Virus record (IMG/VR): IMGVR_UViG_3300028388_002747
Location: 5,515-69,514 of that record
DNA length: 64,000 bases
Reading direction: 5' to 3' (one strand)
DNA from: a virus
The notes beneath the pieces were generated by a model. That model searched no databases. It saw only the letters and a program-made list of their open reading frames with translations, and was not told the origin of the DNA. A program made the position numbers and the translations under genes. Within the stretch, counting starts at the first letter, position 1; each line of letters opens with the position of its first letter. Of this stretch, positions 1 through 64,000 are shown piece after piece.

Positions 1-371
1 CTGCTGGATACTTTACTCAATACAATGGAAATCCTTACCCATACATTGTTAAATTAACTCAAACAGGGGCTGTAGATCCTTCTTTAGATGCTGTAGGTAC
101 AGGTTTTGATGCTCCTGTATTCATAATTAAAAATATTTGGGGAGACAAATTATGGTGTTATGGTAGTTTTACATCTTATAATGGTGTACCTTCCCCTAAT
201 TATATTGTATTAAATTCTGATGGGTCAGTTTTCTGGGCTGCACCAGAATCTTATTATAATGTATATGTTATCGGTAATGATTTATTTGGTATGGATTTTA
301 CAACAAATCTCAATGAATTAAGGTTTACATTTGATCCAACATACACAACCACAACAACAACAACAGTATAA
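1..371 (+). CDS. 3' end (partial) of a delta-60-repeat (DUF5122-like) beta-propeller virion protein with a poly-Thr tail
   Basis: The frame starting at position 3 is open: AGYFTQYNG..IVKLTQTGAVDPS..GTGFD..GSFTSYNG..IVLNSDGSV, matching delta-60 repeats. It ends in a Thr run, then V and TAA at 369-371, overlapping the next ATG. Absent from the ORF track. Confidence 0.75.
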   Translation, partial: AGYFTQYNGNPYPYIVKLTQTGAVDPSLDAVGTGFDAPVFIIKNIWGDKLWCYGSFTSYNGVPSPNYIVLNSDGSVFWAAPESYYNVYVIGNDLFGMDFTTNLNELRFTFDPTYTTTTTTTV

Positions 372-1450
372 TGGCAGATATAATTATAACATTAACGACT
401 GTAGGTGCTGATCAAGGCCCATTATTTGATCTCTACTCAGATGTAGATGGTTATTCTAGTGCTTTTGAAGTAGGAGTAGCTCAAGCTGCTTTAGAAAGTG
501 GTTACACTACAGCTCTAGCTCCAGATGGCACATCTATTGTAAGAGTCTGTGGTCAAGGTGTTAAATGCTCTAATTGTGTAGATATTCCAATTATATATAC
601 AACTACAACTACTACAACTCTCACTCCTGTAGGATGTGAAGAAACAGCAAATTCTGGAGGTGTAGGTGTGACAGAATACTTCATCCAGCTTGAAACTGAT
701 GGAGGAGAATTAGTATTAGACTTTGATGCTTATGGTGTTCCGGATAAATTAGAAATCCTTCACAATGGAATTAAAGTAGCTACATCAGGTATGACAGTAG
801 CTAACTCAGGCCCATTCGATGATATTTATGGAGATCCAACAGTACCAACACAACCACAAACATTAACAGTTGATCAATTTATAGGTACACAAAAAGCTGT
901 ACCACCAACTAGAGAAGCAGAAATATTTGCTGATTTAGGAAAAACTTTTATATCTAATGGACAACAACTAATTTGGTTTAGCTACACAGCTACAGATTAT
1001 TTAGATGATCCATTTGCTATTGTAAGAATTACAGGCCCAAGCGGTACAGCTTGGCAGTTAACTAGATTGTGTGATGAAAACACAACTACAACAACTACAA
1101 CTAGCACTAGTAGTACAACTACTACTACCACTACGGCAGCCCCTACTACTACAACTACTACAACATTATCTGGATTAATAGCTTCAACTATTAATGATCA
1201 TCCTAACACTAATTTAATTCAAGGGTGTGATATTTTAACAGCAAATGTTAATGTTAATGTATGGGTTGATACTCAATCTGGAAATAACATTCCAAGTATA
1301 GGTGATGTGATTTATCAAAATCCTTCAGGAACAGCTGTATATCCTGGAAATGGAGACTATTATAAATTTGAACTTGGTGGTGGAAGTTATTATGGTGCTA
1401 GGGTTAGTGCTGCAGGTGTGATATTAGCACCAATATCTATTTGTGCATAA
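371..1450 (+). CDS. Thr-rich modular virion/decoration protein
   Basis: 359 aa. Small Cys-bounded beta domains are separated by poly-Thr linkers; contains a 'FDAYGVPDK' module. TAATG coupling to the upstream gene. Confidence 0.65.
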   Translation: MADIIITLTTVGADQGPLFDLYSDVDGYSSAFEVGVAQAALESGYTTALAPDGTSIVRVCGQGVKCSNCVDIPIIYTTTTTTTLTPVGCEETANSGGVGVTEYFIQLETDGGELVLDFDAYGVPDKLEILHNGIKVATSGMTVANSGPFDDIYGDPTVPTQPQTLTVDQFIGTQKAVPPTREAEIFADLGKTFISNGQQLIWFSYTATDYLDDPFAIVRITGPSGTAWQLTRLCDENTTTTTTTSTSSTTTTTTTAAPTTTTTTTLSGLIASTINDHPNTNLIQGCDILTANVNVNVWVDTQSGNNIPSIGDVIYQNPSGTAVYPGNGDYYKFELGGGSYYGARVSAAGVILAPISICA

Positions 1451-1458
1451 TAATATAC

Positions 1459-1528
1459 ATAGTCATGTTTTTTGATTGGTTTTAGTGTGACTATAGCTCC
1501 CTGGAGCAAATTGTTTCAGGGAGTTTTA
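1459..1528 (+). terminator. Tandem hairpins / probable intrinsic terminator
   Basis: ATAGTCAT...GTGACTAT stem (1459-1494), then AGCTCCCTGGAGCAA/TTGTTTCAGGGAGTT stem (1495-1525) and TTA, directly after a stop codon. Confidence 0.6.
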
Positions 1529-1594
1529 ATAAAATAAGTTAAAAACAATTTGTTATCTTTACGGTAACACAGTTCATTTAAAATTTGAAATGTT

Positions 1595-2803
1595 ATGGAA
1601 CAACCTGAAAGTAATTTCGAGGACTTGGCAGAGTTATCGAGATTATTAAAGCGAAAGAGGAGCAGGGAGTTTTATGCAAAAAAATTAGGAGTGAGTGTTG
1701 AAACGATAGATCGGTATAAAAAGGAACTAAAAAAATACAGATCAAGCGAGAATACAAAGAAAGAAGATTTATTATTAGGTACTTTAGAAAGTATTAGAAC
1801 TATTTCATTTGAACCAAAAAACCATAAAGAATTAGCAATAATTCATAATGTGGATTTAAAGGTTTTTCAGATCACAAATTATTGGTCTAAACAAAAACCA
1901 AATGGAAAGTTTACTTCTTCAATATTCTGCAAGCGTAAAACGCCACAAGATTATTCACTAGAAGATTTTTCAAAGTTCCTGAAAAATTACAAATCTAACT
2001 ACATACCGAGAACCTCAATAGAGCGATCAGTTACGAAAGATACTGTTGATGTAGAATTAAGTGTAAGTGATTTGCACTTGGCTAAAAAGTATGTTGATGA
2101 AAAGAATTTAAATGTACAAAAAAGAGCTCAAAAGTTTTACAACATTGTAGAAAAGTTAGTGTTAAGAACAGCTAATTTTTATAATATAGATGAAATTGTA
2201 TTTCCTATTTCAAACGATTTTTTCCACACTGACACATATTGGAATACCTCAACAAAAGGTACACCACAAGATGTGATTGCAGAGTATGATGAAGAATATG
2301 AAGTAGGATTTGATTTATTAGTAAGATGTATTACGTTATTGACAAGTGTTTGCAATAAGCTCACTGTTGTATTAGTTCCAGGGAATCATGATAGGACAAA
2401 AGGATTCTACTTGGCCCATGCACTAGATGTGTATTTTAAAGGAGAGACCCATGTTTCTTTTCTCAGGAATAAAAACAACGATAAGGCTGTAGTGTTAGGT
2501 AAGACATTTATTGGTTACCATCATGGGAACTGTAAGATTGATCAACTACCATTATTATTTGCTACTAATAATGAAACAAGTAAGCAATTTGGAAATGCTA
2601 CTTATAGAGAAGTCCATACAGGTGATAAACATCATTATATGGCAAAAGAGGTGAAAGGTGTTAGAATACAACAAATGCCTAGTATGTCAGGAAATGACAG
2701 ATGGCACAAAGATAATTTATATGTCAATAATGTAAGAGCAGCATTGTTATTGATGTATGACAAGAAAAAAGGAAAAATTGGGGAGCTAGAAGAAAGACTA
2801 TAA
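1595..2803 (+). CDS. Calcineurin-like metallophosphoesterase with N-terminal HTH
   Basis: Motifs SDLH, NDFFH, GNHD, HHG and HTGDKH. N-terminal 'YAKKLGVSVETIDRY' is HTH-like. Confidence 0.8.
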   Translation: MEQPESNFEDLAELSRLLKRKRSREFYAKKLGVSVETIDRYKKELKKYRSSENTKKEDLLLGTLESIRTISFEPKNHKELAIIHNVDLKVFQITNYWSKQKPNGKFTSSIFCKRKTPQDYSLEDFSKFLKNYKSNYIPRTSIERSVTKDTVDVELSVSDLHLAKKYVDEKNLNVQKRAQKFYNIVEKLVLRTANFYNIDEIVFPISNDFFHTDTYWNTSTKGTPQDVIAEYDEEYEVGFDLLVRCITLLTSVCNKLTVVLVPGNHDRTKGFYLAHALDVYFKGETHVSFLRNKNNDKAVVLGKTFIGYHHGNCKIDQLPLLFATNNETSKQFGNATYREVHTGDKHHYMAKEVKGVRIQQMPSMSGNDRWHKDNLYVNNVRAALLLMYDKKKGKIGELEERL

Positions 2804-2805
2804 TT

Positions 2806-3540
2806 ATGAGCACATTAAGACAAATGGTATCAAGTGTAAGGAGTACACATCGTATTCTTTCCACGGATTCTATGATTACAGATAGAGCTATTGCTAGAGA
2901 AATCAAGCAGGCTTCTCTTTTGCTTATAAAGAGAGAAACTAATCTTAGAAAGCTATGGGGTACAGATACTCTGTTTACTACAATACCTTGTTTGGAAATG
3001 ATTGAAGTTCCAATTACAGATTGTTGTGATTATGCAGAAAACCTATATATAGCTCGAAGTAAACATAAGTTACCTAGAATAGCAGAAGGAAACTACAACT
3101 ATGTTATTCAAGGAGTTTATTCAATCAATGTGCTTGGTGGAACTGGTAAGAAATTAAAAGAAATTAGTATTAATAGATACTTAAATCTTTTAAAACTTCC
3201 CACTAAGAAAAACGAAGAATATTTTTGGATTAATAATGACTATTTATATGTAAGTTCTAGTTTTGTAGAAAAGGTTAGAATTTCAGCTTTATTTACTGAA
3301 GGATATGTATCTAATGACTTAATGTATCCTCAAGATTGTGAATGTTCTGGAGATAATTATACTATAGAAGAATATTGTATGAATCCTCTTGATAAACAAT
3401 TTTACTTACCGGCCTACTTAGAACAACAAGTTATGGATATTGTAAGTAAAGGGTTGAGAGAAACGTATTTCCAAATTCAGCAAGATGTTAGTAATGAAGG
3501 TATAGATGGGCAACAAATCAACTCAACACCTACAGATTAA
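2806..3540 (+). CDS. Probable tail ring/tubular protein (crAss-like)
   Basis: 244 aa. Lies before the IHF-like and muzzle genes as in crAss-like tail modules. Cys-containing 'CLEMIEVP..DCC' segment and C-terminal 'FYLP..L' motif. Confidence 0.55.
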   Translation: MSTLRQMVSSVRSTHRILSTDSMITDRAIAREIKQASLLLIKRETNLRKLWGTDTLFTTIPCLEMIEVPITDCCDYAENLYIARSKHKLPRIAEGNYNYVIQGVYSINVLGGTGKKLKEISINRYLNLLKLPTKKNEEYFWINNDYLYVSSSFVEKVRISALFTEGYVSNDLMYPQDCECSGDNYTIEEYCMNPLDKQFYLPAYLEQQVMDIVSKGLRETYFQIQQDVSNEGIDGQQINSTPTD

Positions 3541-4019
3541 TGAGAACTAAAATAGATTGGAGGAGTGCAAGTAAAAACAACTATTTGGATTTTTGTAAAA
3601 AACATCCAGACATAGAGTTAACTTTTATAGAATGGAAAAATATAATTTACATCTATAATGACTATTACAGAAATTATATCTTAGAAACTGGGGACACTGT
3701 AAAGATGCCTTTTGGATTTGGGGAGTTTTCTGTAATAAAAAAGAAAAGAAAAACTAAAAAAACAATAGACGGAAAAGAATATATCAATCTACCTATTGAC
3801 TGGAAAAGAACCAGAGAACTAGGTAAAAAAGTTTATAATTTTAATAGACACACAGATGGGTATTTTTTTGGATGGTATTGGTTTAAAAAGAAGGCTAGGA
3901 TTAAACATCCTAAACTCTGGTATTTTAAACCAGCTAGAGCTACTTCCAGACTGATCCAACATTATTTGACAACAGATAAAAAATATCAATATCTCTATAA
4001 AGAGATTTCAAAATATTAA
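3540..4019 (+). CDS. IHF/HU-like DNA-binding protein
   Basis: Very basic, 159 aa. 'GDTVKMPFGFGEFSV' resembles the HU/IHF core; crAss-like phages carry IHF-like genes in this module. Confidence 0.65.
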   Translation: MRTKIDWRSASKNNYLDFCKKHPDIELTFIEWKNIIYIYNDYYRNYILETGDTVKMPFGFGEFSVIKKKRKTKKTIDGKEYINLPIDWKRTRELGKKVYNFNRHTDGYFFGWYWFKKKARIKHPKLWYFKPARATSRLIQHYLTTDKKYQYLYKEISKY

Positions 4020-4022
4020 GCT

Positions 4023-5018
4023 ATGGCATATTACTATAAATATAATTTCATTTCTCCAGAACCAATCTACGCGATTGTAAAGGAAGAGTTGAAATCTTAC
4101 TTTGATACTGGAGCAGTTGATGACTTATTATTTCCTGTATACACTAATAAGTGTCTGGAAAAATTAGGTAGAGCTACTCATGCTATTGTGCCTGTAGTTT
4201 TATATGTAGAAGATTTTAAAGCAAGACTTCCTGATAATTTTTATGCTGTTAGAGAAGCATGGTACTGCCATTGGATAGGTGGGGGTACTTACAAAGATAA
4301 TTCTGCTTTTTATACACAAACATCAGATTTAAACACAATCCAGGTTAGTCCTCTTACGATTGGTGGTGATCCTACATGCAATAACCCTATTTGTGAAGAT
4401 CCAAATTGTGAAGGAGAATGTTTAAATCAAGTAGTGCAGGCAGTTTATAAAACTGTAAATGAATTACCAAGAAGTTCATTCAAAAGAAGTTTCTTATTGA
4501 AGCCAGGAAATATTTCCATGGAGCCAGAATGCTCATATAACTATAATGAGGTGGGAGCCTTATATGGAAACATTTCTACAGTAGACCTTCCTGTACCACA
4601 ATCAGCAGATTATGATTCTTTTGATATACACGATAACCAACTTGTTACAACTTTTAGAGAAGGTGTAGTAGAGCTTGTAATGTATGCTTCTGATTTTGAT
4701 AATCTAGGAAATCAAATGATTCCAGATAATTATAGAATCAGAGAATTTATTGAAGCTTTTATTAAATATAAAGTATTTGAAACTTTGACGAATCAGACTA
4801 ATGATGAAACATTTAACCAATTACAGCAAAAAATGATGTTGTATAAACAAATGGCAGGTGAGGCATACATTATGGCTGAAAGTGAAATTAAAAAACAAGA
4901 TGTTTATACAAAGCAGAGAAGAATAAGAAAAAATCTTAAAAGATTCGATAAATACGAACTACCTTCTAGCAGAAGGGGAAGAAGTGGAAGAAATTTCAGA
5001 AGAAATAGATACTATTAA
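4023..5018 (+). CDS. Probable tail ring/tubular protein
   Basis: 331 aa immediately upstream of the muzzle gene. 'LPDNFY' and 'GNQMIPDN..EAFIKYK' patterns are typical of crAss-like ring proteins. Confidence 0.55.
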   Translation: MAYYYKYNFISPEPIYAIVKEELKSYFDTGAVDDLLFPVYTNKCLEKLGRATHAIVPVVLYVEDFKARLPDNFYAVREAWYCHWIGGGTYKDNSAFYTQTSDLNTIQVSPLTIGGDPTCNNPICEDPNCEGECLNQVVQAVYKTVNELPRSSFKRSFLLKPGNISMEPECSYNYNEVGALYGNISTVDLPVPQSADYDSFDIHDNQLVTTFREGVVELVMYASDFDNLGNQMIPDNYRIREFIEAFIKYKVFETLTNQTNDETFNQLQQKMMLYKQMAGEAYIMAESEIKKQDVYTKQRRIRKNLKRFDKYELPSSRRGRSGRNFRRNRYY

Positions 5019-5026
5019 TAATAACC

Positions 5027-8000
5027 ATGGCAGAAGAGTCTAATAAAAGTAACGTTAAACAAGAATTTAATGCTGCTACAACCGGTTTAAATTTAGATAA
5101 CTCTCAAAATAATATAAAAAAGGGGGTACTTTCCTATGCTCTAAATGCAGCTATGGAAAACTTTGATGCTAATTCTGTACAATATCAAAATGAACCTGGT
5201 AACACTCCATGTTTTGATTTTCCTGAAGGATATGTTTTAGTTGGTAGATATTACATTCCAGAGAAGAGTAAGATTTTGTTTTGGTTAACTAATCCTGATG
5301 GAGGAGATGAGATTGGTTACATGGAAAATAATGACTGTGTTTATAAAACTCTTGTAAATGCAGATTGTTTAAATTTTGATATTAACAGACCTATACTTGG
5401 TATTGTACATAGAATACAAAGAAACGGAGAAGTAGAGGTTTATTGGTCAGATAATAATGGAAGACGTTACTTAAATATAGATGATATTCCTTATCTACCA
5501 CTTTCTACCTCTGATATTTGTGATCCGGAAGATAGCTCTGAGTTAGACTGTAATGCTTTATTGCTTCAGCCAGATATAACAACACCTTATACAAGTGTCA
5601 CAGATGTTATCTCTGGAGGAGAGATTACCAGTGGTACATACCAATTTACAGTACAATATGCAGATGCTAATGGAAATCCATATACATCTTACTACAATGT
5701 AACTAACCCTTTACCTATTGCAGATACTGATACAGCAACAGTGAATTTTGATATTCCTGTAGGTAAAAGTATTGTTGTTAACGTAGATAATTTAGATCCC
5801 CTTGGTCAATATAAATGGTTTAATCTGGCCGTAATTAAAACTGTTAATAATATCTCTACCCCTGAGTTAGTTGGTACATATTTTATAGATGATACTTTTA
5901 AACAGATAACTTATACCGGCCAGATTCAAACTAATATTCAATTATCTATATCAGATATATTTGAAAAATTTGCTTTCTATGAGAATGCTGATTATGTAAC
6001 TGCTGTACAAGATGTGTTAGTATGGCAAGGTGTTACACTTCCTGAGCGTGTAAGCTATCAAAAAATAGCAAACCAAATAACTTTACAATGGCAGACTTAC
6101 AGATTACCTCCTTCTGATAGAGGCTATGCTAATGAAGTAAATGCAGCTAATCTTAGAAGTTATTTAAGAGATGAAGTCTATGCATTTGAAATAGCATTTC
6201 TATTAAAAGGAAAAGGAGAAACAGATGCTTTTCATATCCCTGGAAGATCTATAGGTGCTTTAGAAATAGCTCAACCAGATATACAAGTTGATAATCCAGA
6301 TTATATAGGAGATGGCGTAAACCCTTCTCCATATTGGTATGTATATAATACTGCTACAGTGGTAGGTACTTCTTCTGAATACACACCTGAAGATGATTAT
6401 AAAGGGCCATATCAATTTGGTGATTTTGCTTATTGGGAATCTACAGAAGAATATCCTTGTGATGAAGATGTATGGGGAGATTTAGCAGGAGAAAAAATCA
6501 GACACCATAAATTTCCAGATGTAGCTATAAGTCCTATTATTGAAGGAACAGTTTTTACAAGTCCTCAAGATTTACAAACTGAAGATGTAGCTATTTTTCC
6601 AATAGGAGTTAAAATAGATAGTGCAGAAATAGAGAGACTTATAAGAGATTCAGAAGATCTCACTGATGCACAAAAAGCAGATATTGTAGGATATAAAATT
6701 ACCAGAGCAGATAGAGGTATAAATAAATCTATCATTGCAAAAGGTATGCTAAGAAACGTTGGGAAATATGAAAGAGATGATCAAGAATTCTATTATCCAA
6801 ATTATCCTTACAATGATTTAAATCAGGATCCATTTATTAATAGTTTAAATAATGCTCTTTTACAACAATGTGAACCATTCACTGTAGAAGTTTTTAATTT
6901 AACAGACACTTGTGAAGATGGGCCTTGTTTAAAAGTTGAATATGTAAACTGTACATCAGCAAGAACTGATACAACAGAATATTATGCAACAGGTACATAT
7001 ACTCTTTGTTCTATTGGTAGACCGAGGTTCATTTCTCCAGGAACATTTGATAAGTTGATTTTTAGAAACAACCCAAATTTACCTTTACCTGCTAATGATG
7101 CAGATGGTAATATTACATATGCAAATCATGATATATATGATGTAGGTAAAAGTAGAAATAGAGGATGTAGAATAGAGTGGGAAGATGCTACACAAGGTAC
7201 AACGAGTGAATGGTTTAATGGTGTAGGTGATGGAGATCAAGACCCTTGGAGAGTAAGAGTAGTTCCAGGAACTGTTCCAGTGAAAACAGATGGAGCAGGA
7301 GCAGAACTTATTCGTTTTGTTGATACTGTTGAAGCAGAGGATTGTTTTGAAGAAGATAATCCTATCACTATAAATTCAGAAGATTATAATAGACAAATAT
7401 TTAACTCTCCTGAAACTTCATTTGGTCAGCCATTTTTAGGTAACATTCTAAAATTAGAGAGTGTTATGTTTGGAGGTGGTAAAGGTCATTTTGTAGAAGT
7501 TAAAGATAATGCTAAGTATAGACTTATTACAAAAGAAGCTCAAGAAGATGCTTTAGCAACTGCAGAAAGAGTAGCTGCCCAAACACAATCATTCAATCTT
7601 GAAGCTATGTTTGCTGTGTATAATGCTCAGCTCACTATATTTAGAAATGACATCACTAAACGTAATTTTGCAAGAAGTTTCAACTCTATTGCTAGCTATA
7701 ACTACACTGTACCGGTTCCTAATGACCAAGGTGTAAAACAGAGAAATCTTGATATTAAACGCTACCTAATACCAGAAGTATTAAATGTTGGTGAAGATGA
7801 TATAAACATTAATAACTTTCAAAGAGAAACATCTGTTTATTTAAGATGCACAGAAACATTACCTGTTCCTCATGAAAGTCCTGAAATGCTTTCAACAGGC
7901 TTAGTGGAAGAGAGTAGATTTACTATTAGTGAAAAAGGTAATTGTTCAAAACCAGAAAAAGAAGAACCTTTATCTGTAGTATCTTATTATGGGTCATTAA

Positions 8001-10243
8001 AAAATCAGTTTGTAAATCAATATGGACAGATTTATTCTTATGAAAGTATAGATACAGGATTTACTAAAATATTTGATAATGAAGAACTTACAGAGGATAT
8101 AATATGGGGAGGTGATACTTTTATAGGTAGATTTGCTTATAAAACTAAAGTACCATTCTTTATTGATAATCGCGTAAACTTCCCTGATGATAGTGATATA
8201 TTCTATGATGAAATAGGAAATATAGGATTCCCTAGATATTGGCATTCTTCAAGGTCAATTCTTGAAACATGGCAAGGTAGTTTTGATTCTGATTTAGTAT
8301 TAACTAACTTTTTAAGTTATAAAGCAACTAATTTTGATTGTCCTAACTCTCAAGAGTTGACACCAGAATCTGCAGATCCAGAAACAAATCCTAATAGAAC
8401 ATTCTATGATGGATTCTTTTACATGTTTGCATATGGAATTCCTAGTTTCTATTGTGAAAGTTCATATAATCTTGATTTAAGAACAGCCTTTAATAATAAA
8501 GAAGGAGATTTTTGGCCACATGTTTCTTCAGGAATACCTGACAACTGGGTGCAAGAAACTAATGTTCCTATTGCTCAAGATAATACATACAATTATAATG
8601 TAACATTTTCTAAACAAAATAAAGAAAGTGTAATAAGTAACTTACCAGCAGACTGGGATCCAGATGATGAAATTACTTATTACCCATTTAGAGCTGTATA
8701 CTCTGATATTTTAAATTCAGGAACAAGTATAAACAATTGGTTGGTTTATAGACCAGCTAGTTTGTTTGATTTTCCACAGAACTTTGGAAACTTAACAGCT
8801 TTAGACAGTTTAAAAGACACAGCAATACTAGCTAGATTTGAGAATAAAAGTTTGCTGTACAACAATTTATTAGTGCTGGATACATCTAATCCACAAGCAG
8901 CTTTTTTAGGAAATCCTAATTTCTTTTCTGCCCCTCCAATAGATTATGCAGAAACAGATCAAGGATATATGGGAGCACAAAATAAGATGTTATTAAAAAC
9001 ACCTTATGGTGCTGTTAGTGTAGATGCTAAACGTGGACATGTATTTTTAATTAATGGTCAACAAGCAGAAGATTTAACTCAATTTGGTTCCGGAATGCAT
9101 AGATGGTTTACAGCACATTTACCATTTGAAATCTTAAACTATTTCCCTGGAATAAATACAGACAATCATTATAACGGGATTGGATTGCATGGTGTGTTTG
9201 ATAGTAATTACGAAAGAGTAATTCTAACTAAAATAGACTATGTTCCTCTATCTGAAAAAATTAGATATGAAAATAATAAGTTTGTTATTAATGAAAAAGG
9301 CTTTGATAAAGAAGTATTTTTAAATGACAGTGATTATTTTTGTAATGTATCATGGACAATATCCTTTAACTTTAATACAAAGAGTTGGATAAGTTTCCAT
9401 AGTTATATACCTAATTGGTATGTAGGAGAAAGCAATTTCTTCTATTCTGGATTAAATAGTTGTCCAAATGATTTTGATGCATTAGTGGCAGTTGTGGATC
9501 AAACTATTCCATCTACCACTACAACTACTACATTACCATTAACCACTACAACAAGTACAACAGTGTTTATTAAAGATCCAGAGTGTGACTTTGATGCAGT
9601 TGCTGAAGTTCCAGATTGTGGTCTTGAAGGTGAAGGTGTGTTTGTAGATGCAGAACCAGTAGAACCATGTAGAAGACCAAGAACAGTGCAAACAGCATTC
9701 TTATTTACAGGATATAATTTAGTAACTCCTACAGCAATCGTAGATAGTACAGGAAGCTCAACAGATGCTTGTGCTCATGTAAGTGTGTTCTTAGCTTTCC
9801 AAGGTGATGAAACTAATAACTACACTCCAACAACTATTATTGCTGAAGCAATAGCATTTGAAGTAGGCAATAAAGTTTATGATGGAAATACAGGTACAGA
9901 TTGTCAAGTAGTTCCTGATGGATGGTATTTCACTGGAGAAGGAGCTGAATTAGGACAAGTGTTTGAGGTTAATAGTGGGGATATAGTTAGTGTTGTTTCT
10001 TGTGGATTATCTGTTAGTACAACCACTACTACAACTACACCTAATCCTGGTATAATAAGTGTATGTTATCAATCAGATATTGCTGCTGGTGATCCATCAT
10101 ATCCACTAGGAGGTGTAATCAATTATATTGATGTAGATGGTAATCCTCAAACTTATACTAACTTCTATGCCCCTGATACAATTCAATTAGAAGTATTAGA
10201 TGTAACATCTACATTTGGTGTAACCCCATTAATATGTCCATAA
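5027..10243 (+). CDS. Muzzle / tail stabilisation protein (P22 gp10-like), N-terminal major part, with C-terminal Thr/Cys-rich extension
   Basis: 1738 aa. Motifs GLNLD..YALNA, GTYQF..QY, SYLRDEVYAF, IRHHKFP, WGGDTFIGRFAYK, VDAKRGHVF, WTISF and SWISFHSYIP are characteristic of crAss-like muzzle proteins. Confidence 0.75.
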   Translation: MAEESNKSNVKQEFNAATTGLNLDNSQNNIKKGVLSYALNAAMENFDANSVQYQNEPGNTPCFDFPEGYVLVGRYYIPEKSKILFWLTNPDGGDEIGYMENNDCVYKTLVNADCLNFDINRPILGIVHRIQRNGEVEVYWSDNNGRRYLNIDDIPYLPLSTSDICDPEDSSELDCNALLLQPDITTPYTSVTDVISGGEITSGTYQFTVQYADANGNPYTSYYNVTNPLPIADTDTATVNFDIPVGKSIVVNVDNLDPLGQYKWFNLAVIKTVNNISTPELVGTYFIDDTFKQITYTGQIQTNIQLSISDIFEKFAFYENADYVTAVQDVLVWQGVTLPERVSYQKIANQITLQWQTYRLPPSDRGYANEVNAANLRSYLRDEVYAFEIAFLLKGKGETDAFHIPGRSIGALEIAQPDIQVDNPDYIGDGVNPSPYWYVYNTATVVGTSSEYTPEDDYKGPYQFGDFAYWESTEEYPCDEDVWGDLAGEKIRHHKFPDVAISPIIEGTVFTSPQDLQTEDVAIFPIGVKIDSAEIERLIRDSEDLTDAQKADIVGYKITRADRGINKSIIAKGMLRNVGKYERDDQEFYYPNYPYNDLNQDPFINSLNNALLQQCEPFTVEVFNLTDTCEDGPCLKVEYVNCTSARTDTTEYYATGTYTLCSIGRPRFISPGTFDKLIFRNNPNLPLPANDADGNITYANHDIYDVGKSRNRGCRIEWEDATQGTTSEWFNGVGDGDQDPWRVRVVPGTVPVKTDGAGAELIRFVDTVEAEDCFEEDNPITINSEDYNRQIFNSPETSFGQPFLGNILKLESVMFGGGKGHFVEVKDNAKYRLITKEAQEDALATAERVAAQTQSFNLEAMFAVYNAQLTIFRNDITKRNFARSFNSIASYNYTVPVPNDQGVKQRNLDIKRYLIPEVLNVGEDDININNFQRETSVYLRCTETLPVPHESPEMLSTGLVEESRFTISEKGNCSKPEKEEPLSVVSYYGSLKNQFVNQYGQIYSYESIDTGFTKIFDNEELTEDIIWGGDTFIGRFAYKTKVPFFIDNRVNFPDDSDIFYDEIGNIGFPRYWHSSRSILETWQGSFDSDLVLTNFLSYKATNFDCPNSQELTPESADPETNPNRTFYDGFFYMFAYGIPSFYCESSYNLDLRTAFNNKEGDFWPHVSSGIPDNWVQETNVPIAQDNTYNYNVTFSKQNKESVISNLPADWDPDDEITYYPFRAVYSDILNSGTSINNWLVYRPASLFDFPQNFGNLTALDSLKDTAILARFENKSLLYNNLLVLDTSNPQAAFLGNPNFFSAPPIDYAETDQGYMGAQNKMLLKTPYGAVSVDAKRGHVFLINGQQAEDLTQFGSGMHRWFTAHLPFEILNYFPGINTDNHYNGIGLHGVFDSNYERVILTKIDYVPLSEKIRYENNKFVINEKGFDKEVFLNDSDYFCNVSWTISFNFNTKSWISFHSYIPNWYVGESNFFYSGLNSCPNDFDALVAVVDQTIPSTTTTTTLPLTTTTSTTVFIKDPECDFDAVAEVPDCGLEGEGVFVDAEPVEPCRRPRTVQTAFLFTGYNLVTPTAIVDSTGSSTDACAHVSVFLAFQGDETNNYTPTTIIAEAIAFEVGNKVYDGNTGTDCQVVPDGWYFTGEGAELGQVFEVNSGDIVSVVSCGLSVSTTTTTTTPNPGIISVCYQSDIAAGDPSYPLGGVINYIDVDGNPQTYTNFYAPDTIQLEVLDVTSTFGVTPLICP

Positions 10244-10244
10244 T

Positions 10245-11111
10245 ATGCCACAAACAGTAACCATAAGACTAACAAATGCTGGCCCAAGATTAGGCCCATT
10301 CACTATTAAAGATAACTTTGATAACATACTTGCTACAGATGTTTCCAGAGAAGACTTAAAAGATGGTATCGTATACTCTGTTGCGGATGAAGTTACTGTT
10401 ATTACTATATGTTCTACTGGTAGAGTGAAGCTTTGTAAAAACTTTTCTATACTACAATTTAATGTAATAGAATACATGGCTGCTGATTTTACTACTAGAA
10501 ACACTGCTTGTGCATGGACACATTTAAAAGATCCTACAATCTATAACACTTACTATGGAGTAGTAGAACCATATGTTATAGAGTATCCTTTTGCTTATGA
10601 ATTTCAAGATGAAATACTACGTAATGTAAAAGATCATACTAAAGTGTGGAAATACATACCTTTAACTAACACAGTGTTAAAAGATTATGCAAAGTATGAA
10701 TTAGATGATGCTTGGTTCAATAAAGCTATTTTATATAACAACCAACAAAATAGTGGCATATTAGAACTTATGCCTAAAACACGGAATAATTTATCTGCAT
10801 ACATGTCCTACCCACAATACAATTCAGAAAGCAAAGGAATTAAATGGACTAAGAGTGATAATTTCTATCAATACAATACATTCTGGAATGTTACAGTAGA
10901 TCAAACACAACCACAGTTTATTGAAGATTGTGAGAGCCTTTCTATTGATAAGCAGATCAATCAAGACAATATGGACTATAGTGTAAGATCAAGAAAAAAA
11001 GAACCTCTAAGAGCTAAAGAGTTAAAAATTAGACACATTTTAGACAATAGGGGAGACATAAAGCTTGTGAGTCAATTCATTGTGGCTCCTGCTCAAATCA
11101 GTTACAAGTGA
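10245..11111 (+). CDS. Separately encoded C-terminal part of the muzzle protein with an extra N-terminal beta domain
   Basis: 'WTHL..YNTYYG..PYVIEY..FNKAILYNNQQNSG..LRAKELKIRH' resembles the distal part of single-chain muzzle proteins. The first ~65 aa resemble the N-terminus of ORF 371..1450. Confidence 0.6.
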   Translation: MPQTVTIRLTNAGPRLGPFTIKDNFDNILATDVSREDLKDGIVYSVADEVTVITICSTGRVKLCKNFSILQFNVIEYMAADFTTRNTACAWTHLKDPTIYNTYYGVVEPYVIEYPFAYEFQDEILRNVKDHTKVWKYIPLTNTVLKDYAKYELDDAWFNKAILYNNQQNSGILELMPKTRNNLSAYMSYPQYNSESKGIKWTKSDNFYQYNTFWNVTVDQTQPQFIEDCESLSIDKQINQDNMDYSVRSRKKEPLRAKELKIRHILDNRGDIKLVSQFIVAPAQISYK

Positions 11112-11129
11112 ATGTAACATAAAAAATTA

Positions 11130-11161
11130 TTTGGGTTTATCCTATTTTATAAGTAATTTTA
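11130..11161 (+). promoter_or_regulatory. Bacteroidota-type sigma70 promoter candidate
   Basis: TTTG (11130-33), N20, TAATTTTA (11154-61) in the intergenic gap before the cargo gene. Confidence 0.5.
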
Positions 11162-11197
11162 AAAATTGGGAGCCCTGAATTTATAATATAAAAAATT

Positions 11198-14100
11198 ATG
11201 ATTGCTCAATTTTTAAAAGTAGGTGGTGTTTCAAATGAAGCAGACTTCTACAAAAAATATCCTACCAAAGCAAAGTTTATGGCTAAATGTGGAAAGAAGA
11301 TAAAAGCTTTCCCTGGTATCTCTGCATTACTTACAGGTGCTGGTGGGGCTGCTGCGGGCGGAGCTGCCACAGGAGCTGTTACTGGTGGTGCTGGGGCTGC
11401 TGGAGGTGGTTGGCTAAGTGGTTTACTAGGTGGTGGTAGTGGTAGTAGTGCTGCTGGGCAAGGTGGTGTTGGTGGAATGCTACAAGGTATAACTGGTGGT
11501 AACCCTATTGGTATGGCTATTGATATTTTTCAAGGGGCAAAAGCACAGAAAAATGCTGTAGCACAAGCAAGACAAACTGCTGATGTAATGGAGTTTATGC
11601 GTGATGCTAAATTTTCCAATGATAGAGATGAGCAAATTAATCTTCAAAGAAGTAGAATGGACAGCTATGTTCGTCCTGAAGATTATGCAATTACAGGTGA
11701 AGAATTATTTCCTATGTATGGAGTAGGTACAAATGTTCTTGCTAAAGAGGGGAAGACTATGAAATATCAAAGTGGAGGAGACCCTAAAAAGAAACAAACT
11801 CCTCATTTAAAACATGAACCTTATACTCATGCTCAATATATAAATAAACCTATTCCTTTAGGTAGAATGTCTGGATTTCAAGGATCTCCTGCTACTGCTA
11901 TGGTAGATACTACAGGATTAAGTAGAAATTATGATGGACAATCATATGTTCCTTATACTGTAAAATATAACTCAGGATTAGAATTATTTGATAAAATGTC
12001 TCCAGAGATGAGAGCTCAAGCTTTTGATAAATTCTACCCTTTAAGAAAAAACCCTATGACAGGAGAAAGAATACTAGATGCTCCTGCAGATTTTGAAGAA
12101 AAGAGAATACAAAGAATAAAAGAAAATCTTCCTGATGAGCGAGGTATGAATACTCGTGCTCAAGACAACACTACTGTTAGGATGCCTAAATTAAAAGCTA
12201 ATAATGGTCAATTTTTAGGTATGACAGGTGACCAATGGAAGGGGGCAGGTATGCAAGGATTGAACTCTGGTTTACAATTTGGTTTACAAAAAATGGGAGT
12301 AGGGGATGATTTAGGCTCAATGGTAGGAGGTAAAATTGGTGGTGCTGCTGGAAGTTTATTAGGGCCTGTTGGTGGTATGATAGGTGGTGCTTTAGGTAGT
12401 ACTGTTGGAGATTTAATTGATCGTTCTGATAGCAAAATAAAGAAAGCACAAGCTAGATCTAATAGAGCTATTGATCAAATGATAGGCCTTCAAATGGGTA
12501 AAAAAGTACATAGTAATTTCCAAGCTAACCTAAAAGATGGAGGTACTATGAAATATGGTATGGGGGGTCAAGTACAAACTTATGAAGATGGTGGTAGTTT
12601 AACTCCTATTTCATCTAACCCTTATGGTGGTGATATGCATATGATAAATGGCCCAAAGCATTCTCAAGGTGGAGTAGATATGAATGTTATGGGAACAGAG
12701 ATAGAAGCAGAAGGTGGAGAACCTATCCAACAAACAAGTGAAGGTGATATGGCTATTATGGGTAATTTAGAAGTTCCTTCTCACCTCAAAAAGTCAGCTC
12801 AAGCTTTCACTGGAGAAACTTTCTCTGGTAAAAAATTTAAAAATGTAATGGCTAGTATAGGAAAAGCTGAAAATAAAGTACAATCTAAAATAGATTCAGA
12901 TATTAATAAAGCTGAACAATACACTCCTGTAAATAAACTTGATAGAATTAGTTTAAACACTCTAAATATAAATTTAGAAAATAATGATACAAAACTAAAA
13001 AAACTTCAAGTAGTTAAAGATGGTATGGTTACAGCTCAAGAAGGAATTAATGAACTTGAAGGTAATGATGCTGTAGCTAAGTATGGAGCTAGATTCCCAA
13101 GTAAAAATAGAAAGAAAAAGAAAAAGAAATACAATACTGGTGGAGATCCTCTGGAAGATCTATTTATGATAAAAATGTTACCAGATGAAAATGTAAATAC
13201 TACCACTACACAAACTACAGATCCAGTAAAAGCTACTTCTAAAAGTTATAAAGGTATTCAGCCTGGAAGAGGTAATAATATTTATGGTAATGCTACTGCA
13301 GATAATATGGAGCATTTAGAACTTATGGCTAGTCAACAAGATTGGTTTAAAGACCAAAGTACTGATTTTAGTAAACCTGAAAATCTTCTTAATTTCCAAA
13401 AACTTTATAATGAAAATAATCCTAAATCAAAAAGACTAAGAGAAGATGGGTTATTTGGTAATCAGATGGCTAGTGTTGTTTTTTCTGTTGATGCAACAGG
13501 CGAACCTGCTAGTATGGTTCAACCAAAAATTACAGGAGATGTTGCTACTCCTGATATAATTCCTTTAAATACAGAAGAAAAAGAAGAAGAAACTAACCCA
13601 AATAATTTGAACTGGTTATCTGGACTTAATCAATTGTTTAGAGGTAGTAATGCTGAACCATTTGATAACAGACAATTGTTACCTGAAGCCTGGGCTATGG
13701 CTAACAATAAGCTTGAACCGGTGCAGGCTCAAAAATATAATCCTAGATTAAGAGTTCCTTATGATATTTCTTTGCAGGATCAGTTAAACCAAAACACTGC
13801 TAAAGCTAGACAAGCTGAAAGAATGGTTGCACAAATGGGCCCACAAGGAGCAGGAGCTCTGGCAGCTTTAAAAGCAGAAGAGTATATGGCAGATCAAAGA
13901 GTGTTAGGAGATCAGTTTAGACAAAATCAAGGATTTAAAGATCAGGTTTATAGTCAAAATCTACAAACTCTTAATGATGCTGATTTAAAAAACTTAGCTA
14001 TTGCTGATAAGCAATATGAACGTCAAGAAATGGCTAAGGCTTTAACTAAAGCTACAGATCAAAAAGCTATTACAAGTATGGTCGATAAAAGACTTAAACA

Positions 14101-14428
14101 TAATCTTGAAAATCAAACATTACGTGTGTTTGAAAATATGTATGATTATAGGTTTGATAAAGCTGGTAGAGCTTGGTATATGGGTGAGCCTGCTGACTTT
14201 ACTCAATGGACTAATATTGATCCAAGTCAAGAAACTGTTGACACAAAAACATATGATTATTTATATGATGCTCAAGGTAACCCTGTCCAAAAACGTGTTA
14301 AACAACAAGGAGTACCTACAAGAGAACTGAGAACTAGAAGAGGAAAAATACCACCATTAGCATATAATCCATTTAATGGAAATGCTAAAAATGGTATGCT
14401 AGTTAAAAAACTAAAAAAGTACAAATAA
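11198..14428 (+). CDS. Virion cargo/ejection protein 1 (Gly-rich, membrane-active)
   Basis: 1076 aa. Glycine-zipper segments, the GPKHSQGG..EAEGGE motif seen in crAss-like cargo proteins, and repeated AKxG/YxxGG motifs. First gene after the muzzle. Confidence 0.65.
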   Translation: MIAQFLKVGGVSNEADFYKKYPTKAKFMAKCGKKIKAFPGISALLTGAGGAAAGGAATGAVTGGAGAAGGGWLSGLLGGGSGSSAAGQGGVGGMLQGITGGNPIGMAIDIFQGAKAQKNAVAQARQTADVMEFMRDAKFSNDRDEQINLQRSRMDSYVRPEDYAITGEELFPMYGVGTNVLAKEGKTMKYQSGGDPKKKQTPHLKHEPYTHAQYINKPIPLGRMSGFQGSPATAMVDTTGLSRNYDGQSYVPYTVKYNSGLELFDKMSPEMRAQAFDKFYPLRKNPMTGERILDAPADFEEKRIQRIKENLPDERGMNTRAQDNTTVRMPKLKANNGQFLGMTGDQWKGAGMQGLNSGLQFGLQKMGVGDDLGSMVGGKIGGAAGSLLGPVGGMIGGALGSTVGDLIDRSDSKIKKAQARSNRAIDQMIGLQMGKKVHSNFQANLKDGGTMKYGMGGQVQTYEDGGSLTPISSNPYGGDMHMINGPKHSQGGVDMNVMGTEIEAEGGEPIQQTSEGDMAIMGNLEVPSHLKKSAQAFTGETFSGKKFKNVMASIGKAENKVQSKIDSDINKAEQYTPVNKLDRISLNTLNINLENNDTKLKKLQVVKDGMVTAQEGINELEGNDAVAKYGARFPSKNRKKKKKKYNTGGDPLEDLFMIKMLPDENVNTTTTQTTDPVKATSKSYKGIQPGRGNNIYGNATADNMEHLELMASQQDWFKDQSTDFSKPENLLNFQKLYNENNPKSKRLREDGLFGNQMASVVFSVDATGEPASMVQPKITGDVATPDIIPLNTEEKEEETNPNNLNWLSGLNQLFRGSNAEPFDNRQLLPEAWAMANNKLEPVQAQKYNPRLRVPYDISLQDQLNQNTAKARQAERMVAQMGPQGAGALAALKAEEYMADQRVLGDQFRQNQGFKDQVYSQNLQTLNDADLKNLAIADKQYERQEMAKALTKATDQKAITSMVDKRLKHNLENQTLRVFENMYDYRFDKAGRAWYMGEPADFTQWTNIDPSQETVDTKTYDYLYDAQGNPVQKRVKQQGVPTRELRTRRGKIPPLAYNPFNGNAKNGMLVKKLKKYK

Positions 14429-14431
14429 GAC

Positions 14432-17191
14432 ATGGCTGGGTTTAAAGATATAATTCCTGAATTTAATCCATATGTAGCTCAACAACCTGTTGAGGCTATG
14501 GTGCAAGTAGGAATGATGAAACAAAAACAATACGATGCTAATCTTCAAAAGATTCAGCAAAGTATGTCTAATATAGCTGGGTTAGCTATTGCTAGAGATG
14601 TTGATAAACAATATCTAAATAATAAAATGAATGATATGAGCAGCCAGCTTAGTGTGTTTGCTGGTAGTGATTTGTCTAGTAATAGGCTTACAGGCCAACT
14701 TAAAGGTATGGTTGATAATATGGCTAATGATGAAATAGTTCGTAATGCTGTTGCATCTACACAACGTTATCAACAACAAATGGCTTTTATAGATAAGGAA
14801 AGACAAGATGGAAATCTTACTCCTGATAACTATTATCATTTTCAAAAACAAGCTAATGCTTGGTTTCAAGACCCTAATGAAGGAGCCTCTTTTAATGGCC
14901 AATATGTAAAACATTTTGATGTACTTGAATATACCAGGGAAGTATTTGATGACATAAAACCTGATGGAATGACATATGATGATGTTTTCTCTGGAGTAGA
15001 TGAAAATGGTGTTCCTACTCTTACAGCAGCTATGAAACGTATGAAGAAGGAAGGTATTATGCCTGAAAAAGCTAAAGCTGTTGTTGACCAAGTGTTTAAT
15101 GATCCAAGAGTTAGAACACAGTTACAAATATCTGGAGAATATAATTATAGAGGTTTTACTCCACAAATGCTACAACAAAATATTTTAGATCAAAAAGATG
15201 CATCAGTAAAACTAATTGACAAACAACTAGAACAATTAAAAATTAAAAAAGCTGCAGGGGCTAATGTTCAAAAAGATATAGATGCTCTTACTACACAAAG
15301 AGAAACTGTAATATCAAGAGCTAATAATTTTGCACAACAAGCTTTAGATAATCCTGATTCTGTAAGAGGTAATTTATACACAGAACAAACTAGATTGAAT
15401 TATACTAGAATGTTTACAAATGTAAATACTTCTGAAACTTTACATGATAATCCTGTATGGAAAGGTAACTGGGAAATTCAAAAAGAAGCTAATAGAAATG
15501 CTAGGCATAATGAAGAAATGCGATTAAAGAAAAATGCATTAGCATGGGATCAAAGAATGGATTTAGCAAATCTTGATATTGATAGAATGAAAATTGAAGC
15601 TGATAAAGCAAAAAGTGGTAGTGATGGTTTTGCTGGTTTAGCAGGTGATAAAGGAGTTCAATCACAAGAAAAAGGTAAATTTGATGTAGTAGCTTATCAA
15701 AGAAATATTTATAATAAAGCTCAACAACAGTATTCTAGTGCTACTAATAGAGTTTTGTATGAAGGCTTATTAAGACAAGATAACTATAGTAATGTACAGG
15801 ATTTATTAAATGCTAATCCTGAAATGACTGAAGACCAAGCTATTGCTAAAGTAATAGAACAAGAAGCTATAAAACAAGGTTACATAACTACTCAACAAAC
15901 ACCAAATGGTGAAATTGAGGTTGCAGACATACAAAGGTTTACTACAGAAAAAATATCTGAAGTAGAATCAACTTTATCTTCTAATCCTAATCTTTCTGAA
16001 CTAGAAACTCTTTATGATGATTATGATCAAAAGAAAAAGTATTTTCAGTCTGAAAAAGCAGAAATGGATGCTCAAACTAAATTATTTGAAGATGAACTTA
16101 AAGCAGTAGGAGTAGATGTACAAGAAGGAGAACTTTTTACTCATAATAATAAAGACTATTATTTTACTCCAGATGACTTAATTGATTTTGCTATGTGGAG
16201 AGAAAACAGAGGATTATTAGTTCAATCTTGGTTTTCTGATGATGCAGAAGAAAAAATGAAGTTAGCAGATAAAGCTAAAGAACGTTTATTACAGAAATAT
16301 CCTAAAGATGTAGTAGATAGAGTAGGGAATATGATGAAAGAAAAAACTGCTAATCGAACACCTAATTATGGTATTTTAGATGCTGAAGAAGGACTACAAA
16401 CAAAACTATGGACTTTAGAAAAACAAATGCGTGATGCTGATTTTACTGATGCTATAACAAATAGAAAACAAAGAATCATCAATCGTTATGGTAAAGATCC
16501 TAATAAAACTTTTACAATTTTTTCTGAAGATAACAAATTTAATGAAGCTCAAAGAAGAAGACTACAACAAATATCAGCAGCTTATTATGGTACAGAAGAT
16601 GATCCATTAAATGATTCAGACTCATTTGAAGAATTTACATCATTATTAGCAGACCAGGATAATGCAGATAAACTTGATTTAGTGTTAGATATGGCTACAG
16701 GAATAGATGGAGAAAAAGTAGCATATGTTCGTAACATTAAAGGAGATAAAGGTATGTATTTAAAATGGGAAGATGCTTTAATGCTCAAACCAGATTTAAA
16801 AGATCAATTTGCTCCAGAGAAAGTAAATCAGATACAAACATTTATGAGAAGTAATAATGGTAGCACTTCGCAAGGAGACCCACAAGAAGTATCTACTTAT
16901 AAAAATGGAGGAGGTTACTTTAATAACTTTAACTTCCCTGGAATGAGAGGATCTAAGTCTGTATTTGTACAAGGTAATTTAGTCCAAGATCGAGGTACTG
17001 GTAAAATAATTCCTTATCTTTACTATAATCAAGTAACACCAGGAGGTGAGTATCAAGGAGTTATTAAATTACAATCTGTAGATAATATAGGAACAGCTTT
17101 AAATTTATTTAATGATCCTTCAGTAATTAATCCTATTTCTGTATCACAGATGATGTTTGAAAGAGGATTAGGGCCACAAGAAGAAGAATAA
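14432..17191 (+). CDS. Virion cargo/ejection protein 2
   Basis: 919 aa, helical. N-terminal 'FNPYVAQQP..KQKQYD..GSDLS'. Lies between cargo 1 and the RNAP gene. Confidence 0.55.
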   Translation: MAGFKDIIPEFNPYVAQQPVEAMVQVGMMKQKQYDANLQKIQQSMSNIAGLAIARDVDKQYLNNKMNDMSSQLSVFAGSDLSSNRLTGQLKGMVDNMANDEIVRNAVASTQRYQQQMAFIDKERQDGNLTPDNYYHFQKQANAWFQDPNEGASFNGQYVKHFDVLEYTREVFDDIKPDGMTYDDVFSGVDENGVPTLTAAMKRMKKEGIMPEKAKAVVDQVFNDPRVRTQLQISGEYNYRGFTPQMLQQNILDQKDASVKLIDKQLEQLKIKKAAGANVQKDIDALTTQRETVISRANNFAQQALDNPDSVRGNLYTEQTRLNYTRMFTNVNTSETLHDNPVWKGNWEIQKEANRNARHNEEMRLKKNALAWDQRMDLANLDIDRMKIEADKAKSGSDGFAGLAGDKGVQSQEKGKFDVVAYQRNIYNKAQQQYSSATNRVLYEGLLRQDNYSNVQDLLNANPEMTEDQAIAKVIEQEAIKQGYITTQQTPNGEIEVADIQRFTTEKISEVESTLSSNPNLSELETLYDDYDQKKKYFQSEKAEMDAQTKLFEDELKAVGVDVQEGELFTHNNKDYYFTPDDLIDFAMWRENRGLLVQSWFSDDAEEKMKLADKAKERLLQKYPKDVVDRVGNMMKEKTANRTPNYGILDAEEGLQTKLWTLEKQMRDADFTDAITNRKQRIINRYGKDPNKTFTIFSEDNKFNEAQRRRLQQISAAYYGTEDDPLNDSDSFEEFTSLLADQDNADKLDLVLDMATGIDGEKVAYVRNIKGDKGMYLKWEDALMLKPDLKDQFAPEKVNQIQTFMRSNNGSTSQGDPQEVSTYKNGGGYFNNFNFPGMRGSKSVFVQGNLVQDRGTGKIIPYLYYNQVTPGGEYQGVIKLQSVDNIGTALNLFNDPSVINPISVSQMMFERGLGPQEEE

Positions 17192-17197
17192 TATATT

Positions 17198-20100
17198 ATG
17201 GGTAAGCAACAAAATAAACCAGGTATTCCAGTAGTTAAACCTATTTCGGATGCAGCATATCAACCTACACCTGACTTAGCACAACCAAATTTTAATGTAG
17301 ATGGTAGTCCAAGAAGTTTGGATGATTTGTGGAACGCAGGTATAGCTAGAAATAGAACTGACTATATAGAGCAACTACCTTTAAAAGATATGTATATAGG
17401 TGGAAGGTATAACAATACTATTCCAGGAACAGATTATGAGTCTACTCATGGTGCTCAACAGTCTGGTTTAGAACAAGCTTTTAATGGTGTTGTAAAAGGA
17501 GTTAATTTAGCAGGAACAACTGTTCTTGGTGGTTTCGGAACTTTATATGGTGTTGGTAAAGCTGTATTACCTGGAGGTAAGCTTTCTGATATATGGGATA
17601 ATGAAATAATGCAGAGTTTAGATGAGTGGAATAAAAAAGTAGATGAAGAGTGGTTACCTAATTATTATTCTGCTAAAGAAACTAATTCTAAATGGTATGA
17701 AACTGATAACTGGTTTACTACTAATTTTCTTTTTGATAAGTTAATTAAAAATAGTGGATTTGCTGTTGGTGCTATGATTAGTGGTAACATAGCTAATGCT
17801 GGTTTAATGAGAACTGGTACAGCTATAGCTAGTCAAGCTAGTAAATTAGAAAAACTAGCAAAAGCTAAAAAAGGATTTGAATCTTTTACTCCTTTATTAA
17901 GAAACACTTCAAGAGCTTTTAGTCAAGGTAAAAATATTGAAGCAGCCACTATACTTGAAAAAGAAATAACAAGCATGGCTGATTTGTCTTTAAGAGCAAA
18001 ATCTCTTTCAGAATTAGCTACACAAACAAATAAGTTTGTAAACCTATCTAATAACTTCCGTAGATCTGCTGTAGCTTTATATTCTTCTGCAGGAGAAGCA
18101 AACTTTGAAGCATTACAAAGTAGTAATGAATATAGAGAAAGTTTGATACAAGCTTATATTGATGCAAATGGAGTACACCCTACAGGAGAAGAATTAGCTG
18201 AAATAGATGGTAAAGTAAACAGATTAGGTGCAACAGCTTTTATAGGTAATATGGCTCTTTTAGGTGTTACAGAATGGTTTCAATTACCATACTTAATGGG
18301 TAGTACATACAGAACTACTAAGTCTGCAGCAAACAGATTTGTAAGAGAAACTGGTGAAATCACATTTGATGAAGCAGGAAAAGCTATGGCTAAGCCTAAA
18401 AATTGGGCAGAAAAAAGTTTTGGTAGACTTTATAAAGGCTCAAGATATATTATAGATCCAAAAGAAGCATTTCAAGAAATGGGTCAGTTTGCTTTACAAG
18501 TAGGTAGTGAAAACTATTATGATAAAGCCTATGAAACTGGAGAAGCTGATTGGTGGGTAGATGGTGTATTACATGGTTTCTTTGGAAGAGATAATGAAAC
18601 AGGAGAAGGTGTTGGTGCTTTTGTATCTAAAGAAGGTATAGAAGGTGGTATTATGGGTATGCTTACCGGTGGATTTATGCAAGGTAGACAAAAATATGTT
18701 GCTGATCGTACTAAAGCTACAAATACACAAAACTTTATTGAAGAGTTAAATAACTCTCCTACATTTAAAGATGCTTACAAACAAAAACTTAGAGATGCTA
18801 ATAGAGGTATTGCTCTAGCAGAATTACAAGAAGAAGCTATTAAACAAGGGAATGAGCTTGAAGCTAAAGATATTAGACATGATATGATGTTTAACTACAT
18901 GTACAATAAAATTAAGTACGGTAGAAAAGATCTTATTGCTGCAGATTTTGATATGATGATTAGCAAAGGTTCTACTACAGATGGATTAAATGAATTAAAA
19001 GAAGAAGGGTTTGCTAATATAGATGATACGATTACTACTTTTACAGAAAGAGCTAATCGTATGAAAGAGTTCATGAATAAGATTGAACTTATGGCAGGTA
19101 ATATAAATCAAGTTTATGCTGGTCAAGTAGTAACAGATTCAGAAGGAAATACTAAACCTGCTTATTCAGAAGCTGTTATAGAAAAGATGACTTATGCTGC
19201 TTCTAAAATAGCTGATTATGATGTTCGTATTCCTCAATTAGAAGCTAATTTAGGCAATAAAAATATTGTAAATACACAGAACATATTAGATAATCTTGAT
19301 AATGCTAAAGCATTAGATGAAGCTCGTATAGAAGAAGAAATTAAGATTGAGTCTGCTTTAGAAAATAGACAGGTTAGAAAAGATGAAGCATTAAAACTTG
19401 CAAAAGAGTTGGATGATTATGTAGAATTACAAGAAAGAAAAAAGTATTTCTACAATGAATACAATGATATGATTAGCAACCCTGCTAAGTATGATGTTCC
19501 AGAAGCTGATATACAAGTACCAACAGAACAAACACCTATCACTGTAACAACTAAGAATGGTGATAGAGAAGTTATGCTTGGTAAAGAGTACAGATTAGGT
19601 ACTGTTGTTAAATATGATAAAAATAATAAACAAGTATTTAGAGCTCCTACTCTTACAATTATAGAACAAAAAGAAGATGGTACATTAGTAGTACAAGATA
19701 CTAAAGGTAAAGTAAGTGAAGTTACTCCAGAACAATTAGAAGATTATGATTTAATTGATCCAGAGAAAACAACTAAAACTGAAAACTTTTTCTTGGCTCA
19801 CTGGAATGATGTATTTATACATCAAGGTATCAAACATACTAAAGGTAAAAGAAAAGGCAAACCTATTGAAGGAAGATTACAACTTACTAAAGATCACAAG
19901 GGTTTAAATTTTGTTTTTATAAATGATCAAGGAAAGAAAAAAGTTGTTCCATTAGAAAACTCTCACTTTATAGCAGACAAAGCTAAAGGGTTTACTATGC
20001 CTAGAGTTAGAAAAGTGGGGGAAGTAACTCCTGCACAACAAACAGCTACAAATGAATTGATTTCAGAATCAGGATTTACAGAAGATGTAGCTCCTCATAT

Positions 20101-23100
20101 TGATAAAAGAAATAAGATTTTAGATGAGTTATTTGATCAATTATCTGATAAACAAAAGAAAGCAGACAAACTTATTGCTGCTAAGAAAAAACAGATTGAA
20201 AAAAATCAAAAAGAACTCAATAAGCTAAAAGGAAAAATTAGAGAAGCTAAAGCAGATAAACGTGTTAAAGGTACGTTTCGTTTTAAAACTGAAGCTCGTA
20301 AAGCATTACAGAAAGCTATGCAGCTTTCTAATATGCAAAGACAACTTGAAAATGAAATTGAACAATTAGAAGATCAAATTTCTGATATAGATGTTGCTCA
20401 ACAAACTATCTTAAACATAGTTGACAACTTAGAAAAGTATAGTGAAAAACCTACTGAGTTTTTAGAAGAATTACAGTTTGATCTTCTTAATATAGAAGAA
20501 GCAAAAGAAAAAACTGTAAAGCAAATAGATGCTATTAAAGATTTAATATCCAGTACAAAAGCTGCTATAAAATCTGCTGTAAAATATTTAGAAAATCTGA
20601 TTAATAAATTTGAAGCTAAGAATCCAGATATACCTCTTTTTATAGGTAAAAGATTTATGGATAATGCTGATAATCTATTACAAGGAGAAATACAAAATCT
20701 TTTAGATACTATTGAGTTGACAGAAGAACAAGTAATTGTTCCTGATGAAGCTAGAGTAGAGCAATTAGAAGAGCACTACGAAATGATGATGGAAGATATG
20801 GTTGTTCTTGATAGACAGCATAAAGCAATGCAAGTTGTTATTGAAAAATTTGAAGAAGTAGCTGCTAATTGGAAATTACAAAAAGTAGAAGAAGCTGTTT
20901 TTGGTGATAATGAAGCTTTAGCTCAAGAGCTTATTGATACTCAAGAAGATAGTGGTACACCTATTTCTTCTGCTGAAGAAAATCAAAACTATGAACCAGA
21001 AGATAAAAAAGAACAATACAATGTAGTCTTGTCAACTAAACCATTCTCTGGAAGAATAAACCCTTTAACTGAAGAATGGGAAGAACCTAGAGAACATCAT
21101 AAACGTGCTAATAGATTTGGTTTTAGATTTGAAAGCTTAGATAACAAAGAGGACATTCAAGGAGTTGTTTTAAATCAAAAAACAGAAGCTGGTATTGCTG
21201 ACGGTCTTATGGAACATTTAGCTGGTGATAGTGGTGTAGATCCTTCAGACACTTTAGCTTTTTTAATGGTTGTAAATACTCGCGAAGGTCTTAGACCTGT
21301 AGATGAGTTTGGTAACCCTATAATGGATGGTAAAGATGTTCTTAATAGAGCAGTGTATCAAGTGTTTCCAAAAGAAGATAAAGATGGTAAACTTACTGCA
21401 TACTATAAAGGGAAAAAACAAAGTATGTTTAGAAACACTGCTGATAGTGTTGATGCTCTTACAGAAAAATATATAGCTTGGAGAGAAAAAGAAGTTAATA
21501 AAGAAGAAAGATCTCCGGCAGAAGCTGTTAAAGTAAGTTTTGGTGTTCCTACTTATGCTACATATTTAGATGAGAATGGAGAAGAGCAAAGAGATTATGC
21601 TGTAAGAACCAATGTAAAAGATGCAGGTTTAGCAGATGAAAATAGATTAGGAAATGAAGATGTGCTTTTGGTAGGTACAACCAACGACACTATTACTCAA
21701 GGTACTACATCATTTACTAATGCATTAGGTAGAGTATTTTTAAGATCTGATAATGGTTTAACTAGACTAGATAATCGTAAACATACTCCAGAAGAAGCTG
21801 AAGTTATTTTTGATGTACTATTTAGATTAGCTCAAATAGCTCAAGATAAAAAATCGTTAAAAGGAGAAGAAGTAACCAGGTTAACTAACTGGTTAAAGTC
21901 TGTAGTATATTGGGGCCATGTAAAAGATCAAGATGGTAAAGTTAAGAAAAAAGGATACAACAGTATTTGGTTTGATTGGGTAGTAAATGATGCTACAAAT
22001 AAAAAAGAACCTAGATTATTCTTTTCTAAAAGTGAACAAAGTGTAGCTTTAACTCCAACATCTTTGAATGGAAACAAAAACTCAATACTACATATTTTAG
22101 AACAAATGTATCTGAATGTAGATGCTAAAAGAGTTAATGAAGCTTCATTTAATGCTGCATATATTCAAATTACTGGTATAGATTCAAAAGGACAGCCTAT
22201 TACAAAGAAATGGCCTAATTATCAGAGTTACTTATTATCAGATAAATCTCCTGATAGTAAAGGACAGTTAACACAAAATAGAACAACTCCTGTTCCTCTA
22301 GCTACAAACCTTTCTCCTATTACACCTACTAGTCCTGTAAACAGAAATGGTATATATTTTACAAGAGTAGGAGGTATGGAAGAAATGTATGTTGAACCAG
22401 AAAGTAAAGCTGCACCTCCTACTGCTACTCCAGAAGCAACAGAAACTGCAGAGAAAGAAGAAAAATCTGTAGAGGAAGTACTAGAAACTACAGAATCTGA
22501 AAAACAAGGATATACATTAGATGGTGTAGAAAATAATTTATTCACTTTAAAGAATAAAGACACTGTATTTTTTAAAATGGATTTAGCAAAAGCTAAAGAA
22601 GTTTTTGAAGAACTTGGAGTTAATTTAAAAGATAGTATATCAAAAATAAAATTTGTTCAACAATTATTAGCTAGACAAATACTTGATGTACAATTAACTA
22701 CTGAAATTATAAAAGCAAGAGCAAAAGAAAAAAATATTCCTGAGTTACAAGCTGCAATTTCTATAGGAGTAGATATTTTTAATGATCTCTCTATTAATTT
22801 CTCTGGAATAACTAATACCAAACCTGTAGAGTATGTTCCTAAAAAACCAAACATGGATGGCAAAGAAAGCAATGTTATTGATGTTGATGGTTTAGGAAAA
22901 GTTGTATACACTTTTGATATGGCAAAAGCTCAGAAACTTCTTGAGGCAGATACTTTATCTGATCCTGATAAGAGAGCTGAGTTCATACTTAAATTATTTC
23001 AAGAAGGCATTTTAAATCCTACTGCTGATACAAAAGTTGTAACTAAAGTAGCTGAAAATACTGGTAAAACTCCATTACAAGTAGTATTAAAAGCTGTTAA

Positions 23101-26100
23101 AACAATATTTAAACAAGTAGAGCCACATTTTGTTCTTGAAGAACGACCTACAGATGAAACTATTGAAGCTCCTAAAAAACCAGAAACCCCTAAAGATGAT
23201 AAAACTAAAAAGGTTAAAGAATTTAAAGTTGGAGATAGAGTTGTAGATAAAAATTATAATGTATGGGAAATAATTTCTTTAAAAGAGTGGGAAGCAGAAA
23301 CCAGGATTCCAGAAATGAAATCTGGAATAAAAGCTCGTTTTATTGAAAATGTACATCCTAATGAAAAGAAAAGGGAAATATTACAAAACCCAGACTCAAC
23401 ACAATATATAGAACCTGGAAGTGTAAATACTCTTCCTGTAAATATGACAGCAACTTTATCTGTTACTCCAGAGATTGTTGAATCTGATACTACTAATGAA
23501 GAAACGGAAACAGATAATTTTGCTGACGGATTAGATTATTCTCAATTTGAAGATGAGGATGAAAAAGGTATGAGAGCTTTGTTGAATAATCAAGAAACTT
23601 CTACAGTTACTCCTGAGAATTGGAAAGAGGTTGAGGCTTGGTTAAAAAATAAATTTCCTAATCTTCCTGTATTCAGAGTTAAGAAAATGATAGAGGGTAC
23701 AGATGGTTCTAAGAATTGGGGTATGTTCCATAAAGGAGCATTGTATATATATGAGAACGCTGAAACTGGTACAGTGTATCATGAGGTTTTTGAAGCTGTT
23801 TGGAAAATGTTTACTACTCCGGAAGAAAGAGCTCAAATTATGAATGAGTTTAGATTTCAGGAAGGAACATTTACTGATAGATTTACTGGTAAAGAATATG
23901 AATATGCTACAGCTCCTGCTGAAAGAATTAAAGAAGAACTTGCAGAAGAATTTAGAGATAAAGTACAATTTAATATCAATCCAAGAAGAAAGAAAGGGAA
24001 CTTGATAACTCGTATTTTTAATGACATTATTAATGCAATTAAAAACTTTGTATTTGGTAAAAAGGCTCGTACAAATATCGAACAACTATTTGAAAAAATA
24101 GAAGGTGGACAGTATGCACGATACTCACCTTATGCTGCTAAATTATCATATGCTCAAGTAGGAATACAGGATATTGCTACAGCTAAGGGAGACCAGACTT
24201 CAGCGTATAGAGCTGCTATTAATGAAATTCCTGCACAACAACAACATGATATAATGCAAGAAATGACATATCAGGTCTTGCGTAAACTTATTACTGATAA
24301 TGAAACTTTATTTTCATTAAATGAAACAACTTTTAATAAACAACAATTATATAAAGAGTTGAAAATGAAAGTAATAGGTAAGGTAGGAGCTATGGTAAAT
24401 ACTCTTGCTAAACAAATTAATAGTGGTGAAAAGACTGCTGAAGAGAATAATCCTAGAATAGATACAAACAAACATTTAATTAATCTTATTAATAGAGAGT
24501 GGCCAAACATTGTTTCTAATCATGAAGAGTTATTGAGACAATACGAAATTACTTTTGATGAAAATGATGAATTGGAAATCAGAAATTATGAGAAATCAAA
24601 GAATGATCCTTATGGTAGTGCTATAAAAAGAGATCAATATAGAAAAGCTTCTTATGCTGTTAAGTTTTTATTAGGTAGTTTGCCTAGAGTGGATGCTTCT
24701 AACAACATATTAAAGAGTTCTATTAATGGAGCTCAATTGATTCCTTCAGATAAAGTGGTTATTGATTTAAAGAATCAATTATATGATGCTGTAGATGTAG
24801 AAGAAATGTTTGATAGATTAGGAAAAATAGCTATTAAAAATCCTAATTATGCAAACCTTTATAAAAGATTGACAAACAACCCACCAAGCGAATTTGCTGA
24901 TTTAAGTAATGTTGATGAAAGAGGCTGGGAATTAATTGGTGGTTTCTGGAAGTTAATGAAGAGCCAACACCCTGATGTACTTGCTGTTTTTGTTATGTCA
25001 GACAGTGTTCAGATAGGTGATAGTGCATTAGCTGGTGCAGCTAGAGCAGCTAAAAGAACTATGATAATGTCTATGATAGAGAAAATTAAAAAAGGCTCTG
25101 ACTTTTTTGATTATAATAGACAAACAGGTAAATACACAAGTTCAGATTTAATTAAGAAAAAACAATTAAATAGATCTGCACCACAATCTTATACACAATT
25201 TTTAGAGCATTTTAATATTGATATAAAGGCTACAGATATTACTAGTAAACTAACAGATAATCAAAAAAGAACTTTTTTTGAGGCAGTAGATGGTATACTT
25301 CTTAGTATGAAAAATATTGAGGATATGGTTAATATATCTACTACTACTTTAGATATTGATGGTAACTTAATGAAGTTAGGTACAATTCAAGCTATAATAG
25401 AAAACCCAGAGTTTGAAAGTACTTATTTTAATATAAATAATGAGAAAGCTCAAACTTATATTGGTACTAATGCACTAAGTAATATTTATCATGTCCTTTC
25501 TAATAGCAAAATCAAAAAATTTGAAGACTTAAAAGGAACTGCTTACAACTATTTAAGAACAGATAGTTTTGCAAAAGGGTCTTTAATCTTAGACAAGATA
25601 TTTAATATGTCTGGTAATGGAGCTAAAAGAAAGAATAGTGATTTAGTTCTTAAACCAGTGTATATAGATGGTACAGTAGATCAACGTAAAGGAAAGAAAA
25701 AACAATCTTCTAAACTTACTTACAGACAAAGGTTCTTACAAGAACTTAATCTTAATTTAGATGGTGTATACATGAACCTAGTACCAGGTGATGCTTCTCT
25801 GGAACATGCAACTCGATTACATAACTCCAGAGATCCATTTGTAACATTAGAAGAAGTACAGGCTAAAACTTATGATCAAATATTTGAAGATTATTTTAAA
25901 GCAGAAGTTGAGTTAGTACGCGATGAAAGAATTGTAGATTCAAGACATAATAATAAAGAATTAAGATTTTTCAAAGAAATTTTAATGAATGGTATGGATA
26001 AGAAAAGATACAACGCTTTGATGACTGCCATTAATAAGAAAACTAAAACAAAAGGTTACACTGTATCTATTGAAGAAATTTTAAAAGAATACAAAAAAGA

Positions 26101-29100
26101 CATTATAGATTCTGTAGAGTTATTTATTACTCAAGAAGCACAAGATACAGAAGCTATGCTAAATCAATTTGGTGCAATTGTTTACACTGATGAAGGTATT
26201 GATGTTACAGAATTAAAAGCTGAGCCTAATTCACTTTTAGCAGAAAATACAGAATTAGATGCTGATAGTTTAAGAAGCAGTATGAAAGCTGTTGCTATTA
26301 ATTACATGATTGCAAATATTGAGCTTCATAAAGTTCTTTATTCAGATCCATATCAATATGGGGATGAGTTAAAACGTATTAAAAACTTTAACTCTCCTAG
26401 ACAACCTCTTATGACTGTAAGTAAAAATGTTGGTAAAGTGTTACATAAACTTTATAACAAAAATTTTGCAAAAGATGATATTGGTTACACTGATATGCAT
26501 AGAAATCATTTCCGTACAATAACTTTTGAAGATGTTGTACATCAATATGGTATACCAGGTTATGAAGGAGATACTTATGATGAAACTGATGGTGCTGGTA
26601 TTATTACTTTAAAATCTTATAGAAAATATGCTATTCTAGCTAATCAATGGAGCACAGATAATGAACGTCAATATAGATATGAGATTGCTTGGGAAAAGAA
26701 GCATAAAAAATTAAAACTAACTGATAATGATAAAAAAGTTTTAGCTGAAGGTGATCCAAAAATTAAAAGTACATTCACTCCATTAAAACCTATTGTTTCT
26801 GGAAACAAAGCGAATGGTAGAAATTATAATGATACTGTTTTAGATAAATATGCACTTATGGCATTTTCATACAGAACATTATATGAAATAAATCCGGAAG
26901 CCAATGCTTTGAATTTGTATGACAGAATGATGGATGAAGATATTGATTATGTTGTATTCAAAAGTGCTAGAAAAGTAGGAGCAGAACAGGTATTACCATT
27001 GTATGATAAAGATGGTAATGTTACTACTGCTGAATTTACTGAAATAACAAACCCTAATGTACCACATATTATTACAAATATTCCTTTTGATATTATGTCT
27101 GTACAGAGTGAAGTTCCTTCTAAAGACACACATAAGATAACAAGAGGTAGTCAGATTACAAAACTTGCTACATTAGATTATATGCAAGCTGGTGTTCCTA
27201 TTGACTTTATGCAAGAAGAAGATAACTTTGAAAAAAGATGGCTCGCTTGGGCCAAGCTTGAAGATAAGACTTCATATAATAATGGAGACAATCTTTACAA
27301 TTTAATACAAAGAAACCAGCAGTTACTTGAAGCAAAAACTAAACTAGGATATAGACAACTTTTAAAAGAATTTGGAATTAAAGAAACTGTTTCTGGTTAC
27401 ACTTTAGTAGATAGAAAAAAATTAATAAATACTCTAAAAGGAGAAATGCTCAAACGTGAGATCAATCATAACATTTCTTCTGCTTTTGATGAGTTTGAAA
27501 AAGGTGAAGTAGTTTTAGAAGCTACTCCAGCTTATCAACAAATAAGACATATTCTTTATTCTATTGCAGATAGTAGAGTAGTTAGTCCTAAAATTACTGG
27601 TGGATTTAAAGTACAAATTCCTGCGACTCTATTAGAAAGTAAAAAGATAAAGCCTGAGAAAATTAATGGTAAAGATGCTTATGTATCTGACACATTAAAA
27701 TTTTATGAAGATGAAGATGGTAAGCGTGTTTGTGAAATAATGGTTGCTAGATGGTTCAAGTCTGATAAAACAGATGAAGAACTATTAAATGAATGGTATG
27801 TACTAGATAAAGATGGCAACAGAACTTCAGAACTTACAGAAAAAGGCAAGAAAATTTTATCAGGTATAGGTTTCCGTATTCCTACTCAGAAACAAAATTC
27901 TATTGATTCTTTTGTAATTAAAAAATTACTTCCTGAAACATTAGGAGATAGTGTAGTGGTTCCTTCTCAAATAGTACAGAAAGTAGGATCTGATTTTGAT
28001 ATTGATAAACTATCAATTTATTTAAAGAATGTATTATCTAATCCTGATGGTACTGTATCTATTATAGAATATCAAGATGACTCAAATTCTACTATTGCTG
28101 AAAGATATAATCAATACATAAGAGGTGAGGTTAAAGAGTACAGAGAAATTAGAGAAGAAGTAGAAAGAGACTCTATTGAATATTCTCAACTTAGAGAAAC
28201 TATTAATAACTATTACAACGAATTTTTAAGTAAAGTAAATGAAGCAAAAGAAGATTTTATTTTACCTCTTTCTAATGAATTAAATAATTTACAAGAGCTA
28301 ATTCAAAATAAAAAGTCTGCTTCAAAAGAAATTTATAGTATGGGGTATAAGATATTCAAAACTTTATCTCCAGGCTTACAAGACTCTTTTTACAATTTAG
28401 ATTCAGTAATGAACAGTGAAGTTGTTAATGGTAAAATGAGTAGATGGGAAAAAACTTTAAGATTTAAATCTCATGCAGAAGATTGGATTGCTGACATTAC
28501 AGAAAATGAAATAATTTATGATTGGACAACACCTAAAGGTGTTAAGATGAGTGATACAATTGAGTTATCAGAGATTAATAAATTAAAAGCTCTTATAGCA
28601 AACTACGATTTATTTTTAGCTGAATCAGGATTTACTTCTGAAACTATTACACAACATAAAGCTAAATTAGATTCTCTAAAACAAAATAAAAAGGAGTATC
28701 ATAAAGTAAAAGATGCTGAAAGATCTGGTTTATCTGCTGTCAAGAGTAAATTATATCAAGCATTTAATGAAGAGTTCAATAAAACCCTTGCTGAAGAATT
28801 TGATTTAATGTCCATGGAGGAGTTTGGACAACAAAATATGGACTTACAAAACTCTAAACAAGCTTTAGAAAATGAATACATACAAAGTCTTCAAGATTTA
28901 GTTAGTCATCCTTTAAACTTTAATAATCTTGTTAAACCAAACTCTGCTGATCCTATGAAGAAAATAGCAAAGGCTATTAACAGAGATTTAGGTAGAACAG
29001 AAATAGATTATTCTTCTCCAGGGAATATGATGAGAAGAAGATTTATGTCAGGCTTACGTCAGGCATTTGTTAGTGGAAAATACGCAATTGGTATTGCTGC

Positions 29101-32100
29101 TGTAAACCAAACTAATCATTCTTTAATGCAAAGATTTGTTTCTTATCTAAATACAGATAGGATTCTTGATGAAAGTATAATTTCTTCTGAAGACAGATAC
29201 TGGTTAAAAGTTAATGGTGGAGAAATTATGTTTAAAAACAAAAACACTGTTACAGTTGGTGGTAAACTTTACACTACATTTTCTGGTATTACAAATGCAG
29301 TAGGGGAAAACATTTCTGATATTGTAGGTATGTTTATTGATGGTTATGTTGATATATCAGCCGGCCCTTGGATTATGGAGATAGGTGCTACACCTACTAC
29401 AGCTTCAACATGGCTTACACTTATTAAAGCTGGGGTTCCTGTAGAAGAAGTTGCTTATTTTATGAATCAACCTATTATTAGAGAGTATCTACAAATGCTT
29501 GATAATGCTGGATATAGTTGGTTGTTTATAGATGATTATGTAGATTTATTTTTAGAAAAATATGAGCCTAGTAATCCTGTTGAAATTACAGAAATGCCTA
29601 GTCTCGCTACTATGAAAAAGACTATTAAAATGTCTATGGAAGACATGCAAAAAGATGATAGTACTCTAGCTCAGCAGCAGTTTATTCTTAAAGAATTTAT
29701 GAAGTACAGTATGATGGCTAGTCATATGTTTAGAGTTACACAAGGTACTAACTTTGATACAGCTAATTTTAATGATGGTTTCTTGATTTTTAAGAAAAGA
29801 TTACAATTAGAATATGCTAAGAATACAATTATATCTTCTGCTAAAGTAGAGAATGATAAAATAGTATATGACACTAATGCTGCTGATGCTATACTTAACA
29901 ACTCTTTCTTAGGTACATTAAAAGATATGTTGTATAATGTAAGAAATGCAATGTCTGAAGTTCTTATTTCAGATAGACCTAGTAAGACAAGAAATGGAAT
30001 AAGTACTAGATCTGTTTTAGAAAAAGTACTTTTACCATATGTACAATTACCAGATAGAGAATTTTTAAAAGTTTCAAAAAGAGCTGTAAATGATTTATTT
30101 GATTGGTTTGTGTTTAATAAAAGAGGATTAAATGGTGCTGGTGTTATTGCAGAGATTTTGTTAGGAACTGATACGGCTGCTAGTGCTGCTAGTCAAATTA
30201 TGGATTTTAAAAAGCAAGTTGAAAATACAGCTAATCATACATTACATGGAAATATAATTCTTGATTCTATACAATATGAAAGTGGTTCTAATAAAAACAA
30301 ACCAGATAACTTAATGATTGTTAGAAAGGAAAACAAAGTGTATGATCAAAACTTAGTGATTGCAGCTTTTAGAGAATTAAGAGATTATCTTGGCACAGAA
30401 AAAGGAGGGCTTTATGGTAAGTTGGTAAGATTAGCTTTGTTACAAAGTGGGTCTAATAATTCAAGAATTTCTTTTAGTAGTCTCCTACCTTTTGAAGATT
30501 TTATAGAAGTGTATAAAGTTCCATTGAGTGAGATTAATAAGTCTGAAGAAATTTCACACTTTGTTCAATTAGATGTGTTCCAAAGAAACAATTGGAATAA
30601 TGATACATTAGTTCCTTTTAAAAGAGAAACTATGATACCTTATGAAGATAGGTATGGAAGACAGAGAATGTTTAAACCTAATTCTGATAAAGTACATAAG
30701 AATTTTAAACTTGCTATGAATAAAAAAATAATCCCAAAAGTAATTAATATTAACATGTTTAGTAGAGAAGCTGCTAGTGATATTATTGTTTACAATTGGG
30801 AAGTTAAACCTACAATCACTGATGAAGATAGAGCTGCTGGTATAAAAACTATTAAGGCTAAAAAAGCTGCAATGAAAAAAGCAGGAGACCGTTCTTATAG
30901 TAAAAAAGCTCTAATGAAAAAAGTTTACATCAGAGATAAAAATAATCAAAGAGTACCATTAGAACACCAAACTAAAGGTAAAGGAGATAAAGTTTATTAC
31001 AATCATGTTTATAAAGCAATTAATGCTTGGGGAGATGGCACAAGAGCTGTAGAAATGTATGGTAAGTTACATCCAGATTCTTTAATGTCTACAGTAGGTA
31101 GATCAGGTGTTCTTGATAATGGCTTTGAAAAATATATAGAAGTTGAAGATGAAGTTATTGAAGATATATTTAATCAAGAGAATATGATTGATCTTCAACA
31201 AGAACCTATGGAAATGGCATTTTCTGAAGAAAACCAGAAGAAAATAATCAGTGGTGAAAAAACTATGACTACAAGAAATAATAGTGAACATAGTGGTATA
31301 TACAGTATTAGAGGTAGAAAGTTTTTAATTACACCTAGAGATGGAGTTAATGGATATATGGATGTACAAGATGCAGGTGGAGCTCTTGCTGTAGTAAAAG
31401 CAGAAGCCCTTCCAACAAAAGCTACTAAACGTAATAAATATCCAGTATCTGTTGATGGAACTACTTATTTTGCTATGTATCAAAGTACAGTGGATTTTAT
31501 AAATGGAGAAACTAGAAAGTATGTTTTTGATATAAAAGATGTTACAGATGAAGTAGCTCAAGATAAATTAGATACAGAGGAAAGAGTAGCTGCAAATGTG
31601 GCTGCTGCTACCTCTCCTTTAGCTATAAATATTTACTCCACAGATAAAAATGGATTTGAAGAACTAAGTAACTTTAGTAATAAACGTCCATACACTGATA
31701 GTAGTGGAAGAAAATTTGCTACTGTAGAGGCTGCCTATCAATTTTCTAAGTCTCATTTTGCTACAGGCAACAATGATACTGTAAAAAGACAAATTTTAAA
31801 ATCCACAACTGGAGCTCAGGCTAAAGCTCTTGGTAAAAAAATTCAAGGTCTTAATAAAGAATTATGGGATAAAAATGCTGGCACTATAATGTATAGAATT
31901 ATCAAAGATAGTTTCTTACAAAACCCAGATCAAATACCATTATTAATGTCTACTGGTGATGCTATATTAACACATATAAGTGGGCCTAAAACAGATAAAT
32001 GGACAACATTATTTCCTAGAATTTTGACACAAGTCAGAAGTGAACTATCTTTAGAGAATATTAATACTGATAAAAATAAACCAACAGGTTTACCTGAGAT

Positions 32101-32125
32101 AGACAGAACAAATGAAAATTGTTAA
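17198..32125 (+). CDS. Giant virion-packaged RNA polymerase polyprotein (crAss-type two-barrel RNAP) with zincin-like, ASCH-like and NADAR domains
   Basis: 4975 aa. Catalytic GSDFDIDKL (DFDID at 27992-28006) preceded by RIPTQKQNS; beta-like ETDGAG; zincin-like YHEVFE..EELAEEF (~23780); C-terminal ISGEKTMTTR and LSNF..TVEAAYQ..AKALGK..LLMSTG..LTH. Confidence 0.9.
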   Translation: MGKQQNKPGIPVVKPISDAAYQPTPDLAQPNFNVDGSPRSLDDLWNAGIARNRTDYIEQLPLKDMYIGGRYNNTIPGTDYESTHGAQQSGLEQAFNGVVKGVNLAGTTVLGGFGTLYGVGKAVLPGGKLSDIWDNEIMQSLDEWNKKVDEEWLPNYYSAKETNSKWYETDNWFTTNFLFDKLIKNSGFAVGAMISGNIANAGLMRTGTAIASQASKLEKLAKAKKGFESFTPLLRNTSRAFSQGKNIEAATILEKEITSMADLSLRAKSLSELATQTNKFVNLSNNFRRSAVALYSSAGEANFEALQSSNEYRESLIQAYIDANGVHPTGEELAEIDGKVNRLGATAFIGNMALLGVTEWFQLPYLMGSTYRTTKSAANRFVRETGEITFDEAGKAMAKPKNWAEKSFGRLYKGSRYIIDPKEAFQEMGQFALQVGSENYYDKAYETGEADWWVDGVLHGFFGRDNETGEGVGAFVSKEGIEGGIMGMLTGGFMQGRQKYVADRTKATNTQNFIEELNNSPTFKDAYKQKLRDANRGIALAELQEEAIKQGNELEAKDIRHDMMFNYMYNKIKYGRKDLIAADFDMMISKGSTTDGLNELKEEGFANIDDTITTFTERANRMKEFMNKIELMAGNINQVYAGQVVTDSEGNTKPAYSEAVIEKMTYAASKIADYDVRIPQLEANLGNKNIVNTQNILDNLDNAKALDEARIEEEIKIESALENRQVRKDEALKLAKELDDYVELQERKKYFYNEYNDMISNPAKYDVPEADIQVPTEQTPITVTTKNGDREVMLGKEYRLGTVVKYDKNNKQVFRAPTLTIIEQKEDGTLVVQDTKGKVSEVTPEQLEDYDLIDPEKTTKTENFFLAHWNDVFIHQGIKHTKGKRKGKPIEGRLQLTKDHKGLNFVFINDQGKKKVVPLENSHFIADKAKGFTMPRVRKVGEVTPAQQTATNELISESGFTEDVAPHIDKRNKILDELFDQLSDKQKKADKLIAAKKKQIEKNQKELNKLKGKIREAKADKRVKGTFRFKTEARKALQKAMQLSNMQRQLENEIEQLEDQISDIDVAQQTILNIVDNLEKYSEKPTEFLEELQFDLLNIEEAKEKTVKQIDAIKDLISSTKAAIKSAVKYLENLINKFEAKNPDIPLFIGKRFMDNADNLLQGEIQNLLDTIELTEEQVIVPDEARVEQLEEHYEMMMEDMVVLDRQHKAMQVVIEKFEEVAANWKLQKVEEAVFGDNEALAQELIDTQEDSGTPISSAEENQNYEPEDKKEQYNVVLSTKPFSGRINPLTEEWEEPREHHKRANRFGFRFESLDNKEDIQGVVLNQKTEAGIADGLMEHLAGDSGVDPSDTLAFLMVVNTREGLRPVDEFGNPIMDGKDVLNRAVYQVFPKEDKDGKLTAYYKGKKQSMFRNTADSVDALTEKYIAWREKEVNKEERSPAEAVKVSFGVPTYATYLDENGEEQRDYAVRTNVKDAGLADENRLGNEDVLLVGTTNDTITQGTTSFTNALGRVFLRSDNGLTRLDNRKHTPEEAEVIFDVLFRLAQIAQDKKSLKGEEVTRLTNWLKSVVYWGHVKDQDGKVKKKGYNSIWFDWVVNDATNKKEPRLFFSKSEQSVALTPTSLNGNKNSILHILEQMYLNVDAKRVNEASFNAAYIQITGIDSKGQPITKKWPNYQSYLLSDKSPDSKGQLTQNRTTPVPLATNLSPITPTSPVNRNGIYFTRVGGMEEMYVEPESKAAPPTATPEATETAEKEEKSVEEVLETTESEKQGYTLDGVENNLFTLKNKDTVFFKMDLAKAKEVFEELGVNLKDSISKIKFVQQLLARQILDVQLTTEIIKARAKEKNIPELQAAISIGVDIFNDLSINFSGITNTKPVEYVPKKPNMDGKESNVIDVDGLGKVVYTFDMAKAQKLLEADTLSDPDKRAEFILKLFQEGILNPTADTKVVTKVAENTGKTPLQVVLKAVKTIFKQVEPHFVLEERPTDETIEAPKKPETPKDDKTKKVKEFKVGDRVVDKNYNVWEIISLKEWEAETRIPEMKSGIKARFIENVHPNEKKREILQNPDSTQYIEPGSVNTLPVNMTATLSVTPEIVESDTTNEETETDNFADGLDYSQFEDEDEKGMRALLNNQETSTVTPENWKEVEAWLKNKFPNLPVFRVKKMIEGTDGSKNWGMFHKGALYIYENAETGTVYHEVFEAVWKMFTTPEERAQIMNEFRFQEGTFTDRFTGKEYEYATAPAERIKEELAEEFRDKVQFNINPRRKKGNLITRIFNDIINAIKNFVFGKKARTNIEQLFEKIEGGQYARYSPYAAKLSYAQVGIQDIATAKGDQTSAYRAAINEIPAQQQHDIMQEMTYQVLRKLITDNETLFSLNETTFNKQQLYKELKMKVIGKVGAMVNTLAKQINSGEKTAEENNPRIDTNKHLINLINREWPNIVSNHEELLRQYEITFDENDELEIRNYEKSKNDPYGSAIKRDQYRKASYAVKFLLGSLPRVDASNNILKSSINGAQLIPSDKVVIDLKNQLYDAVDVEEMFDRLGKIAIKNPNYANLYKRLTNNPPSEFADLSNVDERGWELIGGFWKLMKSQHPDVLAVFVMSDSVQIGDSALAGAARAAKRTMIMSMIEKIKKGSDFFDYNRQTGKYTSSDLIKKKQLNRSAPQSYTQFLEHFNIDIKATDITSKLTDNQKRTFFEAVDGILLSMKNIEDMVNISTTTLDIDGNLMKLGTIQAIIENPEFESTYFNINNEKAQTYIGTNALSNIYHVLSNSKIKKFEDLKGTAYNYLRTDSFAKGSLILDKIFNMSGNGAKRKNSDLVLKPVYIDGTVDQRKGKKKQSSKLTYRQRFLQELNLNLDGVYMNLVPGDASLEHATRLHNSRDPFVTLEEVQAKTYDQIFEDYFKAEVELVRDERIVDSRHNNKELRFFKEILMNGMDKKRYNALMTAINKKTKTKGYTVSIEEILKEYKKDIIDSVELFITQEAQDTEAMLNQFGAIVYTDEGIDVTELKAEPNSLLAENTELDADSLRSSMKAVAINYMIANIELHKVLYSDPYQYGDELKRIKNFNSPRQPLMTVSKNVGKVLHKLYNKNFAKDDIGYTDMHRNHFRTITFEDVVHQYGIPGYEGDTYDETDGAGIITLKSYRKYAILANQWSTDNERQYRYEIAWEKKHKKLKLTDNDKKVLAEGDPKIKSTFTPLKPIVSGNKANGRNYNDTVLDKYALMAFSYRTLYEINPEANALNLYDRMMDEDIDYVVFKSARKVGAEQVLPLYDKDGNVTTAEFTEITNPNVPHIITNIPFDIMSVQSEVPSKDTHKITRGSQITKLATLDYMQAGVPIDFMQEEDNFEKRWLAWAKLEDKTSYNNGDNLYNLIQRNQQLLEAKTKLGYRQLLKEFGIKETVSGYTLVDRKKLINTLKGEMLKREINHNISSAFDEFEKGEVVLEATPAYQQIRHILYSIADSRVVSPKITGGFKVQIPATLLESKKIKPEKINGKDAYVSDTLKFYEDEDGKRVCEIMVARWFKSDKTDEELLNEWYVLDKDGNRTSELTEKGKKILSGIGFRIPTQKQNSIDSFVIKKLLPETLGDSVVVPSQIVQKVGSDFDIDKLSIYLKNVLSNPDGTVSIIEYQDDSNSTIAERYNQYIRGEVKEYREIREEVERDSIEYSQLRETINNYYNEFLSKVNEAKEDFILPLSNELNNLQELIQNKKSASKEIYSMGYKIFKTLSPGLQDSFYNLDSVMNSEVVNGKMSRWEKTLRFKSHAEDWIADITENEIIYDWTTPKGVKMSDTIELSEINKLKALIANYDLFLAESGFTSETITQHKAKLDSLKQNKKEYHKVKDAERSGLSAVKSKLYQAFNEEFNKTLAEEFDLMSMEEFGQQNMDLQNSKQALENEYIQSLQDLVSHPLNFNNLVKPNSADPMKKIAKAINRDLGRTEIDYSSPGNMMRRRFMSGLRQAFVSGKYAIGIAAVNQTNHSLMQRFVSYLNTDRILDESIISSEDRYWLKVNGGEIMFKNKNTVTVGGKLYTTFSGITNAVGENISDIVGMFIDGYVDISAGPWIMEIGATPTTASTWLTLIKAGVPVEEVAYFMNQPIIREYLQMLDNAGYSWLFIDDYVDLFLEKYEPSNPVEITEMPSLATMKKTIKMSMEDMQKDDSTLAQQQFILKEFMKYSMMASHMFRVTQGTNFDTANFNDGFLIFKKRLQLEYAKNTIISSAKVENDKIVYDTNAADAILNNSFLGTLKDMLYNVRNAMSEVLISDRPSKTRNGISTRSVLEKVLLPYVQLPDREFLKVSKRAVNDLFDWFVFNKRGLNGAGVIAEILLGTDTAASAASQIMDFKKQVENTANHTLHGNIILDSIQYESGSNKNKPDNLMIVRKENKVYDQNLVIAAFRELRDYLGTEKGGLYGKLVRLALLQSGSNNSRISFSSLLPFEDFIEVYKVPLSEINKSEEISHFVQLDVFQRNNWNNDTLVPFKRETMIPYEDRYGRQRMFKPNSDKVHKNFKLAMNKKIIPKVININMFSREAASDIIVYNWEVKPTITDEDRAAGIKTIKAKKAAMKKAGDRSYSKKALMKKVYIRDKNNQRVPLEHQTKGKGDKVYYNHVYKAINAWGDGTRAVEMYGKLHPDSLMSTVGRSGVLDNGFEKYIEVEDEVIEDIFNQENMIDLQQEPMEMAFSEENQKKIISGEKTMTTRNNSEHSGIYSIRGRKFLITPRDGVNGYMDVQDAGGALAVVKAEALPTKATKRNKYPVSVDGTTYFAMYQSTVDFINGETRKYVFDIKDVTDEVAQDKLDTEERVAANVAAATSPLAINIYSTDKNGFEELSNFSNKRPYTDSSGRKFATVEAAYQFSKSHFATGNNDTVKRQILKSTTGAQAKALGKKIQGLNKELWDKNAGTIMYRIIKDSFLQNPDQIPLLMSTGDAILTHISGPKTDKWTTLFPRILTQVRSELSLENINTDKNKPTGLPEIDRTNENC

Positions 32126-32127
32126 TT

Positions 32128-35100
32128 ATGCCTTGTAAAATTCAAATAAAACAAAATTTACAAACTACTGTGGAACAAAAATCTCAAGGATGGGATAAAG
32201 TTTCTTTTGAGCAGGTTCAACTACTTGCAAATAAAATTAATGCAGAGTTTAGATCTGCAGTAGTATCTTTTCCTAAAGAAGGTGTTAGAAAGATAAACAT
32301 ACCTAATGAGTTAGTAGATACATACTATAATTTTGAAAACAAATTAGAAGCTATGGAAGTAATTGATGCATCTAAAAATGTACAATTACAAACAGATAAT
32401 ATGAGAATGACTCCTGCAAATGAAGGCACTATTGCAAGAGTAAAGATGGTAGCAGAAAAAATGGGTATAAGTTTTATGGACTTACAAGATTACTTAAAAG
32501 GTAATCCTAATATTTCTGACATTGGTATTAATGCTTTAGCTGATCAGTTCCAGGGAATAGTAGCTATTGCACAAGGCATGGAAGCACAAGCTATTACAGA
32601 AGAAACTGTACATATTGCAACATCTATTTTAGAACAAACTAACCCACAACTTATCACTGGATTAATTAAAGACATTGGAAAATTTAAAATTTATCGTGAA
32701 ACTTTAAAAGCATATAGAGGTAAAAAAGCGTATCAACTTGCTAATGGCAAACCTAATATTCGTAAGATAAAAAAAGAAGCTGTAGATAAACTCATAGCTG
32801 AAGTTATTGTAAATGAAGATAGAAACTTTGGTGACTCATTTCCTGAATTAATGCAGCCTAAAATATTTGAAAGAATAAAAAATTGGTGGAAAGGGATTTT
32901 AAATAGTTTAGGTGCTTCTTACAGAGAAACAAATTTAGATATGTTTCAAACTGCTGCTTCTTTAGTTATGGAAGGAGTACCAGGAGGTAACATAAAAGAT
33001 ATTGAAAATAAAGATATTTATTATCAAGCAGGCAACAACACTGCTGTAGATAATATGTATAACACTATACTAGAAAAAGCTAAACGTATTAAAGGCCCTA
33101 TTCCTGAAACAGCAGAAAAGAAAAGGCATTATTTGTTTGAAATAGGAGGTAAGTTTAAAGAAGTAGCTAAAACTGTTACAGAAAAAATCAAAGAAGGAAA
33201 GCAATTCCCCGATCGTAGTCCTAAACAAAAAATTGTAGATGATATTAAAAAAGAGTGGGGTACAGAAGGACATAATTTTATTGAAAAATATATTGCTAAA
33301 AATTTAATTGATGCTGATGGGTATGCTAGACCAACTGCTTTAAATAATAAAATTGAATCTAATCTTCCAGATAAAATGCAAGCAGCTCTGATAGAATTTT
33401 CTAAAGAGCTAATAGGATCTTACCCAGAAGGAACAAGATTTATGGTAGAAGTAAAGGCTGTTAATGAGGCTATCCCTGGTATGTTAGCTTCTACTATTGA
33501 CTTTGTAGCTTTGGAACCTACTACAAAAAAAGATGGTAGTCCAGATGTTAAGGTAGATATCCTTGACTGGAAGTTTTCATCTTTTGATGAAAATTTAAGT
33601 GGAGATGATATTCCATTTTATAAGCAAAAAGATTGGAAAGCTCAAATGAGTGAGTATGTACGTATGTTTAAAAATTATGGTGCTACTAATACTACTATTA
33701 GAAAAGCAAGAATGATTCCATTTAAGATGAACTATAAATACTTTAAGGATAAAAATCCTGAAATCCAAAGTATGGAAATAGGAAGTCTTAATAATCTTAA
33801 AGAAACTAAAACATATTTATTACCTGTAGCAATTGATTCAGAATCTACAGGGTTTGCTCAAATAGACACTTTACTTAGTGGTTTAAGACAACAATATTCT
33901 AAACTTTATGAAAAAGTTGTTTCAGAAGATGAACAACAAGAAAAAAATATTGAATTAAATCAAATTTCTAAAGCTATTCGTTTGCTTCAAATGAAGCATG
34001 ATTTTGAGCCTTTGTTAGCAGTAACTAATTCTTTTTTAGAAAGAGCAGCAAAACTTGTAAAAACTTTTGATAAGATTGATTATACTCAATTAAGTGAAGA
34101 AGAGATCAGAACAAAATTGAAAGATTTAAAAGAAGCTAAAAACAGTGCTGAAAAATATATAGAAATGGCTGCTGCTTTTAAGCTAGTGATGGATAAAACA
34201 AATAAAAAAGATCGTCAAATACTAGCTGAATTAGCAAAACTTGATAATAAAGTTGATGGTATGCTCAAAATGTCTACAGAGATACAAAGTGAATATGCTG
34301 TACAGCTTTCTATTATTAAAGGATTAACAACTTCTGAAACTGCAGAAGAAGTATTACGCCCAGAGAAAAAAATAGATAAGCTATCACGTTCTTTTTTAGA
34401 AGCATCTAAACTTCCTTCTTATTTAATTAAACTAGGAGTTGATATGATTCAAAGAGTTAAGAATTATGCAGACTTACAATATAATGAAAAGATGCAAGAA
34501 TTTAAAGAAGTTCTTATTCCTTTAGAAAAATTAGCTCAATCTCAAAATAAAAAAGCCTTTGATCTAATAGCAAAGAAAACATCAAACTCATTACAACTTA
34601 TAAGAAAACTTGATGATAAATTTATTAGCCAAGTTAAAGATGCAAAAGCATCTAAAGATACAGAGTTCTTTAAAAAGAACATGAATATGGAAAAGTATCA
34701 AGAGTTACTTAAAAAGACTCTTGAAGAAAATGAAGCAAAAATAAATGCTAGAACATGGTATCCTTTAGATGAGCAGGCTAATCAAGCTAAAAAAGAATAT
34801 GAAATAAAAAGACTTAGAAACAGAGTTGATATTAGTAGAAAAGGATTTAATGGACATGATACTAGTCATTTCTCTTATTTATTTTATAATTCTATTAATG
34901 AAGAGCAACATTATTCTCCTGAATTTAAACAGCTTAAAAGTCAGCCTGCAGCATACAAAGCATGGCAATTTTTTACAGAGCTTAATGATACAGCAAAAGA
35001 ATTGGGTTATTTAGGTAAAAAACAACTTTCTTTTTTCCCTTTGATTGAGGCTACTACTGTTGAAAAAATGATACAAGCAGATAGTAAATTAGGACAAGTT

Positions 35101-37011
35101 AAAGATTCTGCTATGGATCTTTATAGTATAAGAACTAATGAGATGTATGATTTTGCTAAAATAGATCCTGAAACAGGGCAGATTCAAAAGAATATTCCTA
35201 AGTATTATACATCTACAGATAAACAAATTAACCAGCTTTCTACTAACCTTGATATGGTTGGTAGTATGTGGATTAAAGCTATACTAGATTATAAGTCTTC
35301 TAAAAACTTAGAATATGAGCTTCTTACATTGTTAGACGTAGAAAAAGCTAAAAATAATTTAGCTGTAGCTAATGGAGGTATTGTTTTTCAAGGAGGAACT
35401 CCATTAACAGAAGATGGCTCTAATGCTAATGCAGACGTATTTGAAACCATTATAGATGATTCTGTCTATGGAATTAAAGAAGACCTAGATAGTTGGGGAG
35501 CCAGATCTATTTCTGCTGTAAGTGGATTAAAATCAAAAAGTAGTGAACAAACAGCTAATAGAAGCTTTAAAGTTAAAAAAGGTATTAGAAGTGCAGACAC
35601 ATTGTTTCGTAGTTTAGCTATTGGTTTAAAACCTTTAATAGGATTAGCTAACTATTTTGGTTTACAATTTCAAGCATTTATTAATGCAGGAGAATTTTAC
35701 AAGTTTAGAGAATTTATGGGTAACAATGCTAGAGTTACCGGTAATATGCTTTCCAAAGAACAAAAAGCTTTGTTACATTATATTATGCCACTTAATGAAG
35801 ATATTGTAGCTGAAAAAAGAAGACAAATAGCTAAAGAACAAGGATCTGTAATGAAATGGTTAAGCACATGGACTTTTACAGATGTTATGATGTCAACAAA
35901 TGCTTTTCCTGAGAGACTATTACAATATGCTAATGCTGTTTCTATGAACCAAAACTCTATGGTAGTAGATGGAAAGATTGTTAACATTAGGCAATATTTA
36001 AAAGCTCAGGATAGAAAATCTAAATATAACATGAGTGCTTCTGATCGTAAAAAATTAGAAAAGACATTTGAAGACAGAGTTAAAAAACTAAAAGAAACAA
36101 AAGCTTTAGATAAGATTGTAAAAATAGAAGGAGATAAGATTACTATCCCTGGTGCGGATTTAAAAGCTGTAGCAGATTATAGATTACAAATCACGGAATA
36201 TGGTAGAAAGCTTAGTGGTCTTATGAGTGAAAACAATAAAATGGGTTATAGAAGAGACACTATAATAAGTTCTTTTATGATGTTTAGGAGTTGGATGCCT
36301 AAGCATGTTGGTACTCGTATCTTAGATATTAATAAAAATCTTGAATTAAATCAGTGGGAGTATGGTAAGACAAGATTATTTGTAAAAACTGTTGCTATGT
36401 TAGGCTTTAGGAATATTACAAAGATAAAAGATATTTTAGCTGGAAATGAAGAAGGTGTAAAATTTATGAGAGAAATGTTAGAAGAGAAAAAAATGTCGTA
36501 TTTTAATGCAACAGGTAAACAGCTAACAATCTCTGAAGAAGAATTTTTTGATTTAGTTAGAACAGAATTAAACAATCAAATGAAAGAATTACTAACTCTA
36601 ACTACTATTGTAGCTACAGTTATGAAAGTTAGTGCTATGGAACCACCTGAAGATGCTACCCCAGAAGAGATAAATAGATATAAATGGTGGGCTAAGTTGT
36701 TTAATAAAACATCAGATGAAATTAGTTTTTACTATAATCCTTTGTCTTTCGATGCATTTACTCAAGGTTCTATAATGCCTTCTTTAAGATTACTAACTAA
36801 AGTTTGGAGAGCATTTAATCAACTTTATAAAGAGACCAAAGGAGTTTATTTAGATGATGAAGACATTATGGATGGTGCTCATCCTACAAAATATTTCTTA
36901 AATCTTGTTCCTGGAGCTTCACAGTTTCAAAATGAGTTACTTCCATATTTATACCCAGAAGTAGCTAAAGAATTAGGTATAAGAGTTAGTGCTCATCCTT
37001 TCCATAGATAA
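32128..37011 (+). CDS. Large cargo/RNAP-associated protein with degenerate zincin-like and PD-(D/E)xK nuclease domains
   Basis: ATG at 32128 preferred over TTG at 32119. EETVH motif; GTEGH..STIDF..ILDWKF..QMSEY nuclease motifs; long helical C-terminal region. Confidence 0.7.
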   Translation: MPCKIQIKQNLQTTVEQKSQGWDKVSFEQVQLLANKINAEFRSAVVSFPKEGVRKINIPNELVDTYYNFENKLEAMEVIDASKNVQLQTDNMRMTPANEGTIARVKMVAEKMGISFMDLQDYLKGNPNISDIGINALADQFQGIVAIAQGMEAQAITEETVHIATSILEQTNPQLITGLIKDIGKFKIYRETLKAYRGKKAYQLANGKPNIRKIKKEAVDKLIAEVIVNEDRNFGDSFPELMQPKIFERIKNWWKGILNSLGASYRETNLDMFQTAASLVMEGVPGGNIKDIENKDIYYQAGNNTAVDNMYNTILEKAKRIKGPIPETAEKKRHYLFEIGGKFKEVAKTVTEKIKEGKQFPDRSPKQKIVDDIKKEWGTEGHNFIEKYIAKNLIDADGYARPTALNNKIESNLPDKMQAALIEFSKELIGSYPEGTRFMVEVKAVNEAIPGMLASTIDFVALEPTTKKDGSPDVKVDILDWKFSSFDENLSGDDIPFYKQKDWKAQMSEYVRMFKNYGATNTTIRKARMIPFKMNYKYFKDKNPEIQSMEIGSLNNLKETKTYLLPVAIDSESTGFAQIDTLLSGLRQQYSKLYEKVVSEDEQQEKNIELNQISKAIRLLQMKHDFEPLLAVTNSFLERAAKLVKTFDKIDYTQLSEEEIRTKLKDLKEAKNSAEKYIEMAAAFKLVMDKTNKKDRQILAELAKLDNKVDGMLKMSTEIQSEYAVQLSIIKGLTTSETAEEVLRPEKKIDKLSRSFLEASKLPSYLIKLGVDMIQRVKNYADLQYNEKMQEFKEVLIPLEKLAQSQNKKAFDLIAKKTSNSLQLIRKLDDKFISQVKDAKASKDTEFFKKNMNMEKYQELLKKTLEENEAKINARTWYPLDEQANQAKKEYEIKRLRNRVDISRKGFNGHDTSHFSYLFYNSINEEQHYSPEFKQLKSQPAAYKAWQFFTELNDTAKELGYLGKKQLSFFPLIEATTVEKMIQADSKLGQVKDSAMDLYSIRTNEMYDFAKIDPETGQIQKNIPKYYTSTDKQINQLSTNLDMVGSMWIKAILDYKSSKNLEYELLTLLDVEKAKNNLAVANGGIVFQGGTPLTEDGSNANADVFETIIDDSVYGIKEDLDSWGARSISAVSGLKSKSSEQTANRSFKVKKGIRSADTLFRSLAIGLKPLIGLANYFGLQFQAFINAGEFYKFREFMGNNARVTGNMLSKEQKALLHYIMPLNEDIVAEKRRQIAKEQGSVMKWLSTWTFTDVMMSTNAFPERLLQYANAVSMNQNSMVVDGKIVNIRQYLKAQDRKSKYNMSASDRKKLEKTFEDRVKKLKETKALDKIVKIEGDKITIPGADLKAVADYRLQITEYGRKLSGLMSENNKMGYRRDTIISSFMMFRSWMPKHVGTRILDINKNLELNQWEYGKTRLFVKTVAMLGFRNITKIKDILAGNEEGVKFMREMLEEKKMSYFNATGKQLTISEEEFFDLVRTELNNQMKELLTLTTIVATVMKVSAMEPPEDATPEEINRYKWWAKLFNKTSDEISFYYNPLSFDAFTQGSIMPSLRLLTKVWRAFNQLYKETKGVYLDDEDIMDGAHPTKYFLNLVPGASQFQNELLPYLYPEVAKELGIRVSAHPFHR

Positions 37012-37087
37012 TGGAAAAGATGTTTTACTATAGCTATATTATGTGACATAAATAATTAAGTATCACATATTTCCGTACAATAATAAT

Positions 37088-37095
37088 TAAATTTG
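37088..37095 (+). promoter_or_regulatory. -7 box TAnnTTTG promoter candidate
   Basis: TAAATTTG, 16 nt upstream of ATG 37112 in a 100-nt intergenic gap. No clear -33 element. Confidence 0.4.
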
Positions 37096-37111
37096 ATTAA
37101 AATATAATATC

Positions 37112-37789
37112 ATGAGAACATCAGATGTATGTCCTACTTGTTCCACATTTACTAATGCTTTATGTGTTATTTATAATGGTGCAAACTTACCGACATTAAA
37201 CATAGCAACTTTAGAGAGCTTAGAAAGTGCTCTTATTAAAATTGAAGCCTGGGTTTCCGACATAGGATCTTTAGGTGCAGGAAATATTTATACAACAAAT
37301 GGAACTATTCCAGCGACTACAAACAGGGTTGTAACTTTAGCTGCTGAAGACAGTACTTTACAGTTTGGGGCTGCTAATACATATTTATATGTAGATTCTA
37401 CTAGTGTAGCAATGCAAGGACAAACTTTTAATGTAACTAGTGAAAATGGTGCTGTAGGAGTTAATGGAGGCCAAGCATCTCCATTAGAAATGTTAGGATT
37501 TTATGGTTCAGTGTTGAGACTTGGTACTGCTGGAGTAGAAACTCCTCCTAACCCTGGTCAAATTTTAGCAGCAGCAGATGGTACGGGTAGATTAGAGTGG
37601 GTAGATGAGTCTTATGAAAGAAATGGTACGACTGTAGCTGGTTTACCAGGCTCACCAGTTGCAGGACTAAGAGGATTTGTTACAGATAGTACTGTAGCTG
37701 CTGCAGGAAATTTTGGTGCAACAGTTGTGGGTGGTGGTGCTAATACAGTACCTGTATTTTATGATGGAGCTAATTGGATAATTGCTTAA
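37112..37789 (+). CDS. Short tail fibre/spike-like structural protein
   Basis: N-terminal Cys module (CPTC..LCVIYNG) shared with ORF 38169; C-terminal module shared with ORF 53537. Confidence 0.55.
   Translation: MRTSDVCPTCSTFTNALCVIYNGANLPTLNIATLESLESALIKIEAWVSDIGSLGAGNIYTTNGTIPATTNRVVTLAAEDSTLQFGAANTYLYVDSTSVAMQGQTFNVTSENGAVGVNGGQASPLEMLGFYGSVLRLGTAGVETPPNPGQILAAADGTGRLEWVDESYERNGTTVAGLPGSPVAGLRGFVTDSTVAAAGNFGATVVGGGANTVPVFYDGANWIIA
37631..37789 (+). repeat. Duplicated 52-aa C-terminal module, copy 1 (copy 2 at 54440-54598)
   Basis: Colinear and ungapped; 35 of 52 aa identical by manual alignment. Confidence 0.85.
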
Positions 37790-37803
37790 TAATATGAAAT
37801 AAA

Positions 37804-38169
37804 ATGGCTTCAGAACTATCAGAAAAGACATTGGTAAAATTACCATTACCATTAGCTATTACAATAGCTGCTGGTTTGATAGGTTTTGGGGGGACTTACT
37901 TTAGTATTAAGAATGTGATTGTAGAAAATGAAATACTAAGACAAGAGGTAAAAGATCTAAAAGAGATCATTTCCATAAATGAAAGAAACAATAGAGCAGC
38001 TAGAGAAGAAATCAAAGATGATGCTAAAGCAAATCATGATAAACTAGAAGCAAGGTTTATGGATTGGTTAGAGAAAGAAATAGGAGGATTAAGATCAGAT
38101 TGGGAAAGAGATAAAGATACCCAAGAAGATGAAATAGATGATTTGAATAGAAAAGTATTTGGAAAATAA
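37804..38169 (+). CDS. Single-TM coiled-coil membrane protein
   Basis: Hydrophobic helix LAITIAAGLIGFGGTYFSI followed by a charged coiled coil. Confidence 0.6.
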   Translation: MASELSEKTLVKLPLPLAITIAAGLIGFGGTYFSIKNVIVENEILRQEVKDLKEIISINERNNRAAREEIKDDAKANHDKLEARFMDWLEKEIGGLRSDWERDKDTQEDEIDDLNRKVFGK

Positions 38170-38927
38170 TGGCACAAATAGTAACATGTCCTCCAGCAGG
38201 ATGCAAAACAATCCTTAGCTCAGCGTGTGTATTTTACGAGGGGCCTGCTTTGATGACCACTGGAGTAAATACTAACGATAGTGTTGAAGTTATTATTCAA
38301 AAGATAGATGAATATCTAACTATAAATTCTGGAGGTGGGCCAGGAGATAATGAAACATCGTTTAATAAAGATGTGTTTCAAATTGCTCACGGTTTTCAAG
38401 TAGGAGATGCTATTAGAAATGCAAATGGTGTATGGGTTAAAGCTCAGGCTAATGTTTTTGCTAACTCTGGTACTGTTGGAGTTGTCTCTGATGTATTTGA
38501 TACAAATAACTTCACATATCAATTTGCTGGACACTTAGCAGGAGGTGGCCCTTGGATAGAAGGTGAAAGTTACTTTCTCTCAACTACTGTCCCTGGAGGA
38601 ATTGTGTTAGAAGAAGTTTATAGTAGTGGACAAGTGAGAGAATTTATTGGTACTGGTACTGCTCACGGATTATTACTTGAAATAGATTTAGGTGATTTAT
38701 ATCAAAGTAATGTAGAACCTGGAGAACCTGGAGGTGGAGGAGCAATTAATACTGTCACTGATTATAGAAGCAGCTTTGAAATTAGTGATGGCAAGGTTTA
38801 TGCAGGATATTTATTAAATAACTCTCCTGTAATAACAAGAACCATAGATGGAAACTTGGAAACTGCACAAAATTTAACTAATTTAGAGGCAGATTGGACA
38901 AATAGACTATCTTTGATATACGTATAA
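38169..38927 (+). CDS. Tail fibre-associated structural protein
   Basis: N-terminal C..GC....ACVFYEG module; 'AHGFQVGD..WVKAQA..YFLS..PG' beta domain common in virion proteins. Confidence 0.55.
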   Translation: MAQIVTCPPAGCKTILSSACVFYEGPALMTTGVNTNDSVEVIIQKIDEYLTINSGGGPGDNETSFNKDVFQIAHGFQVGDAIRNANGVWVKAQANVFANSGTVGVVSDVFDTNNFTYQFAGHLAGGGPWIEGESYFLSTTVPGGIVLEEVYSSGQVREFIGTGTAHGLLLEIDLGDLYQSNVEPGEPGGGGAINTVTDYRSSFEISDGKVYAGYLLNNSPVITRTIDGNLETAQNLTNLEADWTNRLSLIYV

Positions 38928-38977
38928 AAAAATTGGGGGCAAAAGAAAATTTTTTTAACTGTTAAAAACAAATAATT

Positions 38978-40879
38978 ATGGCTTTTGTACCCGGCGATTG
39001 GAGTATAACCAGAAATGGATCAGCCCTCGATGTAAGATATATTGGGGCAGACCACACTGGGGCAGCTACCTACGCAACAACAATTGAGTTACACAGGGCT
39101 TTACAAGACTTCGCAGATAATGAGTTTGATACTGCTCCTGATGATGAACTCTCAATTATTGATCAAACTCCTTCCGATCGAGGGGGTGTTGATACAAACA
39201 TCACATTACTAAATGGATGTAACATTGATGATGCTTCTGCTCAGCACATTTATGATGGTTCTATTACACAAGATGGTGGTGATACTATTTATGATGGTAT
39301 CCAGGTCTTTGGTAATGCTGAAACTATCCAAGTGATTCAGAATGGAGCAAGAATTGATGATGATTTCTGGAACTATGCTAATCACAAAGCAGCTACTTCT
39401 GATGCAGCTTCTTCTACTACACACCGATTCATGGTTAAAGTAAGAGCTAATGGAGTAGATATTGATGGCAGACGACTTTTAGGAACACAAAGAGAATTAG
39501 GAACTGTATATACAGAGTTCTTTATTGGTGGTGGTACTAACCGTGGTAACAACGTACTTGCACTTACAGCAAACACTGATAACAACAATCAGACTGCTGG
39601 TGCTACTATTGCTACTTGGGACACTATCACTAACGTAACAGAAGGATATAACCTTATTGATATAGGTGGAACAAATTTTGCCTTCTACTCTGAATGGGAT
39701 ATTGGTTCTCAAACTAAAAATGATTTCTACGAAAGAGCTAAATGGATTCAAACAAGAGTTGGTGACATTGGTGGTGGTAATGATACTAGAGATGCTGACC
39801 AGATTCTTTATGGATTACAAGGTGACATCTTTCGTGGTGTCACTCACTCTGTAGCTATTGATACTCCAACAGGAACTTTCACAGAACCAGAAAGGGTAAC
39901 TTGGGGAGATGCTACTGATGTAACTGCAGGTTCTTTTGTAGTAGGAAATACATACGTAATTAGAACTGCAGGTACTACAGACTTTACACTAATTGGTGCT
40001 GCTGACTCTAATGTTGGTACAATTTTCACCGCTACAGGTGTGGGTTCTGGTACAGGTACAGCAGAAACTATTACAGGTTGGGGACAATTGTTAGCAATTG
40101 ACTCTACTACTGCTGGTACAGAAATGTGGATACAGCTTCTTGCTGGTGTTCAACCTGCAGACAATCAAAGTATTGAAGGTATTACATCTGGAGCAACTGC
40201 TCTTGTAAATGTAACAGTGAGTTCTGAAACAGTACAACTTCCATTTATTGGTTCCTCTACTGGTGCTGCTATTCTTGGTGCATTTGGTTCTGGTATTGAA
40301 ACTGCTGATTTAGGTCAGAATGATAGACCAATTGACCTTACTGGTACTACTCGAACTCCTCCTAACAACATCACATACACTGTTAATAATATTGTTCTTA
40401 ATGACTATATTATTTCAGCTAATAACTCTGGTGGTGACTTTGATTTTACTCAATTATCTACTGCTTCTGCATACACTGGAGCTGCTGTAACATCTATTCA
40501 GATGACTGCTTCTATTCCAACTGATATTCCTTCATCTGGAACATTCAGAATGCAAGAAGCTAGTGGTGCGTATAGAAGAATAGAATACACTTCATTCTCT
40601 GGAGATACATTTACTATTACTTCTACTGATTTTAGTGGAGCTGGTCAGAATGTAGCTCTTAATGCTAATGCATTTGTAACTTATATTGATAAAATTGCAG
40701 ATGCTACTGATAATACTAATGGATTTGTAGATGTAACTTATGTATATGATGCAGATAGAACATTATTTACAAGGGTTAGAAATGCAACTCCAGGATCTGA
40801 AATCAAAACATTTGAAACAACTGCCTTAGTTGGTTCAGGTGGTGGTTCATCTACTGTAGGTAGAATTGATGACTTTTAA
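38978..40879 (+). CDS. Virion structural/adsorption protein (G/T/D-rich beta protein)
   Basis: 633 aa. Contains an 'AGSFVVGNTYVIRTAGTTDFTLIGA' module; located in the tail-fibre region. Confidence 0.55.
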   Translation: MAFVPGDWSITRNGSALDVRYIGADHTGAATYATTIELHRALQDFADNEFDTAPDDELSIIDQTPSDRGGVDTNITLLNGCNIDDASAQHIYDGSITQDGGDTIYDGIQVFGNAETIQVIQNGARIDDDFWNYANHKAATSDAASSTTHRFMVKVRANGVDIDGRRLLGTQRELGTVYTEFFIGGGTNRGNNVLALTANTDNNNQTAGATIATWDTITNVTEGYNLIDIGGTNFAFYSEWDIGSQTKNDFYERAKWIQTRVGDIGGGNDTRDADQILYGLQGDIFRGVTHSVAIDTPTGTFTEPERVTWGDATDVTAGSFVVGNTYVIRTAGTTDFTLIGAADSNVGTIFTATGVGSGTGTAETITGWGQLLAIDSTTAGTEMWIQLLAGVQPADNQSIEGITSGATALVNVTVSSETVQLPFIGSSTGAAILGAFGSGIETADLGQNDRPIDLTGTTRTPPNNITYTVNNIVLNDYIISANNSGGDFDFTQLSTASAYTGAAVTSIQMTASIPTDIPSSGTFRMQEASGAYRRIEYTSFSGDTFTITSTDFSGAGQNVALNANAFVTYIDKIADATDNTNGFVDVTYVYDADRTLFTRVRNATPGSEIKTFETTALVGSGGGSSTVGRIDDF

Positions 40880-40884
40880 TATAT

Positions 40885-40915
40885 AGGGGAGGAGAAAGCT
40901 CCTCCCTTTAATTTT
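40885..40915 (+). terminator. Intrinsic terminator-like hairpin
   Basis: GGGAGGAG-AAAG-CTCCTCCC followed by TTTAATTTT, right after the stop codon. Confidence 0.7.
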
Positions 40916-40921
40916 AACTAA

Positions 40922-41356
40922 ATGGGAGTTAATAAATGTGGTGAGTGTACAGTTTGCTGTACATTGAGTGAAGTAAAGGATATCAATAAGAACGCTTGGG
41001 AAGATTGTAAATTTTGTATCAGTAAAAAAGGATGTAGTATTTATAAAGATAGACCACAAGATTGTAAAGATTTTGAGTGTGCTTACTTACAAACTCAAGC
41101 CCCTATAGAGCTACGACCAGATAACTGTGGTGTAATGTTCATTAAAAAAAGTGATAGAATATTCGTTGGAGCAGTTGTTCCAGGGAATGAAATTACAGAT
41201 GTAGCTAGAGGACAGATAGAGGCTTTCAAAAAACAAGGCTTTTCAGTAATAATGCTAAAACGTTTTGCTAAACCGCATTTAGAAATTTCCGAGGCTCATG
41301 ATAGAGAAGAAATATGGAAAGAGTATATTAATGTATTAACAAATGGCAACGTATAG
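40922..41356 (+). CDS. YkgJ-family CxxCxxCC (Fe-S/Zn cluster) protein
   Basis: CGECTVCC...C.FC....GCSIYKDRPQDCKDFEC. Confidence 0.8.
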   Translation: MGVNKCGECTVCCTLSEVKDINKNAWEDCKFCISKKGCSIYKDRPQDCKDFECAYLQTQAPIELRPDNCGVMFIKKSDRIFVGAVVPGNEITDVARGQIEAFKKQGFSVIMLKRFAKPHLEISEAHDREEIWKEYINVLTNGNV

Positions 41357-43220
41357 CACAGATTTAACAACCCTTACAACAGCAGAAGCAGGAACTTGGG
41401 TAGATTTTGATTCTCCTTATAACTCTGGTAATCCAGGATTATCTGGAGAAAATTTTATTCAAGGTACTGACTGCTACTCTGTAAATACAGGTAAGAATGT
41501 AGGACTTGAAATTTCTGTTGTATTTGATAATGGAACCAATGTAACTTTTGCTACAGATGAAGTTGTATTTGCATGGTGTTTTTATTTTGCAGGAACAAAC
41601 TTAGATACTTATGCCAACTCTGGATGGAGATTTGGTATTGGTAGTTCCACAGCAGCTTGGGATTGGTTTAGAGTAGGTGGCTCTGATTATAGTAACCATG
41701 CATTAGGTGGTTGGAGAAACTTTGCTATTGATCCAACAGCAACTCAAACTGGTACTATTGGTGGAGGTAATGGTGGCTCATATAGATATTTTGGTAATGT
41801 TCCAAATACTCTTGCAGAAGTAAGCAAAGGAGATCCTGTTGCTGTAGATGCTATTAGATATGGTAGAGGAGAGATTAGTATTACTGGCACAGGAGGTTCT
41901 TTTGATGAATTAGCACAATACAATGATTATAATGCTGGTGGAACTCCTCCAGGTACAAGTTCTACATCTGTAGACTCAGGTAGACATGTTCTTGGATTAT
42001 TTCAAGAAGCTGGTGGTGGTTACTTATGGAAAGGAATGCTCGCTCTTGGACTAACAGGAACTTCTGTAACCTTTTCAGATAGTAATGTTGTAATCACTAT
42101 TGATGATTGTCCTCACACTTACGCTGCTTTTAATAAAGTAGAAATCAGAAATGCTTCTAGTAGTGTTACATTAAATAATATCACATTTATTTCTACAGCA
42201 ACTACAGCAAATGGTATTGGTCATTTTGAAGTGGTAGATAATGCAACAGTGAGTTTAACTGGTTGTAGTTTTAATGATATGGGAATATTTACATTCCTAT
42301 CCAACTCAACTATAACCAACTCTGGATTTAATGGTTGTGGATTAATTACAGCAGGTTCCGCTACATTCACTGGAAATAGTTTTAACAGCAGTACATCTTC
42401 AGCAACTTTATTAGCTGGTACAAATGATATGACTAACATCACTGATAATAACTTTATATCAGACGGGTCTAATCATGCAGTGGAAATTAATGCTGTTGGT
42501 ACTGGAGCTATGACTTGGAACAACACTTTAGATAGTTATGTTGCAGGTACATCAGGAAATAATGTAACCACAACATCAACAGGAAATGAAGCAATATATT
42601 TAAATTTTACTTCTGCTGCCACCTACACTATTAATGTATCTTCTGGAGCTACTGTACCTTCAGTTAGAAAGGGTGCTGGTATGACAGGTAATGTTAATGT
42701 AGTAGCTGGTGCTGTTACAGTAGATATTAATGTAGCACAAACTGATGGTACTGCTATATCAGGAGCAAGAGTGTTGGTTGAAGCAGGAACTACTGGTGAT
42801 TTACCTTCTGGAGATTCTGTAACTATTACTCGTTCTGGTAGTACAGCAACAGTAACTCATACAGCCCATGGTTTAGAGGCTGGAGATGAAGTAGTTATAA
42901 GAGGAGCAGACCAAAACGAATATAATGGTCTGAGAACAATATCTAATGTAACAACTAATACATATGATTACACTGTTACTGGAACTCCAACAACTCCAGC
43001 AACTGGAACTATAACAAGTACGTTTGTATTTATAAATGGTACAACTGATGTAAATGGAGATATTTCATCTACAGCAAGAACATTAACTGCTAATCAATCT
43101 GTAACTGGAAGAGCTAGAAAAGGTTCTAGTTCTCCTTTTTATAAAACAGGACAAATAGTTGGTACTGCAACAACAACTGCAGGATTATCTACTACTGTAA
43201 TTTTGATTAGAGATGAATAA
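41343..43220 (+). CDS. Tail spike-like protein with predicted beta-helix region
   Basis: 625 aa. Repeating 'LTGCSF/ITNSGF/FTGNSF/ITDNNF' units; C-terminal 'TAHGLEAGDEVVIRGA..EYNG' barrel. Confidence 0.6.
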   Translation: MATYSTDLTTLTTAEAGTWVDFDSPYNSGNPGLSGENFIQGTDCYSVNTGKNVGLEISVVFDNGTNVTFATDEVVFAWCFYFAGTNLDTYANSGWRFGIGSSTAAWDWFRVGGSDYSNHALGGWRNFAIDPTATQTGTIGGGNGGSYRYFGNVPNTLAEVSKGDPVAVDAIRYGRGEISITGTGGSFDELAQYNDYNAGGTPPGTSSTSVDSGRHVLGLFQEAGGGYLWKGMLALGLTGTSVTFSDSNVVITIDDCPHTYAAFNKVEIRNASSSVTLNNITFISTATTANGIGHFEVVDNATVSLTGCSFNDMGIFTFLSNSTITNSGFNGCGLITAGSATFTGNSFNSSTSSATLLAGTNDMTNITDNNFISDGSNHAVEINAVGTGAMTWNNTLDSYVAGTSGNNVTTTSTGNEAIYLNFTSAATYTINVSSGATVPSVRKGAGMTGNVNVVAGAVTVDINVAQTDGTAISGARVLVEAGTTGDLPSGDSVTITRSGSTATVTHTAHGLEAGDEVVIRGADQNEYNGLRTISNVTTNTYDYTVTGTPTTPATGTITSTFVFINGTTDVNGDISSTARTLTANQSVTGRARKGSSSPFYKTGQIVGTATTTAGLSTTVILIRDE

Positions 43221-43228
43221 TAAAATAG

Positions 43229-44467
43229 ATGATTACAATAGATTACAGTGTAACACCTTATATTATAAATGTGCCAAGATTGTATACACAATTTGTCGCC
43301 ACTGATCCACAAACAGGATTAGAGGTAAGACAAATGAATTTAACACAATTTGCACAAGATATAGGGGATTTACAGGATAACGTTGAAGGAGCTTGGGCCC
43401 CTACTGCATATGAGTATACAGCTCCTGTGTCAGTTGGTGGTGTACAGTTAGCACCTGTTGTTGTAATCACAGAGTTTTATGTTGTACAATTTGAAGATTT
43501 ACAATATGCTGTAAACCTTGTAGGAGCTAACACTAACGTACAGGATCAAGTAGTAGTTAATCAGGTTTCTATACGTCCTAGTAACTCAGCAGGTTTAACA
43601 TTCTCTGATGCTATTAATTCACAGTCATTCTTAGAAGCTGCTGTTTGGGTAGATTCAGAGGATGGATTACCTGGAACCCAATTCCCTAGAGGAACTCCTC
43701 CAGATGAAGTTGATAATGTTACAGATGCAATTACAATAGCTTTACGAGAAGGCTTGCATAGATTTAATATTAGAGGTACATTTAACGCGGTTGGTAATGT
43801 TGGAATAGAAAGATACCATGTAAAGGGGCAAACCCCTCAGAATGCTATAATTGTTGCAAATGCTTTAAATGTAACTAATAGTTCTTTTGAAAGGATTGCA
43901 ATAGTTGGTAGTATAACAGGAAGAGGAACTTTTCAAGATTGTTCTGTTGCTAAAACATTAAATTTGTCTGGTGTAGAAGGTATATGGGATAATTGCGGTA
44001 TTGCTGGAAATTTAACTTTAGATGCTAGTGCAACAGAACCAATAGTATTTAAAGATTGTATTTCTACTATTGCAGGAACAGATAAACCTAGCTTAGATTG
44101 TAATGGTACAGCAGCAGGAATTAATTTTAGAAGATATGCAGGTGGTTTAGCTGTAACTAATTTTAATAATCCTGCAGGAGCTATGACATTAGATTTAATG
44201 GGTAGTGAAGTTAGTATAGATTCTGTATCTTGTACAAATGGAGAAATAGTAGCTAGAGGTGTAGGTAAATTGATTGATGAGAATGGAAATGTAATACCTA
44301 ATGGTAGTATAACAATAAATGGAAATTTGTTTATTTCAAATAGATTAGTAAACTCAGATCAAGTTGCTTCAGGAAGTAATGTTTGGTCAGAGGCAGAGAA
44401 AGATGAAGTAATACAATATAGTAAAAAATCAAGTGATAATGCTGAACAAGCAAATTTAAAATTGTAA
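43229..44467 (+). CDS. Structural protein with probable beta-helix
   Basis: 412 aa. 'GLPGTQFPRGTP..VDNVTDA' beta-helix entry motif followed by FQDC/WDNC/FKDC repeats. Confidence 0.5.
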   Translation: MITIDYSVTPYIINVPRLYTQFVATDPQTGLEVRQMNLTQFAQDIGDLQDNVEGAWAPTAYEYTAPVSVGGVQLAPVVVITEFYVVQFEDLQYAVNLVGANTNVQDQVVVNQVSIRPSNSAGLTFSDAINSQSFLEAAVWVDSEDGLPGTQFPRGTPPDEVDNVTDAITIALREGLHRFNIRGTFNAVGNVGIERYHVKGQTPQNAIIVANALNVTNSSFERIAIVGSITGRGTFQDCSVAKTLNLSGVEGIWDNCGIAGNLTLDASATEPIVFKDCISTIAGTDKPSLDCNGTAAGINFRRYAGGLAVTNFNNPAGAMTLDLMGSEVSIDSVSCTNGEIVARGVGKLIDENGNVIPNGSITINGNLFISNRLVNSDQVASGSNVWSEAEKDEVIQYSKKSSDNAEQANLKL

Positions 44468-44471
44468 AATC

Positions 44472-44696
44472 ATGCCTAGAGCGATTGGGGTTTTAAACCA
44501 TAATCACAGTTATGTACACGTACAAGGTGTAGCTGCTTCAGTGTGGGTAATTAATCACAATCTGAACAGGAAACCTAGTATTACAATTGTAGATAGTGCT
44601 GATTCAGTAGTTGGAGGGGATCCAGATTATATAGATGAAAATACAATAATAATAACCTTTAATGCTTCTTTCGCTGGAAAGGCATACTTAAATTAA
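44472..44696 (+). CDS. Small tail-fibre-associated protein
   Basis: 'HVQGVAASVWVINHNLNRKPSITIVD..F...FAGKAYLN', a widespread small phage tail module. Confidence 0.7.
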   Translation: MPRAIGVLNHNHSYVHVQGVAASVWVINHNLNRKPSITIVDSADSVVGGDPDYIDENTIIITFNASFAGKAYLN

Positions 44697-44702
44697 TAAG
44701 CC

Positions 44703-46643
44703 ATGGCAAAATTTGAATATTTAGTGCATTTAGACTTAGTTCAGAACGAACTACAAAATGCTGTAATCCAAAATTTAGGAACTGCTCCTGGCTCCCCTTT
44801 AGATGGTCAAATCTACTATGACACCACAGTGTCTAATCATAGATTCAGAGGCTATATAGATGGTGCATGGGCAGATTTCCTCACAAGTGCAGATACATTT
44901 GTTTCTTCTGTAACAGTTAACTCTGGTACTGGTACTGATGTAGTATCTTCTGGTACTGCTTCTGATCCTGTATACACAGTTAATTTAGATTATGTAGGAA
45001 CAGATAACTTTATTGATTCTGCAACAAACTTAGAAGGTACACCCATAACAACAGGTGACACAATTATTTATCACGATGCTACAGATGATACAGTAAAGAA
45101 AGGATTTATTTCTGATCTTCCTTTTGATCCTGCTGGTACTGATAACTCTACAGATGTTACATTAGCTGCTACAGTTACAGATGTTTTAACGTTAACAACT
45201 CAAGAAATTGGTGCTGTAGATGCTGGGTTAGATGCTATTGCCGGTTGGGATGATACTGCTGGTGATTTTACATATCTTACAGCTACACAGGTTAGAACTA
45301 TTATCAATGTAGAAGATGGTGCAAACAATTACACACACCCTAATCACACTGGACAAGTAACTTCTACCGGTGATGGTGCTACAGTGGTAACTGTAAATGC
45401 TATTACAGATCAAGTTGCTTTAACTTCTGGACTAATTTCTACTGACGAACTTCTTGTAAATGATGGTGGTGTTCTAAAAAGAATGGATATTTCTGTTATT
45501 GAAGCATACATGCAAGCAAACTTATCATTTGGTGGTACATATGATTTTGATGCTGGTGCTAACCAAGGAGCTAATCAAACAGTTGATAGTCAAGATATAT
45601 TAGATATCACAGCTTCTGCTGCTACAACTAGTGGTGCTACACCTATTGAAACAGAAGTAAGTAAAGTTTCCACCACTGTAACTGTAGCTATTAAACTTGA
45701 TTTCATTGATGATGATACATTTGCTACAGCTACTAATACAAATATTCCTTCAGCAGAATCTGTAAAAGCTTATGTTGACTCTGTTGCACAAGGACTTGAT
45801 GCTAAGGATAGTGTAAGAGTTGCTACTACGGCTGCTGGTACATTAGCTTCTTCATTTGAAAATGGTGATACTATTGATGGTGTTACACTTGCAACAAATG
45901 ACCGAATATTAATTAAGAACCAGTCTGCTGCTGCAGAAAATGGTATCTATATAGTACAAGCAACTGGTGCTCCAGTGAGAGCAGATGATGCTGATACGTG
46001 GGATGAGCTTGTTTCTGCATTTGTATTTGTAGAAGAAGGAACTACTCAGGCAGATACAGGATGGGTTTGTACAGCTGATTCAGGTGGTACATTAGGTACA
46101 ACAGCTAACAACTGGACACAATTCAGCGGTGCTGGATCTTATACTGCTGGTGATGGTATTGATTTGACAGGTACAGTGTTTAGTTTAACAACACCTACTA
46201 CTAATCTTTCAGGAACATCCACTAATGCTGTCACTGGAACAGGTCACACCCACGCAATTGATACCGGTATAGCTGACAATGATATTGTAGCAATTGATAG
46301 TACAACTGTTGCTTCAGGAGAGTATGCTAGATTTACAGCTAATGGTTTAGAAGGTAGAACAGTTGCAGAGATGCAAGCTGATTTAGCTATTCCAGGGAAA
46401 TTCAGTGTGAATTTAGATTCAACTGAAGGATCTGTATCAAGAGCTAATGCTGGTGGTGTAACAACTTTCACTGTAACACACAATTTAGGTACAACTGACA
46501 TAACATATTCTGTTAAAAGAATTGCAGATAATAAAACAGTAGGAGTGGAAATGGATACTGCTTCTACAAACACTGTTGATGTAGCATTTAATGATGCTGG
46601 CAACACAAATGATAATTTGTATAGAGTAACAATAATTGGGTAA
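44703..46643 (+). CDS. Tail fibre protein
   Basis: 646 aa. Motifs 'NELQNAVIQNL..GQIYY', 'YTHPNHTG', 'KAYVD..QGLDAKDSVRVAT..DRILIKNQ..ENGIY' and 'VTHNLGT'. Confidence 0.75.
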   Translation: MAKFEYLVHLDLVQNELQNAVIQNLGTAPGSPLDGQIYYDTTVSNHRFRGYIDGAWADFLTSADTFVSSVTVNSGTGTDVVSSGTASDPVYTVNLDYVGTDNFIDSATNLEGTPITTGDTIIYHDATDDTVKKGFISDLPFDPAGTDNSTDVTLAATVTDVLTLTTQEIGAVDAGLDAIAGWDDTAGDFTYLTATQVRTIINVEDGANNYTHPNHTGQVTSTGDGATVVTVNAITDQVALTSGLISTDELLVNDGGVLKRMDISVIEAYMQANLSFGGTYDFDAGANQGANQTVDSQDILDITASAATTSGATPIETEVSKVSTTVTVAIKLDFIDDDTFATATNTNIPSAESVKAYVDSVAQGLDAKDSVRVATTAAGTLASSFENGDTIDGVTLATNDRILIKNQSAAAENGIYIVQATGAPVRADDADTWDELVSAFVFVEEGTTQADTGWVCTADSGGTLGTTANNWTQFSGAGSYTAGDGIDLTGTVFSLTTPTTNLSGTSTNAVTGTGHTHAIDTGIADNDIVAIDSTTVASGEYARFTANGLEGRTVAEMQADLAIPGKFSVNLDSTEGSVSRANAGGVTTFTVTHNLGTTDITYSVKRIADNKTVGVEMDTASTNTVDVAFNDAGNTNDNLYRVTIIG

Positions 46644-46650
46644 TAACTAA

Positions 46651-47034
46651 ATGGCACAATATGATTTTTATACTGATGTAGAAATTAATGGTTCTTTAAC
46701 TGTTAATTCATTAGAAGCAGGAATTGCTGACTATGATGCATTTGTTGTGTCTGATGGAGGAGTATTAAAGTTTCGTACAGGATCACAAGTCCTTTCAGAT
46801 ATTGGTGGAACAACACAAAATTTAACAATTGGTACAGATAATCAAATACCATTTGTCAATTTAGCTGGGAATGATTTTGAATATGACACTGGATTTACTT
46901 TTGATGGGGCAGTATTAGATATTGTAGGGCAGATAAATCTAAGTCAAACAATAACTGGAACAGAAGATTTATTGGTGCTGCTTCAGCAAGTGATTATGTT
47001 CCTTACAATGGAGCAACTAATTCAGTTGATTTAG
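46651..47034 (+). CDS. N-terminal fragment of a tail fibre gene (frameshifted near 46970)
   Basis: Fibre-like up to ..TGTED; the last ~20 aa look out of frame while the -1 frame reads a fibre motif. Confidence 0.55.
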   Translation: MAQYDFYTDVEINGSLTVNSLEAGIADYDAFVVSDGGVLKFRTGSQVLSDIGGTTQNLTIGTDNQIPFVNLAGNDFEYDTGFTFDGAVLDIVGQINLSQTITGTEDLLVLLQQVIMFLTMEQLIQLI

Positions 47035-49604
47035 GCATATATAATTTAACAGCAAATAGATTGTTTACAGGTGCAAATGGTATTGATATTGAAGGTAGTG
47101 GGCCAAGATTATCACTTATTAACACAAGTTCACTAGCTGATGAAGGTGAATGGAAGATTTATGCAGAAAGTGATTATTTAACAATAAGATCTTACAATGA
47201 TTTAGGAAATTCATTCGAAAATGCACTTTTATTTTTAAGAACTGGAACTAACATTGATGAAGTACGTTGGAATGCTGATTTATTTAATCTTCAATCAGCT
47301 CCACTTGAAACAACAAGTTCAGTTTCTGCTAAAACATTAATACTTCAAAATGAAGAACTAACAGACGCGACTCAAATGGGCCAAATTGCTTTTGATATTA
47401 ATGATACAGCAGCTCCAGCAGAATTAGGTAATTTTAATGGCACAGACCCAATTGGTTTGTATGTTCATGACGGTACAGATGTTAGACGCATTTGGACAAC
47501 AGACAATTTTGATGGTACTGATGTTGCAAATTGGCAATCAACATATACTGAATGGGGTGGATTGACTGCTTCACAATTTTTAAGAAGTGACACTGCTGAT
47601 ACAGCAAATGGACTAATAACATTTGCTAATGGATTTCAAGATGATGTAACAAATTTAGGTAAAACATCAACCACATATGAAGTTGTTGCTAATCAAGACT
47701 GGGATAGCCCAATTGGTACATCAAGATTTACTCAACCTACTTCAGTTGGTGGAGCTGGAATTGCTGGTTATTGGTTTATAACTGGTAGAAGAGATGTTTC
47801 TGGTGGTTATAGTGGTATTCTAACTTCTTTTAATGGTAATGATTCTTATATAGGCTCAGCAGGTGATAGTACAACAAACCCAATTTGGCATAAGATAATT
47901 ACAGATAATAATGCAACTTCTGAATTAAATGAATTCCTAAGAAGTGATGTTGCTGATATTAAAACAAGTGGTAATTTAAGGTTTGATGATTTTATAGCAA
48001 TTGATTTTGGAAATGACGTAGATTCAAGGCTTTATTCTTCAAATACAACAACTCTTTTTGATTTAAAAAATGGAGACTTTTTCATAAGAGATAATACAAC
48101 TGATAGATTTAGATTTAGAAGAACCTCTGGAAATTTAGAATTAGAAATTGGAAGTATCTTTTTTGTCAGCGATGGAAATGGTGTTGTTTTTAATAATGAT
48201 GCTAAAATGTACCAATCTGGTACGATAACAGTATTAAACTTACACGGAAATTCTGATTCATTTAAAATATATGATAATGGTGTTGAACAATTTCATTTTG
48301 ACGTTACAACTGGTAATTTCACTGGACAAGGAAGTGTTTTTGTAGGAAATGAAATTCGATCGTCAGGCCCTTCTCCTAAAATTGTTTTTAATCAAACTGA
48401 CGGAGCTACTGATCAAACACTTACTAGAATTGTAGCTGATAGTAATATATTTGACATAAGACTTCAAAATGATACTAATACCGCTTTTAGTACTCCATTC
48501 AGAATAACAAGATCAGGTACGACTGCGACTGAAATAGATTTAATTGCAAATTTAATTGATATTACGGGAGGACTCAGAGTTAGTGGAGATGGTACTTTTT
48601 TAGATGACATATTATTAGCTAATAATGATAATTACTTATTTGCTGACACTTCAGGTAATGTTCCTACAAGAATACACGGTATTAATTCTGGCAATGTTGA
48701 ATATATAGGTTCTATTGACCAAACAACTGCCTCAACAAGAGTTGCAAACAATACTGGAGATTTGATTTTTAAAAATGGTGATCTTATTTTAAAATCTAGT
48801 GGTTTTCTTGGATTAAATAAAACCGTCCCCACTTCCAGATTAGATATTGATGAAAACATAGACTTGGTTAATGCTACTGAACAAAGATCACTCAGAAGTA
48901 CATGTGATTTTACAACATCAACAGCAAGTACATTTTCTGGATTCAAGCAACATTTTAGACTTGACACTGTAACTAGACACACAGCTGGTACAGTTGACAT
49001 AGTTAATGCCGTTATGAGCTTAATAAGAAATACAAATGTTGGTGATGTAAATAACGCAGCTGGATTTTGGACTAGAATAGATCAATCAAATCTTAGTGGA
49101 CAAATAGATAATGCAATAGGTGTCTGGGTTAAAGACGGAATTGACACTGGAGTTATAGAAAATTATTATGGACTTTATGTTGATAACCTAACTGCTGGAA
49201 GAACTAGCAACTATGGAGTTTATCTTGCTGGAAATACTCAATCTTATTTTGGCGGACATGTTCATTGCAATTCTAGTATAGAAGGAATAAATGCATTAAA
49301 AAAAGATATTGTAGATAAAACATCCTCATACACAATTGATGAGGCCGATAGGCAAAGTGTAATAAGAATTACTGGATCTGGAAATGCAAATATTACTGTA
49401 AACACGGATTCTTTAGCAAATATTGGCGAAACAGTAGAAGTTGATCATTTTGGTACTGGTACAGTTACTATTGTAGCAGGCACTGCAACATTAAGAGTAA
49501 ATTCTAATGACACACTTGTTCTTGATGGTCAATATTCAAGGGTGGCCATTCAAAAAATAACATCAACTGAATATAGGGTATTCGGTCAATTAACACCAGC
49601 ATAA
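46971..49604 (+). CDS. Long tail fibre / receptor-binding protein (C-terminal part; ORF track starts it at TTG 47061)
   Basis: Frame is open from 46905 and reads IGAASASDYVPYNGATNSVDLG before the TTG. Two FLRSD fibre motifs. C-terminal 'TSSYTI..GTGTVTIVAG..GQYS..EYRVFGQL' domain. Confidence 0.7.
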   Translation: MGAASASDYVPYNGATNSVDLGIYNLTANRLFTGANGIDIEGSGPRLSLINTSSLADEGEWKIYAESDYLTIRSYNDLGNSFENALLFLRTGTNIDEVRWNADLFNLQSAPLETTSSVSAKTLILQNEELTDATQMGQIAFDINDTAAPAELGNFNGTDPIGLYVHDGTDVRRIWTTDNFDGTDVANWQSTYTEWGGLTASQFLRSDTADTANGLITFANGFQDDVTNLGKTSTTYEVVANQDWDSPIGTSRFTQPTSVGGAGIAGYWFITGRRDVSGGYSGILTSFNGNDSYIGSAGDSTTNPIWHKIITDNNATSELNEFLRSDVADIKTSGNLRFDDFIAIDFGNDVDSRLYSSNTTTLFDLKNGDFFIRDNTTDRFRFRRTSGNLELEIGSIFFVSDGNGVVFNNDAKMYQSGTITVLNLHGNSDSFKIYDNGVEQFHFDVTTGNFTGQGSVFVGNEIRSSGPSPKIVFNQTDGATDQTLTRIVADSNIFDIRLQNDTNTAFSTPFRITRSGTTATEIDLIANLIDITGGLRVSGDGTFLDDILLANNDNYLFADTSGNVPTRIHGINSGNVEYIGSIDQTTASTRVANNTGDLIFKNGDLILKSSGFLGLNKTVPTSRLDIDENIDLVNATEQRSLRSTCDFTTSTASTFSGFKQHFRLDTVTRHTAGTVDIVNAVMSLIRNTNVGDVNNAAGFWTRIDQSNLSGQIDNAIGVWVKDGIDTGVIENYYGLYVDNLTAGRTSNYGVYLAGNTQSYFGGHVHCNSSIEGINALKKDIVDKTSSYTIDEADRQSVIRITGSGNANITVNTDSLANIGETVEVDHFGTGTVTIVAGTATLRVNSNDTLVLDGQYSRVAIQKITSTEYRVFGQLTPA

Positions 49605-49606
49605 TC

Positions 49607-50161
49607 ATGAATGGAATAATTGCAGCTTCAAGAAGAATTGGTGACAATCAGCCTCCATCAGTACCAACTGGGTTAAATGCTACAAGTATTTGTCAAACAA
49701 CATTTACGCTTAATTGGAGTGCTTCAACAGATAATGTTGGCGTAACTGGGTATAGAGTATATAAAAATGGAGTTTCTGAAGCTACATTAGGTAATGTTAC
49801 ATCTTATAATGTAACTGGGCAATCAGCTGGTGCAACAAATACTTGGACAGTATCAGCTTTAGATGCAGCTGGTAATGAATCATCACAATCAAGTGGTTTA
49901 AGTGTTACTCAAAGTGTTAGTGTTTCAGCTGTATTAATGTCAAATACTGGTCAATCCACACAAGTTGCTGCTTGTGGAGAGTCAACAACTATAACAAGAT
50001 ATGTAACTGGTGGAAATACAACTCCAGATAATGGTGAAACTGTATATAATAACAGTTGTGCATCAAATGTATTTGTTGGAGGTAATTTATGGTACACAAA
50101 TGGATCTGTTTCATTTACAATTAATAATTCAGGTGTTGTGTCTAACTCTACAATTTGTTAA
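49607..50161 (+). CDS. Fibronectin type III domain virion protein
   Basis: DNQPPSVPTGL..LNWSASTDNVGVTGYRVY..VSALDAAGNES is a classic FN3 signature; Cys-capped C-terminal module. Confidence 0.85.
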   Translation: MNGIIAASRRIGDNQPPSVPTGLNATSICQTTFTLNWSASTDNVGVTGYRVYKNGVSEATLGNVTSYNVTGQSAGATNTWTVSALDAAGNESSQSSGLSVTQSVSVSAVLMSNTGQSTQVAACGESTTITRYVTGGNTTPDNGETVYNNSCASNVFVGGNLWYTNGSVSFTINNSGVVSNSTIC

Positions 50162-50163
50162 TT

Positions 50164-50541
50164 ATGAAAAAATTTTTAAAATATATACTCGTATTTGGGT
50201 TTTTGATTTTGTTTATTAAGTATAGTTTTTTGATATTACTTATATGGGGAATTATAGAGTTATTAATTTTTTCATTATACCATAAATCGACAACAAAAAT
50301 CAAGCAATTTATTTGTAACTTTGTTTTAACAATATTAAATTGCATAGATATCCTCTTTAATGTTATTTTGCAGATTCCTGCAAACAGGATATTGTTAACT
50401 ACACATTCTCCTACTCTTTTTGGAAACCCCCAACAGTCTTTTACAGAAGTATTAAGATCTAATTTTATTTATAACAATCTGAAGTACAGGGGTGTGTTAC
50501 TTTACAAATTTATTATTTATTTTAAAAAAATACTAGCATGA
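50164..50541 (+). CDS. Membrane protein
   Basis: ATG at 50164. Hydrophobic helices; 'IDILFNV..FGNP' motif. Confidence 0.55.
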   Translation: MKKFLKYILVFGFLILFIKYSFLILLIWGIIELLIFSLYHKSTTKIKQFICNFVLTILNCIDILFNVILQIPANRILLTTHSPTLFGNPQQSFTEVLRSNFIYNNLKYRGVLLYKFIIYFKKILA

Positions 50542-50870
50542 ATATAACAGACTTTTTACGTGATCATTTTAAAGATGCATTATATATTGGAGGTGCTGTT
50601 GTATCATTTTTTGTAGGGACTAAATTAAGAAAACTTAATGTTAAAAAAGAGGAAGTAAATGTACAAACAAGTGAACTAGAAAATGTTGAAGCAGCATTAA
50701 AAATATATAGATTAATGCTCACGGATTTACAGGAAAAATTAAAAAAGGCTGAAGAAGCTTATATGGTAATTGAGGAGAGGTTACACGCATCAATAGAGAA
50801 CAATAAAACTCTGAGTGATGAAAATAAAAAATTAAAATCTCAACTCAATGAAATTACAGGTAATAGTTAA
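50538..50870 (+). CDS. Holin-like / TM plus coiled-coil protein
   Basis: N-terminal hydrophobic segment and coiled coil; overlaps the putative endolysin gene. Confidence 0.5.
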   Translation: MNITDFLRDHFKDALYIGGAVVSFFVGTKLRKLNVKKEEVNVQTSELENVEAALKIYRLMLTDLQEKLKKAEEAYMVIEERLHASIENNKTLSDENKKLKSQLNEITGNS

Positions 50871-51285
50871 TCGGTTTAGAGTAGAACACAATTATGCATT
50901 AGGACATTGTTATATAAAACATGGCCCAGGTCAAGCTGAATATGTTGGTTGCTCGCTTGAAAGAGGTTGGAGAAACAATCAAAATAGAATTAGTTGTGTT
51001 CCGGAAGGTGTATATCCATTGAAGTATGAATATTCTCCAAGGTTTAGAAAGAAACTTTGGGAATTATATGATGTCCCTGGAAGATCTGAATGTAAGTTCC
51101 ATGCAGCAAATTACTGGCGACAACTTAATGGCTGTATTGCTCTTGGTAATAAACATATAGATATTGACAGAGATGGTGATCCGGATGTAACCTCATCCAG
51201 AAATACAATGAAAAAATTTCATGAACTAATGGACAAGTATGTTCAGCCAGGTATGGAAGTAGAAGTTGTGATTCGTAATATTTAA
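50848..51285 (+). CDS. DUF5675-family protein, putative endolysin
   Basis: LERGWRNN..ISCVPEGVY..VPGRS..FHAAN...LNGCIALG; lysis-cassette context. Confidence 0.7.
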   Translation: MKLQVIVNRFRVEHNYALGHCYIKHGPGQAEYVGCSLERGWRNNQNRISCVPEGVYPLKYEYSPRFRKKLWELYDVPGRSECKFHAANYWRQLNGCIALGNKHIDIDRDGDPDVTSSRNTMKKFHELMDKYVQPGMEVEVVIRNI

Positions 51286-51304
51286 AATTTATTTTGTATC
51301 TTTA
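51272..51304 (+). promoter_or_regulatory. Promoter candidate
   Basis: TTCG, N21, TATCTTTA just upstream of ATG 51309. Confidence 0.3.
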
Positions 51305-51308
51305 AATC

Positions 51309-51641
51309 ATGGCTAAAAAAATTATGAGCTTTATCTCAAATAATTGGTTTACATTATTAATTATTGCAATTTTTATATTTGTAATAGTGAAAACTTTTTT
51401 TGAGTTAAAAGATTATCAAAAGCAGGTTAGAGAGTATGAAGCAAAAATTAAATCATTGAATGAACGTATCAAAAAAGACTTTGAGCTTATAGAAGAGCTC
51501 AAAGAAAAAGATACTGTTTACATTGATAGTATAAAAGTAATTAAAGATAAAGCAGATGTCCAAATTAAGCTTGTTGATACTATGTCTGTTAGTACCATGC
51601 AGTCTTTTTTCTCAGATAGATACGACAAAACAAAAGACTAA
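51309..51641 (+). CDS. Inner-membrane spanin-like protein
   Basis: N-terminal TM helix plus coiled coil; follows the endolysin and overlaps the next gene by 86 nt. Confidence 0.55.
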   Translation: MAKKIMSFISNNWFTLLIIAIFIFVIVKTFFELKDYQKQVREYEAKIKSLNERIKKDFELIEELKEKDTVYIDSIKVIKDKADVQIKLVDTMSVSTMQSFFSDRYDKTKD

Positions 51642-52050
51642 ATACGTATTTTTAACAGAAGCACAAGCTAGAGCAAATATTAAAGAGCTGATAGCTTATG
51701 ATGCTTTAAAGCTTGTATCAGAACAGCAAGAAAAAAGGATTAAAAATTTAGGTGAACAGATAGAACTTTATAAAGGAGTAGTAAAAAAGAAAGACTCTGT
51801 AATATCTTATAAAGATTCTATAATAGATGTTCAAGATAAAATTATAAATGCAAAGTGGATTCCTAAAATTAGTGGTTATGGAGGGTTAGATTTCATAGGC
51901 TTTGATTTTAATAATCCAACTTTTTATTTTAGAAGTGCTTTAGAATTTAGAAAAATAAGTATAGGAATACAATTAAATGGAAGAGTGTCTGACCAATATA
52001 ATTTACCAAATTTATTTGGTACACTAAGAGCAGAATTTAAAATATTTTAA
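51556..52050 (+). CDS. Secreted coiled-coil protein with C-terminal amphipathic beta strands (outer spanin-like)
   Basis: Signal-peptide-like N-terminus (..LFSQ), coiled coil, then about four alternating beta strands ending in F. Confidence 0.5.
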   Translation: MSKLSLLILCLLVPCSLFSQIDTTKQKTKYVFLTEAQARANIKELIAYDALKLVSEQQEKRIKNLGEQIELYKGVVKKKDSVISYKDSIIDVQDKIINAKWIPKISGYGGLDFIGFDFNNPTFYFRSALEFRKISIGIQLNGRVSDQYNLPNLFGTLRAEFKIF

Positions 52051-52061
52051 AACCAAAACAT

Positions 52062-52196
52062 ATGCCTTTAATAGGAAACAATGAATACCGGAAAAAAGTA
52101 AAGAAGAAGCGTCCAGGTATTCATGCAAAAACAAAGACTTCTTCTAACAAGAATAGTAAATTATATAAAAAAATGTACAATGGGCAGGGTAACTAA
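52062..52196 (+). CDS. Small highly basic protein (44 aa)
   Basis: MPLIGNNEYRKKVKKKRPGIHAKTKTSSNKNSKLYKKMYNGQGN. The KKKRPG.HAK..Y.GQG pattern is one I recall from small phage proteins. Below the ORF-track cutoff. Confidence 0.7.
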   Translation: MPLIGNNEYRKKVKKKRPGIHAKTKTSSNKNSKLYKKMYNGQGN

Positions 52197-52398
52197 TTTG
52201 TGGAATGGATATGCTCTTACTAATATTGAGCAAAAAATATTAACAAAAATGACTCTTAATGAGTTTAAAAAACCTGTACATAAAAGACGTACACCACAAG
52301 AGTTAATGAGTAGGGTACTTAGATTGTTTTCTAAAAAAGTAGAAGCAAGATTAAAATACGCGAAAGTTAAATATGAAAAGACTTCTAAAAAGCAGTAG
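52180..52398 (+). CDS. Hypothetical basic protein
   Basis: Start at 52180 preferred because the track start (52123) overlaps the 44-aa gene extensively. Confidence 0.5.
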   Translation: MGRVTNLWNGYALTNIEQKILTKMTLNEFKKPVHKRRTPQELMSRVLRLFSKKVEARLKYAKVKYEKTSKKQ

Positions 52399-52570
52399 AT
52401 TTGCTGTAACTGTGATAGGTTTAGTAGCTTCTTGGGTTACAATGAAATGGTTTGGATCTGAAACATATGCATTAGCAGTGTTAGGTGCTTTTACAACCAT
52501 GGTGATAACTACAGCAGGAAAAGACATAGCATCAACTATGAAAGGAGTAGAATTTAAAAGAGAACAATAA
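52373..52570 (+). CDS. Small two-TM protein (holin-like)
   Basis: 65 aa with two hydrophobic helices, in the lysis region. Confidence 0.5.
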   Translation: MKRLLKSSRFAVTVIGLVASWVTMKWFGSETYALAVLGAFTTMVITTAGKDIASTMKGVEFKREQ

Positions 52571-53232
52571 TGAAAAAATCAAATTTTATAACATTTTTAC
52601 TACTAATTATTTTAGTAGTATTAAGTTGTGACGATGGAAATAATAATATTACTTCATCTAGTAATAAAGAAGAACTTATTAAAGAAACTAATTTAGAGGA
52701 CTCAGTTTTATACTCTAAACTTTATAGATATAGTCCTTATCAACAAGTAAGTTCTTTGTTAGAAGAACAAATGAAGTATGATTATAAGTATAGAATGGCT
52801 AGATATGATATACTTCTACAAGCTATTAATAAATTTGAGGAGCGTCTTAAAACATTGGAATCACAAACAAGCGTTGTTGATACTATAGTTATTACACCAG
52901 ATTATTCTGAAATACTAGTTAAGATAGATTCTATAGGACAATTGATTGATAATATTCCAACAACAGATTTATCTAGTGTAAATAGTAGAATAGATAGTAT
53001 TGTTAATGTTCTTAATAATCAACCAGAGTATGTGCAACCCCAAACATTCCAAGATAGTATTAATCAATTAAAGTTAATTAATGAATTACAGGGAATAGCA
53101 CTACAAGATCTTTTTACTTTTAAAACGTATATTGATCAACGCGATAGAGTGAAAGATAGTATCTTAATGAACAGACAAGAGGGTATGCAAGATCAATTAA
53201 ACATTATTAATCAAATTTTAAATCAAAATTAA
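52570..53232 (+). CDS. Lipoprotein with coiled coils
   Basis: MKK, hydrophobic stretch, then VLSC lipobox followed by DDG. Confidence 0.7.
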   Translation: MKKSNFITFLLLIILVVLSCDDGNNNITSSSNKEELIKETNLEDSVLYSKLYRYSPYQQVSSLLEEQMKYDYKYRMARYDILLQAINKFEERLKTLESQTSVVDTIVITPDYSEILVKIDSIGQLIDNIPTTDLSSVNSRIDSIVNVLNNQPEYVQPQTFQDSINQLKLINELQGIALQDLFTFKTYIDQRDRVKDSILMNRQEGMQDQLNIINQILNQN

Positions 53233-53237
53233 ATATT

Positions 53238-53534
53238 ATGGAATTTTCAGTAGGAATGATTTTAGAAGCACTTACACCATTAATTGTTTATGGAGTAACT
53301 GCATTATTTAGAAAAATATCTCCTTGGTTAGAGAACAATAGTGTTGCCACTATTGCATTAGTTGCTTTACTTTCAGGTGTAGTTCCTGTAGTAACAAATT
53401 TGTTTGAAGGATCAGGAGAACTAAGTTTCTTAGTTCAATTTGGATATGGTTTACTCTCAATTGTATTGAGTCAAGTTTATAGAGCTCTTACAGGTGGAAA
53501 TGAAGCATATCATCAACGTAAATTAAATAAGTAA
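53238..53534 (+). CDS. Three-TM membrane protein (holin-like)
   Basis: 98 aa, three hydrophobic helices and a basic C-terminal tail. Confidence 0.5.
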   Translation: MEFSVGMILEALTPLIVYGVTALFRKISPWLENNSVATIALVALLSGVVPVVTNLFEGSGELSFLVQFGYGLLSIVLSQVYRALTGGNEAYHQRKLNK

Positions 53535-53536
53535 TT

Positions 53537-54598
53537 ATGGCATATGAAAGTACATATATTAAACCTGGTTTCTGGATAACCACCAGAAAACCTTATGGAA
53601 AAGGGTTTCTTAATTTAACCCAAATGATAACATCAGCTATTCCTGAATTGGAAACATTAGATGTTTTATCATATCCTGTTGAAAATTCATATCCCACTGC
53701 AAATGATATGACATCTGACCAAGTGAGTCAAACTGTGAAATTTTTTCAATATGTAATAGATACAGATACCTATTATGAATATTTAGGAACTACAAATGGA
53801 GTTATTACAGACTATAGAGAACTCACACCAGATGAGGTTACAATTATAAATGCTAAAGTAAAAACTCCTGTTGATAAAATTTATGCAGATGCAACAGCTT
53901 TATATGCTGATCAGAAAAAACAAATTAAAGGTTTTATTTATCGTACATCTGATGATGATGCTCATTTTGAATATTTAGGTACACGTAATGGTGATGCTAC
54001 AGATTATAAACCTGTTGGTGGTAGTAGTGGTGGAACTACTCCTGCAGGAAATAACACTGAAATTCAATTTAATAATGGAGGTTCTTTTGGTTCTAGTCCT
54101 AATCTTACATTTGCTTCTGCTTCTGACACTTTAAATGTTGGTAGAGATGCTCTATCTGATGGACAAATCAATGTTTATGGTGGTTCTGGGGGAGGTACTT
54201 CTGAAGTTAGATTATATAATTCTTCAGCATCTCAAACAAATACTGTTTTTTGGAGTACTGGTACAGCTAATGGAGATTTTATACTCACTGATTCATCTTT
54301 TAATAGATATATTGAAATAGATGATTTTGATACTACTATGAGATTTCCTCAACAAACAGTAGCAAAAATAGATGCTGATGATGGGTTTACAGCAGCTACA
54401 AAACAATATGTTTTAGATAAAACACTTAGTCCAGTATCTACAGTAGCAGGATTACCAGGAACACCATCTCAAGGTGATAGAGCTTTTGTTACAGATAGCA
54501 CTGTAGTAGCAGCAGGTAATTTTGGTAATGTTGTCGCTGGTAGTGGTGCAAATTTCTGTCCAGTTTATTATGATGGAACAGATTGGAGAATAGGATAA
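53537..54598 (+). CDS. Modular structural/fibre protein
   Basis: Internal repeat (YYEYLGTTNG..TDY / HFEYLGTRNG..TDY), PAGNNTEIQFNNGGSF fibre motif, and a C-terminal module shared with ORF 37112. Confidence 0.6.
   Translation: MAYESTYIKPGFWITTRKPYGKGFLNLTQMITSAIPELETLDVLSYPVENSYPTANDMTSDQVSQTVKFFQYVIDTDTYYEYLGTTNGVITDYRELTPDEVTIINAKVKTPVDKIYADATALYADQKKQIKGFIYRTSDDDAHFEYLGTRNGDATDYKPVGGSSGGTTPAGNNTEIQFNNGGSFGSSPNLTFASASDTLNVGRDALSDGQINVYGGSGGGTSEVRLYNSSASQTNTVFWSTGTANGDFILTDSSFNRYIEIDDFDTTMRFPQQTVAKIDADDGFTAATKQYVLDKTLSPVSTVAGLPGTPSQGDRAFVTDSTVVAAGNFGNVVAGSGANFCPVYYDGTDWRIG
54440..54598 (+). repeat. Duplicated 52-aa C-terminal module, copy 2
   Basis: Matches 37631-37789 (35 of 52 aa identical, ungapped). 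Confidence 0.85.
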
Positions 54599-54614
54599 AA
54601 TTAAAAAATTAAAT

Positions 54615-55643
54615 ATGGAAAAAAGGGAGTTAAAATTTATGACCTGTTGCCCAGATGATACTTACTTTACATGGCAAGTACATCTTTGGTTAGATAACCT
54701 TAGAAATTTAGGCTACAGTCAAAATGCAGTTGTATTATTATTTATTCCAGTTACTAGGAATAGAAATCCTAAATGGGATAAGATAATAGAAATGTTTCCG
54801 GAAACTATATTTAAATTTTATAAGGATGAAAAAGATGAAATTAGCAGAGCATTTATTCCTCAATATATTTCTGTATTACGTCCTTGGTTGATGAGAGAGT
54901 GGTTTAAAGAAAACCCAGAGTATGAAAAACATGCTATCTTTTATTGTGACAGTGATATCTTATTTACTGAAAGCTTTAATATTGCTGATTATGTTAATGA
55001 TAATATTAATTATCTCAGTGATACTAATTCCTATATATCTGTTACCTACTTTGATAGTAAGATTAAAGATGTTAAAGTAGATAAGCTAAATGAATATAGG
55101 AACCTTGATGTGTTTTCAATGGTAGGTTCTTTAATAGGTATCACTAGAGAACAAGGTGAAAAGTATAAAAATGATAGTGGTGGTGCTCAGTATCTTCTTA
55201 AAGATTTAAATGCTGAATATTGGCATAAAGTAATGAATGATTGTATGATCATTCGTGGTTACTTACAAAAAATAAATAGGGAGTTTTTTGAATCTGAAGC
55301 AAAAGGATTTCAAAGTTGGTGTGCAGATATGTGGGCCGTGCTTTGGAACTTATGGTTTAGAGGAAATGAAACTAAAGTTATTCCAGAGATGGGTTTTGCA
55401 TGGTCTACAGATTCAATAGACAAATTAAAAACACATCCTATTATGCATAATGCTGGTGTAACTAGTACATATATGGGAAAAGTTCCTTATTTTTACAAAG
55501 GTAAATATCACCAGGGAACAGATCCAACAAGTGACCCTCATTTAGATAAAGTTCTAAATCATGAGGTAACAAAAACAAAATGCAATTGGTACTATGCCAA
55601 TGCACTAAAAAATTTAAAACAAACGTATAATATTAATTATTAA
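54615..55643 (+). CDS. GT-A glycosyltransferase resembling peptidyl-Ser galactosyl / Hyp arabinosyl transferases (GT96/GT95-like)
   Basis: YFTWQV, RPWL..WF, DxD (CDSDILF), GGAQYL and WCADMWA motifs parallel YFDWQ / KP..W / D.D / W..EMY of the plant-type protein O-glycosyltransferases. Confidence 0.6.
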   Translation: MEKRELKFMTCCPDDTYFTWQVHLWLDNLRNLGYSQNAVVLLFIPVTRNRNPKWDKIIEMFPETIFKFYKDEKDEISRAFIPQYISVLRPWLMREWFKENPEYEKHAIFYCDSDILFTESFNIADYVNDNINYLSDTNSYISVTYFDSKIKDVKVDKLNEYRNLDVFSMVGSLIGITREQGEKYKNDSGGAQYLLKDLNAEYWHKVMNDCMIIRGYLQKINREFFESEAKGFQSWCADMWAVLWNLWFRGNETKVIPEMGFAWSTDSIDKLKTHPIMHNAGVTSTYMGKVPYFYKGKYHQGTDPTSDPHLDKVLNHEVTKTKCNWYYANALKNLKQTYNINY

Positions 55644-55654
55644 ATTTTAACACT

Positions 55655-55825
55655 ATGGCACTTGATAGAAGACTTAGAGCTTTTGTTCGTTATGATGGTA
55701 GCGGGCGGGTAGTTCCTGGCAGTATGGTTCTTAGAAAGAACAAACCTAAAGTGGGTAGATGGCAGGAGATCACTACATATGAATGTTGCAATCCTACCAC
55801 TACGACCACTACTACAACAGTTTAA
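55655..55825 (+). CDS. 56-aa protein with C-terminal CC and Thr8 tail
   Basis: MALDRRLRAFVRYDGSGRVVPGSMVLRKNKPKVGRWQEITTYECCNPTTTTTTTTV. Fills the gap between flanking + genes; missed by the track. Confidence 0.8.
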   Translation: MALDRRLRAFVRYDGSGRVVPGSMVLRKNKPKVGRWQEITTYECCNPTTTTTTTTV

Positions 55826-55836
55826 TATAAAATAGT

Positions 55837-56244
55837 ATGGAGAAGGTAATTTTTCCATCATCTATGAAACAAAAAGAAGAATGTTCAGCTACTAGTGTAG
55901 CTATGAATCTGTCTTATTTTCAAGATCAGCTTCATCTTGCTCACTGGCAAACACAAAGTTATTCAGAGCATGAAGCTCTTGGTAGTTTGTATGAATATAT
56001 TTTTGAGTTTAAAGATGGTGTAGTAGAAAAGATAATGGGTTATACCGGAGAAAGACCAAAGGCTTTTTCTCATAAACCCTTAATGGACAATTGTAATTGT
56101 ATGCAAATTGTCAAAGACCTCAAAGCATACTCAGATAAACTAGGTATGTGGGCTGATAGTAAAGGATATACAGATATCAAAAACTCAGCAGATGAACTTA
56201 GTGGCCAAGCTGCTAAGACACTTTATTTATTAACTTTAAAATAA
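55837..56244 (+). CDS. Ferritin/Dps-like four-helix protein (DUF5856-like)
   Basis: HLAHWQTQSYSEHEALG.LY..D.VVE..MG; C-terminal YLLTLK. Confidence 0.7.
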   Translation: MEKVIFPSSMKQKEECSATSVAMNLSYFQDQLHLAHWQTQSYSEHEALGSLYEYIFEFKDGVVEKIMGYTGERPKAFSHKPLMDNCNCMQIVKDLKAYSDKLGMWADSKGYTDIKNSADELSGQAAKTLYLLTLK

Positions 56245-56248
56245 AAAC

Positions 56249-56506
56249 ATGAAAGCAATTATTGATTGGTTTAAAAATGCATTTGCCTTTGTTAAAAACA
56301 TTGGTACTATTATACAAGAATGGATTAAAGAATATGGTTTCCAAAATGCCTTACTAATAATTTTAGCTTTAATATTGTGGTTTGTAATCCCTGGAGCCTT
56401 TTGGTCTTATTGGGGACATGCAATCTTTTGGTTCTTTATAGGACGTAATGTTGTAGCTTTAGAAAAAGTATGGAAAGATATAGTGAAGCCTAAGCTTGGA
56501 CTATAA
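56249..56506 (+). CDS. Small membrane protein
   Basis: Aromatic-rich hydrophobic helices. Confidence 0.6.
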   Translation: MKAIIDWFKNAFAFVKNIGTIIQEWIKEYGFQNALLIILALILWFVIPGAFWSYWGHAIFWFFIGRNVVALEKVWKDIVKPKLGL

Positions 56507-56791
56507 ATGGAAATACATAAAAAGTTTTTTGGAATACTTTCAGAAAATGAAGAGTTATACTTTGCACAATTAAAAGGTGTCATAGAAAGTGCTGATGAAT
56601 ACAGCTCTTTACAAATTATAAAAACCCCTCATCATTATATTTTTAGGTTAGCCCCAAGTTTACCAAAATACACTAATAATATAATTGATGTTTTGACTCA
56701 GTTTCATAATACTCTTGGAATTAGAATGATTTTTTCCAAGAGTATTAAGTCATCTGGGTCTATTTATTTCAAAATTAACTTGTCAGATTAA
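56507..56791 (+). CDS. Hypothetical protein
   Basis: 94-aa ORF abutting the previous stop codon. Confidence 0.6.
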   Translation: MEIHKKFFGILSENEELYFAQLKGVIESADEYSSLQIIKTPHHYIFRLAPSLPKYTNNIIDVLTQFHNTLGIRMIFSKSIKSSGSIYFKINLSD

Positions 56792-56810
56792 AAAAATTAT
56801 TCTAATTTTA
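56779..56810 (+). promoter_or_regulatory. Promoter candidate
   Basis: CTTG, N20, TAATTTTA upstream of ATG 56835. Confidence 0.45.
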
Positions 56811-56834
56811 TATCTTAATTAAAACAATTACAAA

Positions 56835-57152
56835 ATGGCAGAGAATAAATATGATCCTAATGTAAAATATGGATGGAATAAGGAAACACAATTCCTTTTA
56901 AATGGGAATGAGTTTGGATTAATATTAAACACTTTTAGAACAGTGTTATCCAGTCCAGAAGCACAAAAAATACTTCTTCTTAATCGTGCTAACGATCAAA
57001 TGGAAGATATTCTACAAAGAAATGTAGAATCTGGTAATGTTAAACCAGCAGAGCAACCTGAACAAGCTCCTATGCAAGCTGTTAAAGAAAAACCAAAAGC
57101 TTCTAAAAAAATACAGTCGTCTAAAAAGAAAGTTGCGACTGCTAAAAAATAA
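56835..57152 (+). CDS. Hypothetical protein with Lys-rich tail
   Basis: 105 aa; last gene of the + block. Confidence 0.65.
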   Translation: MAENKYDPNVKYGWNKETQFLLNGNEFGLILNTFRTVLSSPEAQKILLLNRANDQMEDILQRNVESGNVKPAEQPEQAPMQAVKEKPKASKKIQSSKKKVATAKK

Positions 57153-57200
57153 TTTCTTTCTCTTTCATTCATTTTTGAAATGTAATTTTTGTTCCAAAGG

Positions 57201-57229
57201 AAAAGCCCTCTTAATTGAGGGCTTTTTTA
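57201..57229. terminator. Bidirectional intrinsic terminator at the strand switch
   Basis: AAAAGCCCTC-TTAATT-GAGGGCTTTTTT between convergent gene blocks. Confidence 0.85.
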
Positions 57230-57252
57230 TATATAATGAATAATAGATTTGG

Positions 57253-57867
57253 TTATTTTAGATAGATAAATAATGCTTCTTCTGTTACAGCTCCTGGTAT
57301 TATTTGCCATTCAAATATATCTACATCTTCATGTTCTGTTAAGAATTCTTCTATATCTCTCTTTGAATAAGTGTTGTGATAAAGATTATTATCAGGGTTA
57401 TAGTTGATAATTTCTTGTTTTGCAGGTCTAATAAAGAATATGTGTACAACTAATTTACTAGCAACTCTAATCATTTCTTCTAGCATAGGCTGGAAATGTT
57501 TCTGATGTTCTAATACATGTCTTGAATAAGACACTTCTGTAGAGCCCGTAGCTAAACCAGTTTTATGGCCTTCTTTATTAATTACAGGTATTTCTTTTTG
57601 TGCTGCATCATTCCAGAGATAAACACTAGATTCAATCCCCTGCCACATAATATCTGGATGATCATTTGTGTAAATAAAGTAATCATCACACACACCACAA
57701 CCAAAATCTGTTATACTTCTATACTTTTGTCCGGTTATATAATCTCTTACATACACTTTAGAAAGTGCTGCAGGACTACCTACCCAAGATTTAAAGTTTT
57801 GGTATTGAGATTTAATATCTTTATCCCACCAAGTCTGTTTGTGTATATTATTTTCCATGATTATCAA
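57253..57867 (-). CDS. Class I SAM-dependent methyltransferase
   Basis: ITDFGCGV (motif I) and SYSRHVLEH..MLEEMIRVA. Resembles small-molecule/sugar methyltransferases; no DPPY/PC DNA-MTase motif. Confidence 0.85.
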   Translation of the reverse strand: MIIMENNIHKQTWWDKDIKSQYQNFKSWVGSPAALSKVYVRDYITGQKYRSITDFGCGVCDDYFIYTNDHPDIMWQGIESSVYLWNDAAQKEIPVINKEGHKTGLATGSTEVSYSRHVLEHQKHFQPMLEEMIRVASKLVVHIFFIRPAKQEIINYNPDNNLYHNTYSKRDIEEFLTEHEDVDIFEWQIIPGAVTEEALFIYLK

Positions 57868-58633
57868 ATTTTAATTCTCCATGTTGAATATCCCAAAGTT
57901 CATCTCTATTCAATGCTATTACATCAATTAAAGGTTGAATATTTAAATTCATAATTCTAGTATTACCAAGTCCACCTTTATCACTTACTACAAATTCAAA
58001 CTTTTCGATAGGTACTACATAATGATCTTCGTAATGAAAGAATTTATTAATATAACTTTCATCATTCACTGGAGGCTCATAGTTTATTCTTTGATCTTTT
58101 TCTTGCCATATTTTAAGAGTTTTACACATACCTATCATGTTTTCTTTAGTTCCTCCAAAGAAAGCACCATAATGATATATATAAGGTAAGTTACTGTTAT
58201 GAGGTACATATGCATTACCTCTAGGATTACGATCGAACCCTTTACCATTAGATAATGTAGTACGAGCAGCATAATGTTCACCACCTACTAATGAACCAAT
58301 AAACCAATCTTCTGTAAAAGGCTTTTGGATATTAGTGTCTGCATCAAAATAGTATAAGAAATCAGATGAACAATTGGCAAGTTTAATAATGTTCAAGAAT
58401 TTAGAGTTGGTTCCATCCCTCCAGTTATTATGACTAGTGGGATGGTACTCAACATTTACACCGTTTAAAGGTAGCAATTTGCACGGGTCTTTATCTGAAA
58501 AGAAATAGAATTTTATGTCAGCTTCTCCTTTATAAAAATAAATAAACCTTCTTATAAATCTAAGTCCTAATACAAAGTATGCATTAGTAGCTAAAAGTAT
58601 AATTCCTATTTCTTTCTTTTCTTTCATGGCCAA
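57848..58633 (-). CDS. Glycosyltransferase family 6 (ABO / alpha-1,3-Gal(NAc) transferase-like)
   Basis: IGIILLATNAY, YFFSD, DFLYYFDAD, YHYGAFFGG and NDESYINK are GT6 signature motifs. Confidence 0.85.
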   Translation of the reverse strand: MAMKEKKEIGIILLATNAYFVLGLRFIRRFIYFYKGEADIKFYFFSDKDPCKLLPLNGVNVEYHPTSHNNWRDGTNSKFLNIIKLANCSSDFLYYFDADTNIQKPFTEDWFIGSLVGGEHYAARTTLSNGKGFDRNPRGNAYVPHNSNLPYIYHYGAFFGGTKENMIGMCKTLKIWQEKDQRINYEPPVNDESYINKFFHYEDHYVVPIEKFEFVVSDKGGLGNTRIMNLNIQPLIDVIALNRDELWDIQHGELKFDNHGK

Positions 58634-58938
58634 ATATGAATTACATGATAATCCATTATTAAAGCTCTAATAATAGGTTCTTCTCCTCCTTCATCAAAAG
58701 GAACCATTTTAGCTTGAGATAAACCTTCCGGATTGATCAATACTTCTCTGCCATTTTCATATGCATTCTTTAGTTTATCACTACATGCATCTCCAATAGC
58801 CCATATCTTGACTCTTTGTAGATGTTTTAATAATTGCTTTTGCAATTCCTCTTTTGTGTTTTCATCTACAATGATTTTACTGTTTCTCTGGGGAATCTCA
58901 ACATATAAATACTTCCCAAGTACTTCTGGCTTATTCAT
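58624..58938 (-). CDS. GroES-like co-chaperonin (divergent)
   Basis: 104 aa. 'VLGKYLYVEIP..KIIVDE..IWAIGD..G.EVLI..LIMDYHVI' follows the GroES layout. Confidence 0.45.
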   Translation of the reverse strand: MNKPEVLGKYLYVEIPQRNSKIIVDENTKEELQKQLLKHLQRVKIWAIGDACSDKLKNAYENGREVLINPEGLSQAKMVPFDEGGEEPIIRALIMDYHVIHIWP

Positions 58939-59290
58939 AATTAATAGAAATTATTTTTAATAGTTCTAAACCTTGTTCTTTAGTAAGTTTAATCTCTGAC
59001 TGAAATGTATCTTTAACACGCTCGGTCATAAGATTTCCTTTCTTATCAAATCTAGGTTTTTGAGTTTTAGGATGTATTTGAGGACGAGTTTCCCATCTTT
59101 CATGTAAATCATCTAGTAAAACTAACACTTCATCATTCTGTAATGTTAGTACACGAATCACCCTATTTACATCAAACGAATGATATTCAGTGACAGTGTA
59201 ACCATCAATTCCTATAATTCCTTTTTCTGTATCTTCTTGTACAGGAGGAACCTCCCTTGTTGTTTTATAAAAAAAATGTGTTTTTTCCAT
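58931..59290 (-). CDS. Hypothetical protein
   Basis: 119 aa, coupled to its neighbours. Confidence 0.7.
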   Translation of the reverse strand: MEKTHFFYKTTREVPPVQEDTEKGIIGIDGYTVTEYHSFDVNRVIRVLTLQNDEVLVLLDDLHERWETRPQIHPKTQKPRFDKKGNLMTERVKDTFQSEIKLTKEQGLELLKIISINYE

Positions 59291-59458
59291 ATTATTGGTT
59301 TAAATTATTTGCTGCAGTTAATGAATATGAATTACTTATTCCAGAAGTATCACTGTAAGTAATATTTGTAGCTAAAGGATTATAATCATGTGTAGGGTGT
59401 TTTAACAACATAGAATCATCATTAAACATTATGCTACGTGCTTGAAGTGCTTTTTTTT

Positions 59459-59507
59459 GTCTAGTAGGCTTTGCAGCTATGTCTCCTACTAGACCTTTTA
59501 AAAAGGG
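59459..59507 (-). other. Programmed -1 ribosomal frameshift signal (slippery heptamer, 6-nt spacer, 10-bp hairpin)
   Basis: Minus strand reads CCCTTTT-TAAAAG-GTCTAGTAGG-N16-CCTACTAGAC. The -1 frame is open for 69 codons to TAA at 59294-59292. Confidence 0.7.
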
Positions 59508-59701
59508 CGAATAATAATTTCTACGTTGTCAGGATCTTCAGCGTATATTTCTGGAATTTCTCTTGTAACTTTAAAAGCTACAGCCTGCTCATCTTTGGCT
59601 AGACAAGTTTGTTTGTCTATAATAATAGAAGTTTCTTCTACTTTTCCCTTGTCATTTTTTTTGTGATGCAATACTGCATACTCGAATAATGATTTCCTCA
59701 T
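59498..59701 (-). CDS. Small hypothetical protein ending IIIRPF; probable -1 frameshift extension to 59292
   Basis: 67 aa. Last codons CGC CCT TTT TAA contain the heptamer C CCT TTT. Confidence 0.75.
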   Translation of the reverse strand: MRKSLFEYAVLHHKKNDKGKVEETSIIIDKQTCLAKDEQAVAFKVTREIPEIYAEDPDNVEIIIRPF

Positions 59702-59735
59702 CGTATTTAGTTTTAAAAATTAATAATCAAATATA

Positions 59736-60170
59736 TTAAATTAAATTGTATTTTTTTAATAATTGCTTTCTTCTTTTATTCACTTCTTCAAATCTAAACA
59801 TATCAGATTCAACATCTGCATGTTCATCAGGAGTTAAAAGAATTATATTTTCTGGATCATACTCTGCAATAGGGAATTTGATCCTAGGTAATATATGATG
59901 AAAGAATGTACTTAATGCTTCACTACCTAAATAAGTTCCAGAGACTTCAGATTTATGAGGTCGCTTTCTCCAAATTTTCATAAAAAAATGAACTCTTTTT
60001 TGATGTTCTGATTTTTTATTTGATTGTGGTTTATTTTTTGTTAATCCTGATTTAAAAGTGGAAATATTACTTTTTTTCTTGAGTGGTTTACGGCCTATAT
60101 GATTTTGACATAGCCCTCCACTCCATACAGGATTTGTACATCCTTCTCTTTTACATTTCTTACGCTTCAT
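59736..60170 (-). CDS. HNH/NinG-like endonuclease
   Basis: N-terminal C..C....C..H Zn motif; SEVSG..FHHILP..ENIILLT..EH. Confidence 0.65.
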   Translation of the reverse strand: MKRKKCKREGCTNPVWSGGLCQNHIGRKPLKKKSNISTFKSGLTKNKPQSNKKSEHQKRVHFFMKIWRKRPHKSEVSGTYLGSEALSTFFHHILPRIKFPIAEYDPENIILLTPDEHADVESDMFRFEEVNKRRKQLLKKYNLI

Positions 60171-60483
60171 TATCTAACTCTTCTAAAATTTGATATGGCA
60201 TTGATACATAATAATGTTGTATGTATTCCTCAATATATTCTCCTTTTTTACAAATTATTTCATTGTTTTCATCTTTCCAAACAAAAGTAGTAAAGCCTCT
60301 AAAGTGATCAGGTATTTTTACTCCTTCTTCTATATCATGATGTGTAATCCAAGAAGGTTTACCATACTTGTCATGGTCTTTATAAACTTCTAATTGTATT
60401 AATTTTTTGTCAATAAAATTTGAAGAATTTTTAGTAGCATAAATTAAATCATGAATTGTTCTCTTTACCTCCATTATCGTCAT
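60160..60483 (-). CDS. Hypothetical protein
   Basis: 107 aa, overlapping the end of recA. Confidence 0.55.
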   Translation of the reverse strand: MTIMEVKRTIHDLIYATKNSSNFIDKKLIQLEVYKDHDKYGKPSWITHHDIEEGVKIPDHFRGFTTFVWKDENNEIICKKGEYIEEYIQHYYVSMPYQILEELDNEA

Positions 60484-61483
60484 CTTGTTCTACAGGTATT
60501 CCGTTTAATAATCTATCTATTACTTTATTTCTAAGTTCTTGAAAAAATAAATCATCATCAAGCATTACTAAGAAATCTTCTAATTGATGTTTTACTCCAT
60601 CAAATGTATATGTTTTACCATATTTACGCCCTAGTTCAACTTCATCAGCTAATTGCATTAGCTCTTTCTTTCTATCTATACCAATACCAAAAGCAATATC
60701 AAATTTACAATCATGATATGGTGGCCAAGTTTTATTTTTGATAGTTCTGATTTTAGTTTCATTACCTATCACTTCTTTCCCATCTTTGGAGAGACTCTTA
60801 CTGATTTCTATTCTACAATCAGAATAAAATTTAAGAGCATGTCCTCCTTGAGTTGTGCGAGGATCTCCAAACATTACACCTATTTTTTCACGATATTGTG
60901 AGATAACCACAACAGCAGTTTTATTACTGGCAAGTAATGGTTTTAATTTTGGATAAGCAGAACTATTAAGCCTGGCTTTTAAACCAATAGCACTAGCTCC
61001 CACTTCACCATCTACAACTTTCTTAGGAATTAAAGAAGAGTCACTGTCAATAATAAGCAAATCAACTTCTCCAGTTTTAATCATTTCATTAGCAATATTA
61101 AAACCTTCTTCTCCATTAGCTGGTTGTGATAACAACATATTATCTATGTCAACACCTAATGCTTGGAAATAATTTTTATCAACAGCATGTTCACCATCAA
61201 TATATACTACTTTTCCTCCTTGTTTTTGACATTCTGCAGCTAAGTGACCACACACAGTAGATTTACCTGTGCCTTCCCATCCTATTAGTTCATAAAGTTT
61301 CCCTTTAACAATACCTCCTACTCCTAATACACCGTAATCAAATCCTATTGAACCGGTAGAAATAATCTCATGATCTCCAATACATTTATCATTTAATCCT
61401 AGTATAGCACCTTGGCCATACACTTTGTTTAATCTTTTAAGAGTGTCCTCAAAAGACTCTCTTTCTTCTTTCTTTTTTGCCAT
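60449..61483 (-). CDS. recA: RecA recombinase
   Basis: ISTGS, Walker A GWEGTGKS, YIDGEHA, IIDS, SQYREKIGVMFGDPRTTQGGHALKFY and KNK motifs. Confidence 0.95.
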   Translation of the reverse strand: MAKKKEERESFEDTLKRLNKVYGQGAILGLNDKCIGDHEIISTGSIGFDYGVLGVGGIVKGKLYELIGWEGTGKSTVCGHLAAECQKQGGKVVYIDGEHAVDKNYFQALGVDIDNMLLSQPANGEEGFNIANEMIKTGEVDLLIIDSDSSLIPKKVVDGEVGASAIGLKARLNSSAYPKLKPLLASNKTAVVVISQYREKIGVMFGDPRTTQGGHALKFYSDCRIEISKSLSKDGKEVIGNETKIRTIKNKTWPPYHDCKFDIAFGIGIDRKKELMQLADEVELGRKYGKTYTFDGVKHQLEDFLVMLDDDLFFQELRNKVIDRLLNGIPVEQDDDNGGKENNS

Positions 61484-61507
61484 ATGTAGTTATAATTTTT
61501 GTGTCTA

Positions 61508-61538
61508 TAAAGATAAATAAATTTTGATTTATAACAAA
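61508..61538 (-). promoter_or_regulatory. Bacteroidota-type promoter for recA
   Basis: Minus strand TTTG, N19, TATCTTTA, 24 nt upstream of the recA ATG. Confidence 0.6.
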
Positions 61539-61544
61539 ATAAAT

Positions 61545-61572
61545 TAGAAACCAAAGCCCTCCTAAGAGGGCT
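61545..61572 (-). terminator. Terminator-like hairpin after the MazG-like gene
   Basis: Minus strand AGCCCTC-TTAG-GAGGGCT followed by TTGGTTTCT. Confidence 0.6.
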
Positions 61573-61606
61573 AAGATTTCAATCTAAAAAACAGAAAAAA
61601 TGATTC

Positions 61607-61969
61607 TTAAATTTCTTCTCGATTATCACCACTACCATGTAAGGTGTTAGTTTTTCTACGTTTTATTAATTTGTCATAATTCATTTGTGCAATCTCTTCC
61701 AGAGATAAACCAAACTCATTAGCTAAAGCTGTAATATACCAAAGTACATCTCCTAGTTCTTTAGCTATTGCATGTCTTTCTTCATCAATAACAATCATTC
61801 TACCCACTTTATCAAGTGTATTGAATTCTTTATCACGATAAAGTTTTTTAATTTTGTCTGCTACTTCTCCAGCTTCCCCTGTAAGACCCATAGCACAATA
61901 AGCTATTCCTATTTCTTTAGGAAATATTGCTGTTTCTTCAATAATTTTTTGATAATCTTTAAAATTCAT
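61607..61969 (-). CDS. MazG-like nucleotide pyrophosphohydrolase
   Basis: GLTGEAGEVADKIKK..KELGDVLWY..N.DKL..R..GSGDNR. Confidence 0.9.
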   Translation of the reverse strand: MNFKDYQKIIEETAIFPKEIGIAYCAMGLTGEAGEVADKIKKLYRDKEFNTLDKVGRMIVIDEERHAIAKELGDVLWYITALANEFGLSLEEIAQMNYDKLIKRRKTNTLHGSGDNREEI

Positions 61970-62078
61970 AAGTTATTAAATATAAAAGGGTTGATACAAA
62001 AGCTAGTACTCCTATTATAAGAATACAAAATCCTATAAAAGCAGCTACTCCTTGCCAAGGTGAAGATTTATTATTCAT
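61959..62078 (-). CDS. 39-aa membrane peptide
   Basis: MNNKSSPWQGVAAFIGFCILIIEVLAFVSTLLYLITYEF; its stop overlaps the MazG-like start. Confidence 0.55.
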   Translation of the reverse strand: MNNKSSPWQGVAAFIGFCILIIGVLAFVSTLLYLITYEF

Positions 62079-62155
62079 AATTAATTTTGATTTTTTAATT
62101 GTTGATTATTTTCAACAAAAAGAATAGTATTGAAGATAATACACAACATTTTGTT

Positions 62156-62859
62156 TTAAAATATATATCTAATTGTGTTCCATGGAACTATTTCTTGATG
62201 TAATTCTTTAAATTGTTTTATATACTCTCTCTTTAGTGGTGCAAGATAACGAATATTTTCACCTCCATACTGAGAAATTTTAGTTTCTTGTATATCTGGT
62301 GTCCATAATAAATATTCTCCAGGCAAATCTTTTCCTAAATTATATTGATGTTTACCAGCATTATGTGTTAGAAATATTACTTCAGATTTTACATAAGGTT
62401 TATTTCTATCATGGGCATTAGACTAAATCTTATTCTTACTTTTCTTTCCGGGTTATAATCTAAAAATTCATAAGGTATAATCTTAGTAGCTAATGTAGCT
62501 TTAGCAATAGGATGAGTTCTAAAAAATTCAAATATTTCTCTCCAGTTATGTTGTTTTCTGTGTAATGCAAAATCTTCATTACATGCAATATCATATGTTA
62601 CATATTGTTCATCTGTTTGATTAGGTTTTTCTACTTGAGATTCAAACATAGCATGACTATTGATTTCAGTAAGTATTTCATTATAATTCTGTGCAATAGT
62701 CACTCCTTCTGCAAGATGTCTTTTCATGTAGCAATATGTACAATTTAACAGACATCCATAACCAAAAGAAGGAGTAATGTAATCACTACTCCTTCCTGAT
62801 GGTCTAATTTTAAATGTTTTTCTAGTTACTGTTTCTATTTTATTCATTTTTTTGTTCAT
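62156..62859 (-). pseudogene. Spore photoproduct lyase-like radical SAM gene, disrupted by an apparent internal deletion and frameshift near 62413
   Basis: The 5' part has GCLLNCTYCY (CxxxCxxC), YDIACNED, ATK and RIRFSLMP. The 3' part, in the -1 frame, reads KSEVIFLTHN..LLWTP..QETKISQYGGENIRY..IRYIF to TAA at 62156. Confidence 0.75.
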
Positions 62860-63019
62860 TTTCTAAGATTGTATTTCCTTTTCTTCTAGGCTTAGAATAA
62901 GGACAATTTTTACAACCTAATGCACAACAAAACCCTCTTCTAATTAATTGTTCTTTGCTGAGTGGAGGTGTATTCCACTCTTCATTAAAATAATACATAT
63001 GTTCTATCCAGGTTTTCAT
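62840..63019 (-). CDS. 59-aa Cys-rich protein (DUF5522-like)
   Basis: RRGFCCALGCKNCPY motif; TAATG coupling; missed by the track. Confidence 0.75.
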   Translation of the reverse strand: MKTWIEHMYYFNEEWNTPPLSKEQLIRRGFCCALGCKNCPYSKPRRKGNTILENEQKNE

Positions 63020-63261
63020 TAATAATTTCCTGTTGTTAGTTCAAATTTTTTATCATAAACACCATCATTTTCTACAACAATATATTCTTCTTCTAAATAA
63101 TCTAATATTCTGGAATAAACACCACCAGTAAATCTATTATAAGTGACATTTTCAGCTTTTCTTAATTTTCTTTTAGATATTTTATTTTTTGTTATAACAA
63201 GTGTTTTTTCTGGATTATTAAACCTAAATCCATTATGATAATCTATAAATAAAATTCTCAT
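63019..63261 (-). CDS. Hypothetical protein
   Basis: 80 aa, with overlapping start and stop coupling on both sides. Confidence 0.6.
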   Translation of the reverse strand: MRILFIDYHNGFRFNNPEKTLVITKNKISKRKLRKAENVTYNRFTGGVYSRILDYLEEEYIVVENDGVYDKKFELTTGNY

Positions 63262-63485
63262 TTAATTACAATCTTTTCTACGTTCATACCATCACTACTT
63301 TCATGAACCTCAATCTCTTTAGCAAATCCTTGCATTACTCTGTAAGGTTGTCTAGTATTTATTTTAGACTCACAAGGTACATTACATTCGATGTGATCTG
63401 TATGAATACAATTAGTTCTAAAGTGAACTGACCATTTGTTTGTTGCTCTTACCCAATGGTAAAAGAATCTCCATTTATCCCTCAT
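63258..63485 (-). CDS. Hypothetical protein
   Basis: 75 aa; 'WSVHF...C.....I.C.VP..SK....QP..VM.G' pattern. Confidence 0.65.
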   Translation of the reverse strand: MRDKWRFFYHWVRATNKWSVHFRTNCIHTDHIECNVPCESKINTRQPYRVMQGFAKEIEVHESSDGMNVEKIVIK

Positions 63486-63735
63486 TGTTTTTAATTTTTA
63501 AACCATTACTACATCCACAAGATGCCACAGTACCATCAACAAGGTACTTTGAAAGTGTGTGCTTGATGTTTCCACATTCACACTCACACTTCCAAACAAT
63601 ACCTCTGTTGCTGGTAAAAGGCCACTCATACTCAAAATCTGGTTGTAAAACTTTGAGTTTGCCATACTTTTTTCCAGTATGGTTTTTACACATACGTCCT
63701 GTATGTGGATTAATTAGCTGTTCGCACACACACAA
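63475..63735 (-). CDS. Cys-rich DNA-binding module of the type found N-terminal to HNH/AP2 homing endonucleases
   Basis: GKKYGKL.V..WKCECECGN...L..G...SCGC; no nuclease domain follows. Confidence 0.6.
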   Translation of the reverse strand: MCVCEQLINPHTGRMCKNHTGKKYGKLKVLQPDFEYEWPFTSNRGIVWKCECECGNIKHTLSKYLVDGTVASCGCSNGLKIKNNEG

Positions 63736-63777
63736 AAATTTTTGAGTTGAAAATCATGCTGTGTAAGGTACAACAAA

Positions 63778-64000
63778 TTATCCACATTTACTAGAGCCAC
63801 AATCCATACATGTACTACATCCCTCTTCAAATTTTACATTTTCACTTCCACATTCCATACAAGAAACAGTTGATTCTTCTCCGTTAGGAATATATTTCTT
63901 CAATACTCTTGCAAGTGATTTAGTAAAACTAAACATATCTCCTGGAGTCTTCTGTAATTGCTCCACTACAAACTTAACATCTGTACCATGTCTCAAGTTA
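63778..64000 (-). CDS. nrdJ: C-terminal end (partial) of class II (B12-dependent) ribonucleotide reductase
   Basis: LRHG.DVKFVVEQL.K..SF.K.LARVLKKYI followed by the Zn ribbon C.ECG..EEGC..C..CG.SKC; the frame runs off the window end. Confidence 0.75.
   Translation of the reverse strand, partial: NLRHGTDVKFVVEQLQKTPGDMFSFTKSLARVLKKYIPNGEESTVSCMECGSENVKFEEGCSTCMDCGSSKCG

What the first reader, a model, noticed from the sequence alone, without database searches (positions are those of the whole stretch)
59292..59701. Textbook programmed -1 frameshift on a small gene that is not in a tail-assembly-chaperone context
Seen: the 67-aa minus-strand gene ends CGC CCT TTT TAA, an in-phase X XXY YYZ heptamer (C CCT TTT, 59507-59501) directly before the stop. 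Six nt later a perfect 10-bp stem begins (GTCTAGTAGG / CCTACTAGAC, 16-nt loop; 59494-59459). The -1 frame stays open for 69 codons (LKGLVGDIAAKPTRQKK...AANNLNQ) and stops 1 nt before the next gene's ATG, exactly filling an otherwise unexplained ~200-nt gap in a tightly packed operon. On the coding strand the stem is followed by A8, not U, so it is not a terminator for this transcript. Established: heptamer plus 5-9 nt spacer plus stem-loop is the canonical -1 PRF architecture; phage examples are mostly tail chaperone (G/GT) or capsid/tail extensions. Inference: this gene makes 67-aa and 136-aa products in a recA/GroES-like operon of a podovirus, a possibly undescribed recoding family whose '..RPF*' ending would reflect the slippery site. 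Loop GCUGC could pair with downstream GUAGC as a pseudoknot (weak).
Basis: partly seen in the sequence, partly recalled or inferred. Interest (0 to 1): 0.85.

Follow-up and report, generated by a model that had tools for sequence, protein, structure and literature searches.

The report
Conserved -1 frameshift in phage gene
A small phage gene of unknown function ends in a slippery sequence that very probably lets some ribosomes slip back one base and add a long flexible tail, and the same device recurs in over a hundred uncultured phages.

Summary

I analysed 103 non-redundant related phage loci (GC 29-67%).
- **Slip site:** 93 of 103 have a perfect in-phase heptamer (A AAU UUU, C CCU UUY) directly before the stop. 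The other 10 keep U UUY.
- **Codon choice:** it is fixed beyond amino-acid conservation. Pro is CCT in 56/56 (15.8 expected) and Arg is CGC in 46/54 (9.1 expected).
- **-1 frame:** open for 45-154 codons in 99/99 complete cases, against a median of 9 for +1. 49 of the 99 contain no ATG.
- **Encoded tail:** S/T/N/G-rich, ending in a conserved S-x-S-Y-[ST]-[LA]-[ST]-x-[A/I/L/V] motif.
- **Stem:** a stem starts 4-7 nt downstream, is enriched and covaries.
- **Natural fusions:** in-frame fused forms exist.
- **Known efficiency:** the heptamers belong to the H_HH.U_UU.Y class reported as most efficient in E. coli (PMC4066793, passages).

The family has 480 clusters and no Pfam or PHROG match. In 50,697 phage records it was found only in two records of a 735-kb uncultured phage.

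The mechanism is canonical -1 frameshifting with an adjacent stop. The gene family and its recoding appear undescribed. Function is unknown.

The parts
59498..59701 (-). Zero-frame gene, 67 aa plus stop. It encodes a compact beta-hairpin / helix / strand domain and is the short product.
   Evidence: ORF. AF2 model has mean pLDDT 95.1, with strands 4-15 and 21-35, helix 38-48 and strand 60-66. Homologues: 21, and 480 clusters at E<=1e-3.
59501..59507 (-). Slippery heptamer C CCU UUU, in phase X XXY YYZ.
   Evidence: The same or an equivalent heptamer is present in 93 of 103 related loci, with synonymous codons fixed.
59498..59500 (-). Zero-frame stop TAA directly 3' of the heptamer (a 'shifty stop' arrangement).
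   Evidence: The stop is directly adjacent in all 103 loci tallied. L049 is the exception, with the stop one codon (GAG) after its heptamer; the in-frame fusion L093 has no stop at the site. TAG is used in 60 of 103, against 16.6% of background ORF stops.
59459..59494 (-). Stimulatory hairpin: 10-bp perfect stem (59494-59485 with 59468-59459), 16-nt loop, 6-nt spacer after the heptamer.
   Evidence: A stem at the same position but with different sequence occurs in most relatives, with covariation. No terminator-like site is called on either strand.
59295..59501 (-). -1 frame extension of 69 codons (LKGLVGD...NNLNQ). It is added to the 67-aa domain to give a 136-aa trans-frame product.
   Evidence: -1 frames of 45-154 codons are present in 99 of 99 complete related loci. 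The equivalent tail is predicted disordered in a natural fused relative.
59295..59336 (-). Conserved C-terminal motif of the extension (SNSYSLTAANNLNQ).
   Evidence: Alignment of 100 extension C-termini gives S58/A22/T17 - N47/T22 - S42 - Y77/F7 - S38/T31/N16 - L49/A47 - T46/S25/A17 - x - A50/I18/L14/V12.
59292..59294 (-). Stop of the -1 frame (TAA), one base before the ATG of the next gene.
   Evidence: In relatives the -1 stop abuts or overlaps the next start, for example ATGA in L003 and L032.
58931..59290 (-). Downstream 119-aa gene (MEKTHFFYKTT...), probably translationally coupled to the extension frame.
   Evidence: Homologues lie directly downstream in 14 loci. No Pfam or PHROG hit.

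Best explanation
This is a genuine programmed -1 ribosomal frameshift site at the very end of a small phage gene.

**Short product.** Most ribosomes terminate at TAA (59500-59498) and release a 67-aa globular protein ending ...IIIRPF.

**Long product.** A fraction slips back one base on C CCU UUU. tRNA-Pro re-pairs CCU to CCC and tRNA-Phe re-pairs UUU to UUU. These ribosomes then read UUA (Leu) and continue for 69 codons, giving a 136-aa protein. That protein is the same globular domain followed by a flexible, S/T/N-rich tail that ends in the conserved motif SNSYSLTAANNLNQ.

**Likely stimulators of slippage:**
- the 10-bp hairpin that starts 6 nt after the heptamer;
- the slow-to-decode stop codon that sits in the A site once the heptamer tRNAs have translocated ('shifty stop').

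**What is shown and what is inferred.**
- Shown by comparison: the signal (heptamer, adjacent stop, stem) and the -1 coding frame are under selection across a large phage family.
- Inferred: the actual slippage, its efficiency, and the split between tandem slippage during translocation and E/P-site slippage at the stop.

**Function is not known.** My best inference is a two-isoform system that sets a ratio, working like lambda gpG/gpGT. A fixed minority of the small domain would carry a flexible or fibre-like tail whose C-terminal short motif docks to a partner. The gene sits in a replication and nucleotide-metabolism neighbourhood, not a tail module.
For: **Anatomy in the window**.

**Slip site in relatives.** 120 related loci were fetched. 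With the window they reduce to 106 non-redundant loci, of which 103 were tallied.
- Heptamers: AAATTTT 45, CCCTTTT 27, CCCTTTC 18, AAATTTC 1, CCCTTTA 1 and CCCTTTG 1. That is 93 perfect heptamers.
- The other 10 (TCC, ACC, GCC and CTC before TTTT) keep U UUU.
- All 103 have the stop directly after the heptamer.

**Nucleotide-level selection**:

| Codon | Observed | Expected from each locus's own codon usage |
|---|---|---|
| Pro = CCT | 56/56 | 15.8 |
| Arg = CGC | 46/54 | 9.1 |
| Asn = AAT | 46/46 | 31.4 |

Among 24 loci with GC of at least 0.5, 21 read CGC CCT TTY.

**Reading frames**.
- The -1 frame is complete in 99 loci and adds 45-154 codons (median 64).
- The +1 frame has a median of 9 codons, and 2 of 99 reach 47.
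- Zero-frame readthrough has a median of 11 codons.
- 49 of 99 -1 frames have no ATG, and 13 have no ATG, GTG or TTG.

**Protein-level selection.** The -1 frame carries a conserved C-terminal motif and an N-terminal xFLxxP across GC 29-67%.

**Natural in-frame fusions.**
- L093 reads ...CGT CCT TTC TTG GAG = RPFLEQ..., collinear with the predicted trans-frame junction.
- Eight of the 12 proteins fetched carry extensions in frame. P0035, P0038, P0046 and P0062 end in YTLT/YTIT-type motifs.

**Downstream structure.**
- The 70 nt from +4 fold more stably than native windows of the same locus. Mean z is -1.43, 87% of 102 loci lie below 0, and Wilcoxon p = 4e-14. The loci are not independent.
- 73 of 102 loci open a 5' arm within +4..+12.
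- Covariation in 26 aligned A_AAU_UUU loci: 89.4% of cells paired against 71.3% in shuffles (0 of 500 reach it), and 7 of 8 pairs change on both sides. Slid controls give 33-51%.

**Literature.**
- H_HH.U_UU.Y heptamers are listed among the most efficient in E. coli, and U_UUC and U_UUU are the best tetramers after A_AAG (PMC4066793, passages).
- Imperfect X_XX such as U_CC is tolerated in known sites (PMC5009743, passage).
- A slow stop in the A site combined with a re-pairable P-site tRNA is shift-prone (PMC3082878, passage).

**Stop codon choice.** TAG is 60 of 103 at the site, against 94 of 567 stops of background ORFs.
Against: - No direct evidence of the trans-frame protein exists. I have no proteomics, ribosome profiling or reporter data, and no sequencing run could be listed.
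- The stem is weak or absent by my measures in a minority of loci. 29 of 102 have fewer than 6 of 9 bases opening pairs, for example L004, L005, L026, L033, L098 and L102.
- 10 of 103 heptamers are imperfect at the first position.
- The related loci are phylogenetically related, so the p-values overstate independence.
- In the window itself the -1 frame contains ATGs (codons 26 and 32 of the 71-codon -1 frame as read from the heptamer). Independent initiation in this one phage is therefore not excluded by the window alone.
- Some 'fused' database proteins, such as P0038 with junction KKFL, could be indel errors in a homopolymer.
- The functional reading (ratio-setting adaptor with a docking motif) is inference only.
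- Fold matches are weak: best Foldseek E is 0.16 and best VIA Z is 6.6.
Confidence: 0.88

Rival explanations
1. The downstream frame is a separate small gene translated from its own start (in the window, ATG 59429 gives a 45-aa product). On this reading the slippery heptamer is a by-product of a conserved R-P-F C-terminus.
For: The window's -1 frame has an ATG at 59429. The R-[PN]-F terminus is conserved at the protein level.
Against: 49 of 99 relatives have no ATG in the -1 frame, and 13 have no ATG, GTG or TTG. Only 10 of the 50 with an ATG have it in the first quarter of the frame. The -1 frame always opens exactly at the heptamer, with a conserved xFLxxP start. Synonymous codons of R and P are fixed. 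In-frame fusions exist.
Confidence: 0.03
2. Transcriptional slippage by RNA polymerase on the T run, not ribosomal slippage, produces a -1 mRNA subpopulation that encodes the fusion.
For: 82 of 103 sites contain a T5 run.
Against: 21 of 103 sites (CCC TTT C + stop) have no homopolymer longer than 3 nt, yet keep the same architecture. Five bases is shorter than the runs usually linked with productive slippage (recalled knowledge; PMC5009743 was seen only in passages). The in-phase requirement, the fixed first base of the heptamer and the stem at +4..+7 are features of ribosomal frameshifting, not polymerase slippage.
Confidence: 0.04
3. The apparent split is an artefact or a decaying gene: a sequencing indel in a homopolymer, or a pseudogenised single ORF.
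For: A few database proteins are single fused ORFs.
Against: The same interruption, at the same codon, with a stop directly after the heptamer, is present in 103 non-redundant loci from many independent assemblies spanning GC 29-67%.
Confidence: 0.01
4. The hairpin is only a terminator or other element for the plus strand, and is unrelated to decoding.
For: On the plus strand the stem is preceded by T8 and followed by CTTTT.
Against: No terminator-like site is called on either strand in 58900-60200. ORFs of 90 aa or more in 57253-62859 are, with one exception (57565..57954 +, inside a minus-strand gene), on the minus strand. Stems of unrelated sequence sit at the same distance from the heptamer in most relatives and covary.
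Confidence: 0.03

Closest known systems
Lambda gpG/gpGT and the conserved tail-assembly-chaperone frameshift of tailed phages
   Same: A -1 slip near the end of a small phage gene gives a short major product and a C-terminally extended minor product. The arrangement is conserved across very divergent phages although the sequences are not. It presumably sets a ratio.
   Different: The genomic context here is RecA, HNH, MazG-like, PhoH-like and dUTPase-like genes, not major tail and tape measure genes. There is no Pfam or PHROG match to chaperone families. The extension is a disordered tail with a short C-terminal motif. The stop lies directly after the heptamer.
Flavivirus NS1' frameshift site (Y CCU UUU) of the Japanese encephalitis serogroup
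   Same: The same heptamers, C CCU UUU and U CCU UUU, followed by a short spacer and RNA structure. The U_CC variant is named in PMC5009743 (passage). The rest is recalled.
   Different: That site is read by eukaryotic ribosomes, uses a pseudoknot stimulator and has no adjacent stop codon. There is no relation between the proteins.
E. coli dnaX and IS3/IS911-type -1 frameshift sites
   Same: Bacterial-type -1 frameshifting with a heptamer plus a downstream stem-loop. The heptamers belong to the class measured as efficient in E. coli (PMC4066793, passages).
   Different: Those sites use A AAA AAG with an upstream Shine-Dalgarno-like stimulator (recalled). Here an SD-like 4-mer is present upstream in only 25 of 103 loci. 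The heptamer is X XXU UUY and the zero-frame stop is directly adjacent.
'Shifty stop' frameshifting (CCC_UGA +1 sites in pheL, antizyme and Listeria phage tail genes)
   Same: A slow-to-decode stop in the A site next to a re-pairable P-site tRNA (PMC3082878, passage). The stop identity is non-random here.
   Different: Those cases are +1 shifts on a single tRNA. Here the direction is -1, on a tandem heptamer, with a downstream stem.
T7/T3 capsid 10A/10B and Ig-like domain extensions added by frameshift
   Same: A frameshift adds a C-terminal appendage to a fraction of the copies of a phage protein (PMC5009743, passage). Some extensions here look fibre-like: a Pfam Collagen repeat in L123, G-x-y repeats in L046 and an NVGIGT-like motif in 9 of 100.
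   Different: There is no evidence that this protein is in the virion, and the gene lies outside the structural module. The extension has no folded domain.

Membership tests
Canonical -1 programmed ribosomal frameshift signal | In-phase slippery heptamer X XXY YYZ allowing both tRNAs to re-pair in the -1 frame | tested here: met
   C CCU UUU at 59507-59501, in phase. 93 of 103 related loci have a perfect heptamer.
Canonical -1 programmed ribosomal frameshift signal | Heptamer conserved at synonymous positions, beyond what the protein requires | tested here: met
   CCT 56/56 against 15.8 expected, CGC 46/54 against 9.1, AAT 46/46 against 31.4.
Canonical -1 programmed ribosomal frameshift signal | Stimulatory RNA structure starting about 5-9 nt 3' of the heptamer | tested here: met
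   10-bp stem after a 6-nt spacer. 73 of 102 relatives open a 5' arm at +4..+12, and mean MFE z is -1.43. Covariation: 7 of 8 pairs change on both sides and 0 of 500 shuffles reach the observed pairing. The stem is weak or absent in about a quarter of loci.
Canonical -1 programmed ribosomal frameshift signal | Open -1 frame under protein-coding selection with no independent start | tested here: met
   99 of 99 complete loci add 45-154 codons, and 49 of 99 have no ATG. The C-terminal motif is conserved.
Canonical -1 programmed ribosomal frameshift signal | Trans-frame protein actually produced; measurable efficiency | not testable with these tools
   No host, no proteome, and no sequencing run was listed. 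Natural in-frame fusions give only indirect support.
Tail assembly chaperone G/GT | Position between the major tail protein and tape measure genes | tested here: not met
   The gene lies in a minus-strand block with RecA and HNH. Neighbours across loci are HNH, MazG-like, RecA, thioredoxin-like, PhoH-like and dUTPase-like. The labels other than RecA and HNH are my reading of the sequences.
Tail assembly chaperone G/GT | Sequence membership in a known chaperone family | tested here: not met
   0 Pfam and 0 significant PHROG families for the window protein. 0 of 122 family members hit any PHROG at E<=1e-3.
'Shifty stop' configuration | Stop codon in the A site directly 3' of the shift-prone codon(s) | tested here: met
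   The stop directly follows the heptamer in all 103 loci tallied. L049 has its stop one codon (GAG) after its heptamer, and 5 of 122 database proteins run 1-3 residues past the F. TAG is enriched, 60 of 103 against 16.6% background. Whether the stop contributes mechanistically was not tested.
phi29 p6-like DNA-binding protein | Shared fold or sequence with p6 | tested here: inconclusive
   Best Foldseek PDB hit is 8pw2 (E 0.16, prob 0.96, TMq 0.52). VIA Z is 3.9 for 8pw4. There is no sequence match to any PDB chain.

The most novel reading that the evidence does not exclude
The obligatory stop codon directly after the heptamer, strongly biased to UAG, makes this site a sensor and not just a ratio setter. 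UAG is read by release factor 1 alone (recalled). Frameshift efficiency, and hence the share of tailed versus untailed protein, would then track the host's termination capacity or translational state during infection. The tailed isoform would use its conserved C-terminal motif to recruit a partner. This would be a new, widespread phage regulatory recoding module carried by an uncharacterised protein family, which is found even in a 735-kb phage.
Probability: 0.15. Interest if true: 0.8.

Novelty: new member of a known kind. Interest (0 to 1): 0.68.

Why it matters
Conserved frameshifts in phages are textbook for tail chaperones and for a few capsid and tail proteins. A second large family would be new. 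This one has 480 clusters at 50% identity and spans phage contigs with GC from 29 to 67%, including a 735-kb phage. It lies outside the structural modules and is absent from the 50,697 deposited phage records searched, apart from two records of that uncultured phage.

- **Annotation.** Gene callers now report a 65-70-aa orphan followed by an 'unexplained gap' or a spurious small ORF. Every one of these loci should carry a joined product.
- **Recoding research.** The family offers more than 100 natural variants of one signal: heptamer class, adjacent stop identity, and stem position and sequence. Together they amount to a natural mutagenesis series for bacterial -1 frameshifting.
- **Phage biology.** It flags an unknown, widely conserved protein whose two isoforms are evidently both needed.

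Tried and rejected
**Searches that found no relatives or no match**
- The single-protein scan of viral contigs found no relative.
- The nucleotide search against phage records found only a RecA-region match.
- tblastn of six family members against 50,697 phage records hit only LR756501/LR756503.
- The scan of one genome per prokaryote species used one pattern and gave a single hit (L122). On inspection this is not a family member.
- Pfam and PHROGs gave nothing for the domain or the extension.
- The PDB sequence search and the Rfam scan gave nothing.
- The ESM Atlas returned only unnamed viral clusters.

**Fold searches**
- Only weak, common-fold matches came back: phi29 p6, PurS, the eL20 N-domain and RNAP epsilon. 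I did not build a function on them.

**Binding and structure tests**
- Complex prediction of the domain with the C-terminal 36 residues of the extension gave no verdict (scores 0.19 and 0.27 against a mark of 0.32). It is reported here only.
- A mixed alignment of fused, domain-only and extension-only rows (A5) was misaligned by MAFFT and was not used.

- Alignments A3 and A4 were too diverse for some scans. Narrower alignments were used instead.
- No sequencing run was listed for the locus.

**Ideas considered and dropped**
- The C-terminal motif as an ssrA-like degron. It is not at the extreme C-terminus.
- The motif as a clamp- or SSB-type tip. There is no resemblance beyond being a short motif.
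- Stop-codon readthrough. The zero frame closes after a median of 11 codons.
- An upstream Shine-Dalgarno-like stimulator. It is present in only 25 of 103 loci.

**Literature**
- Searches were judged from listings.
- Passages were read.
- None describes this family. Supplements were not available.
Full report
**1.

All coordinates are on the minus strand.
- The 67-aa ORF 59701..59498 ends ATT CGC CCT TTT TAA.
- C CCT TTT (59507-59501) is an in-phase X XXY YYZ heptamer. The stop follows at once.
- After a 6-nt spacer a perfect 10-bp stem forms: 59494-59485 with 59468-59459, a 16-nt loop, then A8. This stem is the core of the minimum-free-energy fold.
- The -1 frame read from the heptamer gives PF-LKGLVGDIAAKPTRQKK...SNSYSLTAANNLNQ. 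That is 69 codons after F, with the stop at 59294-59292, one base before the next gene's ATG.

Two checks show the site stands out.
- The window holds 178 stop-to-stop frames of at least 60 codons. Five end with an in-phase XXXYYYN directly before the stop. Only this one has a long -1 frame, 69 codons against 2-6.
- A stem of 10 bp or more at that distance occurs at 2.3% of control positions of the locus.

**2. Relatives: the protein family**

- A first search gave 21 proteins, all ending R-x-F with x = P (8), N (9), S (3) or G (1).
- A profile search of 1.84 billion cluster representatives gave 480 hits at E<=1e-3 and 75 at E<=1e-10.
- I aligned 122 of them. These were 13 proteins plus those from the top-150 list that are about 62-75 aa long and match to their end.
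- I left out N- or C-terminally longer proteins, a 3490-aa repeat protein and a 32-aa fragment.
- 117 of the 122 end in F, and 89 end in RPF.
- The residue before F is P 95, N 11, S 4, G 3, A 2, D 2. P, N and G are what CCU, AAU and GGU encode.
- No member hits any PHROG (0 of 122). Pfam gives only three chance-level hits.

**3. Relatives: the DNA**

I fetched 120 loci. With the window and after removing duplicates, 106 remain. Three were treated separately:
- L044 is cut by its contig end.
- L093 is an in-frame fusion.
- L049 has T TTT TTA, with the stop one codon (GAG) after the heptamer.

*Heptamers in the other 103*

| Heptamer | Loci |
|---|---|
| AAATTTT | 45 |
| CCCTTTT | 27 |
| CCCTTTC | 18 |
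| TCCTTTT | 5 |
| ACCTTTT | 2 |
| GCCTTTT | 2 |
| AAATTTC | 1 |
| CTCTTTT | 1 |
| CCCTTTA | 1 |
| CCCTTTG | 1 |

All 103 have the stop directly after the heptamer (TAG 60, TAA 34, TGA 9).

*Codon choice.* It is fixed far beyond what the amino acids require.
- CCT for Pro in 56 of 56. 15.8 are expected from each locus's own long ORFs.
- CGC for the preceding Arg in 46 of 54, against 9.1 expected.
- AAT in 46 of 46, against 31.4 expected.
- In 24 loci with GC of at least 0.5, 21 read CGC CCT TTY.

*Reading frames.*
- The -1 frame is complete in 99 loci and adds 45-154 codons (median 64).
- The +1 frame has a median of 9 codons. The read-through zero frame has a median of 11.
- 49 of the 99 -1 frames contain no ATG. 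13 contain no ATG, GTG or TTG.
- The -1 stop abuts or overlaps the next gene's start.

**4. The -1 frame codes for protein**

- Across GC 29-67% it starts x-F-L-x-x-P (F 99, L 97 and P 56 of 100).
- It is rich in S, T, N, A and G.
- It ends with a conserved motif, [S/A/T]-[N/T]-[S/T/A]-Y-[S/T/N]-[L/A]-[T/S/A]-x-[A/I/L/V], a few residues before the C-terminus.
- Nine of 100 carry an NVGIGT-like motif. L046 carries G-x-y repeats.

The only match in deposited phage records is the 735-kb uncultured phage, held as two records (LR756501 and LR756503). LR756501, the one I inspected, has CGC CCT TTT TAA followed by a 190-codon -1 frame. That frame contains a Pfam Collagen repeat (E 8.5e-9).

Natural in-frame versions exist.
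- L093 reads CGT CCT TTC TTG GAG, which is RPFLEQ.... This is exactly collinear with the predicted trans-frame junction.
- Eight database proteins carry the extension in frame. Several have the YTLT-type motif.
- One of them (junction KKFL) could be a homopolymer indel.

AF2 results:
- The 67-aa domain is modelled confidently (pLDDT 95.1) as a beta-hairpin, a helix and a strand.
- In the natural fusion P0038 the domain stays at about 97. The tail is at 44-63 and rises to 63-74 over the last residues.
- The tail is therefore disordered, with a possible short linear motif at its end.

**5. RNA structure**

- In 102 loci the 70 nt from +4 fold more stably than native windows of the same locus. 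Mean z is -1.43, 87% lie below zero, and Wilcoxon p = 4e-14.
- 73 of 102 open a 5' arm within +4..+12. Observed is 6.0 of 9 bases against 3.6 in controls.
- The loci are related, so these p-values are upper bounds on significance.
- The arms differ in sequence between loci. Examples are ACUCCAUC/GGUGGAGU, GCUCCAGCA/UGCUGGAGC, GUUCCUGACU/GGUCAGGAAC and the window's GUCUAGUAGG/CCUACUAGAC.
- On an alignment of 26 A_AAU_UUU loci, an 8-bp stem is paired in 89.4% of cells against 71.3% in shuffles (0 of 500 reach it). Seven of 8 pairs change on both sides, and slid controls give 33-51%.
- About a quarter of loci show no convincing stem by these measures.
- No terminator-like site and no Rfam family is found at the window's hairpin.

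**6. Mechanism**

- In passages of PMC4066793, H_HH.U_UU.Y heptamers are listed among the most efficient in E. coli. U_UUC and U_UUU are the best tetramers after A_AAG.
- The family uses exactly this class. This explains why the ten imperfect sites still keep U UUU.
- PMC5009743 (passage) notes tolerated imperfect X_XX, including U_CC in flaviviruses.
- PMC3082878 (passage) defines the shift-prone combination of a slow stop in the A site with a re-pairable P-site tRNA.
- The invariably adjacent stop fits a contribution of the stop to slippage. So does its bias: TAG is 60 of 103 at the site, against 94 of 567 background stops.
- That bias could also reflect a preference for V or A as the next residue.
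- Tandem slippage during translocation and E/P-site slippage at the stop cannot be told apart here.

**7. Rivals**

- *Independent initiation.* Ruled out as the general mechanism because many -1 frames lack any start codon.
- *Transcriptional slippage.* Unlikely, because 21 of 103 sites have no homopolymer above 3 nt.
- *Assembly error.* Excluded by recurrence in independent assemblies.

**8. Context and function**

- Recurrent neighbours are HNH endonuclease (20 loci), a 104-119-aa 'FFY' protein directly downstream (14), a MazG-like protein (14), RecA (12), a small GroES-sized protein (8), thioredoxin-like (8), PhoH-like (6) and dUTPase-like (5). The names other than RecA and HNH are my reading of the sequences.
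- This is a replication and nucleotide-metabolism neighbourhood, not a tail module.
- Fold searches give only weak matches. They include phi29 p6 (E 0.16), PurS (Z 6.6) and the eL20 N-domain (Z about 6).
- Function is therefore unknown.
- My working inference is a ratio-setting two-isoform system. A minority of the domain would carry a flexible, sometimes collagen-like tail with a docking motif.

**9. Novelty**

- The mechanism is canonical. The gene family and its recoding are, as far as I can find, undescribed.
- Three full-text searches were judged from listings. Passages of the PRFect paper and one Crassvirales preprint were read.
- The host and lineage of the window's phage were not established. 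The best cultured match of a neighbouring 342-aa protein is Chryseobacterium phage MA9V-3, at 33% identity.

Noticed in passing
window 17198-32125 (+): A single 4975-aa ORF carries a C-terminal NADAR domain (Pfam PF08719, E 4e-12, residues 4817-4928). Its stop overlaps the TTG start of the next 1630-aa ORF (32119-37011), which lies in the -1 frame. Neither that ORF nor the 1738-aa ORF at 5027-10243 has any Pfam hit.
   Followed up: partly
L123 (LR756501.1 259365-262571), site at locus 1701-2270: The 735-kb uncultured phage carries the same gene with CGC CCT TTT TAA. Its -1 frame is 190 codons long and contains a collagen triple-helix repeat (Pfam Collagen, E 8.5e-9) and a GLGTTNP motif. L046 also has six G-x-y triplets. 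Some extensions may therefore be fibrous and not merely disordered.
   Followed up: partly
window 59736-60170 (-): An HNH endonuclease-like ORF (phrog_144, E 1.5e-5) lies directly upstream of the frameshift gene. Homologous HNH ORFs flank the gene, upstream or downstream, in 20 of 106 loci. This suggests a mobile endonuclease that repeatedly lands beside this gene.
   Followed up: no
103 related loci, stop codon after the heptamer: The stop at the shift site is TAG in 60 of 103 and TGA in only 9. ORFs of at least 100 aa in the same loci use TAA 266, TGA 207 and TAG 94. The cause is open: release-factor specificity, or a preference for a G-initial next codon.
   Followed up: partly
window 63440-63745 (+): Another ORF ends with an in-phase AAATTTT directly before its stop, but its -1 frame closes after 2 codons. 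This is a chance occurrence and a useful internal negative control.
   Followed up: yes
window 58931-59290 (-) and homologues in 14 loci: A conserved 104-119-aa protein (N-terminus ..FFY.., motif LVLLDD.HER) always sits directly after the extension frame, often with an ATGA overlap. It has no Pfam or PHROG hit and may be functionally linked to the frameshift gene.
   Followed up: no
window 1-64000: No tRNA or tmRNA genes were found in the 64-kb window (ARAGORN). Window GC is 32%.
   Followed up: yes
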